Part shown: positions 1 to 64,000 of the stretch, in pieces | Position numbering within the stretch: position 1 is the first letter of the stretch | Layout of the letters: each line of letters begins with the position of its first letter | Virus record (IMG/VR): IMGVR_UViG_3300029922_000015 | Span: 32,001 to 96,000 of that record | DNA length: 64,000 nucleotides | Source: a virus | Reading direction: 5' to 3' (one strand) | Made by a program: the position numbers and the translations under genes | The notes under the pieces: generated by a model | Told to the model about the DNA's origin: nothing | Databases searched by the model: none | Seen by the model: only the letters and a program-made list of their open reading frames with translations

Positions 1-10205: not shown

Positions 10206-10625
10206 TTACACTAGATCGATATCGAATTTCTCCTTGAAAAATTTTCTGGTTAAAGGTAGGTCATTTGGGAAGATTTCTACGAATTTAAACTCATTACGCT
10301 CGCACCATTCTTCCTTTGCTAAATCGCGTTTCATTTGACTTACCCAAGCATATCTATTTCCTCCGTGAAAATGTTCTGAATAACTATTATGTTGATTTCC
10401 CGAAGCTTCTACGACTATTTTTTTATTAAAATTGATAAGATCGATCCGTAATAACGACTGAGGAATTCTGAATTCTTCACAGACGATATCTTTATTCCAG
10501 TAAGGCTCTATAAATTTTTTTACTTCTTGTTGAAATTTGGAAGGGGATTTACCCGACCATTCTACAATATAAGGTTGGATTTTAACCCACATTAACTTAT
10601 CCGATTTGAATCCTTTTAATTTCAT
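10206..10625 (-). CDS. Vsr/DUF559-like PD-(D/E)XK endonuclease
   Basis: RIDL...VVEASGNQH...RDLAKEEWC. Confidence 0.7.
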   Translation of the reverse strand: MKLKGFKSDKLMWVKIQPYIVEWSGKSPSKFQQEVKKFIEPYWNKDIVCEEFRIPQSLLRIDLINFNKKIVVEASGNQHNSYSEHFHGGNRYAWVSQMKRDLAKEEWCERNEFKFVEIFPNDLPLTRKFFKEKFDIDLV

Positions 10626-11170
10626 ATGATAGGATTTTTCTTACAAATTAAATAGCATAATCTTATAAAATCTTTTTGACTTAAATCTTGTTTCATATAA
10701 TTTACATCTTTATGAACCCATTGAACGTTACTTAAAATATATCCTTTTGAAGAATCAATACGATCTAAAGAAGCCGTCCCATCATAAGTATCAATCCTAC
10801 TTCTAAAATTAAGTTCAATTCCTGTTAAAGCACATCTTCTCTCTTGTTTAAGAAATAAATCCCATAAATCTTTAATTTTTAATGAAAATTTTATATTTCT
10901 TCGTTTAGCATTATCATAATACGAATTATAAAAGGATTTACTAATTTCTTCGTGCCCTCTCCAGCAAGGATTATTTTTACCTATTTTAATAGCACAAAGA
11001 GAACACTCTTTGCTCTCTCCTCTCCTTAGAAGACTACCGGACACTGTATGGAAATTTCCGCAATCGCATTTACATTTATATATTAAATGGTAATCTTTTG
11101 CCTTACCTTTCAAACTTAAAACTGTTAATTTATTAAATTTTTTTCCTATCATTGAAATGCGTTTGCTCAT
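10622..11170 (-). CDS. His-Me finger (HNH-like) homing endonuclease
   Basis: CKCDCG, CALTG and SLDRIDSSKGY..NVQWVH..N motifs; paralogue of 48858-49424; start set by GTGTAA-N8-ATG. Confidence 0.8.
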   Translation of the reverse strand: MSKRISMIGKKFNKLTVLSLKGKAKDYHLIYKCKCDCGNFHTVSGSLLRRGESKECSLCAIKIGKNNPCWRGHEEISKSFYNSYYDNAKRRNIKFSLKIKDLWDLFLKQERRCALTGIELNFRSRIDTYDGTASLDRIDSSKGYILSNVQWVHKDVNYMKQDLSQKDFIRLCYLICKKNPII

Positions 11171-11223
11171 AATTAACATTACACATATTGGAAACGATAA
11201 ATTTAAATTTTTTATTTTCTTCT

Positions 11224-12399
11224 TTAAGTTTTGTCGGGTACATTGTCGAATTCAACCACAGGGCTTTCTGCCGCTAGGAACGAGCAAGCGAGATTATAAA
11301 GATAAGTGGTTACGGGTTCATTATTTTCTAAATAATCCTGCACGTTCTTTATCCCTTGAAACTTATCAGGAGTTTCGGGCTGAATTTTTCTCATTTCCGC
11401 AAGCATACTATCTTCAAAATTAAACCAAGCGCCCGATTTAATTAAAAGCTCTTTAGCCAACATGAAGTCGCAAACTTCTAACTCCCTCCAAATAGAAGAA
11501 CCATTCTTTCGTCCGTGTTTAATTGGATAAGTAAGTCTCAAGCCCTTCGTTTCGTTAGAAGATTTCTTGATTTCTACCTTGCATTGATGGCCTAGAATTT
11601 TGTTTTGAATTCTATCGGGCTTCTTTTTCGGGTCTTCAAGGATCAAATCGCCGGGAAATTGAGGAGCATAATCAATAATGTAATCCGACCAGTGTAATAG
11701 GGCGTTTCCCCCTGTAGCAGAAATCGTTCGTGGAACTCCCGCCGCATAAGGATCAATTTTAACGTCTGCCGAAACTTGCGAAATAAAGATTGTTAAGTGA
11801 CCAAATTTAAACAGAGGCAAAGCGGATTGCTGTAAGAACTTCTTAGAAACAACTTGCGGGCCAGCCACCTTGTTACTTTCTTCTAAGTTCTTAAGTTTAT
11901 CTTGTTTAAGAATAACACCATCCACAGAATCTAAAATAAAGCAATATCTGATATGCTCGGGATTATTCTCGATCTGGCCCTGAATCAGTCCAAGAATATT
12001 TTCGTAAATATTACTTTCGTGAATGTAACAAGTACCATTTACCCAATCTTCGGTTGAGCCGGAAACAAAGGTTAAGCCAGAACGTTCGATTGTATCCTGA
12101 GATAATCTTCCTTCTGCCTTAATGTAAATCGCGCGAGAATTAGGAACAGTCTTTAAGAAATTGCGACAGATTTCGAAAGCTTCGGGAGTTTTTCCCGCTT
12201 GATTAAAACCAACCAAACGAATTAAACCGGGGCCGAAGCCTCCATTCAAAACCGAATCTAAGGTAAGAGAACCGCTTGAAACCTTATAGCTTACAGTCTC
12301 TTCGAAGTTATAATGTTCTGCTTTAGTTTCGTTTAGATAGGCTTGCAATCTGTCTTGCGGGGATACGCCTTTTTCTTTTTCAACTTCTTTTTTCGCCAT
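11224..12399 (-). CDS. recA: RecA/UvsX-like recombinase
   Basis: SSGSLTLD..LNGG, GFNQAGKT, ILDSV, TGGNAL and SGAWF motifs. Confidence 0.9.
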   Translation of the reverse strand: MAKKEVEKEKGVSPQDRLQAYLNETKAEHYNFEETVSYKVSSGSLTLDSVLNGGFGPGLIRLVGFNQAGKTPEAFEICRNFLKTVPNSRAIYIKAEGRLSQDTIERSGLTFVSGSTEDWVNGTCYIHESNIYENILGLIQGQIENNPEHIRYCFILDSVDGVILKQDKLKNLEESNKVAGPQVVSKKFLQQSALPLFKFGHLTIFISQVSADVKIDPYAAGVPRTISATGGNALLHWSDYIIDYAPQFPGDLILEDPKKKPDRIQNKILGHQCKVEIKKSSNETKGLRLTYPIKHGRKNGSSIWRELEVCDFMLAKELLIKSGAWFNFEDSMLAEMRKIQPETPDKFQGIKNVQDYLENNEPVTTYLYNLACSFLAAESPVVEFDNVPDKT

Positions 12400-12769
12400 A
12401 ATTTTCTTTCAAAAAATCGATAAGTGATTTGGGTTTTTGGGGTACGGTAACTGAAGCTACGGGTTCCAGTTCTAGATTATATGTTTTTTGCGTTTCTTTC
12501 TCTAATAAAAATCGCGTATGCTGTTCTTTTATATATTCTTTTCCCTTGACACCCGTATAAGCGTACATTGGATAGGGCTTCGGCCACGGAACAAAGTAAT
12601 CTCTCCAAAATTCAATTTCAGGATAAAGCTTCCAAAGTCGATTGAAAGCTAACATGTAGTTTCCCCATTCTTTGCCTTGCGGAACTCCAGAGCATCTTTC
12701 AATCACGAATCGAGCAACTTTTAGTTTCTCAGGATTCTTCTCTTTTTTTGTACTCTTGGCAATTCTCAC
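12380..12769 (-). CDS. Hypothetical protein
   Basis: ORF. Confidence 0.6.
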   Translation of the reverse strand: MRIAKSTKKEKNPEKLKVARFVIERCSGVPQGKEWGNYMLAFNRLWKLYPEIEFWRDYFVPWPKPYPMYAYTGVKGKEYIKEQHTRFLLEKETQKTYNLELEPVASVTVPQKPKSLIDFLKENYGEKRS

Positions 12770-12941
12770 AAATTTGAAAATCGGTAAAAGGGAAAATATC
12801 TAACTTCTCGCAGTAATACGAGGTATAATTCTTAGGCGGGCAATCCCCGCAATGACTACGATCAATCTGACGCACGACGAAATGCTTAGAACGAAAACGG
12901 CAAGTATTATACTTTTCTTTTGCGAGTTTGATGTTTGCCAT
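12729..12941 (-). CDS. Small Cys-rich (zinc-binding) hypothetical protein
   Basis: CxxC motifs. Confidence 0.55.
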   Translation of the reverse strand: MANIKLAKEKYNTCRFRSKHFVVRQIDRSHCGDCPPKNYTSYYCEKLDIFPFTDFQICENCQEYKKREES

Positions 12942-13089
12942 GTTCTATTTTAGCGTCTAGCCATGCATTCGACCAAGCCTCCCAAAGACGATAGTTCTGT
13001 TTCTTGGAATAAGGATTACGATCTAAAGAAAAACCGTTACCATAGGAAGCTTAACCTTCTTCTCTGGCGATAGCAATCGAATTATCCAT
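12907..13089 (-). pseudogene. Rmf-like (ribosome modulation factor fold) gene with an internal TAA
   Basis: MDNSIAIAREEG*ASYGNGFSLDRNPYSKKQNYRLWEAWSNAWLDAK...; stop at 13051-13053. Confidence 0.55.
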
Positions 13090-13093
13090 AACT

Positions 13094-14179
13094 TTAGATA
13101 GTTGTGTCATTTAAATCGTGCTTGACCATGCGTTGAACTAGTTGTTCAAAGGATATTTTAGGTTTCCAGCCTAACTCGTTTCTAATTGGAGTAGAATCTC
13201 CTTGTAATATACCAATTTCCGCTGGACGATAAAATTTAGGATTAATAGTAACTAAAGGGCGCGCAAATTCTTCGTCTGTCAGATATACTTCTCCTTTTCG
13301 TAAAGAAATCTGATACCAATGACCTTTAATTTTTGCTGCTTGAAAGGACTTTTCAATAAACTCTCGAACGGTATGAGCCTCGTTACTAGAAAGAACATAT
13401 TCTTTTAAAGATTGAATTAATTGTTCTGGAAGCCATTTATCTTCTCTATATTTTTCTTGATTCAGCATCTTCCAGATTCCATCGCAAAAATCTAAAGCAT
13501 GGCTCCAATCTCTTTTAACATCAATATTTCCTAATTCAATAGGATCAAATTTTTCTCCCTTTTCGATAGCGCGATAAATGCGAGCAACCCCTTTAGTTAT
13601 TTTTCGGGTTACAAACATCTCCCCCCGTCTTTCGGATTCATGATTATATAGTCTGCCGTGAATAGCATACATATTATAAGATTCTCGATAAACTTTAACA
13701 AGGTGCTTCGCTGCTGCTTTGGACGCCCCATAAGGACTACGAGGTTTTAAGGGATGGTTTATGCCTTGGGGACAATAATCTACATCACCTACCTCTTCTG
13801 AGGTTCCCGCTGAATAAAATCTACATTGAGGCGCATATTTGCGAATAGATTCTAAACAATATAGCACACCAAGAGAATTAATTTCGAATGTATTTACTGG
13901 ACTATTCCATGATTCGGCTACAAAGGATTGAGCGGCAAAATTAATAAAAAAATCTGGCTGAATGCGTTGAACTATTTCATTTAGAGATACAATATCTGTC
14001 ATATCCGCTTTGACAATCTCGAATCTAGGATCAGAAATATGTTTTATATTAGTTAAATTGGGGCGACTAATATGGCGAACTATACCATAAATTTTATAAT
14101 CAGTACGCTCTAATAGGTAATCAACCATATAACTTCCATCTTGGCCGGTAACTCCAGTGATTATAACTTTTTTGCTCAT
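13094..14179 (-). CDS. gmd: GDP-mannose 4,6-dehydratase
   Basis: ITGVTGQDGSY, AAQSFV, PRSPYGASK, NHESERRG, FVTRKIT and RDW motifs. Confidence 0.95.
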   Translation of the reverse strand: MSKKVIITGVTGQDGSYMVDYLLERTDYKIYGIVRHISRPNLTNIKHISDPRFEIVKADMTDIVSLNEIVQRIQPDFFINFAAQSFVAESWNSPVNTFEINSLGVLYCLESIRKYAPQCRFYSAGTSEEVGDVDYCPQGINHPLKPRSPYGASKAAAKHLVKVYRESYNMYAIHGRLYNHESERRGEMFVTRKITKGVARIYRAIEKGEKFDPIELGNIDVKRDWSHALDFCDGIWKMLNQEKYREDKWLPEQLIQSLKEYVLSSNEAHTVREFIEKSFQAAKIKGHWYQISLRKGEVYLTDEEFARPLVTINPKFYRPAEIGILQGDSTPIRNELGWKPKISFEQLVQRMVKHDLNDTTI

Positions 14180-14180
14180 G

Positions 14181-14975
14181 CTATTTTAAAAGTAAGTGTT
14201 TGTACTTTTCCTGATTATTTACGATATTGTAAGGTAATAGGTTGATATCAATTTTCTCTAGGCGAACCGACATATCATAAGGATTATCACTATGAACAAA
14301 ATATCCACCGTCTTTCGCATGGGCATCGTAAACTCTCTTTAATTCGTCAAAATCTAATTTTTTATTAAAGGGCTCTACACAAGATATTAGTTTGCTTTTA
14401 AAACCCTCGAAATTATTCAACCAACCAAAGTGCCAGCCACCTTCTATATGATCAAAATGATCCTTTTGATTTCTAAATGCTTGCGGAGATTGAGAGCGGG
14501 CATCGTGGACATTGGTTAGAACCGTTCCGTGCCATTTTTTATGGAGGCACGCTAAATTTAAATAATAAGCAAAATAAATATGAGTAAAGGATACTGTTTT
14601 TAAGCTAATAGAGGACATTAAAAGCTGAGAGCATAATGAAGGCTTGCAAGGTATTTCGTCTAAATCGCTAATCATTACCAAATCATCTCCTCGGAAGCTT
14701 TGAAGCCCGCGAGATATACAATTTCTTTGATAATGTTCCATCGACCAGACATCGCCTGAATCGGGATAATCTTCTACCTTGACATGAATAATTTTCTTAG
14801 CATATTTCTCAAATCGGGCTTTATTCTCCTCGTAATAGAAAGGCTTATCTCTTAAAGTTTGGGTCTTGCCAGCTTCTACGAGGATAAAATGATCAACAAT
14901 ATCGTATAGATACTCTAAGCGGATTTCGAGTAAATCTAATTCATTAAAAAATGGGAAGGCGTCAATTAGTTTCAT
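14181..14975 (-). CDS. GT17-like glycosyltransferase
   Basis: DAFPFFNELDLLEIRL, E.YQRN, SDLDEIP and GGWHF motifs. Confidence 0.85.
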   Translation of the reverse strand: MKLIDAFPFFNELDLLEIRLEYLYDIVDHFILVEAGKTQTLRDKPFYYEENKARFEKYAKKIIHVKVEDYPDSGDVWSMEHYQRNCISRGLQSFRGDDLVMISDLDEIPCKPSLCSQLLMSSISLKTVSFTHIYFAYYLNLACLHKKWHGTVLTNVHDARSQSPQAFRNQKDHFDHIEGGWHFGWLNNFEGFKSKLISCVEPFNKKLDFDELKRVYDAHAKDGGYFVHSDNPYDMSVRLEKIDINLLPYNIVNNQEKYKHLLLK

Positions 14976-15279
14976 CGGGACTTTCTTCTACTTCGGAATT
15001 AGGATTGGCGTCGTTTACAATAGCTACAAATCGGACATCGCCATCCGTCCATCTAGAAAAACAAAAAGCGGTATAAGCAACCATCATTAAAAACTTATCT
15101 TTATCGACAAAGTTATGAAAGCACATAGGCTTGCCATTGACCGCCGCCGAAGCATACATGGGAATCTCATATTGGGCGCTGAGTTTATAAAGTTCGTTGA
15201 GCTTTTCCATCACCATCGCTTCCCCGTCCGGCAATTGTTCTGTTTCTAGTATGGTGCCGTTAGTTAGTTCAATCTTCAT
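14962..15279 (-). CDS. Hypothetical protein
   Basis: ORF. Confidence 0.55.
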   Translation of the reverse strand: MKIELTNGTILETEQLPDGEAMVMEKLNELYKLSAQYEIPMYASAAVNGKPMCFHNFVDKDKFLMMVAYTAFCFSRWTDGDVRFVAIVNDANPNSEVEESPDETN

Positions 15280-15420
15280 CTTTTTTTATTTCGATATATT
15301 TTTCCAAATGTCTATCTAAATCTTGTTGGGTCTTAGCATCAAGGAAAAGTTTACTCGGGCCATATTTCGGTTGTTCTTCTTCCCATTCGGGAAATAATAA
15401 AAACTGTTCCGCTATATGCT

Positions 15421-16404
15421 TCATATTAAAACGCTTTTTGCCGTATCAACCGTATAGTTTCTTACCACCGCTTCGTTTTCAAAATTTCTAATTGAAGGGA
15501 CAACTCCCAATAGTGGGTTATCACGCAGTCGCGTAGCCAGACCGGCAACGTAATTAAAATCATAATTTACCGGAATACAATCTTCTGGAGTGGGGAGCCA
15601 TCTTAATTTATGGGCATTGCTAATTTTATGAGGTTCGGCGCACCATTCGGCAAAAATAATTCTTGGAATCCCTAGAGCGTGCGCGAAGTATTTAAGCCCC
15701 GAGTCCAAACCAATAAAAAGAGAAGAATCTCTAATTAATCCTACTACATTTTCGATACTTCCTATAAAAATCTCGACATTCTCCATGCCTTCAAACTCTT
15801 TAAGTCGAGGGTATGTTACTTCTGTTGCTATTAGAACGCATTTGATATTAACCGAAAGTTTCTTTATAAGCCCTCGAATATACCAGTCATCGCTGATATT
15901 TTTATTATCTTTAATTCTGTCTGGAATCAAATTTAAAACAGCATATTTCATTCCCCAAAACTTTTCTTTAATTAGAAGAAACTTCGGGCTAACTTCATTT
16001 AATGCGTCGTCGGGAAGGGGGAATTCGTAAAAATATTTAAAGAAATTAAAGGGATATTTGGCCCATTGCATACCGTCAATCCACATATCGTAGAATCGAT
16101 CGTAGCTCTTCATTCTATCTAAATACTCATCGGGGGTGTTCTCTAGGGCTCCAAGCGTTGTCTCGCCTTTAGCAAACTGAGAATCCGTTACAAAGGGATT
16201 GTATTTTTTGCCGGGGATTGTAATAATATCATTATAGAAATAACCATAAAATGTCCTTAGCCATTTCTCCTGCATTTTATTTCCGTTAGTGTCTAAGAAG
16301 ACATCTATCTTGGCATCGGGAAATCTATCGTAAATGGCAGGAACGAAACGATTGGCGCAAAGACAATCTCCCGCGCCGCCTTCATATCTCAAAGCTATTC
16401 TCAT
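15421..16404 (-). CDS. GT9 (heptosyltransferase-like) glycosyltransferase
   Basis: GGAGD start; FIGLDSGLKYFAHALGIP. Confidence 0.8.
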   Translation of the reverse strand: MRIALRYEGGAGDCLCANRFVPAIYDRFPDAKIDVFLDTNGNKMQEKWLRTFYGYFYNDIITIPGKKYNPFVTDSQFAKGETTLGALENTPDEYLDRMKSYDRFYDMWIDGMQWAKYPFNFFKYFYEFPLPDDALNEVSPKFLLIKEKFWGMKYAVLNLIPDRIKDNKNISDDWYIRGLIKKLSVNIKCVLIATEVTYPRLKEFEGMENVEIFIGSIENVVGLIRDSSLFIGLDSGLKYFAHALGIPRIIFAEWCAEPHKISNAHKLRWLPTPEDCIPVNYDFNYVAGLATRLRDNPLLGVVPSIRNFENEAVVRNYTVDTAKSVLI

Positions 16405-16465
16405 TAACTAATTGTATAGAATATAGTCGTTTGTTTCTACTTTTTTAAATCAAAGTAGTTTATTT

Positions 16466-16870
16466 TTAATCTTGACTTGGCTTTATCTTGGAAAATACAC
16501 TATCGCTATCTAATAAAAACGAAACCGCCAGACCGGAATTCTCCATAACGCTCACTGCTTTGTCATCCCACAGTTCATCAAATTCCCTTAATTTTTGATT
16601 AGTAACTTCCAATCTGGGTAAACCGTAAGACTCGCACCAATCCTGAATGGCGCTGGCAACCTTCGCCGTATCATAATCGATAATTTCGGAATGCTGGCTT
16701 AAACGCGCGGTAAAAATAATAACCCTATCTCCGTTATCGATCCATTGCTTGACGCGAAAATACATCGCAGGAATCGGAGGGCCAAATGGGCCATAAGGTC
16801 TGAAATCTTTCGATCCTTCATATTGGGAAAGAGTCCTATCGAAGTCAGTGGCGATTGTTTTCATTAACAA
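16466..16870 (-). CDS. HAD-family phosphatase (polynucleotide 3'-phosphatase-like)
   Basis: DFDRTL, FTAR, K and WDD motifs. Confidence 0.75.
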   Translation of the reverse strand: MLMKTIATDFDRTLSQYEGSKDFRPYGPFGPPIPAMYFRVKQWIDNGDRVIIFTARLSQHSEIIDYDTAKVASAIQDWCESYGLPRLEVTNQKLREFDELWDDKAVSVMENSGLAVSFLLDSDSVFSKIKPSQD

Positions 16871-17277
16871 CCGCCTTTTCTATTGAATTCTGTATGATCG
16901 ACTCTTCCTTGCGGACAATTAAATCCCCAATCACTTGTTTTTGGCCCTGTCATAAAAAGAGTAACGGCGGGGCGCTCTTGATTTGGGCTGTCTTCGTCAT
17001 CGGAAGGATAACGTGATAACTCAACTCTGTGGAAATAATTTTCATTGCCTCCTCCGAAATAACCCGGTTTGCGCCAGAATCTTCCTTCTTTAGTATGTTC
17101 CCAATAGCCGCCCCATAGAATAAGCGTTTTAAATCGCCAAGGATGACAGTGGTTTGCACGGTCATCGTCGGATCGTAAAAAGACATGAAGCTTAACTGAC
17201 CATCCGAAAATAGTAAATAAACTCCATCTAAGTAAATAAGGAGAATGGTCTGGAGATTCTATGATTTTCAGTTTCAT
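16864..17277 (-). CDS. Cupin-fold phage protein
   Basis: SDDDRANHCHPW, GGYWE, FHRVEL and TLFMTGP..WGF motifs. Confidence 0.65.
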   Translation of the reverse strand: MKLKIIESPDHSPYLLRWSLFTIFGWSVKLHVFLRSDDDRANHCHPWRFKTLILWGGYWEHTKEGRFWRKPGYFGGGNENYFHRVELSRYPSDDEDSPNQERPAVTLFMTGPKTSDWGFNCPQGRVDHTEFNRKGGC

Positions 17278-18233
17278 ATTTTTATTTCAAAAAGCCCGTT
17301 ACCTATCAAATCCGTTAGACTAGAATAGCCAGAATAGGAAACGCCACTTGCAATCCCCGACCACAATTCTTGTACGATGTCTCGCAATGGCTTTATTTCG
17401 CCTTCTACGGCGCTTTCTCGGCCCTCGGCGTGTCCGAGAACCTTACCGAGCAACTCGGCTTGTTTTCGGCTCGCCCCGCCCCAAATCATCTTATGACCCT
17501 GAACTTGACATTCAGCCTCTTCGGCGTTAGCAAAAAAACTGCCTAACATTATCATCTCACTCCCCGCCGCAAAAGCTTTCACGGCATCTCCCGAATTTTT
17601 AATTCCCCCGTCGGCGCAAATTATTCCTTGCTTAAGCATCGTATCGCGAACATCGGAAATTTCTGTAATTTGTCCCCTATTAAATCCCGTTTTATGTTTT
17701 GTTAGACATTGTGCTCCGTTACCGATTCCCACGCGGACGATAACTTCATTCTCCTTTAAATACTTTTTTAAATCTGTCAATAGCAAATATCCTTCTTTGG
17801 TATGAACATTTCCAACTATTAATCTTTCTAAATAGCCGTATTTTGAAATTAAATGAACCGTGCTCGCTATGTCTTCTAACATATATCCCGAGGCGATATC
17901 GATAATAAAATTTTTACCTCCAAATTTTGTGATAGCTTTGATTCTCTCTATATCTGACAAACCAATCGCGAAAAATATTCTGTCAAAATATTCGTTAGGA
18001 ATTTCTGAAACAGATTTTATTTGATCTTCGATTGATTGGAAACGATGTACACAAACATTTAATCCTAAACGAGAGGCTTCTTCAATAAATTTCTTGCCGA
18101 CAATAGAAGCCATCGGACTAACGATGATACGATTTGTTTCGACGGGAACATCCTTTCTACTTTTGACAACGCATGGACGCGCGAGCAAATTAACGTCATC
18201 ATAATAGATAGATTTACTGTTTAAAATAGTCAT
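17274..18233 (-). CDS. GMP reductase / IMPDH-family enzyme
   Basis: YDDV, DIASG, GNV, VGIGNGAQC, ADGGI...GD..KA and MLGS motifs; no CBS domains. Confidence 0.85.
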   Translation of the reverse strand: MTILNSKSIYYDDVNLLARPCVVKSRKDVPVETNRIIVSPMASIVGKKFIEEASRLGLNVCVHRFQSIEDQIKSVSEIPNEYFDRIFFAIGLSDIERIKAITKFGGKNFIIDIASGYMLEDIASTVHLISKYGYLERLIVGNVHTKEGYLLLTDLKKYLKENEVIVRVGIGNGAQCLTKHKTGFNRGQITEISDVRDTMLKQGIICADGGIKNSGDAVKAFAAGSEMIMLGSFFANAEEAECQVQGHKMIWGGASRKQAELLGKVLGHAEGRESAVEGEIKPLRDIVQELWSGIASGVSYSGYSSLTDLIGNGLFEIKI

Positions 18234-18236
18234 AAA

Positions 18237-18788
18237 TTAAGCGAAGGAAGAATTTGCGGTCTGAGAAATTATTTGAACAACTTCGGGCCAATTTCTAGCT
18301 CTAACCCCCAAGCGGGTATGTCTATTCCAAGGTCTATCAAGCAAAATGCAAATCCCTTCTACATTATCGAAATTTTTCTCGTAATCGTCTACTAAAAAGT
18401 TACAGTCTTTCAAATAATTACTCTTGACGTCGCCATGTTTGACGAATTGGATTTCAAAATCGATATCGGGGAAATACTTCTTAAGCCAAATTCGCTTGGC
18501 CGGATCAAACGAGTCCTTGGCAATATTCGAGACAATTTTTAGATTATTCGTCAATCCCTTCAAACGATAAACACCCTCGATTGCTCCGTCTTCTGGAGGG
18601 GCGGTATCGTAAATATCCGCTGTGTAGACGCTTAGGACTTCTTCTGTAGAAATTCCCAAGCACTTATCAATCCTATATTCGGTGATATCGTTAGGAGTAA
18701 AATTTATTCCTAATTTATAGCTCAACCTTTTACACCGTTCGGTATGAGGGTCACAAAGAATTCCGTCAAAATCTAATGCTATTTTCAT
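18237..18788 (-). CDS. 5'(3')-deoxyribonucleotidase (HAD)
   Basis: IALDFDG, LVDD and PWN motifs; start taken at MKIAL. Confidence 0.8.
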   Translation of the reverse strand: MKIALDFDGILCDPHTERCKRLSYKLGINFTPNDITEYRIDKCLGISTEEVLSVYTADIYDTAPPEDGAIEGVYRLKGLTNNLKIVSNIAKDSFDPAKRIWLKKYFPDIDFEIQFVKHGDVKSNYLKDCNFLVDDYEKNFDNVEGICILLDRPWNRHTRLGVRARNWPEVVQIISQTANSSFA

Positions 18789-19036
18789 TCGATTGTAAAA
18801 AGCCCTTCTAAAGTATGTAAATTTTCGTCTTTTAGGTATATCGTAAACCAATGTTTATTCTCGGCATTATAATCTTCGGCGATAATTGCAAAAATAGATT
18901 CGTCTTCTTTATCAAAATGATAAAGAGCGGCTGTTACAGAATACAATTTATCGGGAAACGATTTCGCAAACGTCGTCCACTGCTTAATTCGTACTTTTTT
19001 GTGAAGCCATTTAGCTTCGAATTCTTCTTGATTCAT
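18785..19036 (-). CDS. Hypothetical protein
   Basis: ORF. Confidence 0.55.
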   Translation of the reverse strand: MNQEEFEAKWLHKKVRIKQWTTFAKSFPDKLYSVTAALYHFDKEDESIFAIIAEDYNAENKHWFTIYLKDENLHTLEGLFTIE

Positions 19037-19114
19037 TTTAATAATGCTTTCTTATATTTATCGGGAAAAAGAATGGCTTTGGTCATATAAATTTTTATGA
19101 TTTTTATTATGAAA

Positions 19115-19366
19115 TCACTCGTCATCTTCTCCTTCGTCGTTCCATTCGAACTCGAACATGTTACTTGCATTTTCGAAATCCAAATGATCTAATCCATATT
19201 GATACAAAAGAGGCAAACTCACCGCTAACATACAGGATAGCAAAAGACCAAGAACATTCTGATAAGCTAACAAACTAATTGAAAATCCGGCGGACGCGCC
19301 AATACACAAAACCATCCAGCAAAAATAAGCCACTCGCGTAAATACAAAAAACAGCCATTCCTTCAT
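19115..19366 (-). CDS. Small two-TM membrane protein
   Basis: Two hydrophobic segments; start taken at MKEWLFF. Confidence 0.5.
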   Translation of the reverse strand: MKEWLFFVFTRVAYFCWMVLCIGASAGFSISLLAYQNVLGLLLSCMLAVSLPLLYQYGLDHLDFENASNMFEFEWNDEGEDDE

Positions 19367-19677
19367 TCTTTTTTGTCTGGTAAAAATTCTTGAAATCCGA
19401 CCAGCTTGCAACGCCCAAACTCGTCGGGCTCGCTGAATTGAGCGGCAACGCGCGTTCCTAAAACATCGGATAAAGCACAATTAATCAATCCTAAAGCTCC
19501 AGCGTTATGTCCATACATTCCTGTATCGACGGTAAATGTCGAATGATCGGCTAAAGCTTCGTTGCACGGCACTCGGTTGCAAATCAAGGCGTGAAGCGCG
19601 GCGGGGTCTGCTTTAAAAGCTGTATTCAAACGTTCTAAAACAACGTGAAGAAGGGTTCCTTTTGCAAGCGGGTTCAT
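19363..19677 (-). CDS. Hypothetical protein
   Basis: ORF. Confidence 0.55.
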   Translation of the reverse strand: MNPLAKGTLLHVVLERLNTAFKADPAALHALICNRVPCNEALADHSTFTVDTGMYGHNAGALGLINCALSDVLGTRVAAQFSEPDEFGRCKLVGFQEFLPDKKE

Positions 19678-19853
19678 ATTATTCTATTTCTAAGGTTTGG
19701 ATAAACCGGGACTCTTCGCAGTTATCTTCGTTTTCCTTTTCCCATTCTGCCAAAGCTTCTTCCGCTTTAGTTAAATCAAAAAAGGTTTCAACTACTCCCG
19801 GCTCTTCGTATTCTTCGCGGAAATGTTGGATTATAGCGTATGCTTTCATAGAT

Positions 19854-20600
19854 TTATTCTATCAATTTCCATTTGTACTTTTCGTAAGCTTCCATCGTCC
19901 AAGGAAAAAGTTCAATTAAAATAGCCTTAACAGCTTTTCCATATTCTTGAATTTCCGCTTGGGCGTGAGCGTCTTCTCGTAGGGTAATAAAATGGAGCAA
20001 ATTCTTCAAATCCCAACAAGCATAAATCTCAGTATAGACGTTGACCGGAAGAACCATACGGGCCATTTCTCTCGCCACCCCGCTTTCTATTAAACTTTGA
20101 TACAAATTGTAAGATAATTTACAATGTTGTCTTACAGCGTTAGTAGCATTATGTTCCTGCCATTCGCCCGAGCCATCTAAAATACTATCGGGATACATTA
20201 CGCAAGGCTTAAAATTATCCTCTTCGGTACTGCCCTGCTTGTTTTTTACGTCTTGACGACGCCATTTTTCAGGAATATAAAATTCATTAGGAAGTTCCGT
20301 ATAACGAGCGGAAACTTCATTAAGATTTTGCATACGATGACGCACATATTGACGCATGACAAAGATAGGCATCTTGATATTTAGCGTGACCTTAACCATT
20401 TCAAACGGAGAAGTATGCTTATTTCTATAAAGATAGGCAATTAATTTTTTATCTTGATCTGGCCCTTTCGAAGGAGATTTATAAGAAATACGAGCGGCTT
20501 CTACTATTCGTTCATCAGTTCCCATACGATCGATGTAACGGACGAAGCCTTGGTCTAAAACAGGTATAGTAAATCCTTTATCCATAATTTTATCTTCCAC
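19854..20600 (-). CDS. thyX: FAD-dependent thymidylate synthase
   Basis: AARISY, HTSPFE, RHRMQNLNEVSARY and AQAEIQ motifs. Confidence 0.95.
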   Translation of the reverse strand: MEDKIMDKGFTIPVLDQGFVRYIDRMGTDERIVEAARISYKSPSKGPDQDKKLIAYLYRNKHTSPFEMVKVTLNIKMPIFVMRQYVRHRMQNLNEVSARYTELPNEFYIPEKWRRQDVKNKQGSTEEDNFKPCVMYPDSILDGSGEWQEHNATNAVRQHCKLSYNLYQSLIESGVAREMARMVLPVNVYTEIYACWDLKNLLHFITLREDAHAQAEIQEYGKAVKAILIELFPWTMEAYEKYKWKLIE

Positions 20601-21156
20601 AAGTTGCTCCGCCGAACGCGCTTATGCAATCGGAGAAATGTACGATAAATGCCTCGCGAGTTTTAGGCTCTATTGGGGAGCCATATTCGGGATTACGATG
20701 ATGACTCAAAATACAATGAGAAATTCTCTCTTGGTCATCGTTAGAAATTTTCTTATCGCAATGATAAGTAATGTATTTCTCGAATTCTAAATATGAACGG
20801 CAAATGTGTCTAACTCGATTTTTGTGAGATGTGTGCTGCCACCCCAAGGGCTTTTCCTTGGTCTTTTCGCACTCTTCGTAGTCCCAAATCTTACCGTAAT
20901 CATGCCAAATAGCGCCAGTGATAAGGATATTTCGATCTACCTTGGAATTTTCAGAAGCCGCGAAATCGCAATAACGAACAACTTCTAAGGTATGGGAAAG
21001 CAGACCTCCAATAAAGCAATGATGATGACCTACGCTCGCAGGCCAATAGCTGAAACGCTTATCCTCTAAAACTAATCTATTCAACGATCCAAAACGAGGA
21101 TCAATCGAATTATTAATCTTTTCTAAAAGAAGCAACGGTTCGGTCTTATCATCCAT
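20590..21156 (-). CDS. HD-domain hydrolase (YhaM-like)
   Basis: PAS..HH..GGL..H, HDYGK, HCILSHH and EA.IVH..D motifs. Confidence 0.8.
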   Translation of the reverse strand: MDDKTEPLLLLEKINNSIDPRFGSLNRLVLEDKRFSYWPASVGHHHCFIGGLLSHTLEVVRYCDFAASENSKVDRNILITGAIWHDYGKIWDYEECEKTKEKPLGWQHTSHKNRVRHICRSYLEFEKYITYHCDKKISNDDQERISHCILSHHRNPEYGSPIEPKTREAFIVHFSDCISAFGGATCGR

Positions 21157-21198
21157 CTAATAATGATAAGATTTTTTGATCGCAAAGTCAATTTTATA

Positions 21199-21648
21199 TT
21201 AATTCGACGCGAATAATTTTTTACTCTTAATAGGCGAAATTAAAACAACATCGACAATTCGGGGAAATAATACAGCTAGAGCCTCGGCTTTCCTTTTGGA
21301 AGAAACCCATACGTCAATAACAAGAACATTAAAACCACGAAGTCTAGCCGCTTTTCGATGAATAACGTCTCGCCCTCCGCAGTCTTTAGCCAAGACTTTC
21401 ATCTTGTTACTTATATTTAACACCGATCCTTTGGGAATATAATTAAAATCAACGGCAGCGATACCCTCATGCAACCTATCTCCGTCGCAATCATACTTAC
21501 CGCCCACTTCCGAAGGAAAAAAGAAAGTTATTACCGCTTTAAAAGATTCGGAGGATTTAGGTATTTTTGTCGAACTGCCTATACTCATCCCAAAACACAA
21601 AAACCAAAAACACATTAAAATAAATATTTTTTTCATACATACTCCCAT
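21199..21648 (-). CDS. Secreted 3D-domain (lytic transglycosylase-like) protein
   Basis: Signal peptide; AAVD..IPKGS, AKDCGG and IDVW motifs. Confidence 0.7.
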   Translation of the reverse strand: MGVCMKKIFILMCFWFLCFGMSIGSSTKIPKSSESFKAVITFFFPSEVGGKYDCDGDRLHEGIAAVDFNYIPKGSVLNISNKMKVLAKDCGGRDVIHRKAARLRGFNVLVIDVWVSSKRKAEALAVLFPRIVDVVLISPIKSKKLFASN

Positions 21649-22343
21649 TTATATCCGAAAGCCGTATACAAATATCTCCGACCATTTTTATCGATGGTTT
21701 TATTACATACTTTAGATATACTACTCGTAGAGTTTGGTTTATTTAATACTATAGCGGCCAAATTTATAGAAGGCCAAATTTTAATAATCTCATTCGTATT
21801 AATATCTATTTGTTTGACCGATTTCCAAGTCTTAGAATGATTTCTATTTTTCTGCCCTTCTTTTATTTTTTGTAAAGATTCTGGAGAAAGAATTAATTTT
21901 CTATTTAAATTTATTTGTCTTAATTTTTCCTTAGTCTCTTCGGAGTGCTTTTTTCCGATCTTCCCCATTTTCGCTAAACTTAGCTTTTTTCTATGATCTG
22001 GAGTTTTAGGAATTCCGGCGGAACTTGTTCCGAAGGGTAACAAATTATATCCCACTTTATTATTTAAGGCGTTAAATTTTTCAATATAATATTTTTCTTT
22101 TTCTAAAAGTATTTTATCATCGATATAAATTTCAAAAGATTCTAAAATCTCTACATCGAAATTAATCCATTTATATTTTCTAATGGCGTTATTAATTGGA
22201 TAAGTGGCATAATAATGAGGAGATGTTTCGCTGACCTTATGCTGCCATAATCGGCGTCTTAAATTAATAGATTTCCCAATATAAATCTTATTGTTGAGTT
22301 TATTTCTTAATAAATAAATCCCCGCCCCCTGTGTCATTTTCAT
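21633..22343 (-). CDS. GIY-YIG homing endonuclease with NUMOD motifs
   Basis: GIY...YIGKS; HSEETKEKL. Confidence 0.9.
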   Translation of the reverse strand: MKMTQGAGIYLLRNKLNNKIYIGKSINLRRRLWQHKVSETSPHYYATYPINNAIRKYKWINFDVEILESFEIYIDDKILLEKEKYYIEKFNALNNKVGYNLLPFGTSSAGIPKTPDHRKKLSLAKMGKIGKKHSEETKEKLRQINLNRKLILSPESLQKIKEGQKNRNHSKTWKSVKQIDINTNEIIKIWPSINLAAIVLNKPNSTSSISKVCNKTIDKNGRRYLYTAFGYKWEYV

Positions 22344-22406
22344 ATTCTACTTAACTTTGTTTAAAAAGTCAAGCTTTAACCTTTCTAAAATCGTGCAAAT
22401 TGCAAT

Positions 22407-23261
22407 TTAACGCTGTAAACTGAGCAACCATTCGACAAATTCAAAAGCGGAGACTATCCCGCCAACAACCGCTAAAATTCCCACTAAAATATTACCAAAT
22501 GTCGTTAGCCAACTCGTAACCTTCTTAGGTATCACCCACATGCCCTGCTTGATTAACTTTATTCTTTCCTCGTCTTCTTTGCGACGTTTTTCAGAATCTT
22601 CTAAAGAAGCCACTCTCTCTATCGTTTTGGATGTTTTACTGTTTAATGCAATAAATTGATTTTTAATTTCTTCTGTCACTTCGGCTACATGGCCGGCTTT
22701 TTCTTTAGCCGCTTGAGCCGCCGCCGCCGCCTTATCTAATTTCTCAAATAATTTAAAATTAGTTCTCTCTTGATTTGCGTTCTGCTCGTGTAAAACAAGC
22801 AAAATTTCACTCTGAGGAATATCCGCGCGTTTTAGCGCCAAGGAATGAACCGCGCTGCGCGCCCCGGTGTTATCGTCGGTTGTTTTTATTTTTAATTCGT
22901 ACCAAGCCTTCGTTAATTCTAAAATAAATTTCTCCGAATGTATCAGGATATCTTTGTCAAAAGAGCCATCTGCTCCTGCATCTTCCGCTTCTTTACGGAG
23001 TTGGGGCGATAAATAAGAACTCAAAACCCAAACAGAAACCGGACTTCCCCTTTTGAGTGATCTAACGCTATTTCCCAATTGGCTTTCGTGAGAGTCTGGA
23101 AGCTTTACATCTAATAAAATAATGTCGGGGGATTGGCTCTCTTTTAAATCCATTCCCGCTGCCAAAGTTTGAGCGAAAGATACACTATATGGATAGTCTT
23201 TTAAGATGGTCTTAATTAAGTTTTGTGTTTCTTGCTCGTCTTCTATAATTAAAAGCTTCAT
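22407..23261 (-). CDS. Receiver domain fused to coiled coil and C-terminal TM helix
   Basis: LLIIEDE, PDIILLDVKLPD, LSS and GADGSFDK motifs; TM helix at the C-terminus. Confidence 0.8.
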   Translation of the reverse strand: MKLLIIEDEQETQNLIKTILKDYPYSVSFAQTLAAGMDLKESQSPDIILLDVKLPDSHESQLGNSVRSLKRGSPVSVWVLSSYLSPQLRKEAEDAGADGSFDKDILIHSEKFILELTKAWYELKIKTTDDNTGARSAVHSLALKRADIPQSEILLVLHEQNANQERTNFKLFEKLDKAAAAAQAAKEKAGHVAEVTEEIKNQFIALNSKTSKTIERVASLEDSEKRRKEDEERIKLIKQGMWVIPKKVTSWLTTFGNILVGILAVVGGIVSAFEFVEWLLSLQR

Positions 23262-23308
23262 TGTGCTAATATTTACACGAAAATTGTCATTACCGTGTAA
23301 ATTAGTAT

Positions 23309-23446
23309 ATGAGCAAGGAGTGGCGAGAGGCTGATCTTTTATATTTGAAGGGTAACTATCGCAAAATGCGGATAGGTAAAATCGCTAAAGATTTAAAACG
23401 CACGATTCCTGCTATTATAAAGAAATGTAAAGCTCTAGACCTTTAG
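23309..23446 (+). CDS. 45-aa Myb-like HTH protein (not in ORF track)
   Basis: MSKEWREADLLYLKGNY...KIAKDLKRTIPAIIKKCKALDL; preceded by GTGTAA-N8-ATG. Confidence 0.65.
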   Translation: MSKEWREADLLYLKGNYRKMRIGKIAKDLKRTIPAIIKKCKALDL

Positions 23447-23604
23447 TTCTTCTATTAAAGATACTCTGAGTTCTAACAACAATTTATCTATCTCTTTTTC
23501 GGTTAAGGGCCGTCTTTCGGAAGCAATAACTTTCCAAGTGTCTAGCTTTAAGGGGTTCATCTCATTTACTTTTCCGAAAGATAGATTATAATAGAAGTAT
23601 TTCA

Positions 23605-25251
23605 TTAGCCCTCGCAAGCGATACAAGCTAAAAGATTTCTTCCTAATTCTTGAGCCGGATTAGTTCCGCGTTGATAATAAAAGGACTTAATTCCATTTTC
23701 CCATCCAAAAATAAGAAGCTGATTTACATCCTTAACTGAAGTTTTAGGATGAATCATCAAATTAAGAGATTGAGATTGGTCTATGTATTTTTGTCTAGCT
23801 ACGGCTTGAATTACAATTTCTTTTTGGCTGATTTCCCCGAATGTCTTAAACACTTCCTTTTCCGTATCTGATAGAAACGATAAATGCTGTACTGAGCCGC
23901 CCTTAACAAGAATTCCATTCCAAATTTCGGGGGTGTTTTTTTCATATTTTTTAAGGACTTGTTTTAGATGCCAATTCTTGAATGTGAATTTCCCTTTCGC
24001 TAAGTCCTTAACGAAATAATTGCTATTTAAAGGCTCAATTGAAGGGGATACTTGACCGAGAATGAACGAGCTAGAAGTTGTCGGCGCGACAGCCATTCGA
24101 GTAACATTTCTCAGTCCGTACCCCTTCAAGAGTTCGGGTTCTCCAAATTGTTCGGCCATTTCCTTAGACGCTTTTAACGTTCTATCATTTATAGCTTTCC
24201 AAATTTCAACATTTAGAAACTTCGCGGGCATCGATTCAAAGGGAATCATTTTGCGCTGCAATAAAGAATGCCAGCCTAGAACACCCAATCCTAATGCTCT
24301 TTGAGTCTTGGCGAAATTGTGAGCCGGAGCCATGTACTGAATTTTTTCAGTCTTATCGATATACTCAGTCATCACCGCGTCTAGGAAATAAGTTAACGTT
24401 TCAATAGCGTCCGTTTCCTTGATTTCGTCCCAATGTAACAAATTTAATGAAGATAGGTTGCAAACAAAACTATCCGTCGGCGAAGAATGCAAGGCTATCT
24501 CCGAGCACAGATTGGAAGCGTAAATCTTTAACCCCTTGTCTTTGTAAACTTCAGGAGCGCGTTTATTTACATTATCAGTAAAGAATAAATAAGGATAGCC
24601 AGATTCGAAACGCTTTTGAATGACCTTAGCCCAAATATCGCGCTTCTTTTTATCGCCTTCTATCATTTCCTTCATCCATTTATCAGAAATACAAATACCA
24701 ATACTCATGGCTTGGATTGGATTTCCCTCCCCTCGGATTTGGAGAAATTCTAAGATATCAGGATGTTCAATCGGAAGATAAGCCGCGAAGGAGCCTCTGC
24801 GAACGGATGATTGAGATACAACGTTTGTTACCGTATCAAACAACTGCATAAAGTGGACAGGGCCACTGGATTCTCCACCAACACTAATTTTCGCGCCTCG
24901 TTCTCTCAAAGCTCCGAAATAAGCAGAAGTACCCGCTCCATGCTTTGTCATCATACCAACTTCGGCTTGTTTTTCGAGAATAGAATCTAGGGTATCATCT
25001 ATGTAACTTCCATTGCAAGAACAAGGTAATCCTCGCTTGTTTCCAAAGTTTACCCAAACTGGAGTAGATAGGCTAAAATAGCCTTTTTTCATATACCCTT
25101 CGAACTTGTGAGCAAAGCCTTTAATACCAAGAATTTTCTCAGCCGTTCTAGCTATATGATGAATTCTTTGTTCCGGTTCTTCTCCTTCCGCTAGGTAGTC
25201 TCGATTTAAGAAAGTGCGCGAATCCCGATTAAGCCAATAGTAGTCTTCCAT
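23605..25251 (-). CDS. nrdA: Ribonucleotide reductase class Ia alpha subunit
   Basis: SNLCSE, VCNL, APTTSSS and DQSQSLN motifs; C-terminal CIACEG. Confidence 0.95.
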   Translation of the reverse strand: MEDYYWLNRDSRTFLNRDYLAEGEEPEQRIHHIARTAEKILGIKGFAHKFEGYMKKGYFSLSTPVWVNFGNKRGLPCSCNGSYIDDTLDSILEKQAEVGMMTKHGAGTSAYFGALRERGAKISVGGESSGPVHFMQLFDTVTNVVSQSSVRRGSFAAYLPIEHPDILEFLQIRGEGNPIQAMSIGICISDKWMKEMIEGDKKKRDIWAKVIQKRFESGYPYLFFTDNVNKRAPEVYKDKGLKIYASNLCSEIALHSSPTDSFVCNLSSLNLLHWDEIKETDAIETLTYFLDAVMTEYIDKTEKIQYMAPAHNFAKTQRALGLGVLGWHSLLQRKMIPFESMPAKFLNVEIWKAINDRTLKASKEMAEQFGEPELLKGYGLRNVTRMAVAPTTSSSFILGQVSPSIEPLNSNYFVKDLAKGKFTFKNWHLKQVLKKYEKNTPEIWNGILVKGGSVQHLSFLSDTEKEVFKTFGEISQKEIVIQAVARQKYIDQSQSLNLMIHPKTSVKDVNQLLIFGWENGIKSFYYQRGTNPAQELGRNLLACIACEG

Positions 25252-25253
25252 AA

Positions 25254-26096
25254 TTAGTAAACAATGTCTCTTACAACGTCATCGATGGCAATGTTATCAC
25301 AGCCTCCGCCCGCGTAAAAATTAGTTGCGAGGTTATTAAAATTTGTGGGAGCCAACGCTAAGTGATTAGAATGATGATTGGGCAACCAGTTTGTTATCAA
25401 CGAAATCTGTTTTATTCCCAAGGCTCCCATTGCCCATGAAAATCCAGAATCGGTTCCTATATAAATTTGGCAATTCGAAGCTAAACGAATTTGTTCTATT
25501 AAGGACAAATCATTATAGATTCTGTGAGCACAAGGGATATGTTCGTCATTCGGATGTCCGAATTGAAGAATGTAAAATCCTTTTCTAATCAATTTATTAG
25601 ATAATTCGTTCCACCATCTAGTTGAAGGGGAGCGATGTTTGTCCTTACTATACCCCGCTGTGGTATGAATGGCAACGGTCTGATATTTAGCCTTAATCTC
25701 CCAAAGAGGTTTTAAAGTAGGAGTTTGTAATGTCTTAGGCAAAGATTGAAAAGCTTCAAAATATTGCTCGCCCGCCATTAGTATAGTTTCCTCAACACAA
25801 TTGCGATAATTGTACCAGTCGGGTTCGCGCGGATGGTTTGGGGTTGGGTTAATAAATAAGTCAAATTTATTCTTGATCCAAATATGTTCTGCGTCGTTTA
25901 GCCATTCTTCATCTCTGGTAATATAGATAGAATCGATTCCGGGCTGATCGATATATAACGGGGAAGCCTGAATGCATTTTCTGCAAATCGGCCACGTTAA
26001 ATCAATATCTCCATACATTGATTGCAATGTTGGAATTAACGGGAGACACATTAGAGAGTCTCCGATGAGCCCGCCACGCCCGCCAAAAATCTTCAT
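25254..26096 (-). CDS. GT9-like glycosyltransferase
   Basis: GLIGD; YIGTDSG. Confidence 0.75.
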   Translation of the reverse strand: MKIFGGRGGLIGDSLMCLPLIPTLQSMYGDIDLTWPICRKCIQASPLYIDQPGIDSIYITRDEEWLNDAEHIWIKNKFDLFINPTPNHPREPDWYNYRNCVEETILMAGEQYFEAFQSLPKTLQTPTLKPLWEIKAKYQTVAIHTTAGYSKDKHRSPSTRWWNELSNKLIRKGFYILQFGHPNDEHIPCAHRIYNDLSLIEQIRLASNCQIYIGTDSGFSWAMGALGIKQISLITNWLPNHHSNHLALAPTNFNNLATNFYAGGGCDNIAIDDVVRDIVY

Positions 26097-26743
26097 AGTT
26101 TTTCTTTCGGAATTAGAATACGACCAGTGTGTGTTTTAGGAACTGGATTATAGTCGCCCATAATTTCATTACCATTATTGTCTAGCATAATATAATCGTG
26201 CTTTTTTAAATCATTGAAATCAAATCCGCCCTCATCGGGATATAACCAATGAGGATTATCTTTGTAGTTTTGGGGCTCGATTCCTCGCGGGGCGACGTGA
26301 ACCTCTACGAAAATAATTGGGCGAGAGGAAGTAAATAGGAAATCAAAGGTATTCAATAACATACTCTCCATACCCTCAATATCAATCTTAACGAAATCCG
26401 GTAAAAGGAGATTATTTTCGTCAATGAAATCTCTTAGAATAACGTATTTAATTGGTTGCTCTCCATCTTGAGGCACTGGTTTTCTAGAGTCTGTGCAATC
26501 TCTAAAACGAGTAATACATTCATATGATTTTGTATGTAATGCTACCTTATAGCAATAAACAGAAAGGTTCTTTTTTGTATTCTCCGCCAATTCATCGAAA
26601 TTATTATTAGAAGGCTCGAAAGCATAAACAGGTTTAGCTCCCAACTTAGCAAAGTAATTTGCATGTTCTCCTATAAATGCTCCGATATCATAAACAATGG
26701 AATCGGGCTTTACATATTTATCGTATATTTGAAAATCGTTCAT
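26093..26743 (-). CDS. FkbM-family methyltransferase
   Basis: DIGAFIG, YAFEP and KIDIEGME motifs. Confidence 0.88.
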   Translation of the reverse strand: MNDFQIYDKYVKPDSIVYDIGAFIGEHANYFAKLGAKPVYAFEPSNNNFDELAENTKKNLSVYCYKVALHTKSYECITRFRDCTDSRKPVPQDGEQPIKYVILRDFIDENNLLLPDFVKIDIEGMESMLLNTFDFLFTSSRPIIFVEVHVAPRGIEPQNYKDNPHWLYPDEGGFDFNDLKKHDYIMLDNNGNEIMGDYNPVPKTHTGRILIPKEKL

Positions 26744-27921
26744 ATATTATTTAATATTTTGCAAAGACTATCGATGTCTTTATATTGTAACTTTTTAGAC
26801 AAACCTACATAGAATCCATGCTCGTGAACCCACAAAGCATTTTTGAAACTTTCTTTATGATATCGTTTTAAAGGAGGTTGTAAAGTAATGCAACTTCCGA
26901 TAATGGGGCGCGTTTCCCATCCCGCCGAATTCAAAATCTCCTTGCAACGAGGCATCTTTCTGTCTAATCTAAGAATAGGAAGGGAAAATAGAATATGTTG
27001 GGCTGCTTGTCCGGTTATAATAGAATAAGGTAACGTATATAAGCTTTTATTAAGTTCATTATAAAAACGCCAACCCATTAATTTACTATGATTTTTACTA
27101 CTATCTATTCTTTCGAAATCTTGTAAAGCGAACATAGCATTTAAGTCTGTAGTCCGCCAATTCGTCCCTAGCGTAGCAAAAAGGAATTGTTTATCGAAAG
27201 TAAAATTATCGTGTTCTAAAGCTCGACGCCACTCATTCTTCTCTCCTAAAGATCGAATAAGACCATGATTTCTTAAAGTTTTTCCAAACTCGTAATCTTC
27301 TGAGTTTTCAAAGAAAACAAACCCCATTTCAATTCCGTTCAATTGATGAGCGTGATAGGCGCTTAAGGATGTCAGTCTGGTTTGCGATAAAATAGAACAT
27401 CCATCATAATTGGAATATAAATTCTCGCAAGAATCCAACCACAATTCCGCCTTATACTTCGAAGCCAAAGACTTTAAGATATTAAAATCTGGACAAAAAC
27501 CAATTAAGGCGGTCGGCCAAATAATACAATTCTTGTTTTTATTCGCTTTTAAAATTTCTTCGAGCATGTTATAATCGAACGAGAAATCTTCGAGATTAAT
27601 ATCGCAAAACTCTACTTTATATCCAGACATAATAGCTGGAGAAACGCTACTCATCCAAGTAACGGCGGGCGCGATAACTAGAGCTTTCTTAAATTTATTA
27701 GGATACTTTTGTTTCCAAAGCTCAAAAATCAAATGATTGGCCGCGCTTCCGCTAGAAACCGCCAAACAAAGACGACCATATTTGTGCATCATCTTTCCTT
27801 CTAACTCGGCTACTTTGTCGCCCATAGTTAAACGATTTTCTTTGCTTAAAATAAAAGCAGAAATTCTTAGCCTATCCGCATAAGTAAACGGATCGGTTTG
27901 TAATGGATACTTAAACTTCAT
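26740..27921 (-). CDS. DegT/DnrJ-family PLP enzyme, ColD/RfbH-type (His in place of the catalytic Lys)
   Basis: SSGSAAN, DSCE, SAYHAHQLNGIEMG and ETRPI motifs. Confidence 0.8.
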   Translation of the reverse strand: MKFKYPLQTDPFTYADRLRISAFILSKENRLTMGDKVAELEGKMMHKYGRLCLAVSSGSAANHLIFELWKQKYPNKFKKALVIAPAVTWMSSVSPAIMSGYKVEFCDINLEDFSFDYNMLEEILKANKNKNCIIWPTALIGFCPDFNILKSLASKYKAELWLDSCENLYSNYDGCSILSQTRLTSLSAYHAHQLNGIEMGFVFFENSEDYEFGKTLRNHGLIRSLGEKNEWRRALEHDNFTFDKQFLFATLGTNWRTTDLNAMFALQDFERIDSSKNHSKLMGWRFYNELNKSLYTLPYSIITGQAAQHILFSLPILRLDRKMPRCKEILNSAGWETRPIIGSCITLQPPLKRYHKESFKNALWVHEHGFYVGLSKKLQYKDIDSLCKILNNI

Positions 27922-28306
27922 TATATTTGCCTGTTTTGAATTCAGTCACGTCAGAATCAAAAAATTTTTGTTGAAGTTTTTTCTTACATTCATATCTCAA
28001 CAAATTAAGTTGAGCCACTTCATAAGCCGAAACATGATTCCCTTTGGTTTCATCTTCCGCTATATCAACGGATTTGAATACTTCAAAATTAGCATCACGC
28101 AAAGCGCGATATTCGGGAGAAGTCTTTATTTTCCAATATAAATCTCCTAATTGTTCTTGTAGCTCCATAAACATTTGTATTTCGGCGGTAGAAACCTGCT
28201 TCCATTTTTCCAAATCTCGGACGCAATCTAATTTGGACATTTTAACTTCAAGAATCGAAAGCATATCAAAACATGCAGCCGCATCTATACTTATTTTCAG
28301 TTTCAT
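27911..28306 (-). CDS. Hypothetical helical protein
   Basis: D.LSILEVK...N..R..K pattern seen in glycan clusters. Confidence 0.55.
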   Translation of the reverse strand: MKLKISIDAAACFDMLSILEVKMSKLDCVRDLEKWKQVSTAEIQMFMELQEQLGDLYWKIKTSPEYRALRDANFEVFKSVDIAEDETKGNHVSAYEVAQLNLLRYECKKKLQQKFFDSDVTEFKTGKYNEV

Positions 28307-29274
28307 TAAAATAATTCCTCTCCATTAAAAGACTTGCCCTTCTTCGCGTATTCGGTCGGGCGCTTATGGAAAAAGTCCGTTGCGCTATTTCCTAAAACAT
28401 CTTCATCAAACCATACCAATGCTGGATAATCGATATCTTCTATAAACAAAGCGTCAAACCCGATTTGAACCAAGGATTCGTTGATTCTTTTTTTAACAAA
28501 AGCTTTGAGAATTTCCGCGTCCAATCCTTGAGCCTTGAAATCGCCAACAATCCAATCAATCATTCTAGATTCCGCTTTGAACGCCTCGTTAGCTTCATGC
28601 GAAACGATTTCACTTAATTCCTTGTCAAACAATTCTGGATGTTCTTTGCGAATCGTATTGATTAGTTTAATGCCGACTTGAGCGTGGATAAGTTCTTCTT
28701 TCTTTGTATAATCAACTTGTTGACCAGTATCTTTAAGTACGTTCTTGTAACGGTTAAACCAAAGGATAATATAGAACTGACTGAATAAGGACACATTTTC
28801 GATAAATAAGGTAAATAGAATTAATGAATAGACGTACTGCTTCTTGGAATCTTTATAGTATTTGTGAAGGTATTTGCGGAGATAATTAACGCGCCCTTGA
28901 ACGACTTCCAGTTTCAGGTTTTCCTCGAAAATATCCTCCAAGCCAAGTATGGACAAAAGGCGCTCATAGGCTTCGTTGTGGATAACTTCTACGTTTGCCA
29001 TCACATAACCCAAGTCGGTTAGCGCGGGATGCGGCAAATTATCGCCGAGCTTCGCCCAAAACTTCTTGACCGCAACTTCAATCTGGCCGATTGCAGAGAG
29101 AGTTTTGACGACGATATCTCGTTCTTCTTCGGTGAGTTTAGTCTTAAATTCTTGAATGTCTGACTGAAAGGAAAATTCATTGCTTGTCCAAAATCCATTA
29201 TGCATACTTTCGATGAACTCCCTAGTCCAAGGATAGTGATTAGGCTTGCGAGATATTTGTTCTTCGAAAATCAT
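28306..29274 (-). CDS. nrdB: Ribonucleotide reductase class Ia beta subunit
   Basis: FW, EVIHNEAY, ENVSLFSQF, EELIH and DFFHKRPTEY motifs. Confidence 0.95.
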   Translation of the reverse strand: MIFEEQISRKPNHYPWTREFIESMHNGFWTSNEFSFQSDIQEFKTKLTEEERDIVVKTLSAIGQIEVAVKKFWAKLGDNLPHPALTDLGYVMANVEVIHNEAYERLLSILGLEDIFEENLKLEVVQGRVNYLRKYLHKYYKDSKKQYVYSLILFTLFIENVSLFSQFYIILWFNRYKNVLKDTGQQVDYTKKEELIHAQVGIKLINTIRKEHPELFDKELSEIVSHEANEAFKAESRMIDWIVGDFKAQGLDAEILKAFVKKRINESLVQIGFDALFIEDIDYPALVWFDEDVLGNSATDFFHKRPTEYAKKGKSFNGEELF

Positions 29275-29634
29275 TTACTTCTTATCTGCGCGTTCTTGAG
29301 CTTGTTCGTTGGAATACGCTCCTTTATGAAATCGCTTTGAAAGTTTTGCGACGTTTTCTGCTAAGATTTCGTCTCGATTTATACCAAGAATCTGTCTAAG
29401 ACCTTCCATAAAAAATTCTAAATCCCCTAGTTCTTCTCTTATGTTAATAATATCTAGTGGCTTTTGATATACGGTGTGTTTTTTGATTGCATCTAAAATT
29501 TCTCCAGCTTCTCCCGAAATTCCTTTTGCCATGTGATCTAAGTCTGCTTGTTCTGGAGTTAATTCTTTAAGAATTTCAGTTCCGGGCTTGCGCAATTTGC
29601 GCACCATATCTGCGTGATCGACGAATGTATTCAT
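29275..29634 (-). CDS. MazG-like nucleotide pyrophosphohydrolase
   Basis: GEAGE..D, EELGD and N..KL..R motifs. Confidence 0.85.
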   Translation of the reverse strand: MNTFVDHADMVRKLRKPGTEILKELTPEQADLDHMAKGISGEAGEILDAIKKHTVYQKPLDIINIREELGDLEFFMEGLRQILGINRDEILAENVAKLSKRFHKGAYSNEQAQERADKK

Positions 29635-29702
29635 AGGGGTAGGTATATTTACAGTTGAAAAATTTCTGACAAAACAAAAAGACTAACAAACAAACTTTAA
29701 TA

Positions 29703-30053
29703 CTAAGGCGCGATCTTAGGGGTGTAGCGTCGGCCCTTGCGAGTGGCGGAATAATTTTCTTCGGATTTTTTACGCAAAGGATCAATGCCGCCCGCTTCGC
29801 TCGCTCGCTTCTCGCTTAATTCGCGTGAACGATCCCAAATATCTCCGACATTTCCTTTGGCGTTTTTTGTCTTTTCTACGAAATGATTTTGGCTCCAACA
29901 ATTAATCTTTCCATCGACGCGGGCTTGTGGGACAGAGAAAATTCTAGTCCATTCAAGCCCGTCTCCATCTATATAAACATGTTCTTCGGTCATTCGAAGA
30001 ATTACTTCTTTAACTTCTCCTGTAATAGGGTTCTGAAAATCGTATGCTGGCAT
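29703..30053 (-). CDS. FmdB-like small protein
   Basis: MPAYDF start. Confidence 0.5.
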   Translation of the reverse strand: MPAYDFQNPITGEVKEVILRMTEEHVYIDGDGLEWTRIFSVPQARVDGKINCWSQNHFVEKTKNAKGNVGDIWDRSRELSEKRASEAGGIDPLRKKSEENYSATRKGRRYTPKIAP

Positions 30054-30523
30054 TAGATTTCTCCCTCGCAAGGAACTAAAATATTTAATACGTTGCAATA
30101 AGGACAGCGTTCTCCCGTGCCATCCATATATTCCTTTCGAGCCGTCCAATTTAAATGACAATAACCACAATTTAATAAAACTGTAAACTCTCGATTCCAA
30201 ATCATTTTTCTAGCCCTCCAACCGTAAGACCAAACTCTTTCTGGCTTACTTGGTTGAATCTCCAATGGATTATATCGAACGGGCTCAGTCTGAACCTCAC
30301 AACATCCGCTAATTGGTAACAAATTTTCCATGCTATTCTTTCTCCATTTCCATCCAATTAGCAAAACGAGACATCCACTCCTCGGCAAATTGTGGCTTTA
30401 CCCAAGATGGATAATCGTTCATATTTTTTACAAACCCACGGATACCCTTTTCTACTTCTTCTTGAAATCGTTCTATTGTTATCTTATCTGGATAACACAT
30501 TTCTGTCATTTCAACTCTTGCCA

Positions 30524-30838
30524 TTATAAATACTCCACTAATAAATTCTTTTCTTGCATTTGTTCCTCCACCCATTCTTCAACCGTTTGTTTGTTCTCAA
30601 TCTCGCTCATTCGAATCCCGCACCAACTTTTGAAGCGAGGATCACTACATAGGGCCGTAAACGCCGCAGAACGGTTCCTGTGCTGTTCTCTATGATCCTG
30701 ACAGTATTTACTGACTTTGGACGGCTCGTGCGTTATACGGCACGCAGAAGAGGTTTTCTGCTTTTTCTGTCCGCCGTTGCCGTGACCACGTAAATACTCA
30801 ATCTTAAAATCTTTTGCTGTCAGACGAAATCCTGCCAT
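30524..30838 (-). CDS. GGQ peptidyl-tRNA hydrolase (release-factor domain, ArfB/PrfH-like)
   Basis: RGHGNGGQKKQKTSSACRITH...REQHRNR. Confidence 0.85.
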   Translation of the reverse strand: MAGFRLTAKDFKIEYLRGHGNGGQKKQKTSSACRITHEPSKVSKYCQDHREQHRNRSAAFTALCSDPRFKSWCGIRMSEIENKQTVEEWVEEQMQEKNLLVEYL

Positions 30839-30924
30839 AAAAGATTATGGTAAAATTACTTGCTTCTTTCAACTAAAAGTTTTTTCAAACGTATAATTTT
30901 TTCCTTGCATTGGGGTTTTCTCAA

Positions 30925-31392
30925 TTATCTCCAATCTATAATGGTGATTTTACGTTTCTTATAAAACGTTTGCATTTTATTAAAAAACCAATGAGAAGCT
31001 TTATCGTGCCCAATGACAATCGGGCGTTGATATCTATTTTCTTTCATTAAGCGATGAAAGACATTAGAAGCAATGCCCATTTTACGATGGGCCGCATCCA
31101 CATAAAGCATAATAAGGATATCGCCCGATTCAAATAGGTCGGTATAACTACAGGATTTGCGACGTTTGGCTAGATTTTCAGTAGCTATGCCCCAAGCCAC
31201 GACGCGCTTTCCGACCATAACTATAATAATATTAAATCGTATCTTATTGGTACTCTTTAACTTACAATATAATTTGGAGTAATCTGCCAATAAAGAATCA
31301 TCACTGAACGCAAAGTGTTGATAGAGAAAGCGAACCAAATCTTTACTTGGCTTTTCGACACGAAGGAAGGTGATTTCGGGGGTAGATTTCAC
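30925..31392 (-). CDS. GNAT acetyltransferase
   Basis: LYVDAAHRKMGIAS (motif A). Confidence 0.75.
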   Translation of the reverse strand: MKSTPEITFLRVEKPSKDLVRFLYQHFAFSDDSLLADYSKLYCKLKSTNKIRFNIIIVMVGKRVVAWGIATENLAKRRKSCSYTDLFESGDILIMLYVDAAHRKMGIASNVFHRLMKENRYQRPIVIGHDKASHWFFNKMQTFYKKRKITIIDWR

Positions 31393-31437
31393 ATAATCTA
31401 TTCAACTAAAAACACCCCTAAAGGAATAACTTTAAAT

Positions 31438-31471
31438 AAAAAAAAGACGCTGGCGGTTAAACCAGCGTCTT
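31438..31471 (-). terminator. Intrinsic terminator
   Basis: AAGACGCTGG/CCAGCGTCTT stem followed by a U-run on the minus strand. Confidence 0.7.
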
Positions 31472-31507
31472 CCGAATGGTGTATCCACACACTCTAGGCG
31501 CGACCCT

Positions 31508-32137
31508 TTACTTATGAAGAAAATGACCCCAATCCTTATGGCGAGCTTCTTTAATAAAGAAGGAAATAGGCATCTTAGGAGGAGCTTTCGGCTTGCGAAT
31601 CAATTGCAAGCCCACTTCTTCGTTCGATCTGTTTCCCTTTCTAAAGTTGATTTCTTTATCGGTCAAAACAAGATTTCCCCAACTATTATCGCCGCCCTTG
31701 GATTTAGGTGTGACGTGATCAATAGAGGCTTGATGACGGCTAAGTTTCTTACCTGTATATTGGTCGATTCCGCCGTCTCGCTCGTAAATATTGGATTTAT
31801 TCGGGCTTTTTTCAACCATCGGCATTTTGTGATAGTCTATTGCAATGGTTACGGTTGGCGCTCTAAAGGCTCTGCAAGCGCCTTGAATCACACAATCGTA
31901 GTCTCGGATGGGTAGATTAATCCAATCGCTCCATTTGACGGGATAGATTTCTTTAGGATTATCGAAATCATACTCTCCTGTGATATTATTAATATCATAA
32001 GAAATATTCATAGCCCAAGTGCCAGAATCGCTAGATTCCTCGCACATGGAAATGATAGCTTGTTTGGCATTTTGGAAACCAATCGGCTCCCAATTGCCAT
32101 TTAACTTCAAGACTACGGGTTTAAGTATGTTGCTCAT
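31508..32137 (-). CDS. HNH endonuclease
   Basis: RD...QYTG, SIDHVTPKSKGG..SWGNLV and N..KGN motifs. Confidence 0.85.
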   Translation of the reverse strand: MSNILKPVVLKLNGNWEPIGFQNAKQAIISMCEESSDSGTWAMNISYDINNITGEYDFDNPKEIYPVKWSDWINLPIRDYDCVIQGACRAFRAPTVTIAIDYHKMPMVEKSPNKSNIYERDGGIDQYTGKKLSRHQASIDHVTPKSKGGDNSWGNLVLTDKEINFRKGNRSNEEVGLQLIRKPKAPPKMPISFFIKEARHKDWGHFLHK

Positions 32138-32381
32138 CTCTCTTCTTATCTTTCTGAGTATTTGTTCTTTTTTCTGTTAGTTCTTTTGTTATCTCCTCGC
32201 TTGAACGAGAGAACCACTTTAATAAATTTTCTTTTACAGCCGTTTCAACGGCTTGTAATCCAGCTATTTCAAATTGATGAACTTGCTCTGAGGTTGCCCA
32301 TTGATCTTCATCGGGCAACGCTTCAACGACGGCTTTCGTTTTCGCCTTAAAATAAATTTTCCATAGCTCTTCGCCACTCAT
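32121..32381 (-). CDS. Hypothetical protein
   Basis: ORF. Confidence 0.5.
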   Translation of the reverse strand: MSGEELWKIYFKAKTKAVVEALPDEDQWATSEQVHQFEIAGLQAVETAVKENLLKWFSRSSEEITKELTEKRTNTQKDKKRDEQHT

Positions 32382-32864
32382 ATATCCTCTTTTCCCGTAT
32401 CATAAAAACTGGCATGTTCTTTGCAATTCCGGCACATGCCTATCCAAATTCCTAAAGTATCATCCCAAAGCACATCGAAATACGATGGCGCGTCGCAGCA
32501 TTCCGATAGTAATTCTTTATAATCGGGTTCTGGCAATGGGACTTTATTTGGCATGTTGATGAATCATATTGTACCCAACATAATAATCCCTAGCAGCAGA
32601 GAGCGGGCTCATTTTTGGATCATAGGTAATTCTTTCAATATTAAAAGAAGACGGAAGTTTGCCATCAAACAATCGTTCAACCTCTGCAAAGAATTCATGC
32701 AACCATTGTTTTTCGTCGGGCATATTTGCGCTTTCTTTTCTTTTTTGGCTTGTTTATCTTAGCCATTTCTAATATAAAAAATGGTTCTCGTTGTTGAGGG
32801 GGAAGCTTCATAGCTTCTTCCAAAATCTTTTTGAGTTTATCGGCTTTGGTTAAACGTCTCTTTT

Positions 32865-33389
32865 TCACGGAGGAAGCACGGCGGGCGAGCCATTTTGATA
32901 CCAAAGGAAAATGGAAGCGGCGAGATTACTCACTTCGGGCGTGGTTAATGTCGCGGCGGCGTCCTCATAATTAATAGAGTCTTCTAACTTGGTGTGTTCA
33001 CCAATAAATTTGCAAATCTCGATGATGTTTTTATCACGACGGTCATATTCAACCCAATCCCGATAAAACCAATCGTTTCCTTGATTTTCGTATATCTCGT
33101 AAAATATGGCGTCAATTTGTTTAGCCAAATCTTCCGGCGTAATCTCAGGAAAGTTATAAAGAAGATGCAAAAACAAACGCATTAGCCTTTTGAAAGGCGC
33201 TCCATATCTTTTGGCGCGAGCCCCGCAGATTTCTAACATGAGTTTAATATCTTCGAAGTCGGACTTTTTCTTCGAAATGACTCTTACTCCATTAAAAGGC
33301 TTTTCTGTGGTTGTTTCCATAGGTTTACAACTTTTCCATTTCTCGTAAGCCCCATCGGCTGCTTCCGTAAAGGCGGAAATAGGTATCAT
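32865..33389 (-). CDS. Hypothetical protein
   Basis: ORF. Confidence 0.55.
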   Translation of the reverse strand: MIPISAFTEAADGAYEKWKSCKPMETTTEKPFNGVRVISKKKSDFEDIKLMLEICGARAKRYGAPFKRLMRLFLHLLYNFPEITPEDLAKQIDAIFYEIYENQGNDWFYRDWVEYDRRDKNIIEICKFIGEHTKLEDSINYEDAAATLTTPEVSNLAASIFLWYQNGSPAVLPP

Positions 33390-33439
33390 AAGTGTATTGC
33401 TGATAATACCCTAAGATGAGGGTCTAGTCAAGCTTAAAA

Positions 33440-33531
33440 TGGAAGAGAAAAAGGGATTCGAACCCTTGGAGGACATTTCTGCCCTCGACTCTTTAGCAAA
33501 GAGTTCCGTTAAACCGCTCCGGCATTTCTCC
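33440..33531 (-). tRNA. tRNA-Ser(GCT)
   Basis: Cloverleaf, long V-arm, CCA encoded. Confidence 0.9.
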
Positions 33532-33730
33532 ATAAAATTTTAATATGAGGTTGGATATTCATCAAATTCCTTTGTGTTTCTCCAAACCATCGTTGTTGAA
33601 TGTACTAACTCTTTTTTGACATCTAAATTAGGCGGAGGGGTTTCGAAATAAGAACCTATATAAGTATCTCCTAACTTATTGTTTCGTATAGAACTTACTA
33701 CCCTATAAGCATAAATATTTGACATAAAAA

Positions 33731-33823
33731 TGGCGGTAACGGTAGGATTCTAACCCACGATGGTTTTTTGGGCCATACCAAGGTTCAAGCTTGGCGCAAT
33801 CAAACGGGCTCTGCCACGTTACC
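33731..33823 (-). tRNA. tRNA-Ser(TGA)
   Basis: CCAAG-CTTGAAC-CTTGG anticodon arm, V-arm, CCA. Confidence 0.88.
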
Positions 33824-33827
33824 AAAG

Positions 33828-33915
33828 AGGATAATTGAGGATTCGAACCTCTACCCCGCTCACGCGCGGTCTGTTGTTTTCGAGGCAACTGTGCGGCCTT
33901 TGCACTTAATTATCC
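33828..33915 (-). tRNA. tRNA-Ser(CGA) with 8/4 acceptor/T-stem fold
   Basis: GGATAATT/AATTATCC acceptor, GAGG/CCTC T-stem, anticodon loop CTCGAAA. Confidence 0.8.
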
Positions 33916-33918
33916 GTG

Positions 33919-34006
33919 AGGAGACGACAGGATTTCAACCTGCGAAGGCTGTTTAGACCTTGATCGATTTCCAATCGATTCCATTCGGGCGCTCTGGCAC
34001 GTCTCC
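33919..34006 (-). tRNA. tRNA-Ser(GGA)
   Basis: ATCGA-TTGGAAA-TCGAT anticodon arm, V-arm. Confidence 0.88.
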
Positions 34007-34007
34007 A

Positions 34008-34511
34008 TTAAATTCTATCAGGAAAAGGCATTTCAGTAGCTTTTTCCGTAAACTTACAAATCTTCAAAGTCTTTCGAGACGAACTTTCAAAATTCGCTTT
34101 CAAAATCCCCAAAATCGTATTCCAATCGCCGCCGCCATAACCGCATCCTATTTTATAAGGAATAGTAAAAATTCTTCGGCTAGGCAAATCCTGCAATACT
34201 CGGGTTATACATAGACTAAAAGCCGCGTAATTAGTATAACATTTTCCGCGCCCATAATCAAATTGCGCGTACATATTTGCCACATATTTAATGTGCGAAT
34301 ATCTATCGCTAATTACTTCGGCATAGGAAACGGTTCCCAACTTGCTATCGTCGCCCTTGCGACCGTTACGCGCATCGATTCTATAAGCTTCGGGAATGCG
34401 CCGCTTTATCTCGCGAGCCAACCCCGCGCCCATCGTGCAAAAACAGTTACATTGATGCATCAAACAATCGCTTGGCGTTTTAAAAATGTCAGCTTCGATT
34501 TCTTGAATCAT
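34008..34511 (-). CDS. Macro-domain (ADP-ribose processing) protein
   Basis: HQCNC..TMGAGLA; PYKIGCGYGGGDW. Confidence 0.88.
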   Translation of the reverse strand: MIQEIEADIFKTPSDCLMHQCNCFCTMGAGLAREIKRRIPEAYRIDARNGRKGDDSKLGTVSYAEVISDRYSHIKYVANMYAQFDYGRGKCYTNYAAFSLCITRVLQDLPSRRIFTIPYKIGCGYGGGDWNTILGILKANFESSSRKTLKICKFTEKATEMPFPDRI

Positions 34512-34520
34512 ATAAAAAAA

Positions 34521-34769
34521 TTAAAAGAAAGTATCGGGAGAAATTAATTCTCCTTTTCTCGGGGTAGTTAAATCTACTAAAATATCATTAGCAATATCTT
34601 CTGGCAATGGCTCTATGTTAAATTTTAGAAGATCATCGCCCTCTCTTTTATGATAAACAATCGGGCCGCTTTTTTTCCACGAAACTCCAGAAAGATCGTG
34701 AAGAGTTGCATGATATAAAGTCATACCGCTTTGTTCTAGGTAAGCTAAAAGTTCTTCTGTTTTTGTCAT
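34521..34769 (-). CDS. Hypothetical protein
   Basis: ORF. Confidence 0.5.
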   Translation of the reverse strand: MTKTEELLAYLEQSGMTLYHATLHDLSGVSWKKSGPIVYHKREGDDLLKFNIEPLPEDIANDILVDLTTPRKGELISPDTFF

Positions 34770-34773
34770 AAAG

Positions 34774-34851
34774 TGGTGTCCCGAGAGGGAATCGAACCCC
34801 CAATCTCAACCGTTAGAAGCGGCGCATGTACATCCGTTACACCTTCGGGAC
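34774..34851 (-). tRNA. tRNA-Arg(TCT)
   Basis: Cloverleaf, loop CTTCTAA, CCA. Confidence 0.85.
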
Positions 34852-34883
34852 TTAAATTATTGTATTATGCAATTTATATTTTG

Positions 34884-35753
34884 TCAAGAACTATGTATAA
34901 AATCAAAAGCTTTTTTTATCCAAATTTTGGGCTCCCGATAACAGTCTTTCCAAGGAATCCTAAGTGTTTCCCACCCTAAATCTTTTAGTATTTTATCTCG
35001 TTGTATATCCGAATCAATTTGTTTTTGAAATCGTTGGTGTTGTTCTCCGTCCATTTCAATACATTTTTTTAAATTAATCCATGCGAAATCTAAGGAAAAA
35101 CGATGTAATATATGCTCTCTTGTATAATTTTTATTTTTAAATTCGTTATAAATTACTTTTTCGAACCATTGTTCGGGATATGAGGACTTACCCTTATTTT
35201 GATTATGCCCTAAAGTATAAGCTAATCCCTTTGAGTGTCTTTCCTTCATTATCAAGGACAGTTTTAATTTAGCGGAATCCGAAAGTTTTGGAAAGTTATT
35301 TTTTGTTTTCTGCCATTGACTTAAACTTTTAATTTTGAAAGTTCCTTTTTTAATAGATTTTCTAATATAGTTTAAGGGAATACCCGTTCTAAAAGATAGG
35401 CTTTTTATATTTATTAATTCGGAATTATATATTTTCTGAGCTTCTTCAAGATTATATTCTTTGGTTTTAGGGCGATGTCTAGAAATTTTCTTTTCCGATA
35501 AAATTTTACTGACCGTCATAAAAGATACGGAGTATTTTTTAGATAGCAATCGCCACGACAATCCTAATAAATAATCTCTAACAATATTGTTTCGGTCTTG
35601 CTCTGAAACCGCTTTCTTTTTTCTATTATTAAATCGGCCACTTCCGATAGCTTTACGAATTGTTCCTATGGGTATATTTAAATCAGATAAATATAAATTA
35701 GGATTGTCATCATAAAATTTTTGAATTTCCGGCCAATTATATTTACATTTCAT
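34884..35753 (-). CDS. Homing endonuclease-like protein with C-terminal DUF559/Vsr domain
   Basis: LDFAW..K.CIEMDGEQH...D..RD..L...GW..LRIPW. Confidence 0.8.
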   Translation of the reverse strand: MKCKYNWPEIQKFYDDNPNLYLSDLNIPIGTIRKAIGSGRFNNRKKKAVSEQDRNNIVRDYLLGLSWRLLSKKYSVSFMTVSKILSEKKISRHRPKTKEYNLEEAQKIYNSELINIKSLSFRTGIPLNYIRKSIKKGTFKIKSLSQWQKTKNNFPKLSDSAKLKLSLIMKERHSKGLAYTLGHNQNKGKSSYPEQWFEKVIYNEFKNKNYTREHILHRFSLDFAWINLKKCIEMDGEQHQRFQKQIDSDIQRDKILKDLGWETLRIPWKDCYREPKIWIKKAFDFIHSS

Positions 35754-35801
35754 GGTATAGGTAATTACACCATAATTGCCTTATTGTCTTTTAAAAGAGC
35801 G

Positions 35802-35886
35802 GGCGATAGACCCGGCTCGAACGGGCAATGTCTTTCGACGCGAATTTCACAAATTCGAGGGTTTATCCATTTCTCCTACTACCGCC
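35802..35886 (-). tRNA. tRNA-His(GTG) with extended variable arm
   Basis: G-1:C73 pair, CGAAT-TTGTGAA-ATTCG, GTC-GAAA-GAC V-stem. Confidence 0.8.
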
Positions 35887-36053
35887 ATTAAATTGTTCGA
35901 ACGGTTCTAACGTTTCTTTCGTACCATTCTTTCTTAAGATTTTCCATGAGACTTTTATCACCTTTACCGTAAGCGATTAGCGCCTCGCGCGTTCGAGGGG
36001 CCATTTCTGTTTCCTCTAGATCGTCTTCGGTTCGGGGATTGTTTTTAATCGTC

Positions 36054-36695
36054 TCATCCCAAAGCTGGCTGAATCGTTCGAAAGTCATATTCTATTTTAC
36101 TACAAGTTTTATCTGAAGTCAAGTTTTTTCTTACTAAAACTATCGAATCAATGAATTGTCTAATTTCCGCATCAGAAAAAATTCCCTTGGCTAAATTAAT
36201 TCCCATGCAAACAAACTGGACATTTCCTTGAATATATCCTAATTGCGAATCAATTCTATCTAAACTAGCGGAGTTAATTTTATTTTTCTGCGTCGGTTTA
36301 AAAGGAACTAGGGATATATAAGTGATAGAACACTTTCCTTGTTGCTTCTCCCATAAATCGAAAAGATATTCTAAGGTTAAATTGGTTTCTCCGTGTTTTT
36401 TTCTTTCTTTTGCTTTTCGTAAAAAATATCTAAAAGGAGAAAACTTATCATTTCTATTCAGTAAGCCTTGTTCCGATAGTTCTTTAATTCTAATTCGGGC
36501 CTTAACAAGATTTTGTTCTCTAAACTCAGGGGTTTGATATTGTTTTAAATGTCTGTAATTATCTTGACCAGAGCACTCGGGGGAACAATACGTTCGTCGT
36601 TTCTTTTTTAAATTTCTTTTATGCTCGCTAGGATTTCTAAAAAAATTATTTCCACAATTTTCACATTTTAATTCTATCAGGCTATTATGTCTCAT
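36054..36695 (-). CDS. His-Me finger homing endonuclease
   Basis: CENC..YCSPEC zinc motif; SLDRIDSQLGYIQGNVQFV; start from GTGTAA-N8-ATG. Confidence 0.8.
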   Translation of the reverse strand: MRHNSLIELKCENCGNNFFRNPSEHKRNLKKKRRTYCSPECSGQDNYRHLKQYQTPEFREQNLVKARIRIKELSEQGLLNRNDKFSPFRYFLRKAKERKKHGETNLTLEYLFDLWEKQQGKCSITYISLVPFKPTQKNKINSASLDRIDSQLGYIQGNVQFVCMGINLAKGIFSDAEIRQFIDSIVLVRKNLTSDKTCSKIEYDFRTIQPALG

Positions 36696-36739
36696 ACGGA
36701 GAATTACACCGTGGAGACGAAGGAGAGAAACTAAAAAAG

Positions 36740-37120
36740 TGGACACGAGCGGAGTCGAACCGCTGTCTTAGAAGTATTTAATACACAATGACTTACAAGC
36801 TTTTCCCATTTTGATTCCTTGTGAAGTTAAAAAGGAAAATGACTTCACACATAATCTAATTGTTAATAATAAAATTCAAGTACAATACGATAAAAACTTG
36901 ATTTTATTCAGATTAAACACATCGCAATCCATTATCTGAGTCCTAAACCGCGACGAAAGCTCCCTTTAAGAAGCTAAGGCTATGTCAGCAACGTTTCCGT
37001 TACGTCCATAGCTGGAACGAGTTTTATTGTCGTTTATTTTTTGATTGCTTTCACAACATTCAATCATAGTTGGCTTGCACTATATATCTTCGACTTCCAA
37101 TCGAAGCCTTTTACGTGCCC
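36740..37120 (-). ncRNA. ssrA: tmRNA
   Basis: 5' GGGCACGTAAAAGGCTTCGA, G3:U70 acceptor, T-arm GCGGTTCGACTCCGC; internal tag ORF DNKTRSSYGRNGNVADIALAS* at 36966-37031. Confidence 0.93.
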
Positions 37121-37322
37121 TAAATTAGTTCTTTCTTTAATCTTTCAACAGAATCATTAATTCCTAACGCCTCAGACATCGTTGAGGGAGTTTTCGAATA
37201 AAAAGTTCGCCCGTTAAAAACAAATTCCGCCGCCGTCCCGTAGCAGCTTTGATAAATATGACCTTTTCCTGTATATTTAACTGGAAACCAGTTAGCCGGA
37301 TTAATGATATGAAGCTCGGCGC

Positions 37323-37586
37323 TCATTTTGTTATTTCTTCCTTCGCCATACTATGAATCTCGGCTAGTTGATCAGCCAACTCGCGCAGAACGCGAGGATT
37401 CAATTGAATTCCATGCAAAGCAATTACCGTAGCATTGAACAATCCTTTAGATTTCAAAAAGATCATTTGATTGCCAATTAGCTTTCCCTCCTTAGATTTC
37501 ATAAAATGCGTGTCGATCATTAGACCTACATTTTTATCCTCTTGAGGGGAAAAAGAGAAAGTGTGTTTTTGAAGGAGTTTGCTCAT
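37323..37586 (-). CDS. Hypothetical protein
   Basis: ORF with sigma70-like promoter upstream. Confidence 0.5.
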   Translation of the reverse strand: MSKLLQKHTFSFSPQEDKNVGLMIDTHFMKSKEGKLIGNQMIFLKSKGLFNATVIALHGIQLNPRVLRELADQLAEIHSMAKEEITK

Positions 37587-37636
37587 ACTTCTACTACAAT
37601 ACTACAAGATAAGCTCTTTGTCAAGAGAAAAGAGAG

Positions 37637-37708
37637 AGGTAGCGGTCGGAGTCGAACCGACGATAATGAATTTTGCAGATTCATGCCTTGCCGCTTGGCG
37701 ACGCTACC
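37637..37708 (-). tRNA. tRNA-Cys(GCA)
   Basis: Cloverleaf, U73. Confidence 0.9.
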
Positions 37709-38035
37709 AATGATGCAAGTTATCGCCTTTAAAGGTGGTTCGATGCATTATTAAAGAATATCGAAATCACTAAAACTATGCGCAATCGCATTACGCTCAA
37801 ATGAGTAGAAATAAGATTTTCGGTTTGTCATGGGTTGTTTAAGCTTAACCTTGATAAACCTTTTACCGTTGTAAATATGTATCTTACCGACAAAATTAAA
37901 TTGGCCAAAAAACTCAACGGCGTCTCTTGGAGCGTGTACGTTCACTTTGTTTGATACTTTCTTTGAATTCGGGAGTACAAGGTGTACCTCGCACGATTTC
38001 TACCAATCGAATTTTTTGTTCTGCTGTTAATCTTT

Positions 38036-38317
38036 TCATTTTTCTTTTCTGTAAGACTCACATTTGAAATCTATAATTTTAGAGGCTTGGGCGTGTTGGG
38101 CTAACAACAAATAAACCAATTTCGCGCAAGGGGTAACATCGTCTATCTCGGCTAGCTCCATTCTTGATTCGTGTTGAATTTGATTCCAGCAATTTTTAAG
38201 TAACTCCGCAGAAATATCTACTTGCCCCTGAATCGTTCTCAAGCCAGCCGGAAAGAATAAGACGGTATTATGAGAAGAATCTTCTGGCGTAATCGATTTA
38301 AGTATATCAGAGTCCAT
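38036..38317 (-). CDS. Hypothetical protein
   Basis: ORF. Confidence 0.5.
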   Translation of the reverse strand: MDSDILKSITPEDSSHNTVLFFPAGLRTIQGQVDISAELLKNCWNQIQHESRMELAEIDDVTPCAKLVYLLLAQHAQASKIIDFKCESYRKEK

Positions 38318-38359
38318 GATCTAGAATCATACCACACTTATTCATTTAAGTCAAGAAAA

Positions 38360-38559
38360 TTTTGTTGTAGCCGTAGCCGCGTTTCTGTTTTATCTCTTCA
38401 TTTATCTATGCCTCAACCCGAATATGATCGCGTAACCGACACGCTAATTCTGTTTGAGTTGCTGGTTCCGTGGTAATCGAAATGAATTTCTCCCACGTTA
38501 GGTTATCCAGACGCGAACTTCCTCCAGATTACTCCAGCGAAGAGTCGCTTGCAACAAAA
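38360..38559 (-). ncRNA. rnpB: Minimal RNase P RNA (catalytic domain only)
   Basis: P1 TTTGTTGCA/TACAACAAA; CR-I GAGGAAGTTCGCG; AGCAA; TAGATAAATGA; CR-V ACAGAAACGCGGCTAC; about 200 nt. Confidence 0.85.
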
Positions 38560-38564
38560 AATTT

Positions 38565-38825
38565 TTAACCGTTCGTTGACGGCGCGGGCGTTGGTGCGCT
38601 TTTAGGATTCGGAAAAGCCTTACCCTTTTTCTTCTTAGCGGGATAAGGATATTTTCCTACATTATTAGGATCAACATTATTATTGTTTGTGCTCGGGACG
38701 TTGTAACTATAGCCACTAGTAGGCCAAACATAACCCGCTTTACAAATCGGGCAAATCTTTTTGGGATTTTTCTTGTCCGCCTCGGACATCTTATTTTTTG
38801 ATCCGCAAATGCAATAAGTAAACAT
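38565..38825 (-). CDS. Small zinc-ribbon protein
   Basis: CxC...CPIC; GTGTAA-N8-ATG. Confidence 0.55.
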   Translation of the reverse strand: MFTYCICGSKNKMSEADKKNPKKICPICKAGYVWPTSGYSYNVPSTNNNNVDPNNVGKYPYPAKKKKGKAFPNPKSAPTPAPSTNG

Positions 38826-38844
38826 AATAATATTTACACTAAAA

Positions 38845-38923
38845 TGGTGGGGATAGTCGGGATCAAACCGACGCCGAAGCTTTGAGAGAGCTACATCCTA
38901 ATCAACTATTAGACGATATCCCC
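38845..38923 (-). tRNA. tRNA-Glu(CTC)
   Basis: Cloverleaf, CCA. Confidence 0.82.
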
Positions 38924-38929
38924 GTAAAG

Positions 38930-39004
38930 TGGTAGCCCATGACGGTTACGATCCGTCTTTCGAAGCTTGAAAGGCTTCTGAATTAACCATTATTCGAATG
39001 GGCC
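38930..39004 (-). tRNA. tRNA-Glu(TTC)
   Basis: Cloverleaf, atypical T-loop ATCGTAA, CCA. Confidence 0.82.
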
Positions 39005-39011
39005 AATTAAA

Positions 39012-40097
39012 TTATCTACCTAACAAATCTTTCCAATGCTCTAAACCGACTCTAACATAACTACGAAGAGCTTGTCTTCCGTCTTCGACGGCGTTGTCGT
39101 CGTTTAACAAATATAATCCTGTACGAGCTATGCTTGTCGGGTCTTCACAATTACACCACCAGTCTCGCGGCGTCCATTCAATAGAGCTTCCCACTACGGA
39201 AGGAACTCCCATAGAAATTCCATCGGCGGTTACAACATTGAAGGTTTCATCGAAACTTGGTTGAAGAAGTAAATGCATGTGGGCGACAGTATTCTTAAAA
39301 GTCGGCCAAGACTCCCAAGGCACGTCGATTAACTTCGCATCTCTTTCCCCTACAAATAAATCTAATCTAGATTGAAATAAAAGCCTTTCATAATCCCGAC
39401 GAGAGTTAACGTATAACTCTAAATTTACGCCTAATTGTCTAGAAAGTTGATAAGCGCCCATTGCGGCGGTTAATTGATTCTTCCAAGGGCGAGGAGCGCC
39501 GAAGGAGCCAATACGAATCGTATCTCCTATCTTTCTTTTTCGAGGATATGGATTAACAAAAGAATGGGTATCATAAAGATTTGGAAGATACAAGCATTCG
39601 CAACGATATGTCTTTCTTAGCCATTCGACAAAGCGCGTGTTATTGCCACTCACTTTAACATTAGAAGTTGCTTTTTGTAATTCAATTATTTTTTTATTGC
39701 AAAGAATTCCTGATTCATCTCTATTTCTGTCAATAGAAAGATAGGCGCAACCCGTATGATTCTGGAGAATAAACTCAATATGAGGGAAAGCGTAGGCAAG
39801 CTCTGCCATTTGTTTCGCCGTAATCCAGCTAGGGGAATTAATAATAACGTGACTAGGACGGATAGAATTAAATTGAATAGCGTGATCGTTCGCCGCTTTG
39901 ATTTGAGAATAAACTTCTTCAAAATTTTGTCCCGACCAAATTTCAGCGAAATAACCTTCTCGTCTTAAAACGTTAATATTGTTTTGATTAGTTACCCCAA
40001 GTCCAATATTGGAAATCCCCGGCCCACCGAAGTTTTTAGCGAAGAAAATAACGCGGGCTGTTTCTTTCTTCGGATTTAAATGATGAGGACGATGCAT
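39012..40097 (-). CDS. GT-B (GT4-like) glycosyltransferase
   Basis: GAPRPWKN; QPSFDETFNVVTADGISMGVP. Confidence 0.75.
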   Translation of the reverse strand: MHRPHHLNPKKETARVIFFAKNFGGPGISNIGLGVTNQNNINVLRREGYFAEIWSGQNFEEVYSQIKAANDHAIQFNSIRPSHVIINSPSWITAKQMAELAYAFPHIEFILQNHTGCAYLSIDRNRDESGILCNKKIIELQKATSNVKVSGNNTRFVEWLRKTYRCECLYLPNLYDTHSFVNPYPRKRKIGDTIRIGSFGAPRPWKNQLTAAMGAYQLSRQLGVNLELYVNSRRDYERLLFQSRLDLFVGERDAKLIDVPWESWPTFKNTVAHMHLLLQPSFDETFNVVTADGISMGVPSVVGSSIEWTPRDWWCNCEDPTSIARTGLYLLNDDNAVEDGRQALRSYVRVGLEHWKDLLGR

Positions 40098-40181
40098 AGC
40101 GTATAATAGATTCTATAATTTTTACACGCCTTTGTCTACTAATATTTAAATTAGTTATTATTAATATTTTCTTAACAAAAA

Positions 40182-40257
40182 TGGTGGCGCAACACAGAAT
40201 CGAACTGTGAATCTGGCCTTATGAGAGCCGCGTGATAACCTCTTTCACCATAGCGCC
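40182..40257 (-). tRNA. tRNA-Met/Ile2(CAT)
   Basis: Paired G1:C72, loop CTCATAA, CCA. Confidence 0.8.
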
Positions 40258-40260
40258 GAA

Positions 40261-40334
40261 TGGCAGGACAGCACGGAATCGAGCCGTGACCAAGAGATTT
40301 GGAGTTTCTTGTGCTACCTTTACACTACTGTCCT
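40261..40334 (-). tRNA. tRNA-Trp(CCA)
   Basis: Cloverleaf, G73. Confidence 0.88.
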
Positions 40335-40340
40335 ATAAAT

Positions 40341-41537
40341 TTATTGCCAAACGTGAACCCAATCAACATTGATTGGCTGATTTGGGCCACCCTGTAGTAA
40401 CAAGAACATTGACTGGATTTCTTGGGCGGTCAACTTGCTTCCCGTTCCGGTTGCAAAACGGGTTACACCACCCGCATGAACAACTAACTTATTATCATAA
40501 TAAAATTCAATATATCCCGTTCCGGTTCCAGTTGAAACCCACAAGCCGCCATAAGTATGCCAAGCCCCATCCGTAGGAGATGGAGATTCGCTCGATCCCT
40601 GCAAGCTCATCATTTGGTTTTCATTATCCGTATTAGCTATATCTGAGTCGTTATAACTATTAGCGGGATAATTCCAAGTATGGATTGTATTGATTGGATC
40701 AAACGTTGTTGAACTTAGGGGATAAGCTTCAAAAAAGTCTAATTCGCTTACCAAAGTAGCAGGGTGAGTTGCGGGATTCGTTGCGAAGAAGTTAGTTCCC
40801 CAAGCCCAAAATCCGGGCCAAGTTGCCGCGCTAGGATCATCAGGAGTTGAATTAAATTGAATACGAGCTTCAAAATAACCATGTTCCCAAGAACCGGCTG
40901 TCGTTCCGGGTGCGGAATTAGGTGGCATTGTTTCTACGTTGCCGCCTACTACGTTTAAAATACCATTCGCGCCCGCTAACGCGCCAGTTCCGGCTCCTGT
41001 ATTAACGGTTGCTTTGGTTGCTGGAGCCCAAAAAGAAGGATACCAATTAAATCCATTCGTAGCAGAACCTAATGTTACAGTGTCGGATGTAAAATCATCA
41101 TTAAAAATTAAATTGTGAAACCCCGCCGCGCTAGCTTGAGAAGGAACGGTAACTCCAGAAGGCGTTACGCCCGTTGGAGATGTTCCGCTAGTACCAGTGG
41201 GTTGAACGTTAACTCCTGATAGTTGAGCTTCGAGCGAAGTAATTTCGCTATTTAATCCAACAATTTGTGTCTTTAAACTAGACACTTGGGAATTAAGTCC
41301 GCTATTAACCGTTGTTAGAGAAGCATTAGAACTTTGTAGCGAGACGATTTGGCCGCTGGCTGTCACTAATTGACCGTTAAGGCTTGAAATTTGTGAGACG
41401 TAATTTCCTGTGGTATTAGCTAATCCACTATAATTAGAAATTACCGTTGAAAGTCCGCCTGTTTGATTGGCTAAAATAGCAATTTCGCCAATGGTTGAAA
41501 GTAATACACTTAAATCGTTTTGTTGTGCCGTAGTCAT
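40341..41537 (-). CDS. GH16 glycoside hydrolase with N-terminal coiled coil
   Basis: IFNDDF, GYFEARI, WPGFW, ELDFFE, WHTYG and VDWVHVWQ motifs; start from GTGTAA-N8-ATG. Confidence 0.85.
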   Translation of the reverse strand: MTTAQQNDLSVLLSTIGEIAILANQTGGLSTVISNYSGLANTTGNYVSQISSLNGQLVTASGQIVSLQSSNASLTTVNSGLNSQVSSLKTQIVGLNSEITSLEAQLSGVNVQPTGTSGTSPTGVTPSGVTVPSQASAAGFHNLIFNDDFTSDTVTLGSATNGFNWYPSFWAPATKATVNTGAGTGALAGANGILNVVGGNVETMPPNSAPGTTAGSWEHGYFEARIQFNSTPDDPSAATWPGFWAWGTNFFATNPATHPATLVSELDFFEAYPLSSTTFDPINTIHTWNYPANSYNDSDIANTDNENQMMSLQGSSESPSPTDGAWHTYGGLWVSTGTGTGYIEFYYDNKLVVHAGGVTRFATGTGSKLTAQEIQSMFLLLQGGPNQPINVDWVHVWQ

Positions 41538-41581
41538 ACTGACCATTACACCCCTTAGCATCTTTGGGAATAACTATAAAT

Positions 41582-41669
41582 TGGTGCGGCTAGCGAGAAT
41601 CGGACTCGCAATCCCTCGCGGGCGACAGATTTTAAGTCTGTTGTGTATACCTAGTTCCACCATAACCGC
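41582..41669 (-). tRNA. tRNA-Leu(TAA)
   Basis: Cloverleaf with V-arm. Confidence 0.9.
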
Positions 41670-41672
41670 AAA

Positions 41673-41858
41673 TTATCTTAAATGTGGATTATAATCCACT
41701 ATCGAAAATCCAAAAACTATTTGAAGAAGCCAAAGAACAACCAAGACAATTACTACAATATTAATTATCTTTTTAATGGTAGCGTCCATCGGAATGTAGG
41801 TATTCGCTAACCAAAGCAAAAATCCGATAAGAATAAGAGTTATTACTATACTAATCAT
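41673..41858 (-). CDS. Small two-TM membrane protein
   Basis: MISIVITLILIGFLLWLANTYIPMDATIKKIINIVV; start from GTGTAA-N8-ATG. Confidence 0.7.
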   Translation of the reverse strand: MISIVITLILIGFLLWLANTYIPMDATIKKIINIVVIVLVVLWLLQIVFGFSIVDYNPHLR

Positions 41859-41886
41859 ATCTATATTTACACTAGAATGACAAAAA

Positions 41887-41960
41887 TGGTATCCCGCCCC
41901 GGAATCGAACCGAGAAATCCGCTTTGGAAGAGCGGCATTATGCCGTTTAACTAGCGAGAT
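41887..41960 (-). tRNA. tRNA-Gly(TCC) with atypical acceptor stem
   Basis: CCGCT-CTTCCAA-AGCGG; acceptor ATCTCGC/GCGGGAT, A73. Confidence 0.8.
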
Positions 41961-41970
41961 ATAAATTAAA

Positions 41971-42065
41971 TCATACAACGGCGCTTCGCCTCTCCAAGCC
42001 ACCCCACTAAGCCCGAATCGAACGGGAATGCTAGAACGCGCGTATGGCTGCTTTTCGTTATATGA
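41971..42065 (-). ncRNA. Unclassified structured RNA with a T-loop
   Basis: TCATATAACG/CGTTGTATGA closing stem, AGCCAT/GTGGCT, CCCG-TTCGATT-CGGG. Confidence 0.5.
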
Positions 42066-42068
42066 AAA

Positions 42069-42151
42069 TGGTGCAAGTAACAGGACTCGAACCTGTGAAG
42101 CCGAAGCAGTGAATTTACAGTTCACCGGATTTGCCGCTCTCCAATACTTGC
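42069..42151 (-). tRNA. tRNA-Tyr(GTA)
   Basis: Cloverleaf with V-arm. Confidence 0.9.
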
Positions 42152-42157
42152 ATAAAG

Positions 42158-42246
42158 TGGCTCCTGCCGGATTCGAACCGGCGATTCGCGCCTATCTGGC
42201 GCTTGCAGGATATAAATCTGCTGTTTTGCCGCTAAACTAAGGAGCT
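42158..42246 (-). tRNA. V-arm-containing tRNA(TAT), nominally Ile
   Basis: Loop TTTATAT, GCGCC/GGCGC V-stem, A1:C72 mismatch. Confidence 0.75.
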
Positions 42247-42249
42247 AAA

Positions 42250-42326
42250 TGGTTGCGCAGGATGGATTCGAACCACCGATTTCGACCTTATGAGGATCGC
42301 GAGATAGGCCACTTCTCTACCGCACT
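42250..42326 (-). tRNA. Initiator-like tRNA-Met(CAT)
   Basis: A1:A72 mismatch; lacks the 3 G:C anticodon-stem pairs. Confidence 0.78.
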
Positions 42327-42332
42327 ATTAAA

Positions 42333-42394
42333 TGGTTGCAGAGATTGGAGTTTCACCAATTTTCGAGGCTCATGAGACTTCGGTAAACTCTGCA
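42333..42394 (-). tRNA. D-arm-less tRNA-like RNA (CAT)
   Basis: TGCAGAG/CTCTGCA-A-CCA acceptor, short TTTAC linker, loop CTCATGA, ATTGG/CCAAT T-stem; 62 nt. Confidence 0.7.
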
Positions 42395-42399
42395 TTAAA

Positions 42400-42476
42400 T
42401 GGTAACGGGGAAAGGATTTGAACCTCTGACCTTTTGGTTATGAGCCAAACGAGCTACCAGACTGCTCCACCCCGCA
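42400..42476 (-). tRNA. Initiator tRNA-fMet(CAT)
   Basis: U1:U72 mismatch, GGAGCAGTCTGGTAGCTCG D-arm, TTCAAAT T-loop. Confidence 0.88.
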
Positions 42477-42549
42477 ATTAAATCAAACGAACTAAGGTAA
42501 GTGCATACTTTTTCAGGTCGGGCTTTACGACTGCTCCCTAGTTCTCAAA

Positions 42550-42629
42550 TGGTAGCCCAAATAGGATTCGAACCTACATATTATTCCGTTATGCTCCCAT
42601 CGCTTCGAAGGCGCGGTCAATATTGGGCT
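42550..42629 (-). tRNA. Aberrant tRNA-like RNA, anticodon TCG (Arg)
   Basis: Perfect acceptor and T-arm with CCA; no canonical D-arm; CGC-CTTCGAA-GCG. Confidence 0.55.
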
Positions 42630-43179
42630 ATAAAATTTTATAAAATCTACACCATTTTCTTACGGCATTATCAGAAACTCCATATTTCTTTCCCGCCGCC
42701 ACAAAACTATGATCTACTAAAAATAATTGTAATTCTTCTTTAGAAGGCCATAAAACTTTTCTTCGTTTTTCATCATAAATTTTAGTAAATTTATTTTTAT
42801 AACGCTTACGAAATTCTATATTATTTTCTCTAAGAATTTTTTTTATCCTATAATAACTATAACTAGATTGATTAATTTCGAGCTTAATCAAAATTTCATT
42901 TATAGAAATTCCGCTATTATATAAATCTAATACTATATTATAATCTATTTTCTTAGAGGACTTTTGATTATTGACATTCGTTGTTGGTTCTTGACTGTGG
43001 CAATTAGGACATAGAAATTCAACATTTTCTATCCTATGATCTTCTGATTGCCCATTTTTATGATGTAATTCTAAAGTTAGTGTTTTACCTTGCCACTCCC
43101 CTTTATTCCCGCATCGGCAAATATACGGAATCAAATTTTCCCGTAATATTTTCTTTTTAAAAGTGCATCTCGAACTCAT
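42628..43179 (-). CDS. HNH homing endonuclease
   Basis: LELHHKNG...N..FLCPNCHS. Confidence 0.85.
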   Translation of the reverse strand: MSSRCTFKKKILRENLIPYICRCGNKGEWQGKTLTLELHHKNGQSEDHRIENVEFLCPNCHSQEPTTNVNNQKSSKKIDYNIVLDLYNSGISINEILIKLEINQSSYSYYRIKKILRENNIEFRKRYKNKFTKIYDEKRRKVLWPSKEELQLFLVDHSFVAAGKKYGVSDNAVRKWCRFYKIL

Positions 43180-43229
43180 AATATGTATTACATATTATAT
43201 GTTCTAAAGAGAAATTTATCTAATAAAAA

Positions 43230-43306
43230 TGGTGAACCATGCCCGATTTGAACGGGCAATCTCAAATTTCGTAGATTTGTGCTGTATCCAGTTTAGCTAA
43301 TGGTTC
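43230..43306 (-). tRNA. tRNA-Arg(ACG)
   Basis: Cloverleaf, CCA. Confidence 0.88.
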
Positions 43307-43313
43307 GTGAAAT

Positions 43314-43497
43314 TGGTGGCCCGATTGCTATTGACATTCTTTCGATAATATAATCAATAACTAACTAATAGACCGCTCCTGAGCCAACACGCCAATCTAG
43401 GTTCCAAGTTATCGACTTAGTTTAACCAGACTTGTCTATTAGTTTATTAAATATTGTCCCTACAGGTTCTAGACCCTTCAAGACTTTTCAATAATAA
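43314..43497 (-). ncRNA. ~185-nt rod-like RNA ending in ACCA (6S-like candidate)
   Basis: TATTGA/TCAATA outer stem, AACTAATAGAC/GTCTATTAGTT inner stem, internal bubble. Confidence 0.45.
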
Positions 43498-43499
43498 AA

Positions 43500-43576
43500 T
43501 GGTGGAGCATATCGGTATTGCGCCGATCTGATTCGAAGGTGCAAGCTTCGCGACCACCCTTGCAGTCCCATGCCCC
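43500..43576 (-). tRNA. tRNA-Ala(TGC)
   Basis: G3:U70 pair; atypical T-loop. Confidence 0.85.
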
Positions 43577-43585
43577 ATTTAAAAT

Positions 43586-43659
43586 TGGTACGCCCAAATC
43601 GAATCGAACGATTATCTAAGCTTTCAGAGAGCTTCGTCCTACCATTAGACGACAGGCGT
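43586..43659 (-). tRNA. tRNA-Gln(CTG)
   Basis: Cloverleaf, CCA. Confidence 0.85.
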
Positions 43660-44076
43660 GTTTACTAAAAAATTGCCTCCCATATGTGGCCCCGAATTAA
43701 TATGGGCCGTGTGCATATCGGAAGAAAAATTATCATTAGTCCCGATACGAGGCCAGAATTGATAATCGTAACTATCTTTTCGCACCGCTAATATCCTAAC
43801 ATCCCAAAAACCTTTAGGATCGGAATCGCGCCAAATTTGATTAGGTTTAAGTTTCTTCATAAATTTCCCTAACATCCTTTTCAGGATTCCAGAATACTTT
43901 ATCTGGATTCTTCATATAAAATTCAATCTTGGCCCGCACGGCTTTAGAATCGTGGAACGCGCACAAAGCGCCGAAAAACTGAGGCGGCATATTCGCCGTT
44001 ACCCATTCTCGACACTCCGCTGGAATATTCAGCAAAATATTCGCGCATTCCTTGGAAATCGTTTTTTGATTATCGT

Positions 44077-44409
44077 TCATTTTTGCCATGTAAAACCTCT
44101 ACCCTTACAAGACGAACAAGTTACTTGACTCCAACCTCTAGAATGATGAACGGTATTCCAACCGCCGTGTTCGCACTTAGTACAAGTAATTTTTTTATAT
44201 CCTCGTTCTTCCATGCTTTTAACATTTTCGGGAAGAACCATCGCTTGAGTATAATGAGAATATGAAATACCTTGAACGCTTCCGTTTTTTATTTGCATCG
44301 GGCCATTGACTTGCCAGCCTTGTTCTAACAAATTTTGAACGGCGTATTCTAAAGTTTGACAACCTTCGCAACTTAATACTCTATAATCTTTAGCTTGCAT
44401 AGAATTCAT
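44077..44409 (-). CDS. DUF1737-like protein with DnaJ-type zinc finger
   Basis: V..LLEQGWQVNG...YTQAMV; CxxC..CxxCxGxG. Confidence 0.55.
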   Translation of the reverse strand: MNSMQAKDYRVLSCEGCQTLEYAVQNLLEQGWQVNGPMQIKNGSVQGISYSHYTQAMVLPENVKSMEERGYKKITCTKCEHGGWNTVHHSRGWSQVTCSSCKGRGFTWQK

Positions 44410-44866
44410 CCAAAAACTTAAACAATTCTTTATTTTCTGTCATAAATACCCAACCGGACGTTCTATCTAAAGTGTCCGCGTATAAATCAACAAATCCCTG
44501 TCTAGTGCCATGAGGCTGTTCATTCTCTTGCAAATCTCTTCGAATAGCGGGAACAATATCGTCTCCGCGCATCGCCCAACTATCTCCATCTTTATGGGTT
44601 CGTCTGTCCGATAAATTTATATTGTCGGGCAACTGTCCAACTTTTTCTAAAGGAAAAACAGTCCCATAAGGAGCGCCTTGATCGTGATGATATTCAGTGA
44701 ATAAATATCGTTCGTTGAATTTCAATCTGATACCTATAAATCCTTCGTTTCCATCATAGGCACCTAAATCTAAATTTCTGCTACGGAGTTTATAAACGCC
44801 GCCCCTGACGCATTCCTTAAGGGGAATATAAGATTGATTATTCATCGCATTAAGGGGACTTTCCAT
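44390..44866 (-). CDS. Hypothetical protein
   Basis: ORF. Confidence 0.55.
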   Translation of the reverse strand: MESPLNAMNNQSYIPLKECVRGGVYKLRSRNLDLGAYDGNEGFIGIRLKFNERYLFTEYHHDQGAPYGTVFPLEKVGQLPDNINLSDRRTHKDGDSWAMRGDDIVPAIRRDLQENEQPHGTRQGFVDLYADTLDRTSGWVFMTENKELFKFLDEFYAS

Positions 44867-45054
44867 TTAAATCCTTTTCCCTCACAAGTCAAACAGGGTA
44901 TTAGAACGGGAAATTTTGGTTGATTCTCTTCGTGAACCCATTTTTCTTGTCTGCCTGTACCCTTACAAGCAAGACACTTATCTCTCGTATATCCACGAGC
45001 AATCAATCCTTCTTGCGCTTGAATTTCTTCTAGGAATTCTTTATCTGATTTCAT
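44842..45054 (-). CDS. DnaJ-type zinc-finger small protein
   Basis: CLACKGTG...CLTCEGKG; start taken at MKSDK. Confidence 0.55.
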   Translation of the reverse strand: MKSDKEFLEEIQAQEGLIARGYTRDKCLACKGTGRQEKWVHEENQPKFPVLIPCLTCEGKGFKWKVPLMR

Positions 45055-45060
45055 AAAAAG

Positions 45061-45138
45061 TGGCGGAAACAACGGGACTCGAACCCGCAAACCTTCCGCG
45101 TGACAAGCGGACGCTCTAACCAATTGAGCTATGCTTCC
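45061..45138 (-). tRNA. tRNA-Asp(GTC)
   Basis: Cloverleaf, G73. Confidence 0.92.
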
Positions 45139-45142
45139 AAAG

Positions 45143-45217
45143 TGGTACGCCGTGAGAATTTTGAAATCCCGGCCTGAGCTGTGTAAAAGCCCTGCTCTGC
45201 CTCTGAGCTAACGGCGC
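45143..45217 (-). tRNA. tRNA-Val(TAC)
   Basis: Cloverleaf, CCA. Confidence 0.85.
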
Positions 45218-45222
45218 GTAAA

Positions 45223-45558
45223 TTAATCTAAAAAAGGTTCAATGACAATCGCTCTATAAGTAATAGAGCCCGCATCTCTTCGAACCTCGCTAAAATGTTG
45301 AAGATATGGTTCCATCCCGTTCTTTACGTCGTCAACAAAATTATGAACCATTAATTTAACGTAACGTTTAGCCAAATCTGGCCCAAGGTTTCCACCTATT
45401 ACAATCGTCGTTTTCTCTGGCTTTGTTGAAATATTCTTTCCGGTAAAAGTAATTTCTGACTCATAAACGCCATCGGCGTAAGGACGTGGCTGGCCTTGAC
45501 GAATGTGCTTAACTAACACACAAAAATTGTATTCTGTCTTATTTGGATCGATTTCCAT
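45223..45558 (-). CDS. Hypothetical protein
   Basis: ORF; start taken at MEIDPNK. Confidence 0.5.
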   Translation of the reverse strand: MEIDPNKTEYNFCVLVKHIRQGQPRPYADGVYESEITFTGKNISTKPEKTTIVIGGNLGPDLAKRYVKLMVHNFVDDVKNGMEPYLQHFSEVRRDAGSITYRAIVIEPFLD

Positions 45559-45736
45559 TTTTTTTACCAGTACACTTGACACGAAGATAACAGGCTACGG
45601 CTAATGCGACGTAAACCCACGGCATTGTGATAATGATGACTTCGGATGGAGGCATATTAATTAAAGTTAACTAAATTGTATTTCATCTTGTTGCGGTTTT
45701 TCATTAAAAGAATGATAATTCTTTTTGATCAAAATG

Positions 45737-45943
45737 TCAAACTAAAAATGTACAAAGACCGCTATCTTGAATATGCCAAGAAACGGGCTCGCCGTGGGAA
45801 GTCTTCTTTCGGCGTTGATATTGGCTCGCGCAAACGCGCTGCTTTTTATCTTCCGAAAACTTCTCGACAGCGTAAGACTGTAAGCAACCACACATAAACT
45901 CATCTTGTTCCGCGTTATATTCGGAATCTTTATTAGGCTTCAT
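45737..45943 (-). CDS. Small hypothetical protein
   Basis: Start from GTGTAA-N8-ATG (MKPNKDS). Confidence 0.55.
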   Translation of the reverse strand: MKPNKDSEYNAEQDEFMCGCLQSYAVEKFSEDKKQRVCASQYQRRKKTSHGEPVSWHIQDSGLCTFLV

Positions 45944-45965
45944 GTAAACTATTACACTTCGAAAG

Positions 45966-46044
45966 TGGCCGCTTCCCTCAGAATCGAACTGAGGCTTCAA
46001 GTTTTTCAGACTCGTGTGCAAAGACCAAACTACACTAGGAAGCG
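45966..46044 (-). tRNA. tRNA-Phe(GAA)
   Basis: Cloverleaf; unusual C1:G72 and G73. Confidence 0.83.
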
Positions 46045-46048
46045 AAAA

Positions 46049-46131
46049 TGGAGCCGAGTGAGAGACTCTAACTCTCGATGTTTGTATGGCACATTACAAG
46101 TATGCTGGAATCGACGCTATCCGAACTCGGC
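46049..46131 (-). tRNA. tRNA-Thr(TGT) with long variable region
   Basis: GCATA-CTTGTAA-TGTGC; 12-nt variable region. Confidence 0.8.
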
Positions 46132-46841
46132 TTAAAATTTTTTTTAAAATCTTCAAATTGTTTTTTTGTATTATTTCCATATCCATATTTATTATGAAAT
46201 TGTCTATGAACTTTAATAGACAAAGTAATACCATTCTCTTCAATGAAACGTAAATCTGGATTATTATTATAACTTTCTAAATGATGAGCTACTATTTTTG
46301 TATTAACACCACTTATTTGACACGTAAAATTATCTCTTTCCCAAACGGCTTTACGCCATTTTATGTTACGGGGATCATGTCTATTTCTAATACGTTTCTC
46401 GTCTGATATATTCGAATTCTTTTTAAATCTTCCTCTATTAGTATTATTTATACATCCGCAAGACTTAGTGTTTCCGCTTTCCAGATTAAAAGCGGGAACT
46501 TCGATTTCTTTTCCGCAAGAGCACAAACACTTGCAATAACTTCTTCTACTCTGTTTAGTAAAAACTTCTTTCACTAAAAGATTAGAAAAATTTTTACCTA
46601 AAACCCTATTTCGAAGATCGGTTTTTCTCCGTTCTGTAAATAATTTTATTTTATTAAATTGCTTACATTTGCAAGAAGTAGTCAAGCCTCTTAAAACACT
46701 AGAAACTCTAACTTCTACAGCATTACCACAATCACATAAAAATAATCCTAATACATGAATATTTCGACTATCTTTACCTATTATTTTATTCAATGTCAAA
46801 TTACCGAATTTTTTATTAATAAGACGATCATATTTAGTCAT
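46068..46841 (-). CDS. HNH homing endonuclease
   Basis: Repeated CDCG..SC domains; WRKAVWERD..CQ, AHHL...NGITL..H..FH motifs. Confidence 0.85.
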   Translation of the reverse strand: MTKYDRLINKKFGNLTLNKIIGKDSRNIHVLGLFLCDCGNAVEVRVSSVLRGLTTSCKCKQFNKIKLFTERRKTDLRNRVLGKNFSNLLVKEVFTKQSRRSYCKCLCSCGKEIEVPAFNLESGNTKSCGCINNTNRGRFKKNSNISDEKRIRNRHDPRNIKWRKAVWERDNFTCQISGVNTKIVAHHLESYNNNPDLRFIEENGITLSIKVHRQFHNKYGYGNNTKKQFEDFKKNFKPSSDSVDSSILVMCHTNIES

Positions 46842-46898
46842 CTATATATTATAGATTTCTAAGTACAAAACGTCTACATTATCTTAAATTACAAAAAA

Positions 46899-46976
46899 TG
46901 GAGGCCCGCATCGGACTCGAACCGATGACCTTCCCCATACCAAGGGGATGTTCTAACCAGACTGAACTAGCAGGCC
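46899..46976 (-). tRNA. tRNA-Thr(GGT)
   Basis: Cloverleaf, CCA. Confidence 0.88.
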
Positions 46977-46981
46977 AAAAG

Positions 46982-47058
46982 TGGAGGCCCATATCAGATT
47001 TAAACTGATAACCTGAAATGTACGAAATTTCCGCTCTAATCATTGGAGCTAATGGGCC
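46982..47058 (-). tRNA. tRNA-Thr(CGT)
   Basis: Cloverleaf, CCA. Confidence 0.83.
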
Positions 47059-47063
47059 AAATA

Positions 47064-47137
47064 TTCGAGTGTGCGTCCGTACACCAAACGGGCAATCGCG
47101 TATTACCCTCGCCTGAATTGAACAGTTCCCTCTCGAA
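47064..47137 (-). ncRNA. Possible permuted tRNA-like RNA
   Basis: TTCGAG/CTCGAA closing stem, CTG-TTCAATT-CAG T-arm first, then two hairpins. Confidence 0.4.
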
Positions 47138-47139
47138 AG

Positions 47140-47213
47140 TGGTACTCCTACCAAGAGTCGAACTTGGGTAGCGCGCTTATCGGGCGTGTGCTCTACCATT
47201 GAGCTATAGGAGT
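47140..47213 (-). tRNA. tRNA-Ile(GAT)
   Basis: Cloverleaf; C33. Confidence 0.87.
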
Positions 47214-47220
47214 AATAAAG

Positions 47221-47294
47221 TGGTTCCCTCGTGTCGATTCGGACGACAAATAAACGGGCCAAAACCGTTTGTGATACCATTTCACTACAAGAGA
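47221..47294 (-). tRNA. tRNA-Gln(TTG)
   Basis: U1:A72 pair, AACGG-TTTTGGC-CCGTT. Confidence 0.85.
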
Positions 47295-47299
47295 GTAAA

Positions 47300-47383
47300 T
47301 CAACAAGAAATATCCTAAACCACTAGAAGACTCTTACTCCATGAGTAAGAGGATGGATTCGAACCACCGTCTTTTCTTTTAAA
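47300..47383 (-). ncRNA. Circularly permuted tRNA mimic (YrlA-like) 1
   Basis: Order: AGAAA, GGTGG-TTCGAAT-CCATC, CTCTTACTC-ATG-GAGTAAGAG, TTCT-AGTGGTTT-AGGA, TTTCT. Confidence 0.75.
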
Positions 47384-47388
47384 TCAAA

Positions 47389-47457
47389 ATCGTCAAGTGT
47401 TTTACTATTAAACTATGGCATCTAACCACCAAGGATTTGCACCTAGAACTCCTGACT
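47389..47457 (-). ncRNA. Circularly permuted tRNA mimic (YrlA-like) 2
   Basis: GTCAGG, CTAGG-TGCAAAT-CCTTG, closed acceptor, GTTT-AATAGTA-AAAC, CTTGAC. Confidence 0.7.
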
Positions 47458-47462
47458 TTAAA

Positions 47463-47537
47463 TGGCACCCAAGCTTCGATTCGAACGAAGAACAGCCGTG
47501 TTAACAGCACGGAACTCTACCATTGAGCTACTCGGGT
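47463..47537 (-). tRNA. tRNA-Asn(GTT)
   Basis: Cloverleaf, G73. Confidence 0.9.
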
Positions 47538-47547
47538 ATAAAATTTT

Positions 47548-47695
47548 TCCTTATCCGCGACAATTTAATTGCACCTTGTACCATTAGAATATGATAATAA
47601 CGCAGAACAATGCGTTCAACTTGAATAACTATTTGCAATCCTCGTCAAATGACGCGCCGACGCCAATGACTACTCCACTGTTTCACGGATAAGAA
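47548..47695 (-). ncRNA. Unclassified structured RNA
   Basis: CTTATCCGTGA/TCGCGGATAAG closing stem with several internal hairpins. Confidence 0.45.
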
Positions 47696-47697
47696 AG

Positions 47698-47774
47698 TGG
47701 TGCGCCTAGCAGGAGTCGAACCTGCAAAACCAAAGCTCTCGACCTTGTATGTATGCCAATTCCATCATAGGCGC
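47698..47774 (-). tRNA. tRNA-Leu(GAG) lacking the V-arm
   Basis: Leu-type D-arm (TGGAATTGGCATAC), A73, 5-nt variable loop, C33. Confidence 0.8.
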
Positions 47775-47903
47775 GTAAAACGATAAGCAAGTCAATATAC
47801 CCTCTCCTTGATCCTATATCTCCATCACAAACGCCTTACCGTTTGTACCGACGTAATAATATAGTCATGTTATGACTTATCAGAGCGATTAGCTTATCTA
47901 AAA

Positions 47904-47989
47904 TGGTGCACCTAGAGGGAATCGAACCCCCACGCCTTGCGGCATACGATCCTAAGTCGTAAGCGTCTGCCTAGTTCCGCCACAGGTGC
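47904..47989 (-). tRNA. tRNA-Leu(TAG)
   Basis: Cloverleaf with V-arm. Confidence 0.92.
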
Positions 47990-47997
47990 ATTAAATT

Positions 47998-48075
47998 TGG
48001 TCGGGCTGGTGGGACTCAAACCCACGGTAATACTTGATCCCAAATCAAGCGCCATCGTCACTAGGCGACAGCCCG
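47998..48075 (-). tRNA. tRNA-Pro(TGG)
   Basis: C1:G72 pair, cloverleaf. Confidence 0.88.
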
Positions 48076-48082
48076 ATAAAAT

Positions 48083-48150
48083 TAATCCCGGTAAGACTGG
48101 AACTTACATATTTGGCTTTGTGGGCTTGCCTCTAATTGGGCTACGGGAAA
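48083..48150 (-). pseudogene. Degenerate tRNA-like element
   Basis: TCCCG/CGGGA acceptor, GCC/GGC D-stem, GTAAG/CTTAC T-stem, collapsed anticodon arm, no CCA. Confidence 0.4.
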
Positions 48151-48332
48151 ATTACTTATAAAACAAACTAATCGCAATGTAAATTGCGACGAAATATTCG
48201 AAATTGGTATGACAGGATAACACTATCAAAAACCACAGTCCAATCTTGAACCAATGTAAAAATTTATTTTTGTCCATTCTCTAATTATACGGTTTCCCCG
48301 ATAAAAAGTCAACTCGAAGTGTAATAAGAGTT

Positions 48333-48467
48333 ATGAACTCATTCGAACGTTGTGTTATCTATATCTGCTTGACTGTCTTGATGTTATCTATCCTACATAT
48401 CGCCGCCAGCGTTGGGCTTATGTATTTTCTAGCGTCTAATCAAATTCCGATTCCTACCGGACAATAA
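48333..48467 (+). CDS. 44-aa single-TM peptide (not in ORF track)
   Basis: GTGTAA-N8-ATG start; MNSFERCVIYICLTVLMLSILHIAASVGLMYFLASNQIPIPTGQ. Confidence 0.5.
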   Translation: MNSFERCVIYICLTVLMLSILHIAASVGLMYFLASNQIPIPTGQ

Positions 48468-48469
48468 AT

Positions 48470-48544
48470 TGGTGGGCCATGACAATTACGATATGTCAAC
48501 TTACGGGTTAAGAATCCGTTACTCTTCCTTTGAGTTAATGGCCC
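48470..48544 (-). tRNA. tRNA-Lys(CTT)
   Basis: Cloverleaf with atypical T-arm, CCA. Confidence 0.8.
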
Positions 48545-48548
48545 AAAA

Positions 48549-48636
48549 TGGAGGACGCGACAGGATTCGAACCTGTGATGGCATTTACGCACGAGGTTAA
48601 AAGTCTCGTCTATTCGACCGCTATAGTAACGCATCC
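48549..48636 (-). tRNA. tRNA(TTT), nominally Lys, with long V-arm
   Basis: Loop CTTTTAA; 15-nt variable arm; U73. Confidence 0.8.
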
Positions 48637-48641
48637 AAAAA

Positions 48642-48718
48642 TGGTAGCCGAAAAGGGAGTCGAACCCTTAAAATCGAAGATTTGAATTTCGCACGTATGC
48701 CAATTCCGTCATTCGGCC
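48642..48718 (-). tRNA. tRNA-Leu(CAA) lacking the V-arm
   Basis: Leu-type D-arm, A73, 5-nt variable loop. Confidence 0.8.
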
Positions 48719-48723
48719 AATAA

Positions 48724-48812
48724 ATCGGAGCAAGTGTTTTGTTATTAAACTACCTCGGTTCACCATTTAAGGCGCAGGGGTGAGGAATAGATTCGGACTA
48801 TTATTTCTTGCA
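48724..48812 (-). ncRNA. Circularly permuted tRNA mimic (YrlA-like) 3
   Basis: GCAAG, AATAG-TCCGAAT-CTATT, CCTC...GAGG, GTTT-AATAACA-AAAC, CTTGC. Confidence 0.7.
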
Positions 48813-48817
48813 AAATC

Positions 48818-48886
48818 ATCGTCAAGCATTTTACTATTAAACTATGGCATATAGCCACTAAGGATTTGCACCTAGAACTCCTGACT
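48818..48886 (-). ncRNA. Circularly permuted tRNA mimic (YrlA-like) 4; near-duplicate of 47389-47457
   Basis: Same architecture and nearly identical sequence. Confidence 0.7.
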
Positions 48887-49424
48887 GAAAATTATTCGCT
48901 ACTAATATACAGAATCTAACAAATTCCTCTTGAGATTGAGCCATCTTCATTTCATTAATCTGTTTATGTACCCACTGGACATTATCTAATGTGTAGCCTT
49001 TGGAAGAATCCTTTCTATCTAAAGAGGCCGTTCTATCAAAAGCGGTACGCTTGGTTCCAAAAATCAAAGGCAATCCTGTTAAAGCACATTTTCCATCTTG
49101 TTTTAAAAATAAATTCCAAACTTGTTCTATAGAAATATCTAATTCTAAATTTCTAGATACTGCACCTCGTTTTAATACTGTCCAAAATGATTGGGATATT
49201 TCTTCGTATCCTTTCCAATCTTTGTGATTCTTACCTGTACGCTTAACTATACATCCACAACTTTTGGTTCTACATAACGAATCACTTCTAATATTTTTTT
49301 CAGACTTGCAAAAATTACATTTGCAGTTCCAAATCAAATGGCCTCTTGGACTTTTTCCGACGCACTCTAAAACAGTAATCGATCCGTACTGTTTACCTAT
49401 CAAATGAGTTTTATAATCTATCAT
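48858..49424 (-). CDS. His-Me finger homing endonuclease
   Basis: CALTG; SLDRKDSSKGYTLDNVQWVH; paralogue of 10622-11170. Confidence 0.8.
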   Translation of the reverse strand: MIDYKTHLIGKQYGSITVLECVGKSPRGHLIWNCKCNFCKSEKNIRSDSLCRTKSCGCIVKRTGKNHKDWKGYEEISQSFWTVLKRGAVSRNLELDISIEQVWNLFLKQDGKCALTGLPLIFGTKRTAFDRTASLDRKDSSKGYTLDNVQWVHKQINEMKMAQSQEEFVRFCILVANNFQSGVLGANP

Positions 49425-49467
49425 AAAAAGGATTACACCTTATTGCCGACTTAGAGAGTTTTAAAAG

Positions 49468-49542
49468 TGGTGCAAGTAGGCAGAAGTCGAACTGCCGATT
49501 CAGCTTTGGCAAAGCCGTAGGATACCATTTCCTCATACTTGC
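49468..49542 (-). tRNA. tRNA-Gly(GCC)
   Basis: Cloverleaf, A73, CCA. Confidence 0.85.
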
Positions 49543-49546
49543 GAAA

Positions 49547-49897
49547 TCATAAGGCTGCTAATCCAATTACGGACGCTTTACTTAGCTTCTCCATAGAAGC
49601 ACCTATAAATTGTGGGAAGCTGCTATAAGTAAACTTCTCTCGAAGTTCGCTGTTGTAACAGCCTCCCTAACTAACATAGGACTATCAGCGTCTCACGATT
49701 TCATTCGATTTTGACACTTTCCTATATAAAAGAACAAATTCTCATGGGGTAAGCCAAAATTTGTTACACTTTCTAGCGAGACTCGCTCGCCTTAACCCAA
49801 GTCCGCCTTACCGCGCTCGGATAGTGCTTTCTCGTTGCATCCCACTCTTTCGAAGTAGTCCGCGTGCGCCATTAAGCCGGGGCACGGAGGCAAATCT
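49547..49897 (-). ncRNA. Structured non-coding leader RNA(s) at the start of the tRNA array
   Basis: No long ORF; many stems (GACGCT/AGCGTC, GAGGCTGTTA/TAGCAGCTTC, AACAAATT/AATTTGTT). Confidence 0.45.
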
Positions 49898-49905
49898 GTA
49901 AAACT

Positions 49906-49938
49906 AAAAAACCCTTAAAAGCTTTTGCTTCTAAGGGT
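49906..49938 (-). terminator. Attenuator terminator
   Basis: ACCCTTAGAAGC-AAAA-GCTTTTAAGGGT followed by TTTTT. Confidence 0.8.
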
Positions 49939-49972
49939 GTAAATCACTAACTCTAAACACTTTACACCCTTA
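49932..49972 (-). promoter_or_regulatory. Antiterminator hairpin
   Basis: TAAGGGTGTAAA/TTTACACCCTTA perfect 12-bp stem sharing ACCCTTA with the terminator. Confidence 0.75.
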
Positions 49973-50092
49973 TAGTCTATCTCCGGTATTAAAGGCCCAT
50001 TGATAACTTGGGCGCAATGAGAAGGAGACAGAGGATTCCGTAATCGGGCAACCCTTTTTCGCTTCTGCTTTAATATTTTTCAGTGTCTTCAT
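49970..50092 (-). CDS. Putative attenuator leader peptide (40 aa)
   Basis: MKTLKNIKAEAKKGCPITESSVSFSLRPSYQWAFNTGDRL*; stop TAA begins the antiterminator. Confidence 0.7.
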   Translation of the reverse strand: MKTLKNIKAEAKKGCPITESSVSFSLRPSYQWAFNTGDRL

Positions 50093-50123
50093 CTAAAATC
50101 TTTTCTCTTCTTACTATTCCACC

Positions 50124-50151
50124 ATTATTCACACTTTGGGAAATTTGTCAA
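50124..50151 (-). promoter_or_regulatory. Sigma70-like promoter of the leader/tRNA array
   Basis: TTGACA-N16-AATAAT. Confidence 0.6.
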
Positions 50152-50212
50152 CTACTTTTTTCAACTTTCTTTTTCGTGAGCGGCGGAACGTCTGCTTAAA
50201 CCATCTACTATC

Positions 50213-50241
50213 ATCTTATGCTTTTTTGATCGGTTTGTCAA
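50213..50241 (-). promoter_or_regulatory. Sigma70-like promoter with GATCAAAAA spacer box
   Basis: TTGACA-AACCGATCAAAAAAGCA-TAAGAT. Confidence 0.6.
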
Positions 50242-50461
50242 TTCTTTTTTCGATTTTCTTCAAGACGCTCGAAGGGAACGTTCTCTTCCAGAGCTATTCC
50301 ATCGCGTCCGACTCTCATAATATGACAACGCGGGCGAGAAACCTCTAAGTCAATTTCCAATGGCTTAATTTGTTTAATTAACGTTTTCTCAAAATATTCG
50401 AGTAAACGTTCCGTAATCCTAACTAATTGGATGAGTACAGCAATTTTTAATCGTCTCATGG

Positions 50462-50881
50462 TTATCCGTGGAATGCGTTGAATGTTGTATTGTAACTATC
50501 AAATAAATTCTTGATCTTCTCTGAACCGACAGGATTCATCGAGTGAACGTGAATCTCTGGAAGCTTCAAGCGATGGTGAAGACAATACTCGAAAAGGAAT
50601 TGGGCGCAGTGATAGCCAGTCTTTTCTTTGACCGAATCGTAAAACTTGTCTTCTCCTGTATAAAGAACGCGCCCACTAACATAAGCTTGATAATGCTCGT
50701 CGGCCAAATCGTGATCGAAGGAAACCTTTTCAGGAACTCCCTTATCCATGATCGTTTTACAAAAATCGTGGTAGTTCCGAACCACAAGAATATTCGTAAG
50801 GGGGAAGAACTTGTCTTCAAAGTCTCCCCACTTTACGTTCTTAGGTTCTCTAACGTCGTCAAGAAATAACTTATAAGACAT
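50462..50881 (-). CDS. Cyclic-phosphate-processing receiver domain protein (RNA repair-associated)
   Basis: LFLDDVR, VRNY, SFDHDL, TGY and VHSMNPVG motifs. Confidence 0.8.
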   Translation of the reverse strand: MSYKLFLDDVREPKNVKWGDFEDKFFPLTNILVVRNYHDFCKTIMDKGVPEKVSFDHDLADEHYQAYVSGRVLYTGEDKFYDSVKEKTGYHCAQFLFEYCLHHRLKLPEIHVHSMNPVGSEKIKNLFDSYNTTFNAFHG

Positions 50882-51036
50882 CGGGTTTTTTTAATCCCTT
50901 TAAATAACTAATTAAACATTCGGCTTGCTCTTGAGATTGTTTATCTAAGTCTTCTTCAAGCATCTTATTAGGAAGCACGCTGTCAATATTCCATTGACGA
51001 TAAGCCTGAATCAGGTCTTTCTTTTTAATTTTCACG

Positions 51037-51348
51037 TTAAGCCTTTGGATTTCGTTTACGTTTCTTAGGAGCTTCTAATAGAGTTTTCTCGTATTGTACT
51101 TTGATATCGGTAAGCGCCGCCACTTGATCTTGAAGTTCTTTATTTTTGACAACTAGAATATCAGCCTCTCTAGATTTAGCGGCCCATTGCGCCTCTTGCC
51201 CTTTAATCCACTCGGAGGTTTTCTTATCGTCTTGAACGTAAGTTTCTATACTAGCTTTTAAATAGTTAGTGTTGCTTTCATAAACCCTACTACTTCTTAA
51301 AATAACAAATAACAAAATACCAATAATAACTAATAATACTATAATCAT
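51037..51348 (-). CDS. Membrane-anchored coiled-coil protein
   Basis: N-terminal TM helix then coiled coil. Confidence 0.55.
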   Translation of the reverse strand: MIIVLLVIIGILLFVILRSSRVYESNTNYLKASIETYVQDDKKTSEWIKGQEAQWAAKSREADILVVKNKELQDQVAALTDIKVQYEKTLLEAPKKRKRNPKA

Positions 51349-51718
51349 AATTTAAAATCCCTCAAATTCCGGTAGAGCTTCAAGCTCTTCCTCTGTCATT
51401 TCTACAACTTCCATGTTTATTTTAACTTCTCCCTCAACATCAGACAAGAAATCGTCTCGCCCAAGCCCGTCTTGGATAATATCCAACATTTCCTCGTAGC
51501 TAGTTGCTACAACGAATCCCGAACTTTCATCCAAACTAATTTTTAAAACTTTCATATCTTCTTTCTTTTTACTAGCTCCATGTATGCCATAAACGCCTCC
51601 GTACAGTTATCGGCATATTCTTTAATTTCTTCTTCAGAACTTTCTTTATTTAACCAATGAATATCATAATCCATAAACCAATTACGATATACTTTTCGCA
51701 CTTCTCTTTTGGTTATAT

Positions 51719-52795
51719 TCATAGCTTTGCCAAAATTTGATCTGTAGTTTTCTCCCAAGTAAATTCAGTTTGAAGATTAAGGCCCGCTTCGTTGATCGGA
51801 TTCTTTTTAAATTTTTCTTCCGCTATTTCACAGGCGGTTAGAAAATCATTTTCATTCCAAGTAAAATAAGAGCCTTGATTGAAGGGTTGATTGGGATGAA
51901 AGAACACTCCATCATAAACATTGTCTTTGCCCGTAGGATCGACCAAGACAGCGTTACTTTCGTCGGCCCAAGCCTTATACCCGCTTACATTATGAATGAC
52001 AGCGTGCTTTCCTAAAGCCACGCATTGAAATTCGGGCAAACCGAACCCTTCACTTTTGGACATCCCCAAAATAATATCAATCGCATTCAGAACTTGATTG
52101 TATTCCGAGTTTGTCTTAACGAAAGGTAGGAAATTGATATTATTATAAACCTTGCCTTCTAATGCTTGAGCGATCAGCGCCTTATTTTGTTCTGGATTGA
52201 AGAAGGGGTTATAGACCGCTGCCTGAAGCATGTAATTTGGGTTGTTACCATATTTCTTAGCCCAAAGTTTCAAAACCTCAGTAGTCGATTTGCGCTTCTC
52301 CCACTTGCCAAGTAATCCAAAGGAAATAATGTTTTCAGGTACGAGTCGCTTGTTTAAGCGATGAAAATGCAGGCTATCGAATCCGAGTGGGACGTAAGTA
52401 ACGTTTTTAACACCGCTCGTTTCAAAAACTTCCTTGGCGTATGGACTGGAAACGAAAACGTTCTTTTGATTATTAAGAATGTTTACTTCGGTTTCAGTTA
52501 GGCCATCGCATTCATTGAAGGTAAATAAACTTTGCTCGTCGCTTACCTTATCTTGAGATTGACCAATATGCCAAATGCGAAAACCCTTATCTTTGGAGGA
52601 GTATCGGGCTAACGCGCGGCCAGAATTTTCCTGTAACCAAGTTGCGAATTCGGGCGATACTTTATCAAAAGCGGACAAATCGAATTGGGTGGGAAATAGA
52701 TTTACTTGGACGCCTTTATTAAAAAGGTCAAGCAAAATATTTACGGAAACATTTCCGAATGAAAGCTGATTGATTGGTGCTGAAAAATTAATCAT
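51719..52795 (-). CDS. GT4-family glycosyltransferase
   Basis: GKWEKRK; SKSEGFGLPEFQ. Confidence 0.85.
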   Translation of the reverse strand: MINFSAPINQLSFGNVSVNILLDLFNKGVQVNLFPTQFDLSAFDKVSPEFATWLQENSGRALARYSSKDKGFRIWHIGQSQDKVSDEQSLFTFNECDGLTETEVNILNNQKNVFVSSPYAKEVFETSGVKNVTYVPLGFDSLHFHRLNKRLVPENIISFGLLGKWEKRKSTTEVLKLWAKKYGNNPNYMLQAAVYNPFFNPEQNKALIAQALEGKVYNNINFLPFVKTNSEYNQVLNAIDIILGMSKSEGFGLPEFQCVALGKHAVIHNVSGYKAWADESNAVLVDPTGKDNVYDGVFFHPNQPFNQGSYFTWNENDFLTACEIAEEKFKKNPINEAGLNLQTEFTWEKTTDQILAKL

Positions 52796-53064
52796 TCGAT
52801 TTATAAATAAAAATTACTCTTTGAATATCTGCGGTTTTAGCGTCTCTAATTAGAACTTCAATCGCCTTGGTAAGAACGTCTAATCGATTATCGGTATAAT
52901 ATTTGGTAAGATAAGTAACACTACTAACCACATTTCCTTCTAAATCAATTCCAGCAAATCCGATTCTTTCCATTTCAGAAAGTTTTGGCCAAATAAGAGG
53001 GGGTCTTTTAAATTTATTTTCGTTTAAAAATTGAGAGATGAGCATATTCTATTATAGCAAAAAG

Positions 53065-53667
53065 TTACTCTTTTATCCACTGATTAAGAGTGTGATGTTT
53101 TTGTAAATAACGTTTTCCCTTGTTATACAAATTAATACATCCTTGAACCGACAAACCTAAACTCTTTGCAATATTATTAAAGGAATTCTGTGGTTTCGGC
53201 AAAAAGAATTTCATGTAAAAAATCTTAGCTAATCTTTTATCGGAATGCTTATTAAGAACGTCAAACACCAAATTAATTTCTTCGGTATAAGAAGGGTCGG
53301 GCTCGTAATAAACAACCGTGTCTAAAAAAGACTCCAAAGATTCCGACTTCATTGGCTCGAACTTTCTTAGTTTATTCGTGATGTTGAGAACGTTCTTGCA
53401 ATAAAAATCTACCTTATTCCCAAACCAAGTATTGAATTGGGATTTTTCTTTATCGTAATCCAGCACGGCTTGATACAAAAGATCGGACTTTCGCTCCATC
53501 ACGTCTTGAAAACACACGCCCGAAACCTGCAAAAGATTAGGCGCGTATTTCTTTACTATCGTGGCAAATAATCCGTTGTGTCTATTTTCCAATTCCATAA
53601 AAGCATCGGAATCGCAATCCTTTCGGATTTTTTCTATTAGGATTTCGTCGGTAAGTTCTTGAGCCAT
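53065..53667 (-). CDS. Sigma70-family RNA polymerase sigma factor
   Basis: TDE.LI, AF.EL, LYQAVLDYD...FNTW (region 2); SFNNIAKSLGLS (region 4 HTH). Confidence 0.8.
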   Translation of the reverse strand: MAQELTDEILIEKIRKDCDSDAFMELENRHNGLFATIVKKYAPNLLQVSGVCFQDVMERKSDLLYQAVLDYDKEKSQFNTWFGNKVDFYCKNVLNITNKLRKFEPMKSESLESFLDTVVYYEPDPSYTEEINLVFDVLNKHSDKRLAKIFYMKFFLPKPQNSFNNIAKSLGLSVQGCINLYNKGKRYLQKHHTLNQWIKE

Positions 53668-53673
53668 ACAATT

Positions 53674-54384
53674 TTAATGTTCTTCGTATTCTATTATTTT
53701 ATCTCTAAACTTTATTAAAGTCTTTTCTTTCGGTTTAACAGTTCTAATTCTATATTTTGCAACACTTTCAACATAAGCAGGTGTTAAATTATAAAATATA
53801 GCGATATCTACTATTCTCTTTTTTTTCTGTTCATATAAAACTCTAATTTCGTCTATAGTTTTCCAAGAAACGGTGTTTTTTTTATTTGAAGGAATTTCTT
53901 TTTCACATTCCTTTAAATGTTTTTTATAATTTTTGACATGTTCTTCTGAATGGCAATTTCTACACAATAAAATACATTTTTCCGCTTCTTCGATAACTTC
54001 TTCCCAAGGGGTATATAAATTACTCATCAATTGACTAATATTTTTATATTTATTATCTGGATTAACGTGATGAAAATCTAAAGCTTGAACGCATTTATTA
54101 TATCCACATTTACAACATTTATCTCCAAATAACTTAATTAAAAAACTTTTCCTTCTTTCTCTTTCTAGATGCGTTTTAATTTTAGTTTTGGGCGCTTTAC
54201 TTCTTTGATACTCTTGTCGTTTTTTTCTATCGCTAAAATTTTTGTCTAAATGATAAGCTACAAAATAACGAGGAAAATTTAATTCTTCGGATATTTCATT
54301 TATGGATTGATTAGGATGTTTTTTAACATAATTATCTATTATATCTTTTCTTTTATTAGCTTCTTCTATTGAAATTCTTTTCAT
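53674..54384 (-). CDS. HNH homing endonuclease
   Basis: CCKCGY...ALDFHH...KCILLCRNCH. Confidence 0.85.
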   Translation of the reverse strand: MKRISIEEANKRKDIIDNYVKKHPNQSINEISEELNFPRYFVAYHLDKNFSDRKKRQEYQRSKAPKTKIKTHLERERRKSFLIKLFGDKCCKCGYNKCVQALDFHHVNPDNKYKNISQLMSNLYTPWEEVIEEAEKCILLCRNCHSEEHVKNYKKHLKECEKEIPSNKKNTVSWKTIDEIRVLYEQKKKRIVDIAIFYNLTPAYVESVAKYRIRTVKPKEKTLIKFRDKIIEYEEH

Positions 54385-54434
54385 AAATACTATTACACCA
54401 TAATTTTAAAAAAATATGGAAATTGTTATGGTAT

Positions 54435-54809
54435 TTATTGTATTTTATCAAGGTTCTTTAGCCAAAGGCTCCTTAATTCTAAAAATTGTGTGTGTTCCAT
54501 GATATCTCCGTCCGAAAACCAGAGGAAATACCAATCTTTATCCGCAAATAAACCAATCGTTCTGTTTATAAATCCAATCATCTCTCTTTTATCTTCCAAC
54601 ATAAAAGGCTCGGTTTTAATTACCGGCTGAAACTTCGGTCTTTGTGTTAAAACCGTTGTCCAATAAATGTTATGATGAAAAATCGCGCTGATATGAATAA
54701 AATACTTTGTGTCCTCTACTGTCATTCCTTTATTTTCATATACCTCCGGCTTAAACTTAGATGCTAAATTTACAGCTTCAAATAAGGGAATAACTTGGTC
54801 ATCGGTCAT
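54435..54809 (-). CDS. Hypothetical protein
   Basis: ORF. Confidence 0.5.
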   Translation of the reverse strand: MTDDQVIPLFEAVNLASKFKPEVYENKGMTVEDTKYFIHISAIFHHNIYWTTVLTQRPKFQPVIKTEPFMLEDKREMIGFINRTIGLFADKDWYFLWFSDGDIMEHTQFLELRSLWLKNLDKIQ

Positions 54810-55253
54810 TTAGCCTTTAAGACGATCTTCTCTATCTTTTTTAACTTCGTCCTTTACTTTTTCGTATGGTAGTTTTTGGTCATTACTATAGCCGGTTCTA
54901 ATTTCTCTTAAATCGTCTAAAGAGGAAGGAAGTTTTCCTTCATTTATCATTTCTTGAGTTTCTAATAAACAAAGAAAATTCCAGACACAGGAAATGTCAT
55001 GCCTTTCGTCTGTATCTCCGTTCAAATGTTTAAAAGCATGTCTCAATCCCGAATCTAAATAACGAGATAGCGGAATTCCTTTACGCCAATTTGCTTTAGA
55101 ATATTTTTTGGCTCCAAGTTGGAAATGTTTCGCTACTAGAGCTAGGGCTCTAGGAGGCAATAAACTATAGTCACCTTTTTCGGTATTTACATCGCGAACG
55201 GCTCCGGTTTCGAATTTTTGACGCTCTCCGCTATCTTTAATAGAATATTCCAT
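54810..55253 (-). CDS. dATP/dGTP diphosphohydrolase (DUF5664-like)
   Basis: FETGAVRD, GAKKY..NWRKG, DS.LRH and ERH...WN motifs. Confidence 0.8.
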   Translation of the reverse strand: MEYSIKDSGERQKFETGAVRDVNTEKGDYSLLPPRALALVAKHFQLGAKKYSKANWRKGIPLSRYLDSGLRHAFKHLNGDTDERHDISCVWNFLCLLETQEMINEGKLPSSLDDLREIRTGYSNDQKLPYEKVKDEVKKDREDRLKG

Positions 55254-55257
55254 ATTT

Positions 55258-55503
55258 TTATTTCCCGGTCGGTCTATTATTCAATCCTTTTTCGGTAAGA
55301 ATTGCGGCTAAATCATCTACGTGTAAACAATCACATATACAGGCCGCTTGGTTCTGTGCGGGAATAGCAATTGCTCCATTACAATAATCGTTTCCCGGGA
55401 TAGCATCATGCAATACTCCAAATGAAGTAATTTTTCCGTTAGAAAAATCTAACTGTACGATCTTATCCCCATTCTTAGCTTCCCGTCCATTTCTATAATG
55501 CAT
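55258..55503 (-). CDS. Hypothetical protein
   Basis: MHYRNGREAKNGD start; Cys/His motif. Confidence 0.55.
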   Translation of the reverse strand: MHYRNGREAKNGDKIVQLDFSNGKITSFGVLHDAIPGNDYCNGAIAIPAQNQAACICDCLHVDDLAAILTEKGLNNRPTGK

Positions 55504-55531
55504 ATTTTCCTTTGGTTTAATTATCTTTCCT

Positions 55532-56176
55532 TTAATTTTTTGCCCCCGCTAGTCTTTGGGCTTCACGATCCGCGTCTCTAAATTTCAATCCTTGTTCGTC
55601 TCCTGCGCGATAAGAAGTCAAAGAATCATTTATAGCATTATAAGAGCAAGAAACTCCACTAGCATTTGCAGCAAATGTCATGGCATTAGCTGTATTGATA
55701 TTTAAGCTTCTAGCAACCAAGAAGGAATCTTGATTTGCGCCCAAGAATACAAATTGCCAATTATATTTTTCTTGTTGAAGCTTGATCATCTCGGCTATTT
55801 GTTCTCTTCGGAATTCCTTAGAAGAATTCTCACCACCATCGGTAATAACCAAAATAAGAACTCGCGCGGGGCGTTTATTCTCTGGAAGCTTGGACAAACG
55901 TTCTCCAACGTTATTGATGGTCTTACCAAGGGCGTCGTACAAAGCCGTCCAACCACGAGGAACAAGATTTAAATTAGGAACTAACGCTAAAGGTCTATTC
56001 TCATATTCAACATCATAACGATCATCAAATTGATAAAGATTTACCAAAACTTCGTCTGTTTTTACTTTGCGTTGTTCGGAAATAAAAGTATTAAATCCTC
56101 CCTCCATATCCGTTCTAATACTAGACATAGAACCAGAACGATCCAAGACTACACTGACTAATGTTTCATTTTTCAT
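55532..56176 (-). CDS. von Willebrand factor A domain protein
   Basis: MIDAS DRSGS, T.LYDA, ITDG.EN and FLGANQD motifs. Confidence 0.9.
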   Translation of the reverse strand: MKNETLVSVVLDRSGSMSSIRTDMEGGFNTFISEQRKVKTDEVLVNLYQFDDRYDVEYENRPLALVPNLNLVPRGWTALYDALGKTINNVGERLSKLPENKRPARVLILVITDGGENSSKEFRREQIAEMIKLQQEKYNWQFVFLGANQDSFLVARSLNINTANAMTFAANASGVSCSYNAINDSLTSYRAGDEQGLKFRDADREAQRLAGAKN

Positions 56177-56177
56177 A

Positions 56178-64000: not shown

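Follow-up and report, generated by a model that had tools for sequence, protein, structure and literature searches.

The window, that is, the whole 64,000-nt stretch of viral DNA that we analysed, carries at positions 38360-38559 of its minus strand a 200-nt element that is a new, phage-borne variant of bacterial-type (class A-like) RNase P RNA, devoid of the specificity domain (S-domain). We consider it very probable that this RNA is a homologue of RNase P RNA, and its predicted function, that of a ribozyme processing the 5' ends of tRNAs, is likely. An earlier note on this DNA had taken the element for an RNase P RNA of about 200 nt, encoded by the phage and lacking the specificity domain, and four lines of evidence support this core reading. 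First, the helices occur in the order of the class A catalytic domain and covary. Second, RNase P models of Rfam match the element and its larger relatives with significant E values, below the gathering score. Third, the element is seated inside tRNA arrays and, fourth, it co-occurs with the protein subunit RnpA in two huge phages.

RNase P RNA is regarded as a universal ribozyme of cells. In full-text literature searches, with subscription-only papers outside reach, we came across no description of an RNase P RNA encoded by a virus. RNase P is unmentioned in a survey of huge phages (PMC7162821) and in the paper describing phage DLP6 (PMC5349666), and a 2024 review of RNase P presents phage tRNAs as substrates of the host enzyme, textbook knowledge since the work on T4 (PMC11143913).

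Architecture of the element

The element belongs to a 150-kb IMG/VR virus record that is about 75% complete, and lies in a 247-nt gap between two small minus-strand ORFs (38036-38317 and 38565-38825), its 200 nt being counted from the 5' strand to the 3' strand of P1. Our covariance model of the family, R1, matches it at 38366-38552 with 180 bits, and the Rfam model RF00373 at 38363-38556 with an E value of 6.3e-5. When the sequence is read along the minus strand, every motif listed in the earlier note is present where it had been placed. The order is P1, P2, P3, GAGGAAGUUCGCG, P5, a 41-nt insert, CCAG-CAA, P15, P16/17, GGGUU-GAG, UAGAUAAAUGA, GAAGAG (P2'), ACAGAA-ACGCGGCU (P4') and finally GCU..CAACAAAA (P1').

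The P1 helix, proposed before, is formed by a distal part, UUUUGUUG (38559-38552) with CAACAAAA (38367-38360), and a proximal part, AGC (38549-38547) with GCU (38371-38369), the two strands occupying 38547-38559 and 38360-38371; the three proximal pairs covary (45-51 members). In P2, CUCUUC (38539-38544) pairs with GAAGAG (38394-38399), double-sided changes are found at all six pairs, and 96-98% of cells are paired. The P3 hairpin CUGGA-GUAA-UCUGG (38524-38537) is closed by a GNRA loop; its basal pairs covary, and it is between 3 bp and about 10 bp long, depending on the family member. The segment that contains CR-I and the 5' strand of P4, GAGGAAG[U]UCGCGU (38511-38524), has a bulged U at 38517 and matches E. 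coli positions 61-75, CR-I itself being GAGGAAGUUCGCG at 38524-38512. CR-V (38375-38388) consists of J2/4, ACAGAA at 38388-38383, followed by the 3' strand of P4, ACGCGGCU at 38382-38375; its E. coli counterpart is ACAGAACCCGGCUUA at 347-361. The pairing of CR-I with CR-V claimed earlier is thus found as AG[U]UCGCGU (38519-38511) with ACGCGGCU, bulged U included, as in E. coli. Some members have ACAAAA, ACAGGA or GCAAAA at J2/4; the window copy has the canonical ACAGAA.

P5 joins CUGG (38507-38510) to CCAG (38462-38465), with 99% of cells paired and covariation at all four pairs. Its 3' strand runs into J5/15 GCAA (38459-38465 together), which is invariant or nearly so in 45 members and corresponds to GCAAG at 246-250 of E. 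coli, A38460 being the counterpart of A248; the conserved tract AGCAA, also pointed out before, lies at 38463-38459. Between the P5 strands, the J5/7 segment UAACC (38501-38505) is the 5' strand of P6 and the complement of GGUUA at 38433-38437. The 5' strand of P15, CUC(AA), and the 5' side of L15, AACAG, together cover 38450-38458 (E. coli CCAAAUAGG at 252-260), and P15 covaries with 93-95% of cells paired. It is followed by the P16/17 hairpin (38420-38450), of which the loop UGUCGGUUA contains the 3' strand of P6; both helices of the hairpin covary, with 96% of cells paired in the outer one and 77% in the inner one. The 3' side of L15, GGGU, then the P15 3' strand, UGAG, occupy 38412-38419. 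This is the counterpart of G292-G293-U294 in E. coli, where GGGU is at 291-294, and the L15 GGU is invariant in 45 members. The second conserved tract of the earlier note, UAGAUAAAUGA at 38408-38398, is CR-IV (J15/2, with no P18); it is conserved across the family, and its E. coli counterpart is UAGAUGAAUGA at 327-337.

The conserved single-stranded nucleotides of RNase P RNA are the functional ones in E. coli. This set (GAGGAA, GCAA, GGU, AGAU.AAUGA and ACAGAA) is present at topologically equivalent places in the phage RNA, and is invariant or nearly so across 45 members.

A stub in place of the S-domain

The insert between the P5 strands measures 41 nt (38506-38466) in the window RNA, versus about 165 nt in class A RNA. 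The earlier note had counted about 45 nt at the place of the S-domain: the insert is short, as claimed, and the exact length is 41 nt. It consists of the J5/7 linker carrying the P6 strand, then a GUGG/CCAC stem that encloses GAG, a small hairpin and GAUUA. The resulting 27-nt P7-like stub (GUGG-GAG-hairpin-GAUUA-CCAC, 38470-38496, minus strand) is the sole occupant of the place of the S-domain (P7-P14). By its position, the stub stem is P7. It is the weakest helix of the RNA (73% paired) and covaries less cleanly, these values coming from a model-fitted alignment. The Rfam RNase P models skip their S-domain columns at the stub. We had also considered the stub as a remnant of P10/11 with CR-II/CR-III, and dropped this idea because the position is that of P7 and the Rfam alignments place no part of the stub in S-domain columns. 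No counterpart of P8-P14 or of CR-II/CR-III was found, even in members in which the insert is about 100 nt longer. P18 is absent from the window copy, where GGCAUAGAU comes directly after P15; one or two hairpins stand at the place of P18 in DLP6 and in about 20 other members.

Covariation of the helices

Covariation supports P1, P2, P3, P5, P15 and P16/17, together with the two pseudoknots P4 and P6. In an unfitted MAFFT alignment of 45 members (A2), 29 pairs were evaluated, covering the proximal part of P1, the P2 pseudoknot, P3, P4, P5 and P15. The two partners were able to pair in 96.0% of cells, versus 26-45% when the partners were slid by 1-3 columns, and 280 double-sided changes were counted. 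The covariation score of this alignment was 0.583, as compared with 0.158 +/- 0.011 for shuffled alignments, none of which reached it in 500 trials. A second alignment of 51 members and 35 pairs (A4) adds P16/17 and the stub stem; it is fitted to the model and leans towards it, and gave 90.6% paired cells versus 32-40% after sliding, with 514 double-change cells. Moreover, RNAalifold recovered P1, P3, P4, P5, P15 and P16 from 11 sequences without any hint.

The helix between the P17 loop and J5/7 (UAACC/GGUUA in the window RNA) is P6, the second pseudoknot of class A, and not of class B. A helix of at least 4 contiguous bp forms at this place in 47 of 51 members, with about 15 different sequence pairs, and its mean length is 5.02 bp versus 3.20 +/- 0.11 with mismatched partners. 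The other pseudoknot, P4, looked invariant, most members having been found with patterns that contain P4. Its closing pair covaries (A-U in 36 members, G-C in 5, U-A in 2 and C-G in 1), and compensatory changes at the inner pairs were seen in three copies found by blastn or R1, namely those of phage records LR756502 and LR745206 and copy G124. In place of UCGCG/CGCGG, LR756502 has UCAAC/GUUGA, and LR745206 has UCGAC/GUCGG together with a flip of the outer G-C, while the P4 of G124 is E. coli-like, with 5 bp, a bulged U and 3 bp. The single-sequence minimum free energy fold of the window RNA is mildly better than that of shuffles (z = -1.9); this value is uninformative, since a mild z is expected of a pseudoknotted RNA.

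Database and profile searches

The earlier note had proposed a search of Rfam as a check, and the answer depended on the scope of the search. It was negative for the whole window at the gathering score and for a 500-nt slice at E<=10, and positive for a 217-nt slice taken from the coordinates of that note, which gave a single match among 4,227 Rfam families. This match was to the archaeal RNase P model RF00373 (RNaseP_arch); it runs over the full model (1-288) with the S-domain columns skipped, and scores 22.5 bits (E 6.3e-5) for a cut-off of 84. RF00373 is the best match of the Rfam clan on the window and outscores any match of RF02357, the model of archaeal type T. The bacterial class A model RF00010 (gathering threshold 100 bits) had no match on the window, on the slices or on the whole 150-kb phage record. 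The larger member L020 matches RF00010 with 44.1 bits (E 1.8e-10, and 1.1e-12 on a narrow slice), and two others match RF00373 (L049, E 7e-7; L035, E 7e-4). All three matches fall exactly on the R1 coordinates.

Similarity to rnpB at the level of sequence is limited to short blocks plus architecture. Over these blocks, 66 of 102 positions are identical to E. coli M1 RNA, and the motifs stand at the classic positions (CR-I 61-75 with U69, A248, GGGU 291-294, CR-IV 327-337 and CR-V 347-361). Neither the whole E. coli rnpB nor two pieces of its catalytic domain (C-domain) matched the window at the element with nhmmer --max or blastn-short. A profile HMM built from 50 class A rnpB genes, with the S-domain columns removed, had no match in the window and reached at most 10.6 bits in larger members; therefore, homology is not arguable from primary sequence alone. 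Conversely, R1 gave 5.8 bits (E 2.4) on the E. coli rnpB locus, which is not significant, though the match was placed at the rnpB 3' end. As a side observation, one proteobacterial genome shows, besides its full-length rnpB and 56 nt from it, a second, partial RF00010 match of 226 nt and 33.6 bits (G012:C22:272535-272760, minus strand), which may be a tandem truncated copy.

A family in large phages

The family to which the element belongs numbers at least 49 non-redundant copies, located on contigs of large phages. A scan of viral contigs keyed solely on CR-IV..CR-V retrieved 10 contigs, and GAGGAAGUUCGCG was found 117-195 nt upstream in all 10, which places the motif set far beyond chance. 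A viral scan keyed on CR-I gave at least 119 stretches, about 65 of them real and 49 non-redundant among the matches listed; the remaining half or so of the listed CR-I-only matches were chance occurrences in GC-rich coding DNA and were discarded. A blastn search of GenBank phages returned one match, to the CR-IV/CR-V block, in the Stenotrophomonas phage DLP6. It lies inside an unannotated 258-nt gap of a tRNA array, where the same architecture is built from different helix sequences; the DLP6 copy occupies about 105778-106014 of KU682439.2.

R1 was built from 19 compact seeds (189 positions, 35 pairs). It found exactly one copy in each of 51 sources, with E values from 1e-22 to 1e-52, and one copy per complete phage record. 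On the 150-kb record of the window it also found exactly one copy; its 180 bits come by construction, as the window copy is in the seed. DLP6, which is outside the seed, scored 110 bits (E 3e-31). Unannotated copies were present in the phage records LR756501/3 (735 kb), LR756502 (642 kb) and LR745206 (635 kb). In a search with a specific pattern of one genome from each of 185,579 prokaryotic species, 3 of 21 matches were real copies, all on contigs of metagenome-assembled genomes (MAGs), and the other 18 were due to chance. One of the MAGs that bear a copy also has a normal rnpB of 311 bits, thus the miniature form is an extra copy. We also noted a truncated-looking copy of 54 bits on a contig of an Opitutus-bin MAG (L140:1024-1132, minus strand). 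On the opposite strand of that contig, at a distance of 2.4 kb, R1 gives another, weak match (16 bits, E 2e-4).

The tRNA array and its predicted transcription

Copies of the RNA are neighbours of tRNA genes: 40 of the 49 members listed have tRNAs within 5 kb, of which 424 share the orientation of the element and 1 has the opposite one, and many copies abut a tRNA at 0-20 nt. The array of the window comprises 33 tRNAs and a tmRNA, all on the strand of the element, with small ORFs intermixed. CCA is encoded by 26 of 31 array tRNAs, and a U is found at position -1 in 22 of 31. In bacterial RNase P, the GGU loop reads the CCA of the tRNA and A248 reads N(-1). As judged from the sequences, the conserved GGU loop and the A248 equivalent would match the CCA and U(-1) of the array tRNAs. 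The RNA keeps the standard readers of CCA and N(-1), which fit the mostly canonical tRNAs of the array.

We found neither a promoter nor a terminator belonging to the window RNA itself, nor any separating it from the upstream tRNAs, and in DLP6 the corresponding gap lies inside a transcription unit of 21 tRNAs (PMC5349666). From this context we infer that the RNA would be co-transcribed with the array and released by tRNA-processing nucleases. A near-consensus sigma-70 promoter with an extended -10 (TTGACT-17-TG-TATGAT) is predicted at 38326-38354 on the minus strand; it begins 6 nt past the 3' end of the RNA and faces the ORF 38036-38317.

Other features of the array deserve mention. The tmRNA (36737-37120, minus strand; RF00023, 97 bits; predicted tag ending in ...ADIALAS) is encoded on the strand of the RNase P RNA, 1.2 kb downstream of it, and would be an expected RNase P substrate. 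Within the array (33440-49542), some tRNAs were predicted by ARAGORN only (His 35801-35885, Arg(acg) 43230-43306, Thr(tgt) 46049-46131 and Gln(ttg) 47221-47294) and others by Rfam only (38848-38923 and 48473-48544), a disagreement that hints at atypical tRNAs. The ORF immediately upstream of the RNA (38565-38825, minus strand) encodes an 86-aa basic protein that combines a zinc-ribbon-like CxxC...CxxC motif with a low-complexity tail; no Pfam family fits it convincingly, and other phages do not keep it beside the RNA. The flanking ORFs were rejected as dedicated cofactors, as they have neither an RNase P protein domain nor synteny in other members. Further into the array, a 64-aa ORF (37751-37945, minus strand) resembles ribosomal protein S19 (PF00203, 22.3 bits for a cut-off of 27, E 1.2e-4), and a 361-aa ORF (39012-40097, minus strand) matches the conflict-system GT4 glycosyltransferase family PF20706 below the cut-off (16.8 bits) and has a 29%-identical homologue in another member locus (L087). 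Finally, the tRNA array of another member phage contains two YrlA (Y RNA-like, RF02553) matches below the cut-off, of 28 and 23 bits (L065:3542-3654 and 2682-2795, minus strand).

The probable protein partner

No RnpA (PF00825) was found in the phage record of the window, about 75% complete, or in 47 of the 48 other member records, among which are DLP6 and nine more of at least 90% completeness; the cofactor therefore has to be assumed to come from the host. The exception among the 49 surveyed records is a 476-kb phage that encodes an RnpA of 99 aa, with 50 bits, above the Pfam cut-off (L199:6377-6676, minus strand, which is G077:C1:440376-440675). The gene is adjacent to ClpP, with a Pol-beta-type nucleotidyltransferase nearby and ORFans around, a setting that differs from the bacterial rpmH-rnpA-yidC. 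Relatives of this protein, 54-67% identical, are encoded on four other viral contigs (L201-L204), and the lineage is one of huge phages, with contigs of 159-483 kb. The near-complete 483-kb contig, found through its RnpA (59% identical), carries the miniature RNA at 112 bits. RnpA above the Pfam cut-off and the miniature RNA are thus both present in two near-complete phages, of 476 and 483 kb, and no other RNase P RNA was found in any record that encodes RnpA.

Comparison with known RNase P RNAs and ribozymes

The closest comparison is with class A RNA (RF00010; M1/rnpB of E. coli, 377 nt), which has the same helix order, P1-P5...P15-P16/17...P2'-P4'-P1'. The bulged U of P4 and the P6 helix linking L17 to J5/7 are common to both; CR-I, CR-IV, CR-V, GCAA (A248) and GGGU (291-294) stand at equivalent positions, and RnpA, the bacterial protein subunit, is encoded by two carriers of the phage RNA. 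In contrast to class A, the phage RNA has no P8-P14 and no CR-II/CR-III, and the window copy has no P18; its J3/4 is one A shorter, and its P4 is UCGCG/CGCGG rather than CCGGG/CCCGG. It also sits in phage tRNA arrays, does not reach the Rfam gathering score and escapes profiles built on sequence alone.

The archaeal type T RNA of the Thermoproteaceae (RF02357; PMC3579882, PMC13462272) resembles the phage RNA in that it is about 200 nt long and keeps the catalytic domain with an unrecognisable specificity domain. However, type T is archaeal, has Pop5, Rpp30 and L7Ae as partners, and is the only RNase P RNA of the cell, whereas the phage RNA is bacterial in signature (the L15 GGU loop, and RnpA in two phages), is an extra, virus-borne copy, and is found on phage contigs, including that of a Stenotrophomonas phage. 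The likeness is convergent in outcome, and common descent is not shown.

A third comparison is offered by engineered RNAs reduced to the C-domain (Eco CP RPR), which cleave pre-tRNA in the absence of the S-domain, the bacterial C-domain alone doing so with reduced efficiency (PMC5839562). Unlike these laboratory deletions, the phage RNA is a natural, conserved family, and has compensating features of its own, namely a P7-like stub whose internal loop is conserved and a P3 capped by a GNRA loop. The HDV-like theta ribozymes of gut phages (PMC10879173) are also phage-encoded, stand beside phage tRNAs and have been proposed to process tRNA ends. However, they are self-cleaving and proposed to remove the 3' trailer in cis, whereas the phage RNA is of a trans-acting type that would act at the 5' end.

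Proposed mechanism and alternative explanations

Taken together, the conserved features point to an active RNase P RNA, blind to the tRNA elbow, that probably works with the RnpA of the host and, rarely, of the phage. The RNA keeps the catalytic domain (P1-P5, P15, P16/17, the pseudoknots P4 and P6, CR-I, CR-IV, CR-V, the A248 equivalent and the GGU loop), with the 27-nt P7-like stub standing in for a specificity domain of about 165 nt. It is probably co-transcribed with the phage tRNA array and cut out by tRNA-processing enzymes, after which its protein partner would probably be the RnpA of the host or, in a few huge phages, that of the phage itself. The RNA-RnpA complex would then cleave the 5' leaders of the phage pre-tRNAs and pre-tmRNA, recognising its substrates through the acceptor stem, N(-1) and CCA and leaving the T/D-loop elbow unread. 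During infection, the phage would thereby be supplied with a catalytic subunit of its own. The activity of the engineered C-domains (PMC5839562) makes such a mechanism plausible.

The earlier note had further suggested that loss of the S-domain, which reads the T/D-loop elbow, may suit the many tRNAs of this array with abnormal T-loops or D-arms. The S-domain-less form is common to the whole family, including DLP6, whose tRNAs are annotated as ordinary, therefore it would not be a special adaptation of this array, and our analysis leaves the proposed link to abnormal tRNAs weakened. The fit of the retained CCA and N(-1) readers to an array of mostly canonical tRNAs also speaks against it. A general relaxation of elbow recognition is possible. 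One could extend this to a hybrid ribozyme of relaxed specificity, a scenario that we put forward tentatively and regard as rather doubtful. A phage RNA without elbow recognition would take over the host RnpA, a few huge phages bringing their own, and mature the array, including tRNAs with abnormal D/T-arms or tRNA-like RNAs that the host enzyme handles poorly; tRNA supply might thereby become independent of the host during takeover or tRNA-directed defence.

A ribozyme derived from RNase P might also have been retargeted beyond ordinary pre-tRNA 5' ends, towards tRNA-like or aberrant elements, pre-tmRNA, the ORF-tRNA junctions of the array transcript or host RNAs. Loss of the elbow-reading domain should relax or shift the choice of substrates, and small ORFs stand among the tRNAs and the tmRNA of the array. 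However, the conserved readers (the GGU loop and the A248 equivalent) are canonical, the array tRNAs supply CCA and U(-1), and the family is present in phages with tRNAs annotated as ordinary, hence we judge retargeting to be unlikely.

Slightly less probable still is a weak or inactive mimic that would titrate host RnpA or pre-tRNAs, depressing host tRNA maturation or redirecting the host protein. With no RnpA in 47 of the 48 other member records, the RNA would have to compete with host M1 RNA for the host protein, and CR-IV and CR-V, which contact RnpA, are its best-conserved parts. Yet conservation and covariation extend to the entire active-site architecture (P4 with its bulged U, J3/4, J2/4, the A248 equivalent, the GGU loop and P6) and not just to the protein-binding surface; the phages that have their own RnpA still keep the RNA, and the need for RNase P activity is raised, not lowered, in a phage with more than 30 tRNAs. 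That the element is a functionless fragment of a captured host rnpB in decay, or a set of chance motifs, is hardly credible: it would agree with the lack of any Rfam match at the gathering score and of any pairwise or profile match to bacterial rnpB, but at least 49 diverged copies retain the same helices through hundreds of compensatory changes, each genome has a single copy co-oriented with its tRNA array (424 tRNAs versus 1), and capture followed by decay would not yield deletion of the same domain in phages from unrelated samples.

Significance

If the reading of an active, S-domain-less RNase P RNA is true, a conserved virus-encoded RNase P RNA would extend to viruses the distribution of this ribozyme, and the phage RNA would be a natural, bacterial-type counterpart of the minimal archaeal type T. 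GenBank records leave the genes of these miniature RNAs unannotated, and Rfam, at its thresholds, misses them. The family would provide dozens of natural sequences that define what the catalytic domain needs in the absence of the S-domain. One carrier, DLP6, is cultured, and a few huge phages have a gene for the protein subunit too; the questions of why phages carry big tRNA arrays, and how these are matured, would thus become directly testable.

What the first reader, a model, noticed from the sequence alone, without database searches (positions are those of the whole stretch)
47300..48886. Family of circularly permuted tRNA mimics (YrlA-like) inside the array
Seen: four units (47300-47383, 47389-47457, 48724-48812, 48818-48886) arranged as two tandem pairs. 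Each runs 3' anticodon-stem strand, variable loop, T-arm, acceptor stem closed by a loop, D-arm, 5' anticodon-stem strand. This is a tRNA opened at the anticodon loop and sealed at the acceptor end. All end in CTTG followed shortly by GATTT. Units 2 and 4 are near-duplicates. Established: bacterial YrlA Y RNAs have this permuted topology and bind Ro60/Rsr, and Y RNAs carry CUUG in the 3' strand. No Ro gene is in this window. Inference: these RNAs have no anticodon and cannot be charged, so they could act as decoys for tRNA-targeting toxins or as Ro/RtcB-linked RNAs.
Basis: partly seen in the sequence, partly recalled or inferred. Interest (0 to 1): 0.85.

Follow-up and report, generated by a model that had tools for sequence, protein, structure and literature searches.

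The report
Permuted anticodon-less tRNA mimics, phage array
Four small RNA genes occupying tRNA slots in an uncultured phage's tRNA cluster are tRNAs turned inside out, with no anticodon and a sealed amino-acid end; they are real and at least one looks selected, they share the shape of bacterial YrlA Y RNAs but fail that family's membership tests, and their job (my best guess is a tRNA decoy) is unproven.

Summary
On the minus strand, four units (47457-47389, 47383-47300, 48886-48818, 48812-48724) lie in two tandem pairs inside a 35-tRNA plus tmRNA array of a ~150 kb uncultured phage. Each reads 3' anticodon-stem strand, variable loop, T arm, closed acceptor hairpin, D arm, 5' anticodon-stem strand, with exact tRNA spacing.

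They derive from tRNA genes. Un-permuted, unit 1 is a clean tRNA. Units 2, 3 and 4 share a 22-nt D-arm/anticodon-stem block with a normal-order tRNA-Ile(UAU) of other phages, which explains the shared CTTG. The GATTT is the array's ordinary U-rich trailer.

Unit 3 has an ortholog in a related phage, with two compensatory pair changes and tRNA-level conservation. A third phage carries a similar tandem pair.

They are not YrlA members. The Rfam model gives no match, the Ro-binding motif is missing, and neither this record nor 37 related ones encode a Ro60-like gene. No RNA ligase was found, so maturation into decoding tRNAs is unlikely.

Best reading: anticodon-less tRNA look-alikes excised with the tRNAs, probably protein-binding decoys. 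Debris remains a real rival. The scan has noted similar phage tRNA mimics on other DNA, including one handle-less case.

The parts
47389..47457 (-). Unit 2 (short type, 69 nt). It has a 6-bp terminal stem (the former anticodon stem), a 4-nt variable loop, and a T arm with a UGCAAAU loop (G at position 55). It then has a 4-5 bp acceptor hairpin with a 5-nt loop, U8 A9, and a D arm with an AAUAGUA loop (A at position 18). It ends in a U-rich trailer.
   Evidence: Sequence; fold; model R1 scores 101.3 bits; all 19 pairs are kept in both copies; its D arm is matched by the Rfam tRNA model.
47300..47383 (-). Unit 1 (long type, 84 nt). It has a 6-bp terminal stem, a 4-nt variable loop, and a canonical T arm (UUCGAAU loop). 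The acceptor stem is 7 bp, lengthened to 9 bp and closed by a 3-nt loop, with no CCA. It has U8, a canonical D arm with GG, and G15:C48.
   Evidence: The minimum-energy fold is the permuted cloverleaf. ARAGORN calls a tRNA once the unit is un-permuted. Its T arm is matched by the Rfam tRNA model.
48818..48886 (-). Unit 4, a near-duplicate of unit 2 (64/69 identical). Its first 29 bases overlap the end, stop codon included, of an HNH/EndoVII-like ORF (49424-48858).
   Evidence: (101.4 bits).
48724..48812 (-). Unit 3 (long type, 89 nt). It has a 5-bp terminal stem and a T arm with a UCCGAAU loop. The acceptor-like arm is irregular and two-tiered. The D arm has an AAUAACA loop, and A15:U48 is present. 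Its 3' half is related to units 2 and 4.
   Evidence: Fold. An ortholog at L088:13911-13993 keeps 14/14 pairs with 2 double compensatory changes. Conservation equals that of real tRNAs.

Best explanation
The four units are tRNA-derived small RNA genes in which the tRNA body is circularly permuted. The old anticodon stem joins the two ends, the anticodon loop is gone, and the acceptor stem is sealed by a short loop.

They sit in ordinary tRNA slots and are probably transcribed within the tRNA operons. They would then be released by the same cuts that free the neighbouring tRNAs: RNase P at the 5' end of the next tRNA, and an endonuclease cut in the U-rich trailer.

The product shows a tRNA elbow (T loop against D loop) and an acceptor-like minihelix, but it can be neither charged nor decoded. 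I therefore read them as tRNA look-alikes that occupy a tRNA-recognising protein. The most likely role is a non-cleavable decoy or sponge in the phage-host conflict over tRNAs. They are not Ro60-bound Y RNAs and not tRNA precursors.

Shown: the topology, the tRNA ancestry, the slot-like placement, and conservation of one unit. Inferred: transcription, processing, protein binding, and the decoy role.

My odds: real RNAs under selection about 0.75; acting by binding a tRNA-recognising protein about 0.55; specifically an anti-defence decoy about 0.3.
For: - Geometry: tRNA spacing is exact in all four units. The acceptor hairpin starts directly after the T stem, two bases precede the D stem, and the variable loop is 4-5 nt.
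- Tertiary pairs: U8-A14 is present in all units. The Levitt pair covaries, G15:C48 in unit 1 and A15:U48 in units 2-4.
- Redesigned acceptor ends: there is no CCA and no trailer. The stem is lengthened to 9 bp with a triloop in unit 1 and cut to 4-5 bp in units 2 and 4. A simple tandem-duplication remnant would not look like this.
- Slot placement: spacers are 5 nt with the same trailer that follows the CCA of every tRNA. No terminator-like site lies between the units and their neighbours, and promoter-like sites lie upstream.
- Ortholog of unit 3 in a relative whose glycosyltransferase is 69% identical. It sits in the same array position while the flanking ORFs are unrelated. It keeps 14/14 pairs with 2 double compensatory changes. 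It is 79-81% identical in the structured parts, against a median of 66% for same-anticodon tRNAs between the two phages.
- Units 2 and 4 differ at 5 of 69 positions. Three differences are in stems and all keep pairing; two are unpaired.
- Other permuted units exist in tRNA slots of other phages. L088:14623-14697 has a 7-bp acceptor. L078 has a tandem pair at 11359-11434 plus 11438-11511, again a G55-type unit followed by a canonical one, and a single unit at 9381-9450.
- Conflict context: a cRec cyclic-phosphate-processing domain gene heads the array (50462-50881). A Macro-like gene lies inside it. The cRec link to RNA repair is from PMC7824862.
Against: - There is no expression data at all.
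- The unit 2-unit 1 pair is missing at the matching place (between tRNA-Asn and tRNA-Gln) in the closest relative found, where an HNH gene sits instead. Unit 4 is missing there too.
- Covariation rests on pairs of sequences only, so it is statistically weak (104 of 500 shuffles reach it).
- Folding energies barely beat shuffles for units 2 and 4.
- No partner protein is identified.
- A body without an anticodon loop is a poor bait for nucleases that read the anticodon loop.
- The array is full of homing endonuclease genes that could generate rearranged tRNA fragments.
Confidence: 0.45

Rival explanations
1. Evolutionary debris. The units are non-functional leftovers of tRNA gene duplication and deletion in an array constantly cut and repaired by homing endonucleases. 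Their complementarity is simply inherited from the parent tRNAs.
For: - The halves are clearly tRNA-derived.
- Many HNH/EndoVII genes lie in the array.
- Units 1, 2 and 4 have no ortholog in the nearest relative.
- Model R1 finds no copy in 37 related records.
- Folding z-scores are weak.
Against: - The acceptor junctions are remodelled into tight hairpins without CCA or trailer.
- Unit 3 is kept with compensatory changes and at tRNA-like identity across phages whose flanking ORFs differ.
- The same topology recurs independently in three phages, and always in tRNA slots.
- All 5 differences between units 2 and 4 are structure-neutral.
Confidence: 0.22
2. True Y RNAs of the YrlA type. The units would bind a Ro60/Rsr ring supplied by the host, or by the missing quarter of the phage genome, and tether it to a partner enzyme.
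For: - The domain order is the same as in YrlA, and the Levitt-pair covariation matches (PMC4201824).
- YrlA and YrlB are also tandem and cut from a single precursor.
- A unit of the analogous pair in L078 scores 39.7 bits (E about 1e-7 to 2e-6) on the Rfam YrlA model.
- The 3' strand of units 2 and 4 reads CUUGAC. From memory, this resembles the conserved 3' strand of animal Y RNAs.
Against: - There is no YrlA model match on any of the four units at E up to 10.
- The GNCGAAN0-1G motif is absent.
- The terminal stem is only 5-6 bp, with no long handle.
- TROVE and DUF2828 are absent here and in 37 relatives, including 8 near-complete genomes.
- RtcB is absent.
- CTTG is explained by tRNA ancestry.
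Confidence: 0.12
3. Processing elements. The tRNA-shaped units would act in cis or in trans on the tRNA-maturation machinery (RNase P, the 3' trimming enzymes, the CCA enzyme). They could punctuate the polycistronic transcript or titrate these enzymes.
For: - They are placed exactly like tRNAs and carry the same trailers.
- Unit 1 and L088:14623-14697 keep a 7-bp acceptor stem on a T arm. [quoted passage not shown]
Against: - Neighbouring tRNAs already supply RNase P and trailer sites every 80 nt, so extra punctuation is unnecessary.
- Units 2 and 4 have acceptor stems too short for RNase P.
- No supporting data exist.
Confidence: 0.1
4. Permuted tRNA genes in the Cyanidioschyzon sense. The ends would be ligated to restore an anticodon loop, and the acceptor loop would then be opened to give a working tRNA. 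For unit 1 this would carry an ochre-reading UUA anticodon.
For: Un-permuted, unit 1 is a well-formed tRNA. The 7 bases before its 3' anticodon-stem strand could serve as a loop with U33 and A37. The array lacks tRNA-Ala.
Against: - The record has no RtcB, Rnl1 or Rnl2-type ligase.
- Bacteria have no splicing endonuclease (established knowledge).
- Units 2 and 4 have 4-5 bp acceptor stems, and unit 3 has an irregular one.
- No unit has the G3:U70 pair that marks tRNA-Ala.
- The supposed loop is just the AT-rich spacer; the same bases precede unit 2.
- The flanks are 5-13 nt, so there is no room for intron halves.
Confidence: 0.04

Closest known systems
YrlA Y RNAs of Ro60-encoding bacteria and mycobacteriophages (Rfam RF02553; Chen et al. 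2014, PMC4201824)
   Same: Both have a tRNA-like domain in permuted order: variable region, T arm, closed acceptor-like stem-loop, D arm, all inside a stem formed by the RNA's two ends. Both keep tRNA tertiary pairs, including G15:C48 / A15:U48 covariation. Both have tandem RNAs made from one precursor. Some members have a 7-bp acceptor stem.
   Different: The units have no long basal stem and no GNCGAAN0-1G Ro-binding motif. They do not match the Rfam model. No Ro60 gene is nearby or anywhere in the lineage sampled. They sit in tRNA slots of a tRNA array rather than beside rsr.
Permuted tRNA genes of Cyanidioschyzon merolae and other algae (Soma et al. 2007; recalled from memory, with reviews PMC3400036 and PMC4090602 seen only as search hits)
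   Same: The 3' half of a tRNA is encoded upstream of its 5' half, with the acceptor strands joined by a short intervening sequence.
   Different: The algal genes keep a complete anticodon loop once their ends are joined. They depend on a splicing endonuclease and a ligase, and they yield working tRNAs. Here the loop sequence, the enzymes and (in three of four units) a full acceptor stem are all missing.
Phage 'handle plus cargo' RNAs beside Ro60-like DUF2828 genes, and one 'handle-less' tRNA mimic
   Same: These are permuted tRNA-shaped RNAs hidden in phage tRNA arrays. The handle-less case has the same bare architecture.
   Different: The stem-plus-CAGCAA handle is absent from this record's array, and the DUF2828 gene is absent. 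Handle-type RNAs were seen only in the unrelated locus L078.

Membership tests
YrlA (Rfam RF02553) | Match to the family covariance model at or above 69 bits | tested here: not met
   No YrlA match on either pair at E up to 10. The best score in the whole record is 13.8 bits, on a tRNA-tRNA junction. A look-alike unit in L078 reaches 39.7 bits.
YrlA (Rfam RF02553) | GNCGAAN0-1G motif near the 5' end (putative Ro60 contact) | tested here: not met
   The 5' strands read GUCAGGAG (units 2 and 4), GCAAGAAA (unit 3) and AAGAAAAG (unit 1). The motif definition is from PMC4201824.
YrlA (Rfam RF02553) | Encoded within about 4 kb of a Ro60 (TROVE) gene, on the same strand | tested here: not met
   TROVE and DUF2828 are absent from the 150 kb record (75% complete) and from 37 related records. 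The DUF2828 control rang in no control genome at the strict cut-off, so that negative is weaker.
YrlA (Rfam RF02553) | Permuted tRNA-like domain (V, T, closed AS, D) with tRNA tertiary pairs | tested here: met
   Folds and geometry. U8-A14 and the covarying 15:48 pair are read from the sequence.
YrlA (Rfam RF02553) | Binding to Ro60/Rsr | not testable with these tools
   This needs biochemistry, and the host is unknown.
tRNA (Rfam RF00005) | Full cloverleaf in normal order, with anticodon loop and free acceptor end | tested here: not met
   Only local matches (model positions 8-63) at 25.3 and 24.0 bits, below the 29-bit threshold, and spanning two units. ARAGORN calls nothing here.
Permuted tRNA genes (algal/archaeal type) | 3' half upstream of 5' half of one tRNA | tested here: met
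   for unit 1; folds for the others.
Permuted tRNA genes (algal/archaeal type) | Restorable 7-nt anticodon loop, full 7-bp acceptor stem, and joining enzymes | tested here: not met
   No RtcB, Rnl1 or Rnl2-type ligase was found. Acceptor stems are 4-5 bp in units 2 and 4 and irregular in unit 3. The flanks are plain spacers.
Phage stem-plus-CAGCAA 'handle' RNAs (this scan's earlier notes) | Terminal stem followed by an unpaired (A)CAGCAA, beside a DUF2828 gene | tested here: not met
   No such motif at or near the units, and no enrichment in the array. No DUF2828.

The most novel reading that the evidence does not exclude
The units would be a class of phage anti-defence RNAs: uncleavable tRNA bodies with the elbow and minihelix kept and the anticodon loop deleted. 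Made in bulk from the tRNA operon, they would soak up host tRNA-targeting immune nucleases or tRNA-modifying toxins. The two-unit design would offer two different elbows (G55/A18 type and canonical type) to cover different enemies. They would work alongside the cRec and Macro enzymes encoded in the same region.
Probability: 0.2. Interest if true: 0.85.

Novelty: new variant of a known kind. Interest (0 to 1): 0.5.

Why it matters
Phage tRNA arrays are usually read as codon-usage helpers or as replacements for tRNAs destroyed by host defences. If phages also carry anticodon-less tRNA bodies with no Ro60 partner, then tRNA mimicry would be a tool in its own right, and the known YrlA Y RNAs would be one branch of a wider set of permuted tRNA mimics.

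These units also give a compact test object for asking which proteins recognise a tRNA by its body alone. They are 65-90 nt long, of two elbow types, and have traceable tRNA ancestors.

If they are only debris, they still show how homing-endonuclease traffic reshuffles tRNA genes. They also warn that permuted tRNA shapes in arrays need conservation evidence before being given a function.

Tried and rejected
- Close relatives by DNA: megablast and blastn of the region against 50,697 phage records found only 21-25 nt T-arm matches to phage tRNA-Tyr and tRNA-Gln genes.
- Exact-pattern scans:
  - Four of the five viral contigs patterns built on unit features found nothing.
  - The fifth found normal tRNA-Ile(UAU) genes, which was informative.
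  - The single metagenome scan gave two chance hits with no tRNA context.
- Covariance model R1 (units 2 and 4): in 37 related IMG/VR records it found only a tRNA-tRNA junction and two poor matches.
- Synteny through neighbouring proteins:
  - The 257-aa ORF has no relatives in viral contigs.
  - The 188-aa ORF is a mobile HNH/EndoVII-type gene found in unrelated contexts. One of its homologs did, by luck, lead to L078.
  - Glycosyltransferase relatives at 41-56% identity mostly lack an adjacent tRNA array. Only the 69% relative, L088, has one.
- Reading each pair as one normal tRNA built from the 5' half of the upstream unit and the 3' half of the downstream unit: rejected, because the acceptor and anticodon strands are not complementary across units.
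- Plus-strand reading: rejected, because the motifs then fall in the wrong arms and every gene of the array is on the minus strand.
- Group I permuted intron-exon idea: rejected, because the flanks are only 5-13 nt.
- MITE-like mobile element: no target-site duplication around units 2 and 4.
- tRNA-Ala hidden in the units: no G3:U70 pair.
- Thermodynamic stability as evidence: z-scores are too weak to use.
Full report
**Setting.** The window is bases 32001-96000 of a 149,934-bp IMG/VR virus record (38.6% G+C, CheckV about 75% complete). Its DnaE-type polymerase is at most 30% identical to any cultured phage, so lineage and host are unknown. Between window positions 33440 and 49542, all on the minus strand, ARAGORN finds 33 tRNAs and a tmRNA. 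Rfam adds two more tRNAs. Together they cover 19 amino acids, with tRNA-Ala missing. The ORFs scattered through the array are mostly HNH/EndoVII homing endonucleases.

**The observation.**
- Unit 1 (47383-47300) folds, as its minimum-energy structure, into a 6-bp terminal stem, a 4-nt variable loop and a canonical T arm. The acceptor stem is 7 bp, lengthened to 9 bp and closed by three bases. A canonical D arm follows.
- Unit 3 (48812-48724) has the same layout with an irregular two-tier acceptor arm.
- Units 2 and 4 (47457-47389 and 48886-48818) are 64/69 identical. They have a 6-bp terminal stem, a T arm with one bulge, a 4-5 bp acceptor hairpin and a D arm.
- The Rfam tRNA model independently recognises the D arms of units 2 and 4 and the T arms of units 1 and 3, as local matches of 25.3 and 24.0 bits across the junctions.
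- When unit 1 is duplicated so that its 5' half precedes its 3' half, ARAGORN calls a clean tRNA with U8, A14, G15:C48, G18G19, a UUCGAAU loop and a U73 discriminator.

Folding energies alone are unconvincing (z from -0.4 to -1.9), so I tested geometry instead. My scanner requires a T arm, an immediately adjoining acceptor hairpin, two bases, a D arm and a perfect 5-bp terminal stem. It returns units 1, 2 and 4 plus one dubious hit in the whole record. It returns one true unit (in a relative's array) and two probable false hits in about 1.45 Mb of other loci, and 0-1 hit per shuffled copy of all 1.51 Mb scanned. A stricter earlier version also caught unit 3.

**Where the units come from.** A 22-nt block shared by units 2, 3 and 4 (D arm plus the next strand) matches, in three other viral contigs, a normal-order 93-nt tRNA with anticodon UAU and a long variable arm. 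In that tRNA the block is the D arm plus the 5' strand of the anticodon stem, and the T loop carries the same rare G at position 55. The T arm of units 2 and 4 is almost identical to that of the tRNA-Ile(UAU) of locus L078. So these units are permuted derivatives of that tRNA type, with the anticodon loop and long arm removed and the acceptor shortened.

This explains the shared CTTG, which is the old anticodon-stem strand. The GATTT that follows is also ordinary. Every tRNA in the array ends in an encoded CCA followed by (C/U/A)UUU, and the units are separated from their neighbours by the same 5-nt U-rich spacers. The units therefore sit in tRNA slots. Promoter-like sites lie upstream of each pair, and no terminator-like site separates the units from their neighbours.

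**Signs of selection.**
- The tertiary pair 15:48 covaries among the units: G:C in unit 1 and A:U in units 2-4.
- The five differences between units 2 and 4 are two unpaired bases and three stem changes that all keep pairing.
- The acceptor junctions are not what a tandem tRNA duplication leaves behind. The CCA and the trailer are gone, and the stems are either lengthened and capped or shortened and capped.
- The best evidence is an ortholog. A Logan contig whose glycosyltransferase is 69% identical (L088) has a similar array downstream of that gene.
  - After tRNA-Gly(GCC) and an unrelated ORF, it carries the counterpart of unit 3 at L088:13911-13993.
  - All 14 pairs of the terminal, T and D stems are kept. 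Two pairs changed on both sides (G:C to U:A, and A:U to G:C). The acceptor arm differs in sequence but still forms a hairpin.
  - Identity is 79-81% in the structured parts and 67% overall. The median for 19 same-anticodon tRNAs between the two phages is 66%.
- L088 also has a different, well-formed permuted unit after tRNA-Lys(UUU), at 14623-14697.
- An unrelated 147-kb Logan contig (L078) has a tandem pair between tRNA-Ala and tRNA-Val. It is again a G55-type unit followed by a canonical-type unit, with quite different stem sequences. It also has a single unit that shares a 15-nt block with unit 3.

Caveats on this evidence:
- The counts rest on two sequences per family, so they are statistically weak.
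- Units 1, 2 and 4 have no counterpart in L088, where an HNH gene lies between tRNA-Asn and tRNA-Gln.
- Model R1 found nothing real in 37 more distant relatives.

**Is it YrlA?** The published YrlA architecture is topologically the same. It has a 5' strand with GNCGAAN0-1G, then V, T, AS and D stem-loops, then a 3' strand. It has Levitt-pair covariation, tandem YrlA/YrlB from one precursor, and RNase P cleavage when the AS stem has 7 bp (PMC4201824). Membership nevertheless fails each testable criterion:
- The Rfam model gives no match on the units. Its best score in the record is 13.8 bits against a threshold of 69.
- The motif is absent.
- No TROVE or DUF2828 gene exists in the record or in 37 related records, 8 of them at least 90% complete.
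- The one bridge is that the canonical unit of the L078 pair scores 39.7 bits on the YrlA model.

Earlier notes of this scan describe many phage arrays holding permuted tRNA mimics on a stem-plus-CAGCAA handle beside DUF2828 genes, and one handle-less case. I tested that lead. The handle is absent here, so these units belong with the handle-less kind.

**Could they become real tRNAs?** This is unlikely. No RtcB, Rnl1, Rnl2-type ligase or RlaP was found. Three of the four units lack a full acceptor stem. The supposed anticodon loop upstream of unit 1 is just the AT-rich spacer, which also precedes unit 2. The flanks are too short for intron halves.

**Most likely mechanism.** The units are transcribed with the tRNAs and freed by RNase P acting on the downstream tRNA and by cuts in the U-rich trailers. 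This gives 65-90 nt RNAs that display a tRNA elbow and an acceptor-like minihelix, but have no anticodon and no chargeable end. Such an RNA can only work by being recognised as a tRNA body. I therefore favour a protein-binding mimic, most plausibly a decoy in the conflict over tRNAs.

That reading fits the context. A large tRNA array and a tmRNA are present. A cRec cyclic-phosphate-processing gene sits at the head of the array, and a Macro-like gene lies inside it. This step is inference. The debris hypothesis keeps about a fifth of the probability, a host-Ro60 Y-RNA role about a tenth, and a role in the tRNA-processing machinery (rival 3) about another tenth.

**Verdict.**
- Observation: confirmed.
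- Interpretation: partly supported. It works like the tRNA-like head of YrlA but is not a YrlA member.
- Novelty: a new variant of a known kind, already met by this scan on other DNA.
- Interest: moderate.

Noticed in passing
window 42246-42157; also L088:17783-17874, L078:9263-9354, L082:4540-4632, L083:3699-3791: A tRNA with anticodon UAU (AUA-Ile by anticodon) carries a long class-II-type variable arm and is 90-93 nt long. It recurs in several unrelated phage arrays. Which synthetase charges it is unclear.
   Followed up: partly
L078:9263-12995: Nearly all tRNAs of this Logan phage contig have a UGCRANU T loop (G in place of the universal U55) and D loops without GG. This looks like a systematically altered tRNA elbow. 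In the present window only units 2 and 4 have it.
   Followed up: partly
window 38360-38559 and L088:20099-20330: The stretch another first-stage note called a minimal RNase P RNA has no Rfam match at E up to 1. Its putative CR-I and CR-V blocks are conserved in the relative L088, so a conserved non-coding RNA of unknown kind is likely.
   Followed up: partly
window 50462-50881 (-) and 34008-34511 (-): A cRec (cyclic-phosphate-processing receiver, PF20274, E 2.5e-19) gene sits at the head of the tRNA array. A Macro-like / phrog_335 'phosphatase' gene lies inside it. The record has no RNA ligase gene, although relatives L090 and L087 carry PF09414 ligases and L085 carries RtcB.
   Followed up: partly
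window 47640-47545 (-) and L088:16600-16680: A block of about 90 nt upstream of tRNA-Asn is conserved between the two phages. It includes a promoter-like site at 47619-47591, so it may be a promoter/leader or a small RNA.
   Followed up: no
window 42476-42400, 42326-42250, 40257-40182 (-): There are three identical copies of one tRNA-Met(CAU) gene. The array has no tRNA-Ala, although 19 other amino acids are covered.
   Followed up: no
L078:9780-9950 and L078:10903-11167: Two RNAs with a terminal stem plus ACAGCAA, ending in CCA plus the U-rich trailer, match the 'handle' RNAs of earlier scan notes. There is also a sub-threshold manA RNA match (41.8 bits against 55.2).
   Followed up: no
window 48333-48467 (+): A 44-codon hydrophobic ORF lies on the strand opposite to the array, in the 394-nt gap that also holds a strong promoter-like site (48312-48284, minus strand).
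   Followed up: no

Follow-up and report, generated by a model that had tools for sequence, protein, structure and literature searches.

To our knowledge, how phages time the production of their tRNAs is largely undescribed, and the locus analyzed here raises the question of whether a short translated leader could set this timing at the head of a phage tRNA array. Phage tRNAs are seen as replacing host tRNAs destroyed by defense nucleases or host shut-off (PMC11464382, PMC11555353). The locus lies in the window, that is, the whole stretch of 64,000 nucleotides that we analyzed, which is part of an IMG/VR virus record (149,934 bp; 38.6% G+C; estimated to be 75% complete). The phage is uncultured, DNA nearly identical to the window comes chiefly from peat metagenomes, and a blastn search of GenBank phages revealed no close cultured or GenBank phage. 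An original prediction, made from the letters of the window alone, had described a promoter, a 40-codon ORF and two mutually exclusive hairpins ahead of the array, and had proposed that they form a "pan-codon" attenuator, switched on by stalling on almost any tRNA. The questions are whether such an element exists, what it would respond to, and how far into the array its influence could reach.

The cassette and its relatives

Read on the minus strand of the window, the cassette consists of two promoter-like sites (P1 and P2), the 40-codon ORF, a hairpin (A) and an intrinsic terminator (T), after which comes the tRNA region (Table 1). The promoter, the ORF whose TAA stop codon starts hairpin A, the 12-bp antiterminator, the terminator and the sequence shared by the two hairpins, all named in the original prediction, are indeed present at the positions listed. 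P1, which lies upstream of P2, is an addition to these features.

Table 1. Features of the cassette and of the region downstream, in the window and in two related contigs (L074 and L076)
Feature	Sequence	Position	Strand	Description
Promoter P1	Window	50213-50241	minus	TTGACA-17-TAAGAT, 10/12 consensus matches; overlaps the end of the upstream 73-aa gene
Promoter P2	Window	50124-50151	minus	TTGACA-16-AATAAT, 11/12 consensus matches
Leader ORF	Window	49970-50092	minus	40 codons plus TAA
Hairpin A (putative antiterminator)	Window	49932-49972	minus	Perfect 12-bp stem, 17-nt loop, -14.3 kcal/mol (RNAfold)
Intrinsic terminator T (predicted)	Window	49900-49938	minus	Stem 49938-49927/49922-49911, loop AAAA, T-run from 49910
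Structured RNA	Window	49545-49900	minus	ORF-free, about 350 nt, fold z-score -2.7; would be the first read-through product
tRNA-Gly(GCC)	Window	49468-49542	minus	First tRNA of the array (ARAGORN)
Internal array promoter	Window	48284-48312	minus	TTGACT-17-TATAAT; followed by a 41-aa hydrophobic ORF
Whole cassette	L074	10815-11152
P1-like site	L074	10833-10861		Same place as in the window
Homologous ORF	L074	10972-11082		36 codons
Hairpin A	L074	11082-11123		Same position as in the window
Whole cassette	L076	8835-9132
P1-like site	L076	8840-8868		Same place as in the window
Homologous ORF	L076	8951-9067		38 codons; stop codon TAG
Hairpin A	L076	9067-9105		Same position as in the window

P2 is among the four best-scoring sites (11/12) in the 10 kb scanned, and transcription from it would be expected to start near 50117, which leaves an A-rich 5′ UTR of about 25 nt. 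Sites of the sigma70 type with at least 11 of 12 matches are enriched in this genome, where 27 are found against 6.6 in shuffled sequences.

The two relatives were reached via the closest homologues of the upstream neighbor of the cassette, a protein with a cREC_REC domain (PF20274). L074 is a 171.5-kb Logan contig whose cREC protein and glycosyltransferase are 59% and 69% identical to those of the window, respectively, while L076 is a 12.5-kb contig whose cREC protein is 55% identical to that of the window and whose glycosyltransferase is 77% identical to that of L074. The gene order common to all three is glycosyltransferase, cREC_REC protein, small gene, P1, P2, ORF, hairpin and terminator. 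The spacer of P1 is conserved across the three, and equivalents of P2 are found in both relatives. Behind the cassette of L074 comes tRNA-Gly(GCC), the first tRNA in an array of 24 tRNAs and a tmRNA, as opposed to L076, where the contig ends ahead of any tRNA. A further contig (L073), from another sample, matches this region of the window at 100% identity, and contigs from four sequencing runs are identical across the cassette and thus gave no micro-diversity.

Other searches returned no additional cassette. Scans of IMG/VR with DNA patterns and with neighbor proteins found none, one DNA pattern matching an unrelated phage, and the 69 IMG/VR relatives identified through the glycosyltransferase (40-52% identical) have neither a cassette nor a tRNA array there. 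The other contigs with cREC_REC or glycosyltransferase homologues show a different neighborhood or end before the cassette site, and of two patterns run against JGI metagenome contigs, one gave no match and the other three false positives.

The leader ORF and its overlapping hairpins

The comparison with related phages that the original prediction had called for shows that ORF and hairpin geometry are kept in three lineages. All the indels among the three leader ORFs are multiples of three, so the frame is kept, and the ATG and 15 residues are invariant in the three peptides. The C-terminal portion contains a conserved block, YQWAF..TGD, in which T-G-D occupies positions -5 to -3 in all three lineages; in the window YQWAF is shifted by one residue relative to TGD, and the Trp-to-stop spacing thus varies by one. 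When the 19 aligned C-terminal codons of the window and L074 are compared, eight are identical, six synonymous and five non-synonymous, and the differences fall three, four and eight times on the first, second and third codon positions, respectively. From the kept frame and this third-position bias, the ORF is probably translated. The coding region also holds a small conserved stem, without covariation. Shine-Dalgarno sites are absent from the genes of this phage, the leader ORF included, which makes the efficiency of initiation and the timing of translation relative to transcription hard to judge.

The 5′ arm of hairpin A, TAAGGGTGTAAA (49972-49961), begins with the stop codon TAA and pairs perfectly with TTTACACCCTTA (49943-49932). 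This 3′ arm has seven nucleotides, ACCCTTA (49938-49932), in common with the 5′ arm of T, whose stem consists of 12 pairs, including one G-U, around a 4-nt loop (-16.8 kcal/mol, RNAfold). T is the top-listed terminator-like site in the 10 kb scanned and, among the 19 strict terminator-like sites in the 150-kb genome, the only one with an overlapping upstream hairpin of at least 9 bp.

Hairpin A has stems of 11 bp in L074 and 12 bp in L076, and the stop codon lies at its base in all three lineages, the TAG of L076 included. In the window the stop codon forms the first three bases of the stem, and in both relatives its third base is the first paired base. At least three pairs of hairpin A have changed on both sides between L074 and L076 with pairing kept, and an extra G in the 5′ arm of the window has its partner in an additional C of the 3′ arm; these changes were read by hand (MAFFT alignments misplace hairpin A), each hairpin having been predicted independently. 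The loop of hairpin A is not conserved. The sequence of T is different in each lineage, and it still overlaps A by seven (window), two (L074) or three (L076) nucleotides, with no spacer between A and T in any of them and with T-runs in both relatives. The RNA structure thus appears to be conserved through pairing, not sequence. Together, the kept frame, the position of the stop codon, the compensatory changes in A and the overlap of A with T support an attenuator geometry conserved in three lineages, namely that of amino acid operons, as first proposed.

Could this arrangement simply reflect an ordinary small early gene that encodes a functional peptide, has promoters of its own and ends in a compound terminator of two hairpins? 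Constitutive leakage through that terminator, or a weak promoter that escaped detection, would then supply the downstream RNA and tRNA-Gly. The 15 invariant residues, the YQWAF..TGD block and the synonymous changes are what such a gene would show, many sigma70-type promoters precede small genes in this phage, terminators right after stop codons are common in compact genomes, and an unrelated phage has a similar triple motif behind a large gene. However, this explanation leaves unaccounted for that the stop codon is kept in the base of A in three of three lineages, that A and T overlap without a spacer despite the turnover of T, that T is the sole terminator in the genome with such a partner, and that no promoter was found for the conserved downstream RNA and tRNA-Gly. 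Moreover, the peptide belongs to no Pfam family and has no homologue outside this clade: a search of 5.8 billion proteins with the window peptide found no match, and a three-peptide profile run against 1.84 billion representatives retrieved only the L076 peptide, whose protein cluster has a single member, and spurious long repeat proteins. We consider a plain small gene unlikely.

The same comparisons bear on an RNA-only or protein-controlled switch, in which a trans-acting protein, tRNA or small RNA would set the balance between A and T and the ORF would be irrelevant. Alternative hairpins would suit any effector that stabilizes or melts A, and the conserved spacer of P1 hints at an additional regulator, but the ORF has kept its frame, start and stop despite indels, the variable loop of A offers no obvious binding site, and there is no match to an Rfam family, T-box included. 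With Rfam covariance models, no family was found at E ≤ 1 in 30000-54000, and nothing credible at E ≤ 10 in 49440-50160. A switch of this kind is therefore very improbable.

We consider it fairly likely instead that the cassette is a ribosome-mediated leader-peptide transcription attenuator heading the phage tRNA region. Host RNA polymerase would start at P1 or P2 and transcribe the ORF of 36-40 codons. A ribosome reaching the last codons or the stop codon would cover and unzip the 5′ arm of A, allowing T to be completed, with termination at about 49906. If the ribosome were delayed anywhere upstream, or absent, A would stay folded and block the basal pairs of T, and the polymerase would continue into the structured RNA, then tRNA-Gly and the genes beyond it.

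Folding with and without a ribosome, the check suggested at the outset, reveals such a switch in both relatives. We computed partition-function folds of each leader to the end of T, with a 28-nt unpairable mask for each ribosome position. Without a ribosome, hairpin A of L074 and L076 forms with a probability of 0.96-0.99, and the three basal pairs of T with a probability of 0.02-0.04. The latter stays at 0.00-0.09 when the A site is on codons 1-33 (L074) or 1-32 (L076); codons 33 and 36 of L076 give 0.21-0.24. It reaches 0.87-0.98 once the ribosome occupies the stop codon or one of the two to three sense codons before it. In these relatives, the overlap of just two or three nucleotides means that fraying could in principle permit both hairpins.

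In the window, the two hairpins exclude each other structurally, but A is favored only locally. In a local fold, the A state (-18.9 kcal/mol) is better than the T state (-17.1 kcal/mol) by 1.8 kcal/mol, and in the nascent RNA A is present in the minimum free energy structure until the 3′ arm of T is complete. In the equilibrium fold of the whole leader, possible pairing of the 5′ UTR with the 5′ arm of A tips the balance toward T (P about 0.8) for most placements of the ribosome; the minimum free energy structure joins the 5′ UTR and start region to that arm. This pairing, which is lost only with the ribosome on codons 1-6 and is not seen in L074 or L076, may represent a protector segment or be irrelevant in vivo. 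The estimated barrier from A to T in the window is only about 6.7 kcal/mol. The idea that a ribosome at the stop codon masks the antiterminator and lets T form is thus borne out by folding in both relatives, and for the window only at the local level.

Amino acid breadth and the candidate signal

The window leader uses 33 distinct codons and 19 kinds of amino acid, His being missing, and 26 of the 27 codons from codon 14 to codon 40 are distinct; these counts, given in the original prediction, are exact. It has no run of regulatory codons, and its commonest residues, Lys and Ser (five each), are scattered. The leaders of L074 (36 residues) and L076 (38 residues), with 30 and 31 distinct codons, respectively, contain all 20 kinds of amino acid.

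To gauge this breadth, we used as background same-length segments from two sources, long ORFs of the phage itself and 837 ORFs of related loci. Such segments average about 24-26 distinct codons (SD 2.3-2.8), and their amino acids are of about 16 kinds (SD 1.6). For example, 40-codon segments of the phage's own ORFs have a mean of 26.1 distinct codons (SD 2.4), against which the 33 of the window leader correspond to P = 0.003. Overall, the distinct-codon counts of the leaders give P values of 0.002-0.01 against the backgrounds. For kinds of amino acid, the P values are 0.06-0.07 for 19 in the window leader, 0.003-0.004 for 20 in 36 residues (L074) and 0.004-0.006 for 20 in 38 residues (L076). 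Among the 142 ATG-initiated ORFs of 34-42 codons in the phage genome, the leader alone has at least 19 kinds, and among the 944 in all the loci compared, three have 20 kinds, two of which are the leaders of the relatives. Since there are only three lineages, two of them close (peptides 67% identical), the breadth statistic amounts to about two independent observations.

Codon choice itself is a different matter. Once the peptide sequence is fixed, none of the three leaders spreads its synonymous codons significantly more than expected (P = 0.10, 0.26 and 0.16). Of the 31 anticodons that ARAGORN calls, the window leader reaches 26, where 20.0 (SD 2.2) would be expected, a figure that restates codon diversity and is not independent of it. 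What survives of the "pan-codon" claim is the breadth in amino acids, repeated in the relatives, to which synonymous-codon spread adds nothing, and the high codon diversity anticipated for the short ORFs of related phages is likewise found, with nothing beyond that breadth. The leader is better called "pan-amino-acid" than "pan-codon."

If the cassette acts as an attenuator, what would it sense? The most natural signal is overall decoding speed, or a shortage of any one charged tRNA rather than of one amino acid, since the peptide holds nearly every amino acid about once and has no run. We put this forward tentatively, because one codon per amino acid makes a weak sensor, whose sensitivity should be far below that of the codon runs of classical leaders, and because the C-terminal peptide is conserved, which a pure codon sampler does not predict and a simple speed probe does not require. 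More speculatively, the leader might be a selected "one of each" probe: a stall at any codon, brought about by tRNA depletion, anticodon-nuclease cleavage or starvation, would switch on replacement phage tRNAs, which would go off again once decoding was restored. The outcome would be a self-tuning counter-defense, and the cassette could be part of a wider, undescribed class of leader attenuators of phage tRNAs. This whole scenario is possible, though we would not bet on it, and the sensing of host tRNA destruction that it shares with the original prediction is conjecture. Were the general reading true, phages would follow a simple, testable rule, making tRNAs when decoding is slow, attenuation of the trp type would extend from sensing a single amino acid to sensing the whole tRNA pool, and the leader, as a small, naturally occurring sensor of translation capacity, could serve as a reporter.

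The conservation of the C-terminal peptide could have several causes. Residues that are rare and occur once could perhaps not be lost without losing coverage, a nascent-peptide effect could prolong occupancy at the stop codon, or RNA structure inside the coding region could constrain the sequence. Taken further, the second of these would make the leader a specific arrest peptide, like TnaC, SpeFL and the Erm leaders, that may or may not require a small-molecule ligand. Its C-terminal residues in the exit tunnel would stall the ribosome on or close to the stop codon, occupancy of the 5′ arm of A would set termination, and amino acid breadth would be incidental. With the stop codon in the A site, the conserved block, in the last 11 residues, would be inside the tunnel, T-G-D keeps its position at -5 to -3 in all three lineages, and formation of T in the folding model needs prolonged occupancy at the stop codon. 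On the other hand, the one-residue shift of YQWAF relative to TGD in the window does not suit an arrest motif, the peptide lacks a terminal Pro and any other known arrest motif, a ligand cannot be named, and the 19-20 kinds of amino acid in three leaders would be left to chance (P about 0.003-0.07). We regard specific arrest as distinctly unlikely.

The phage leader and TnaC both have a conserved C-terminal portion with Trp and Asp upstream of the stop codon, and in both cases ribosome occupancy at the stop codon would decide termination. However, the stalled ribosome on TnaC blocks Rho loading and leads to read-through, whereas occupancy at the stop codon of the phage leader would favor the intrinsic terminator; moreover, the phage leader lacks a terminal Pro and its Trp spacing is not fixed.

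Reach into the tRNA region and resemblance to known systems

Returning to the attenuator reading, read-through past T would first yield the structured RNA, the 3′ half of which, two hairpins included, is conserved in both relatives. As a candidate RNase P-like or group I RNA, this segment was rejected, as it has no Rfam support. Beyond it, the array of 33 ARAGORN tRNAs and a tmRNA runs on the minus strand from 49542 to 33440, interspersed with homing-endonuclease-like ORFs and ORFs of unknown function. In the window and in L074, a scan detected no promoter from T up to the first tRNA, and in L076, as far as the contig runs, only P1 and P2 were found.

The original claim that the leader gates the tRNA array would thus hold for the first unit but not for the array as a whole. 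Besides the internal promoter starting at 48312, further strong ones start at 45740 and 34887, so the rest of the array does not depend on the attenuator, and none of the three is followed by a second leader cassette. On balance, the attenuator probably controls the first transcription unit and contributes read-through to those that follow.

A long tRNA array with comparable traits, the trn operon of Anabaena sp. PCC 7120, is horizontally mobile and induced by translational stress (PMC8421152). It has HNH endonuclease and RNA-repair genes nearby and is on when translation is impaired, the physiological logic proposed for the phage array. It differs in being controlled at the promoter level, where direct repeats of 9 nt cover the -10 box and start site (PMC8421152), and the text of that paper makes no mention of a leader peptide, attenuation, a terminator or a uORF. 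A full-text literature search likewise found no account of leader-peptide attenuation of tRNA genes.

Further functional parallels are the uORF attenuators vmlR of Bacillus subtilis (PMC9226507) and toiL-topAI of Escherichia coli (PMC12121999), which sense general translation inhibition. As proposed for the phage leader, a short upstream ORF in these systems reports stalling from many causes, not the shortage of a single amino acid, and relieves premature termination, although they control bacterial antibiotic-resistance or toxin-antitoxin genes, toiL doing so via Rho. We know of no uORF attenuator of this type reported for tRNA genes or in phage. By analogy, the logic of the phage leader would be nearer to these attenuators than to those of the trp type, even though its geometry is of the trp type.

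That geometry can be set against the trpL, hisL, leuL, thrL, pheL and ilv leaders of E. coli and Salmonella. As in these, a short ORF lies close behind the promoter and an antiterminator comes next, the 5′ arm of which a ribosome at the stop codon would cover. Part of the antiterminator also belongs to an intrinsic terminator, and slow decoding would result in read-through. Several features set the phage leader apart from those of amino acid operons. It has no regulatory codon run and contains 19-20 kinds of amino acid, mostly once each, its C-terminal peptide is conserved, no clearly conserved 1:2 pause/protector hairpin was found in the window, L074 or L076, and its target is a phage tRNA/ncRNA region rather than biosynthetic enzymes. 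The spacing is like that of trpL, with about 70 nt from the stop codon to the predicted point of termination.

Conserved surroundings of the probable attenuator cassette

Comparison of the three lineages that carry the probable leader-peptide attenuator cassette (the window phage and its relatives L074 and L076) reveals that the spacer of its promoter P1 (CCGTTAAAGAAAGC-like) is conserved far above the flanking DNA. The spacer may be an operator, bound by some regulator. In all three lineages, a cREC_REC protein (cyclic-phosphate-processing receiver, PF20274) is encoded 5' of the cassette, with one small gene in between. A more distant relative, L086, also has, ~10 kb upstream and on the opposite strand, an RNA ligase gene. 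Together, the two genes suggest an RNA-repair context for the tRNA region.

Coordinates of the features described
Feature	Sequence	Coordinates	Strand	Remark
Promoter P1	window	50213-50241	-	
	L074	10833-10861		
	L076	8840-8868		
cREC_REC protein	window	50462-50881	-	
ORF-free structured RNA	window	49545-49900	-	immediately 3' of terminator T
	L074	11715-11929		
	L076	9240-9387		
Internal promoter, then 41-aa ORF	window	48152-48312	-	ORF at leaderless distance from promoter
tmRNA	window	36739-37120	-	
	L074	19488-19892		
Rfam tRNA-model matches without ARAGORN call	window	38848-38923, 48473-48544, 42553-42629	-	
Near-consensus sigma70-type promoters	window	62490-62518	+	member of promoter run
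	window	63253-63281	+	member of promoter run
Triple motif	L002	5670-5747		directly 3' of large gene's stop
	L003	5496-5573		same

RNA elements of the tRNA array

The structured RNA matched no Rfam family. Its 3' half, which is kept in L074 and L076, contains two hairpins with some compensatory changes, and in L074 the two halves are separated by an HNH endonuclease ORF (11256-11702). Further into the array, the 41-aa ORF is strongly hydrophobic and lies immediately 5' of tRNA-Pro. Two of the three additional tRNA-model matches exceed the Rfam gathering score, the third being slightly under it. The window phage and L074 each have a tmRNA towards the downstream limit of the part of the array that was examined; their tag peptides, which end in ...ALAS and ...VLSA, are unusual.

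Plus-strand promoters and a motif in unrelated phage

At several promoters of the plus-strand run, an ATG begins only 6 or 7 nt past the -10 box, a distance that suggests leaderless early mRNAs. The run extends past the window, up to genome coordinate 132487. Across 135 long ORFs there was no Shine-Dalgarno signal, the upstream sequence being merely A-rich.

In L002 and L003, two loci from a phage unrelated to that of the window, the cassette's motif recurs in the order TAAGGGT, ACCCTTA, TAAGGGT plus T-run. This triple motif may have arisen by chance, or it may form a terminator switch of a similar, stop-coupled kind.
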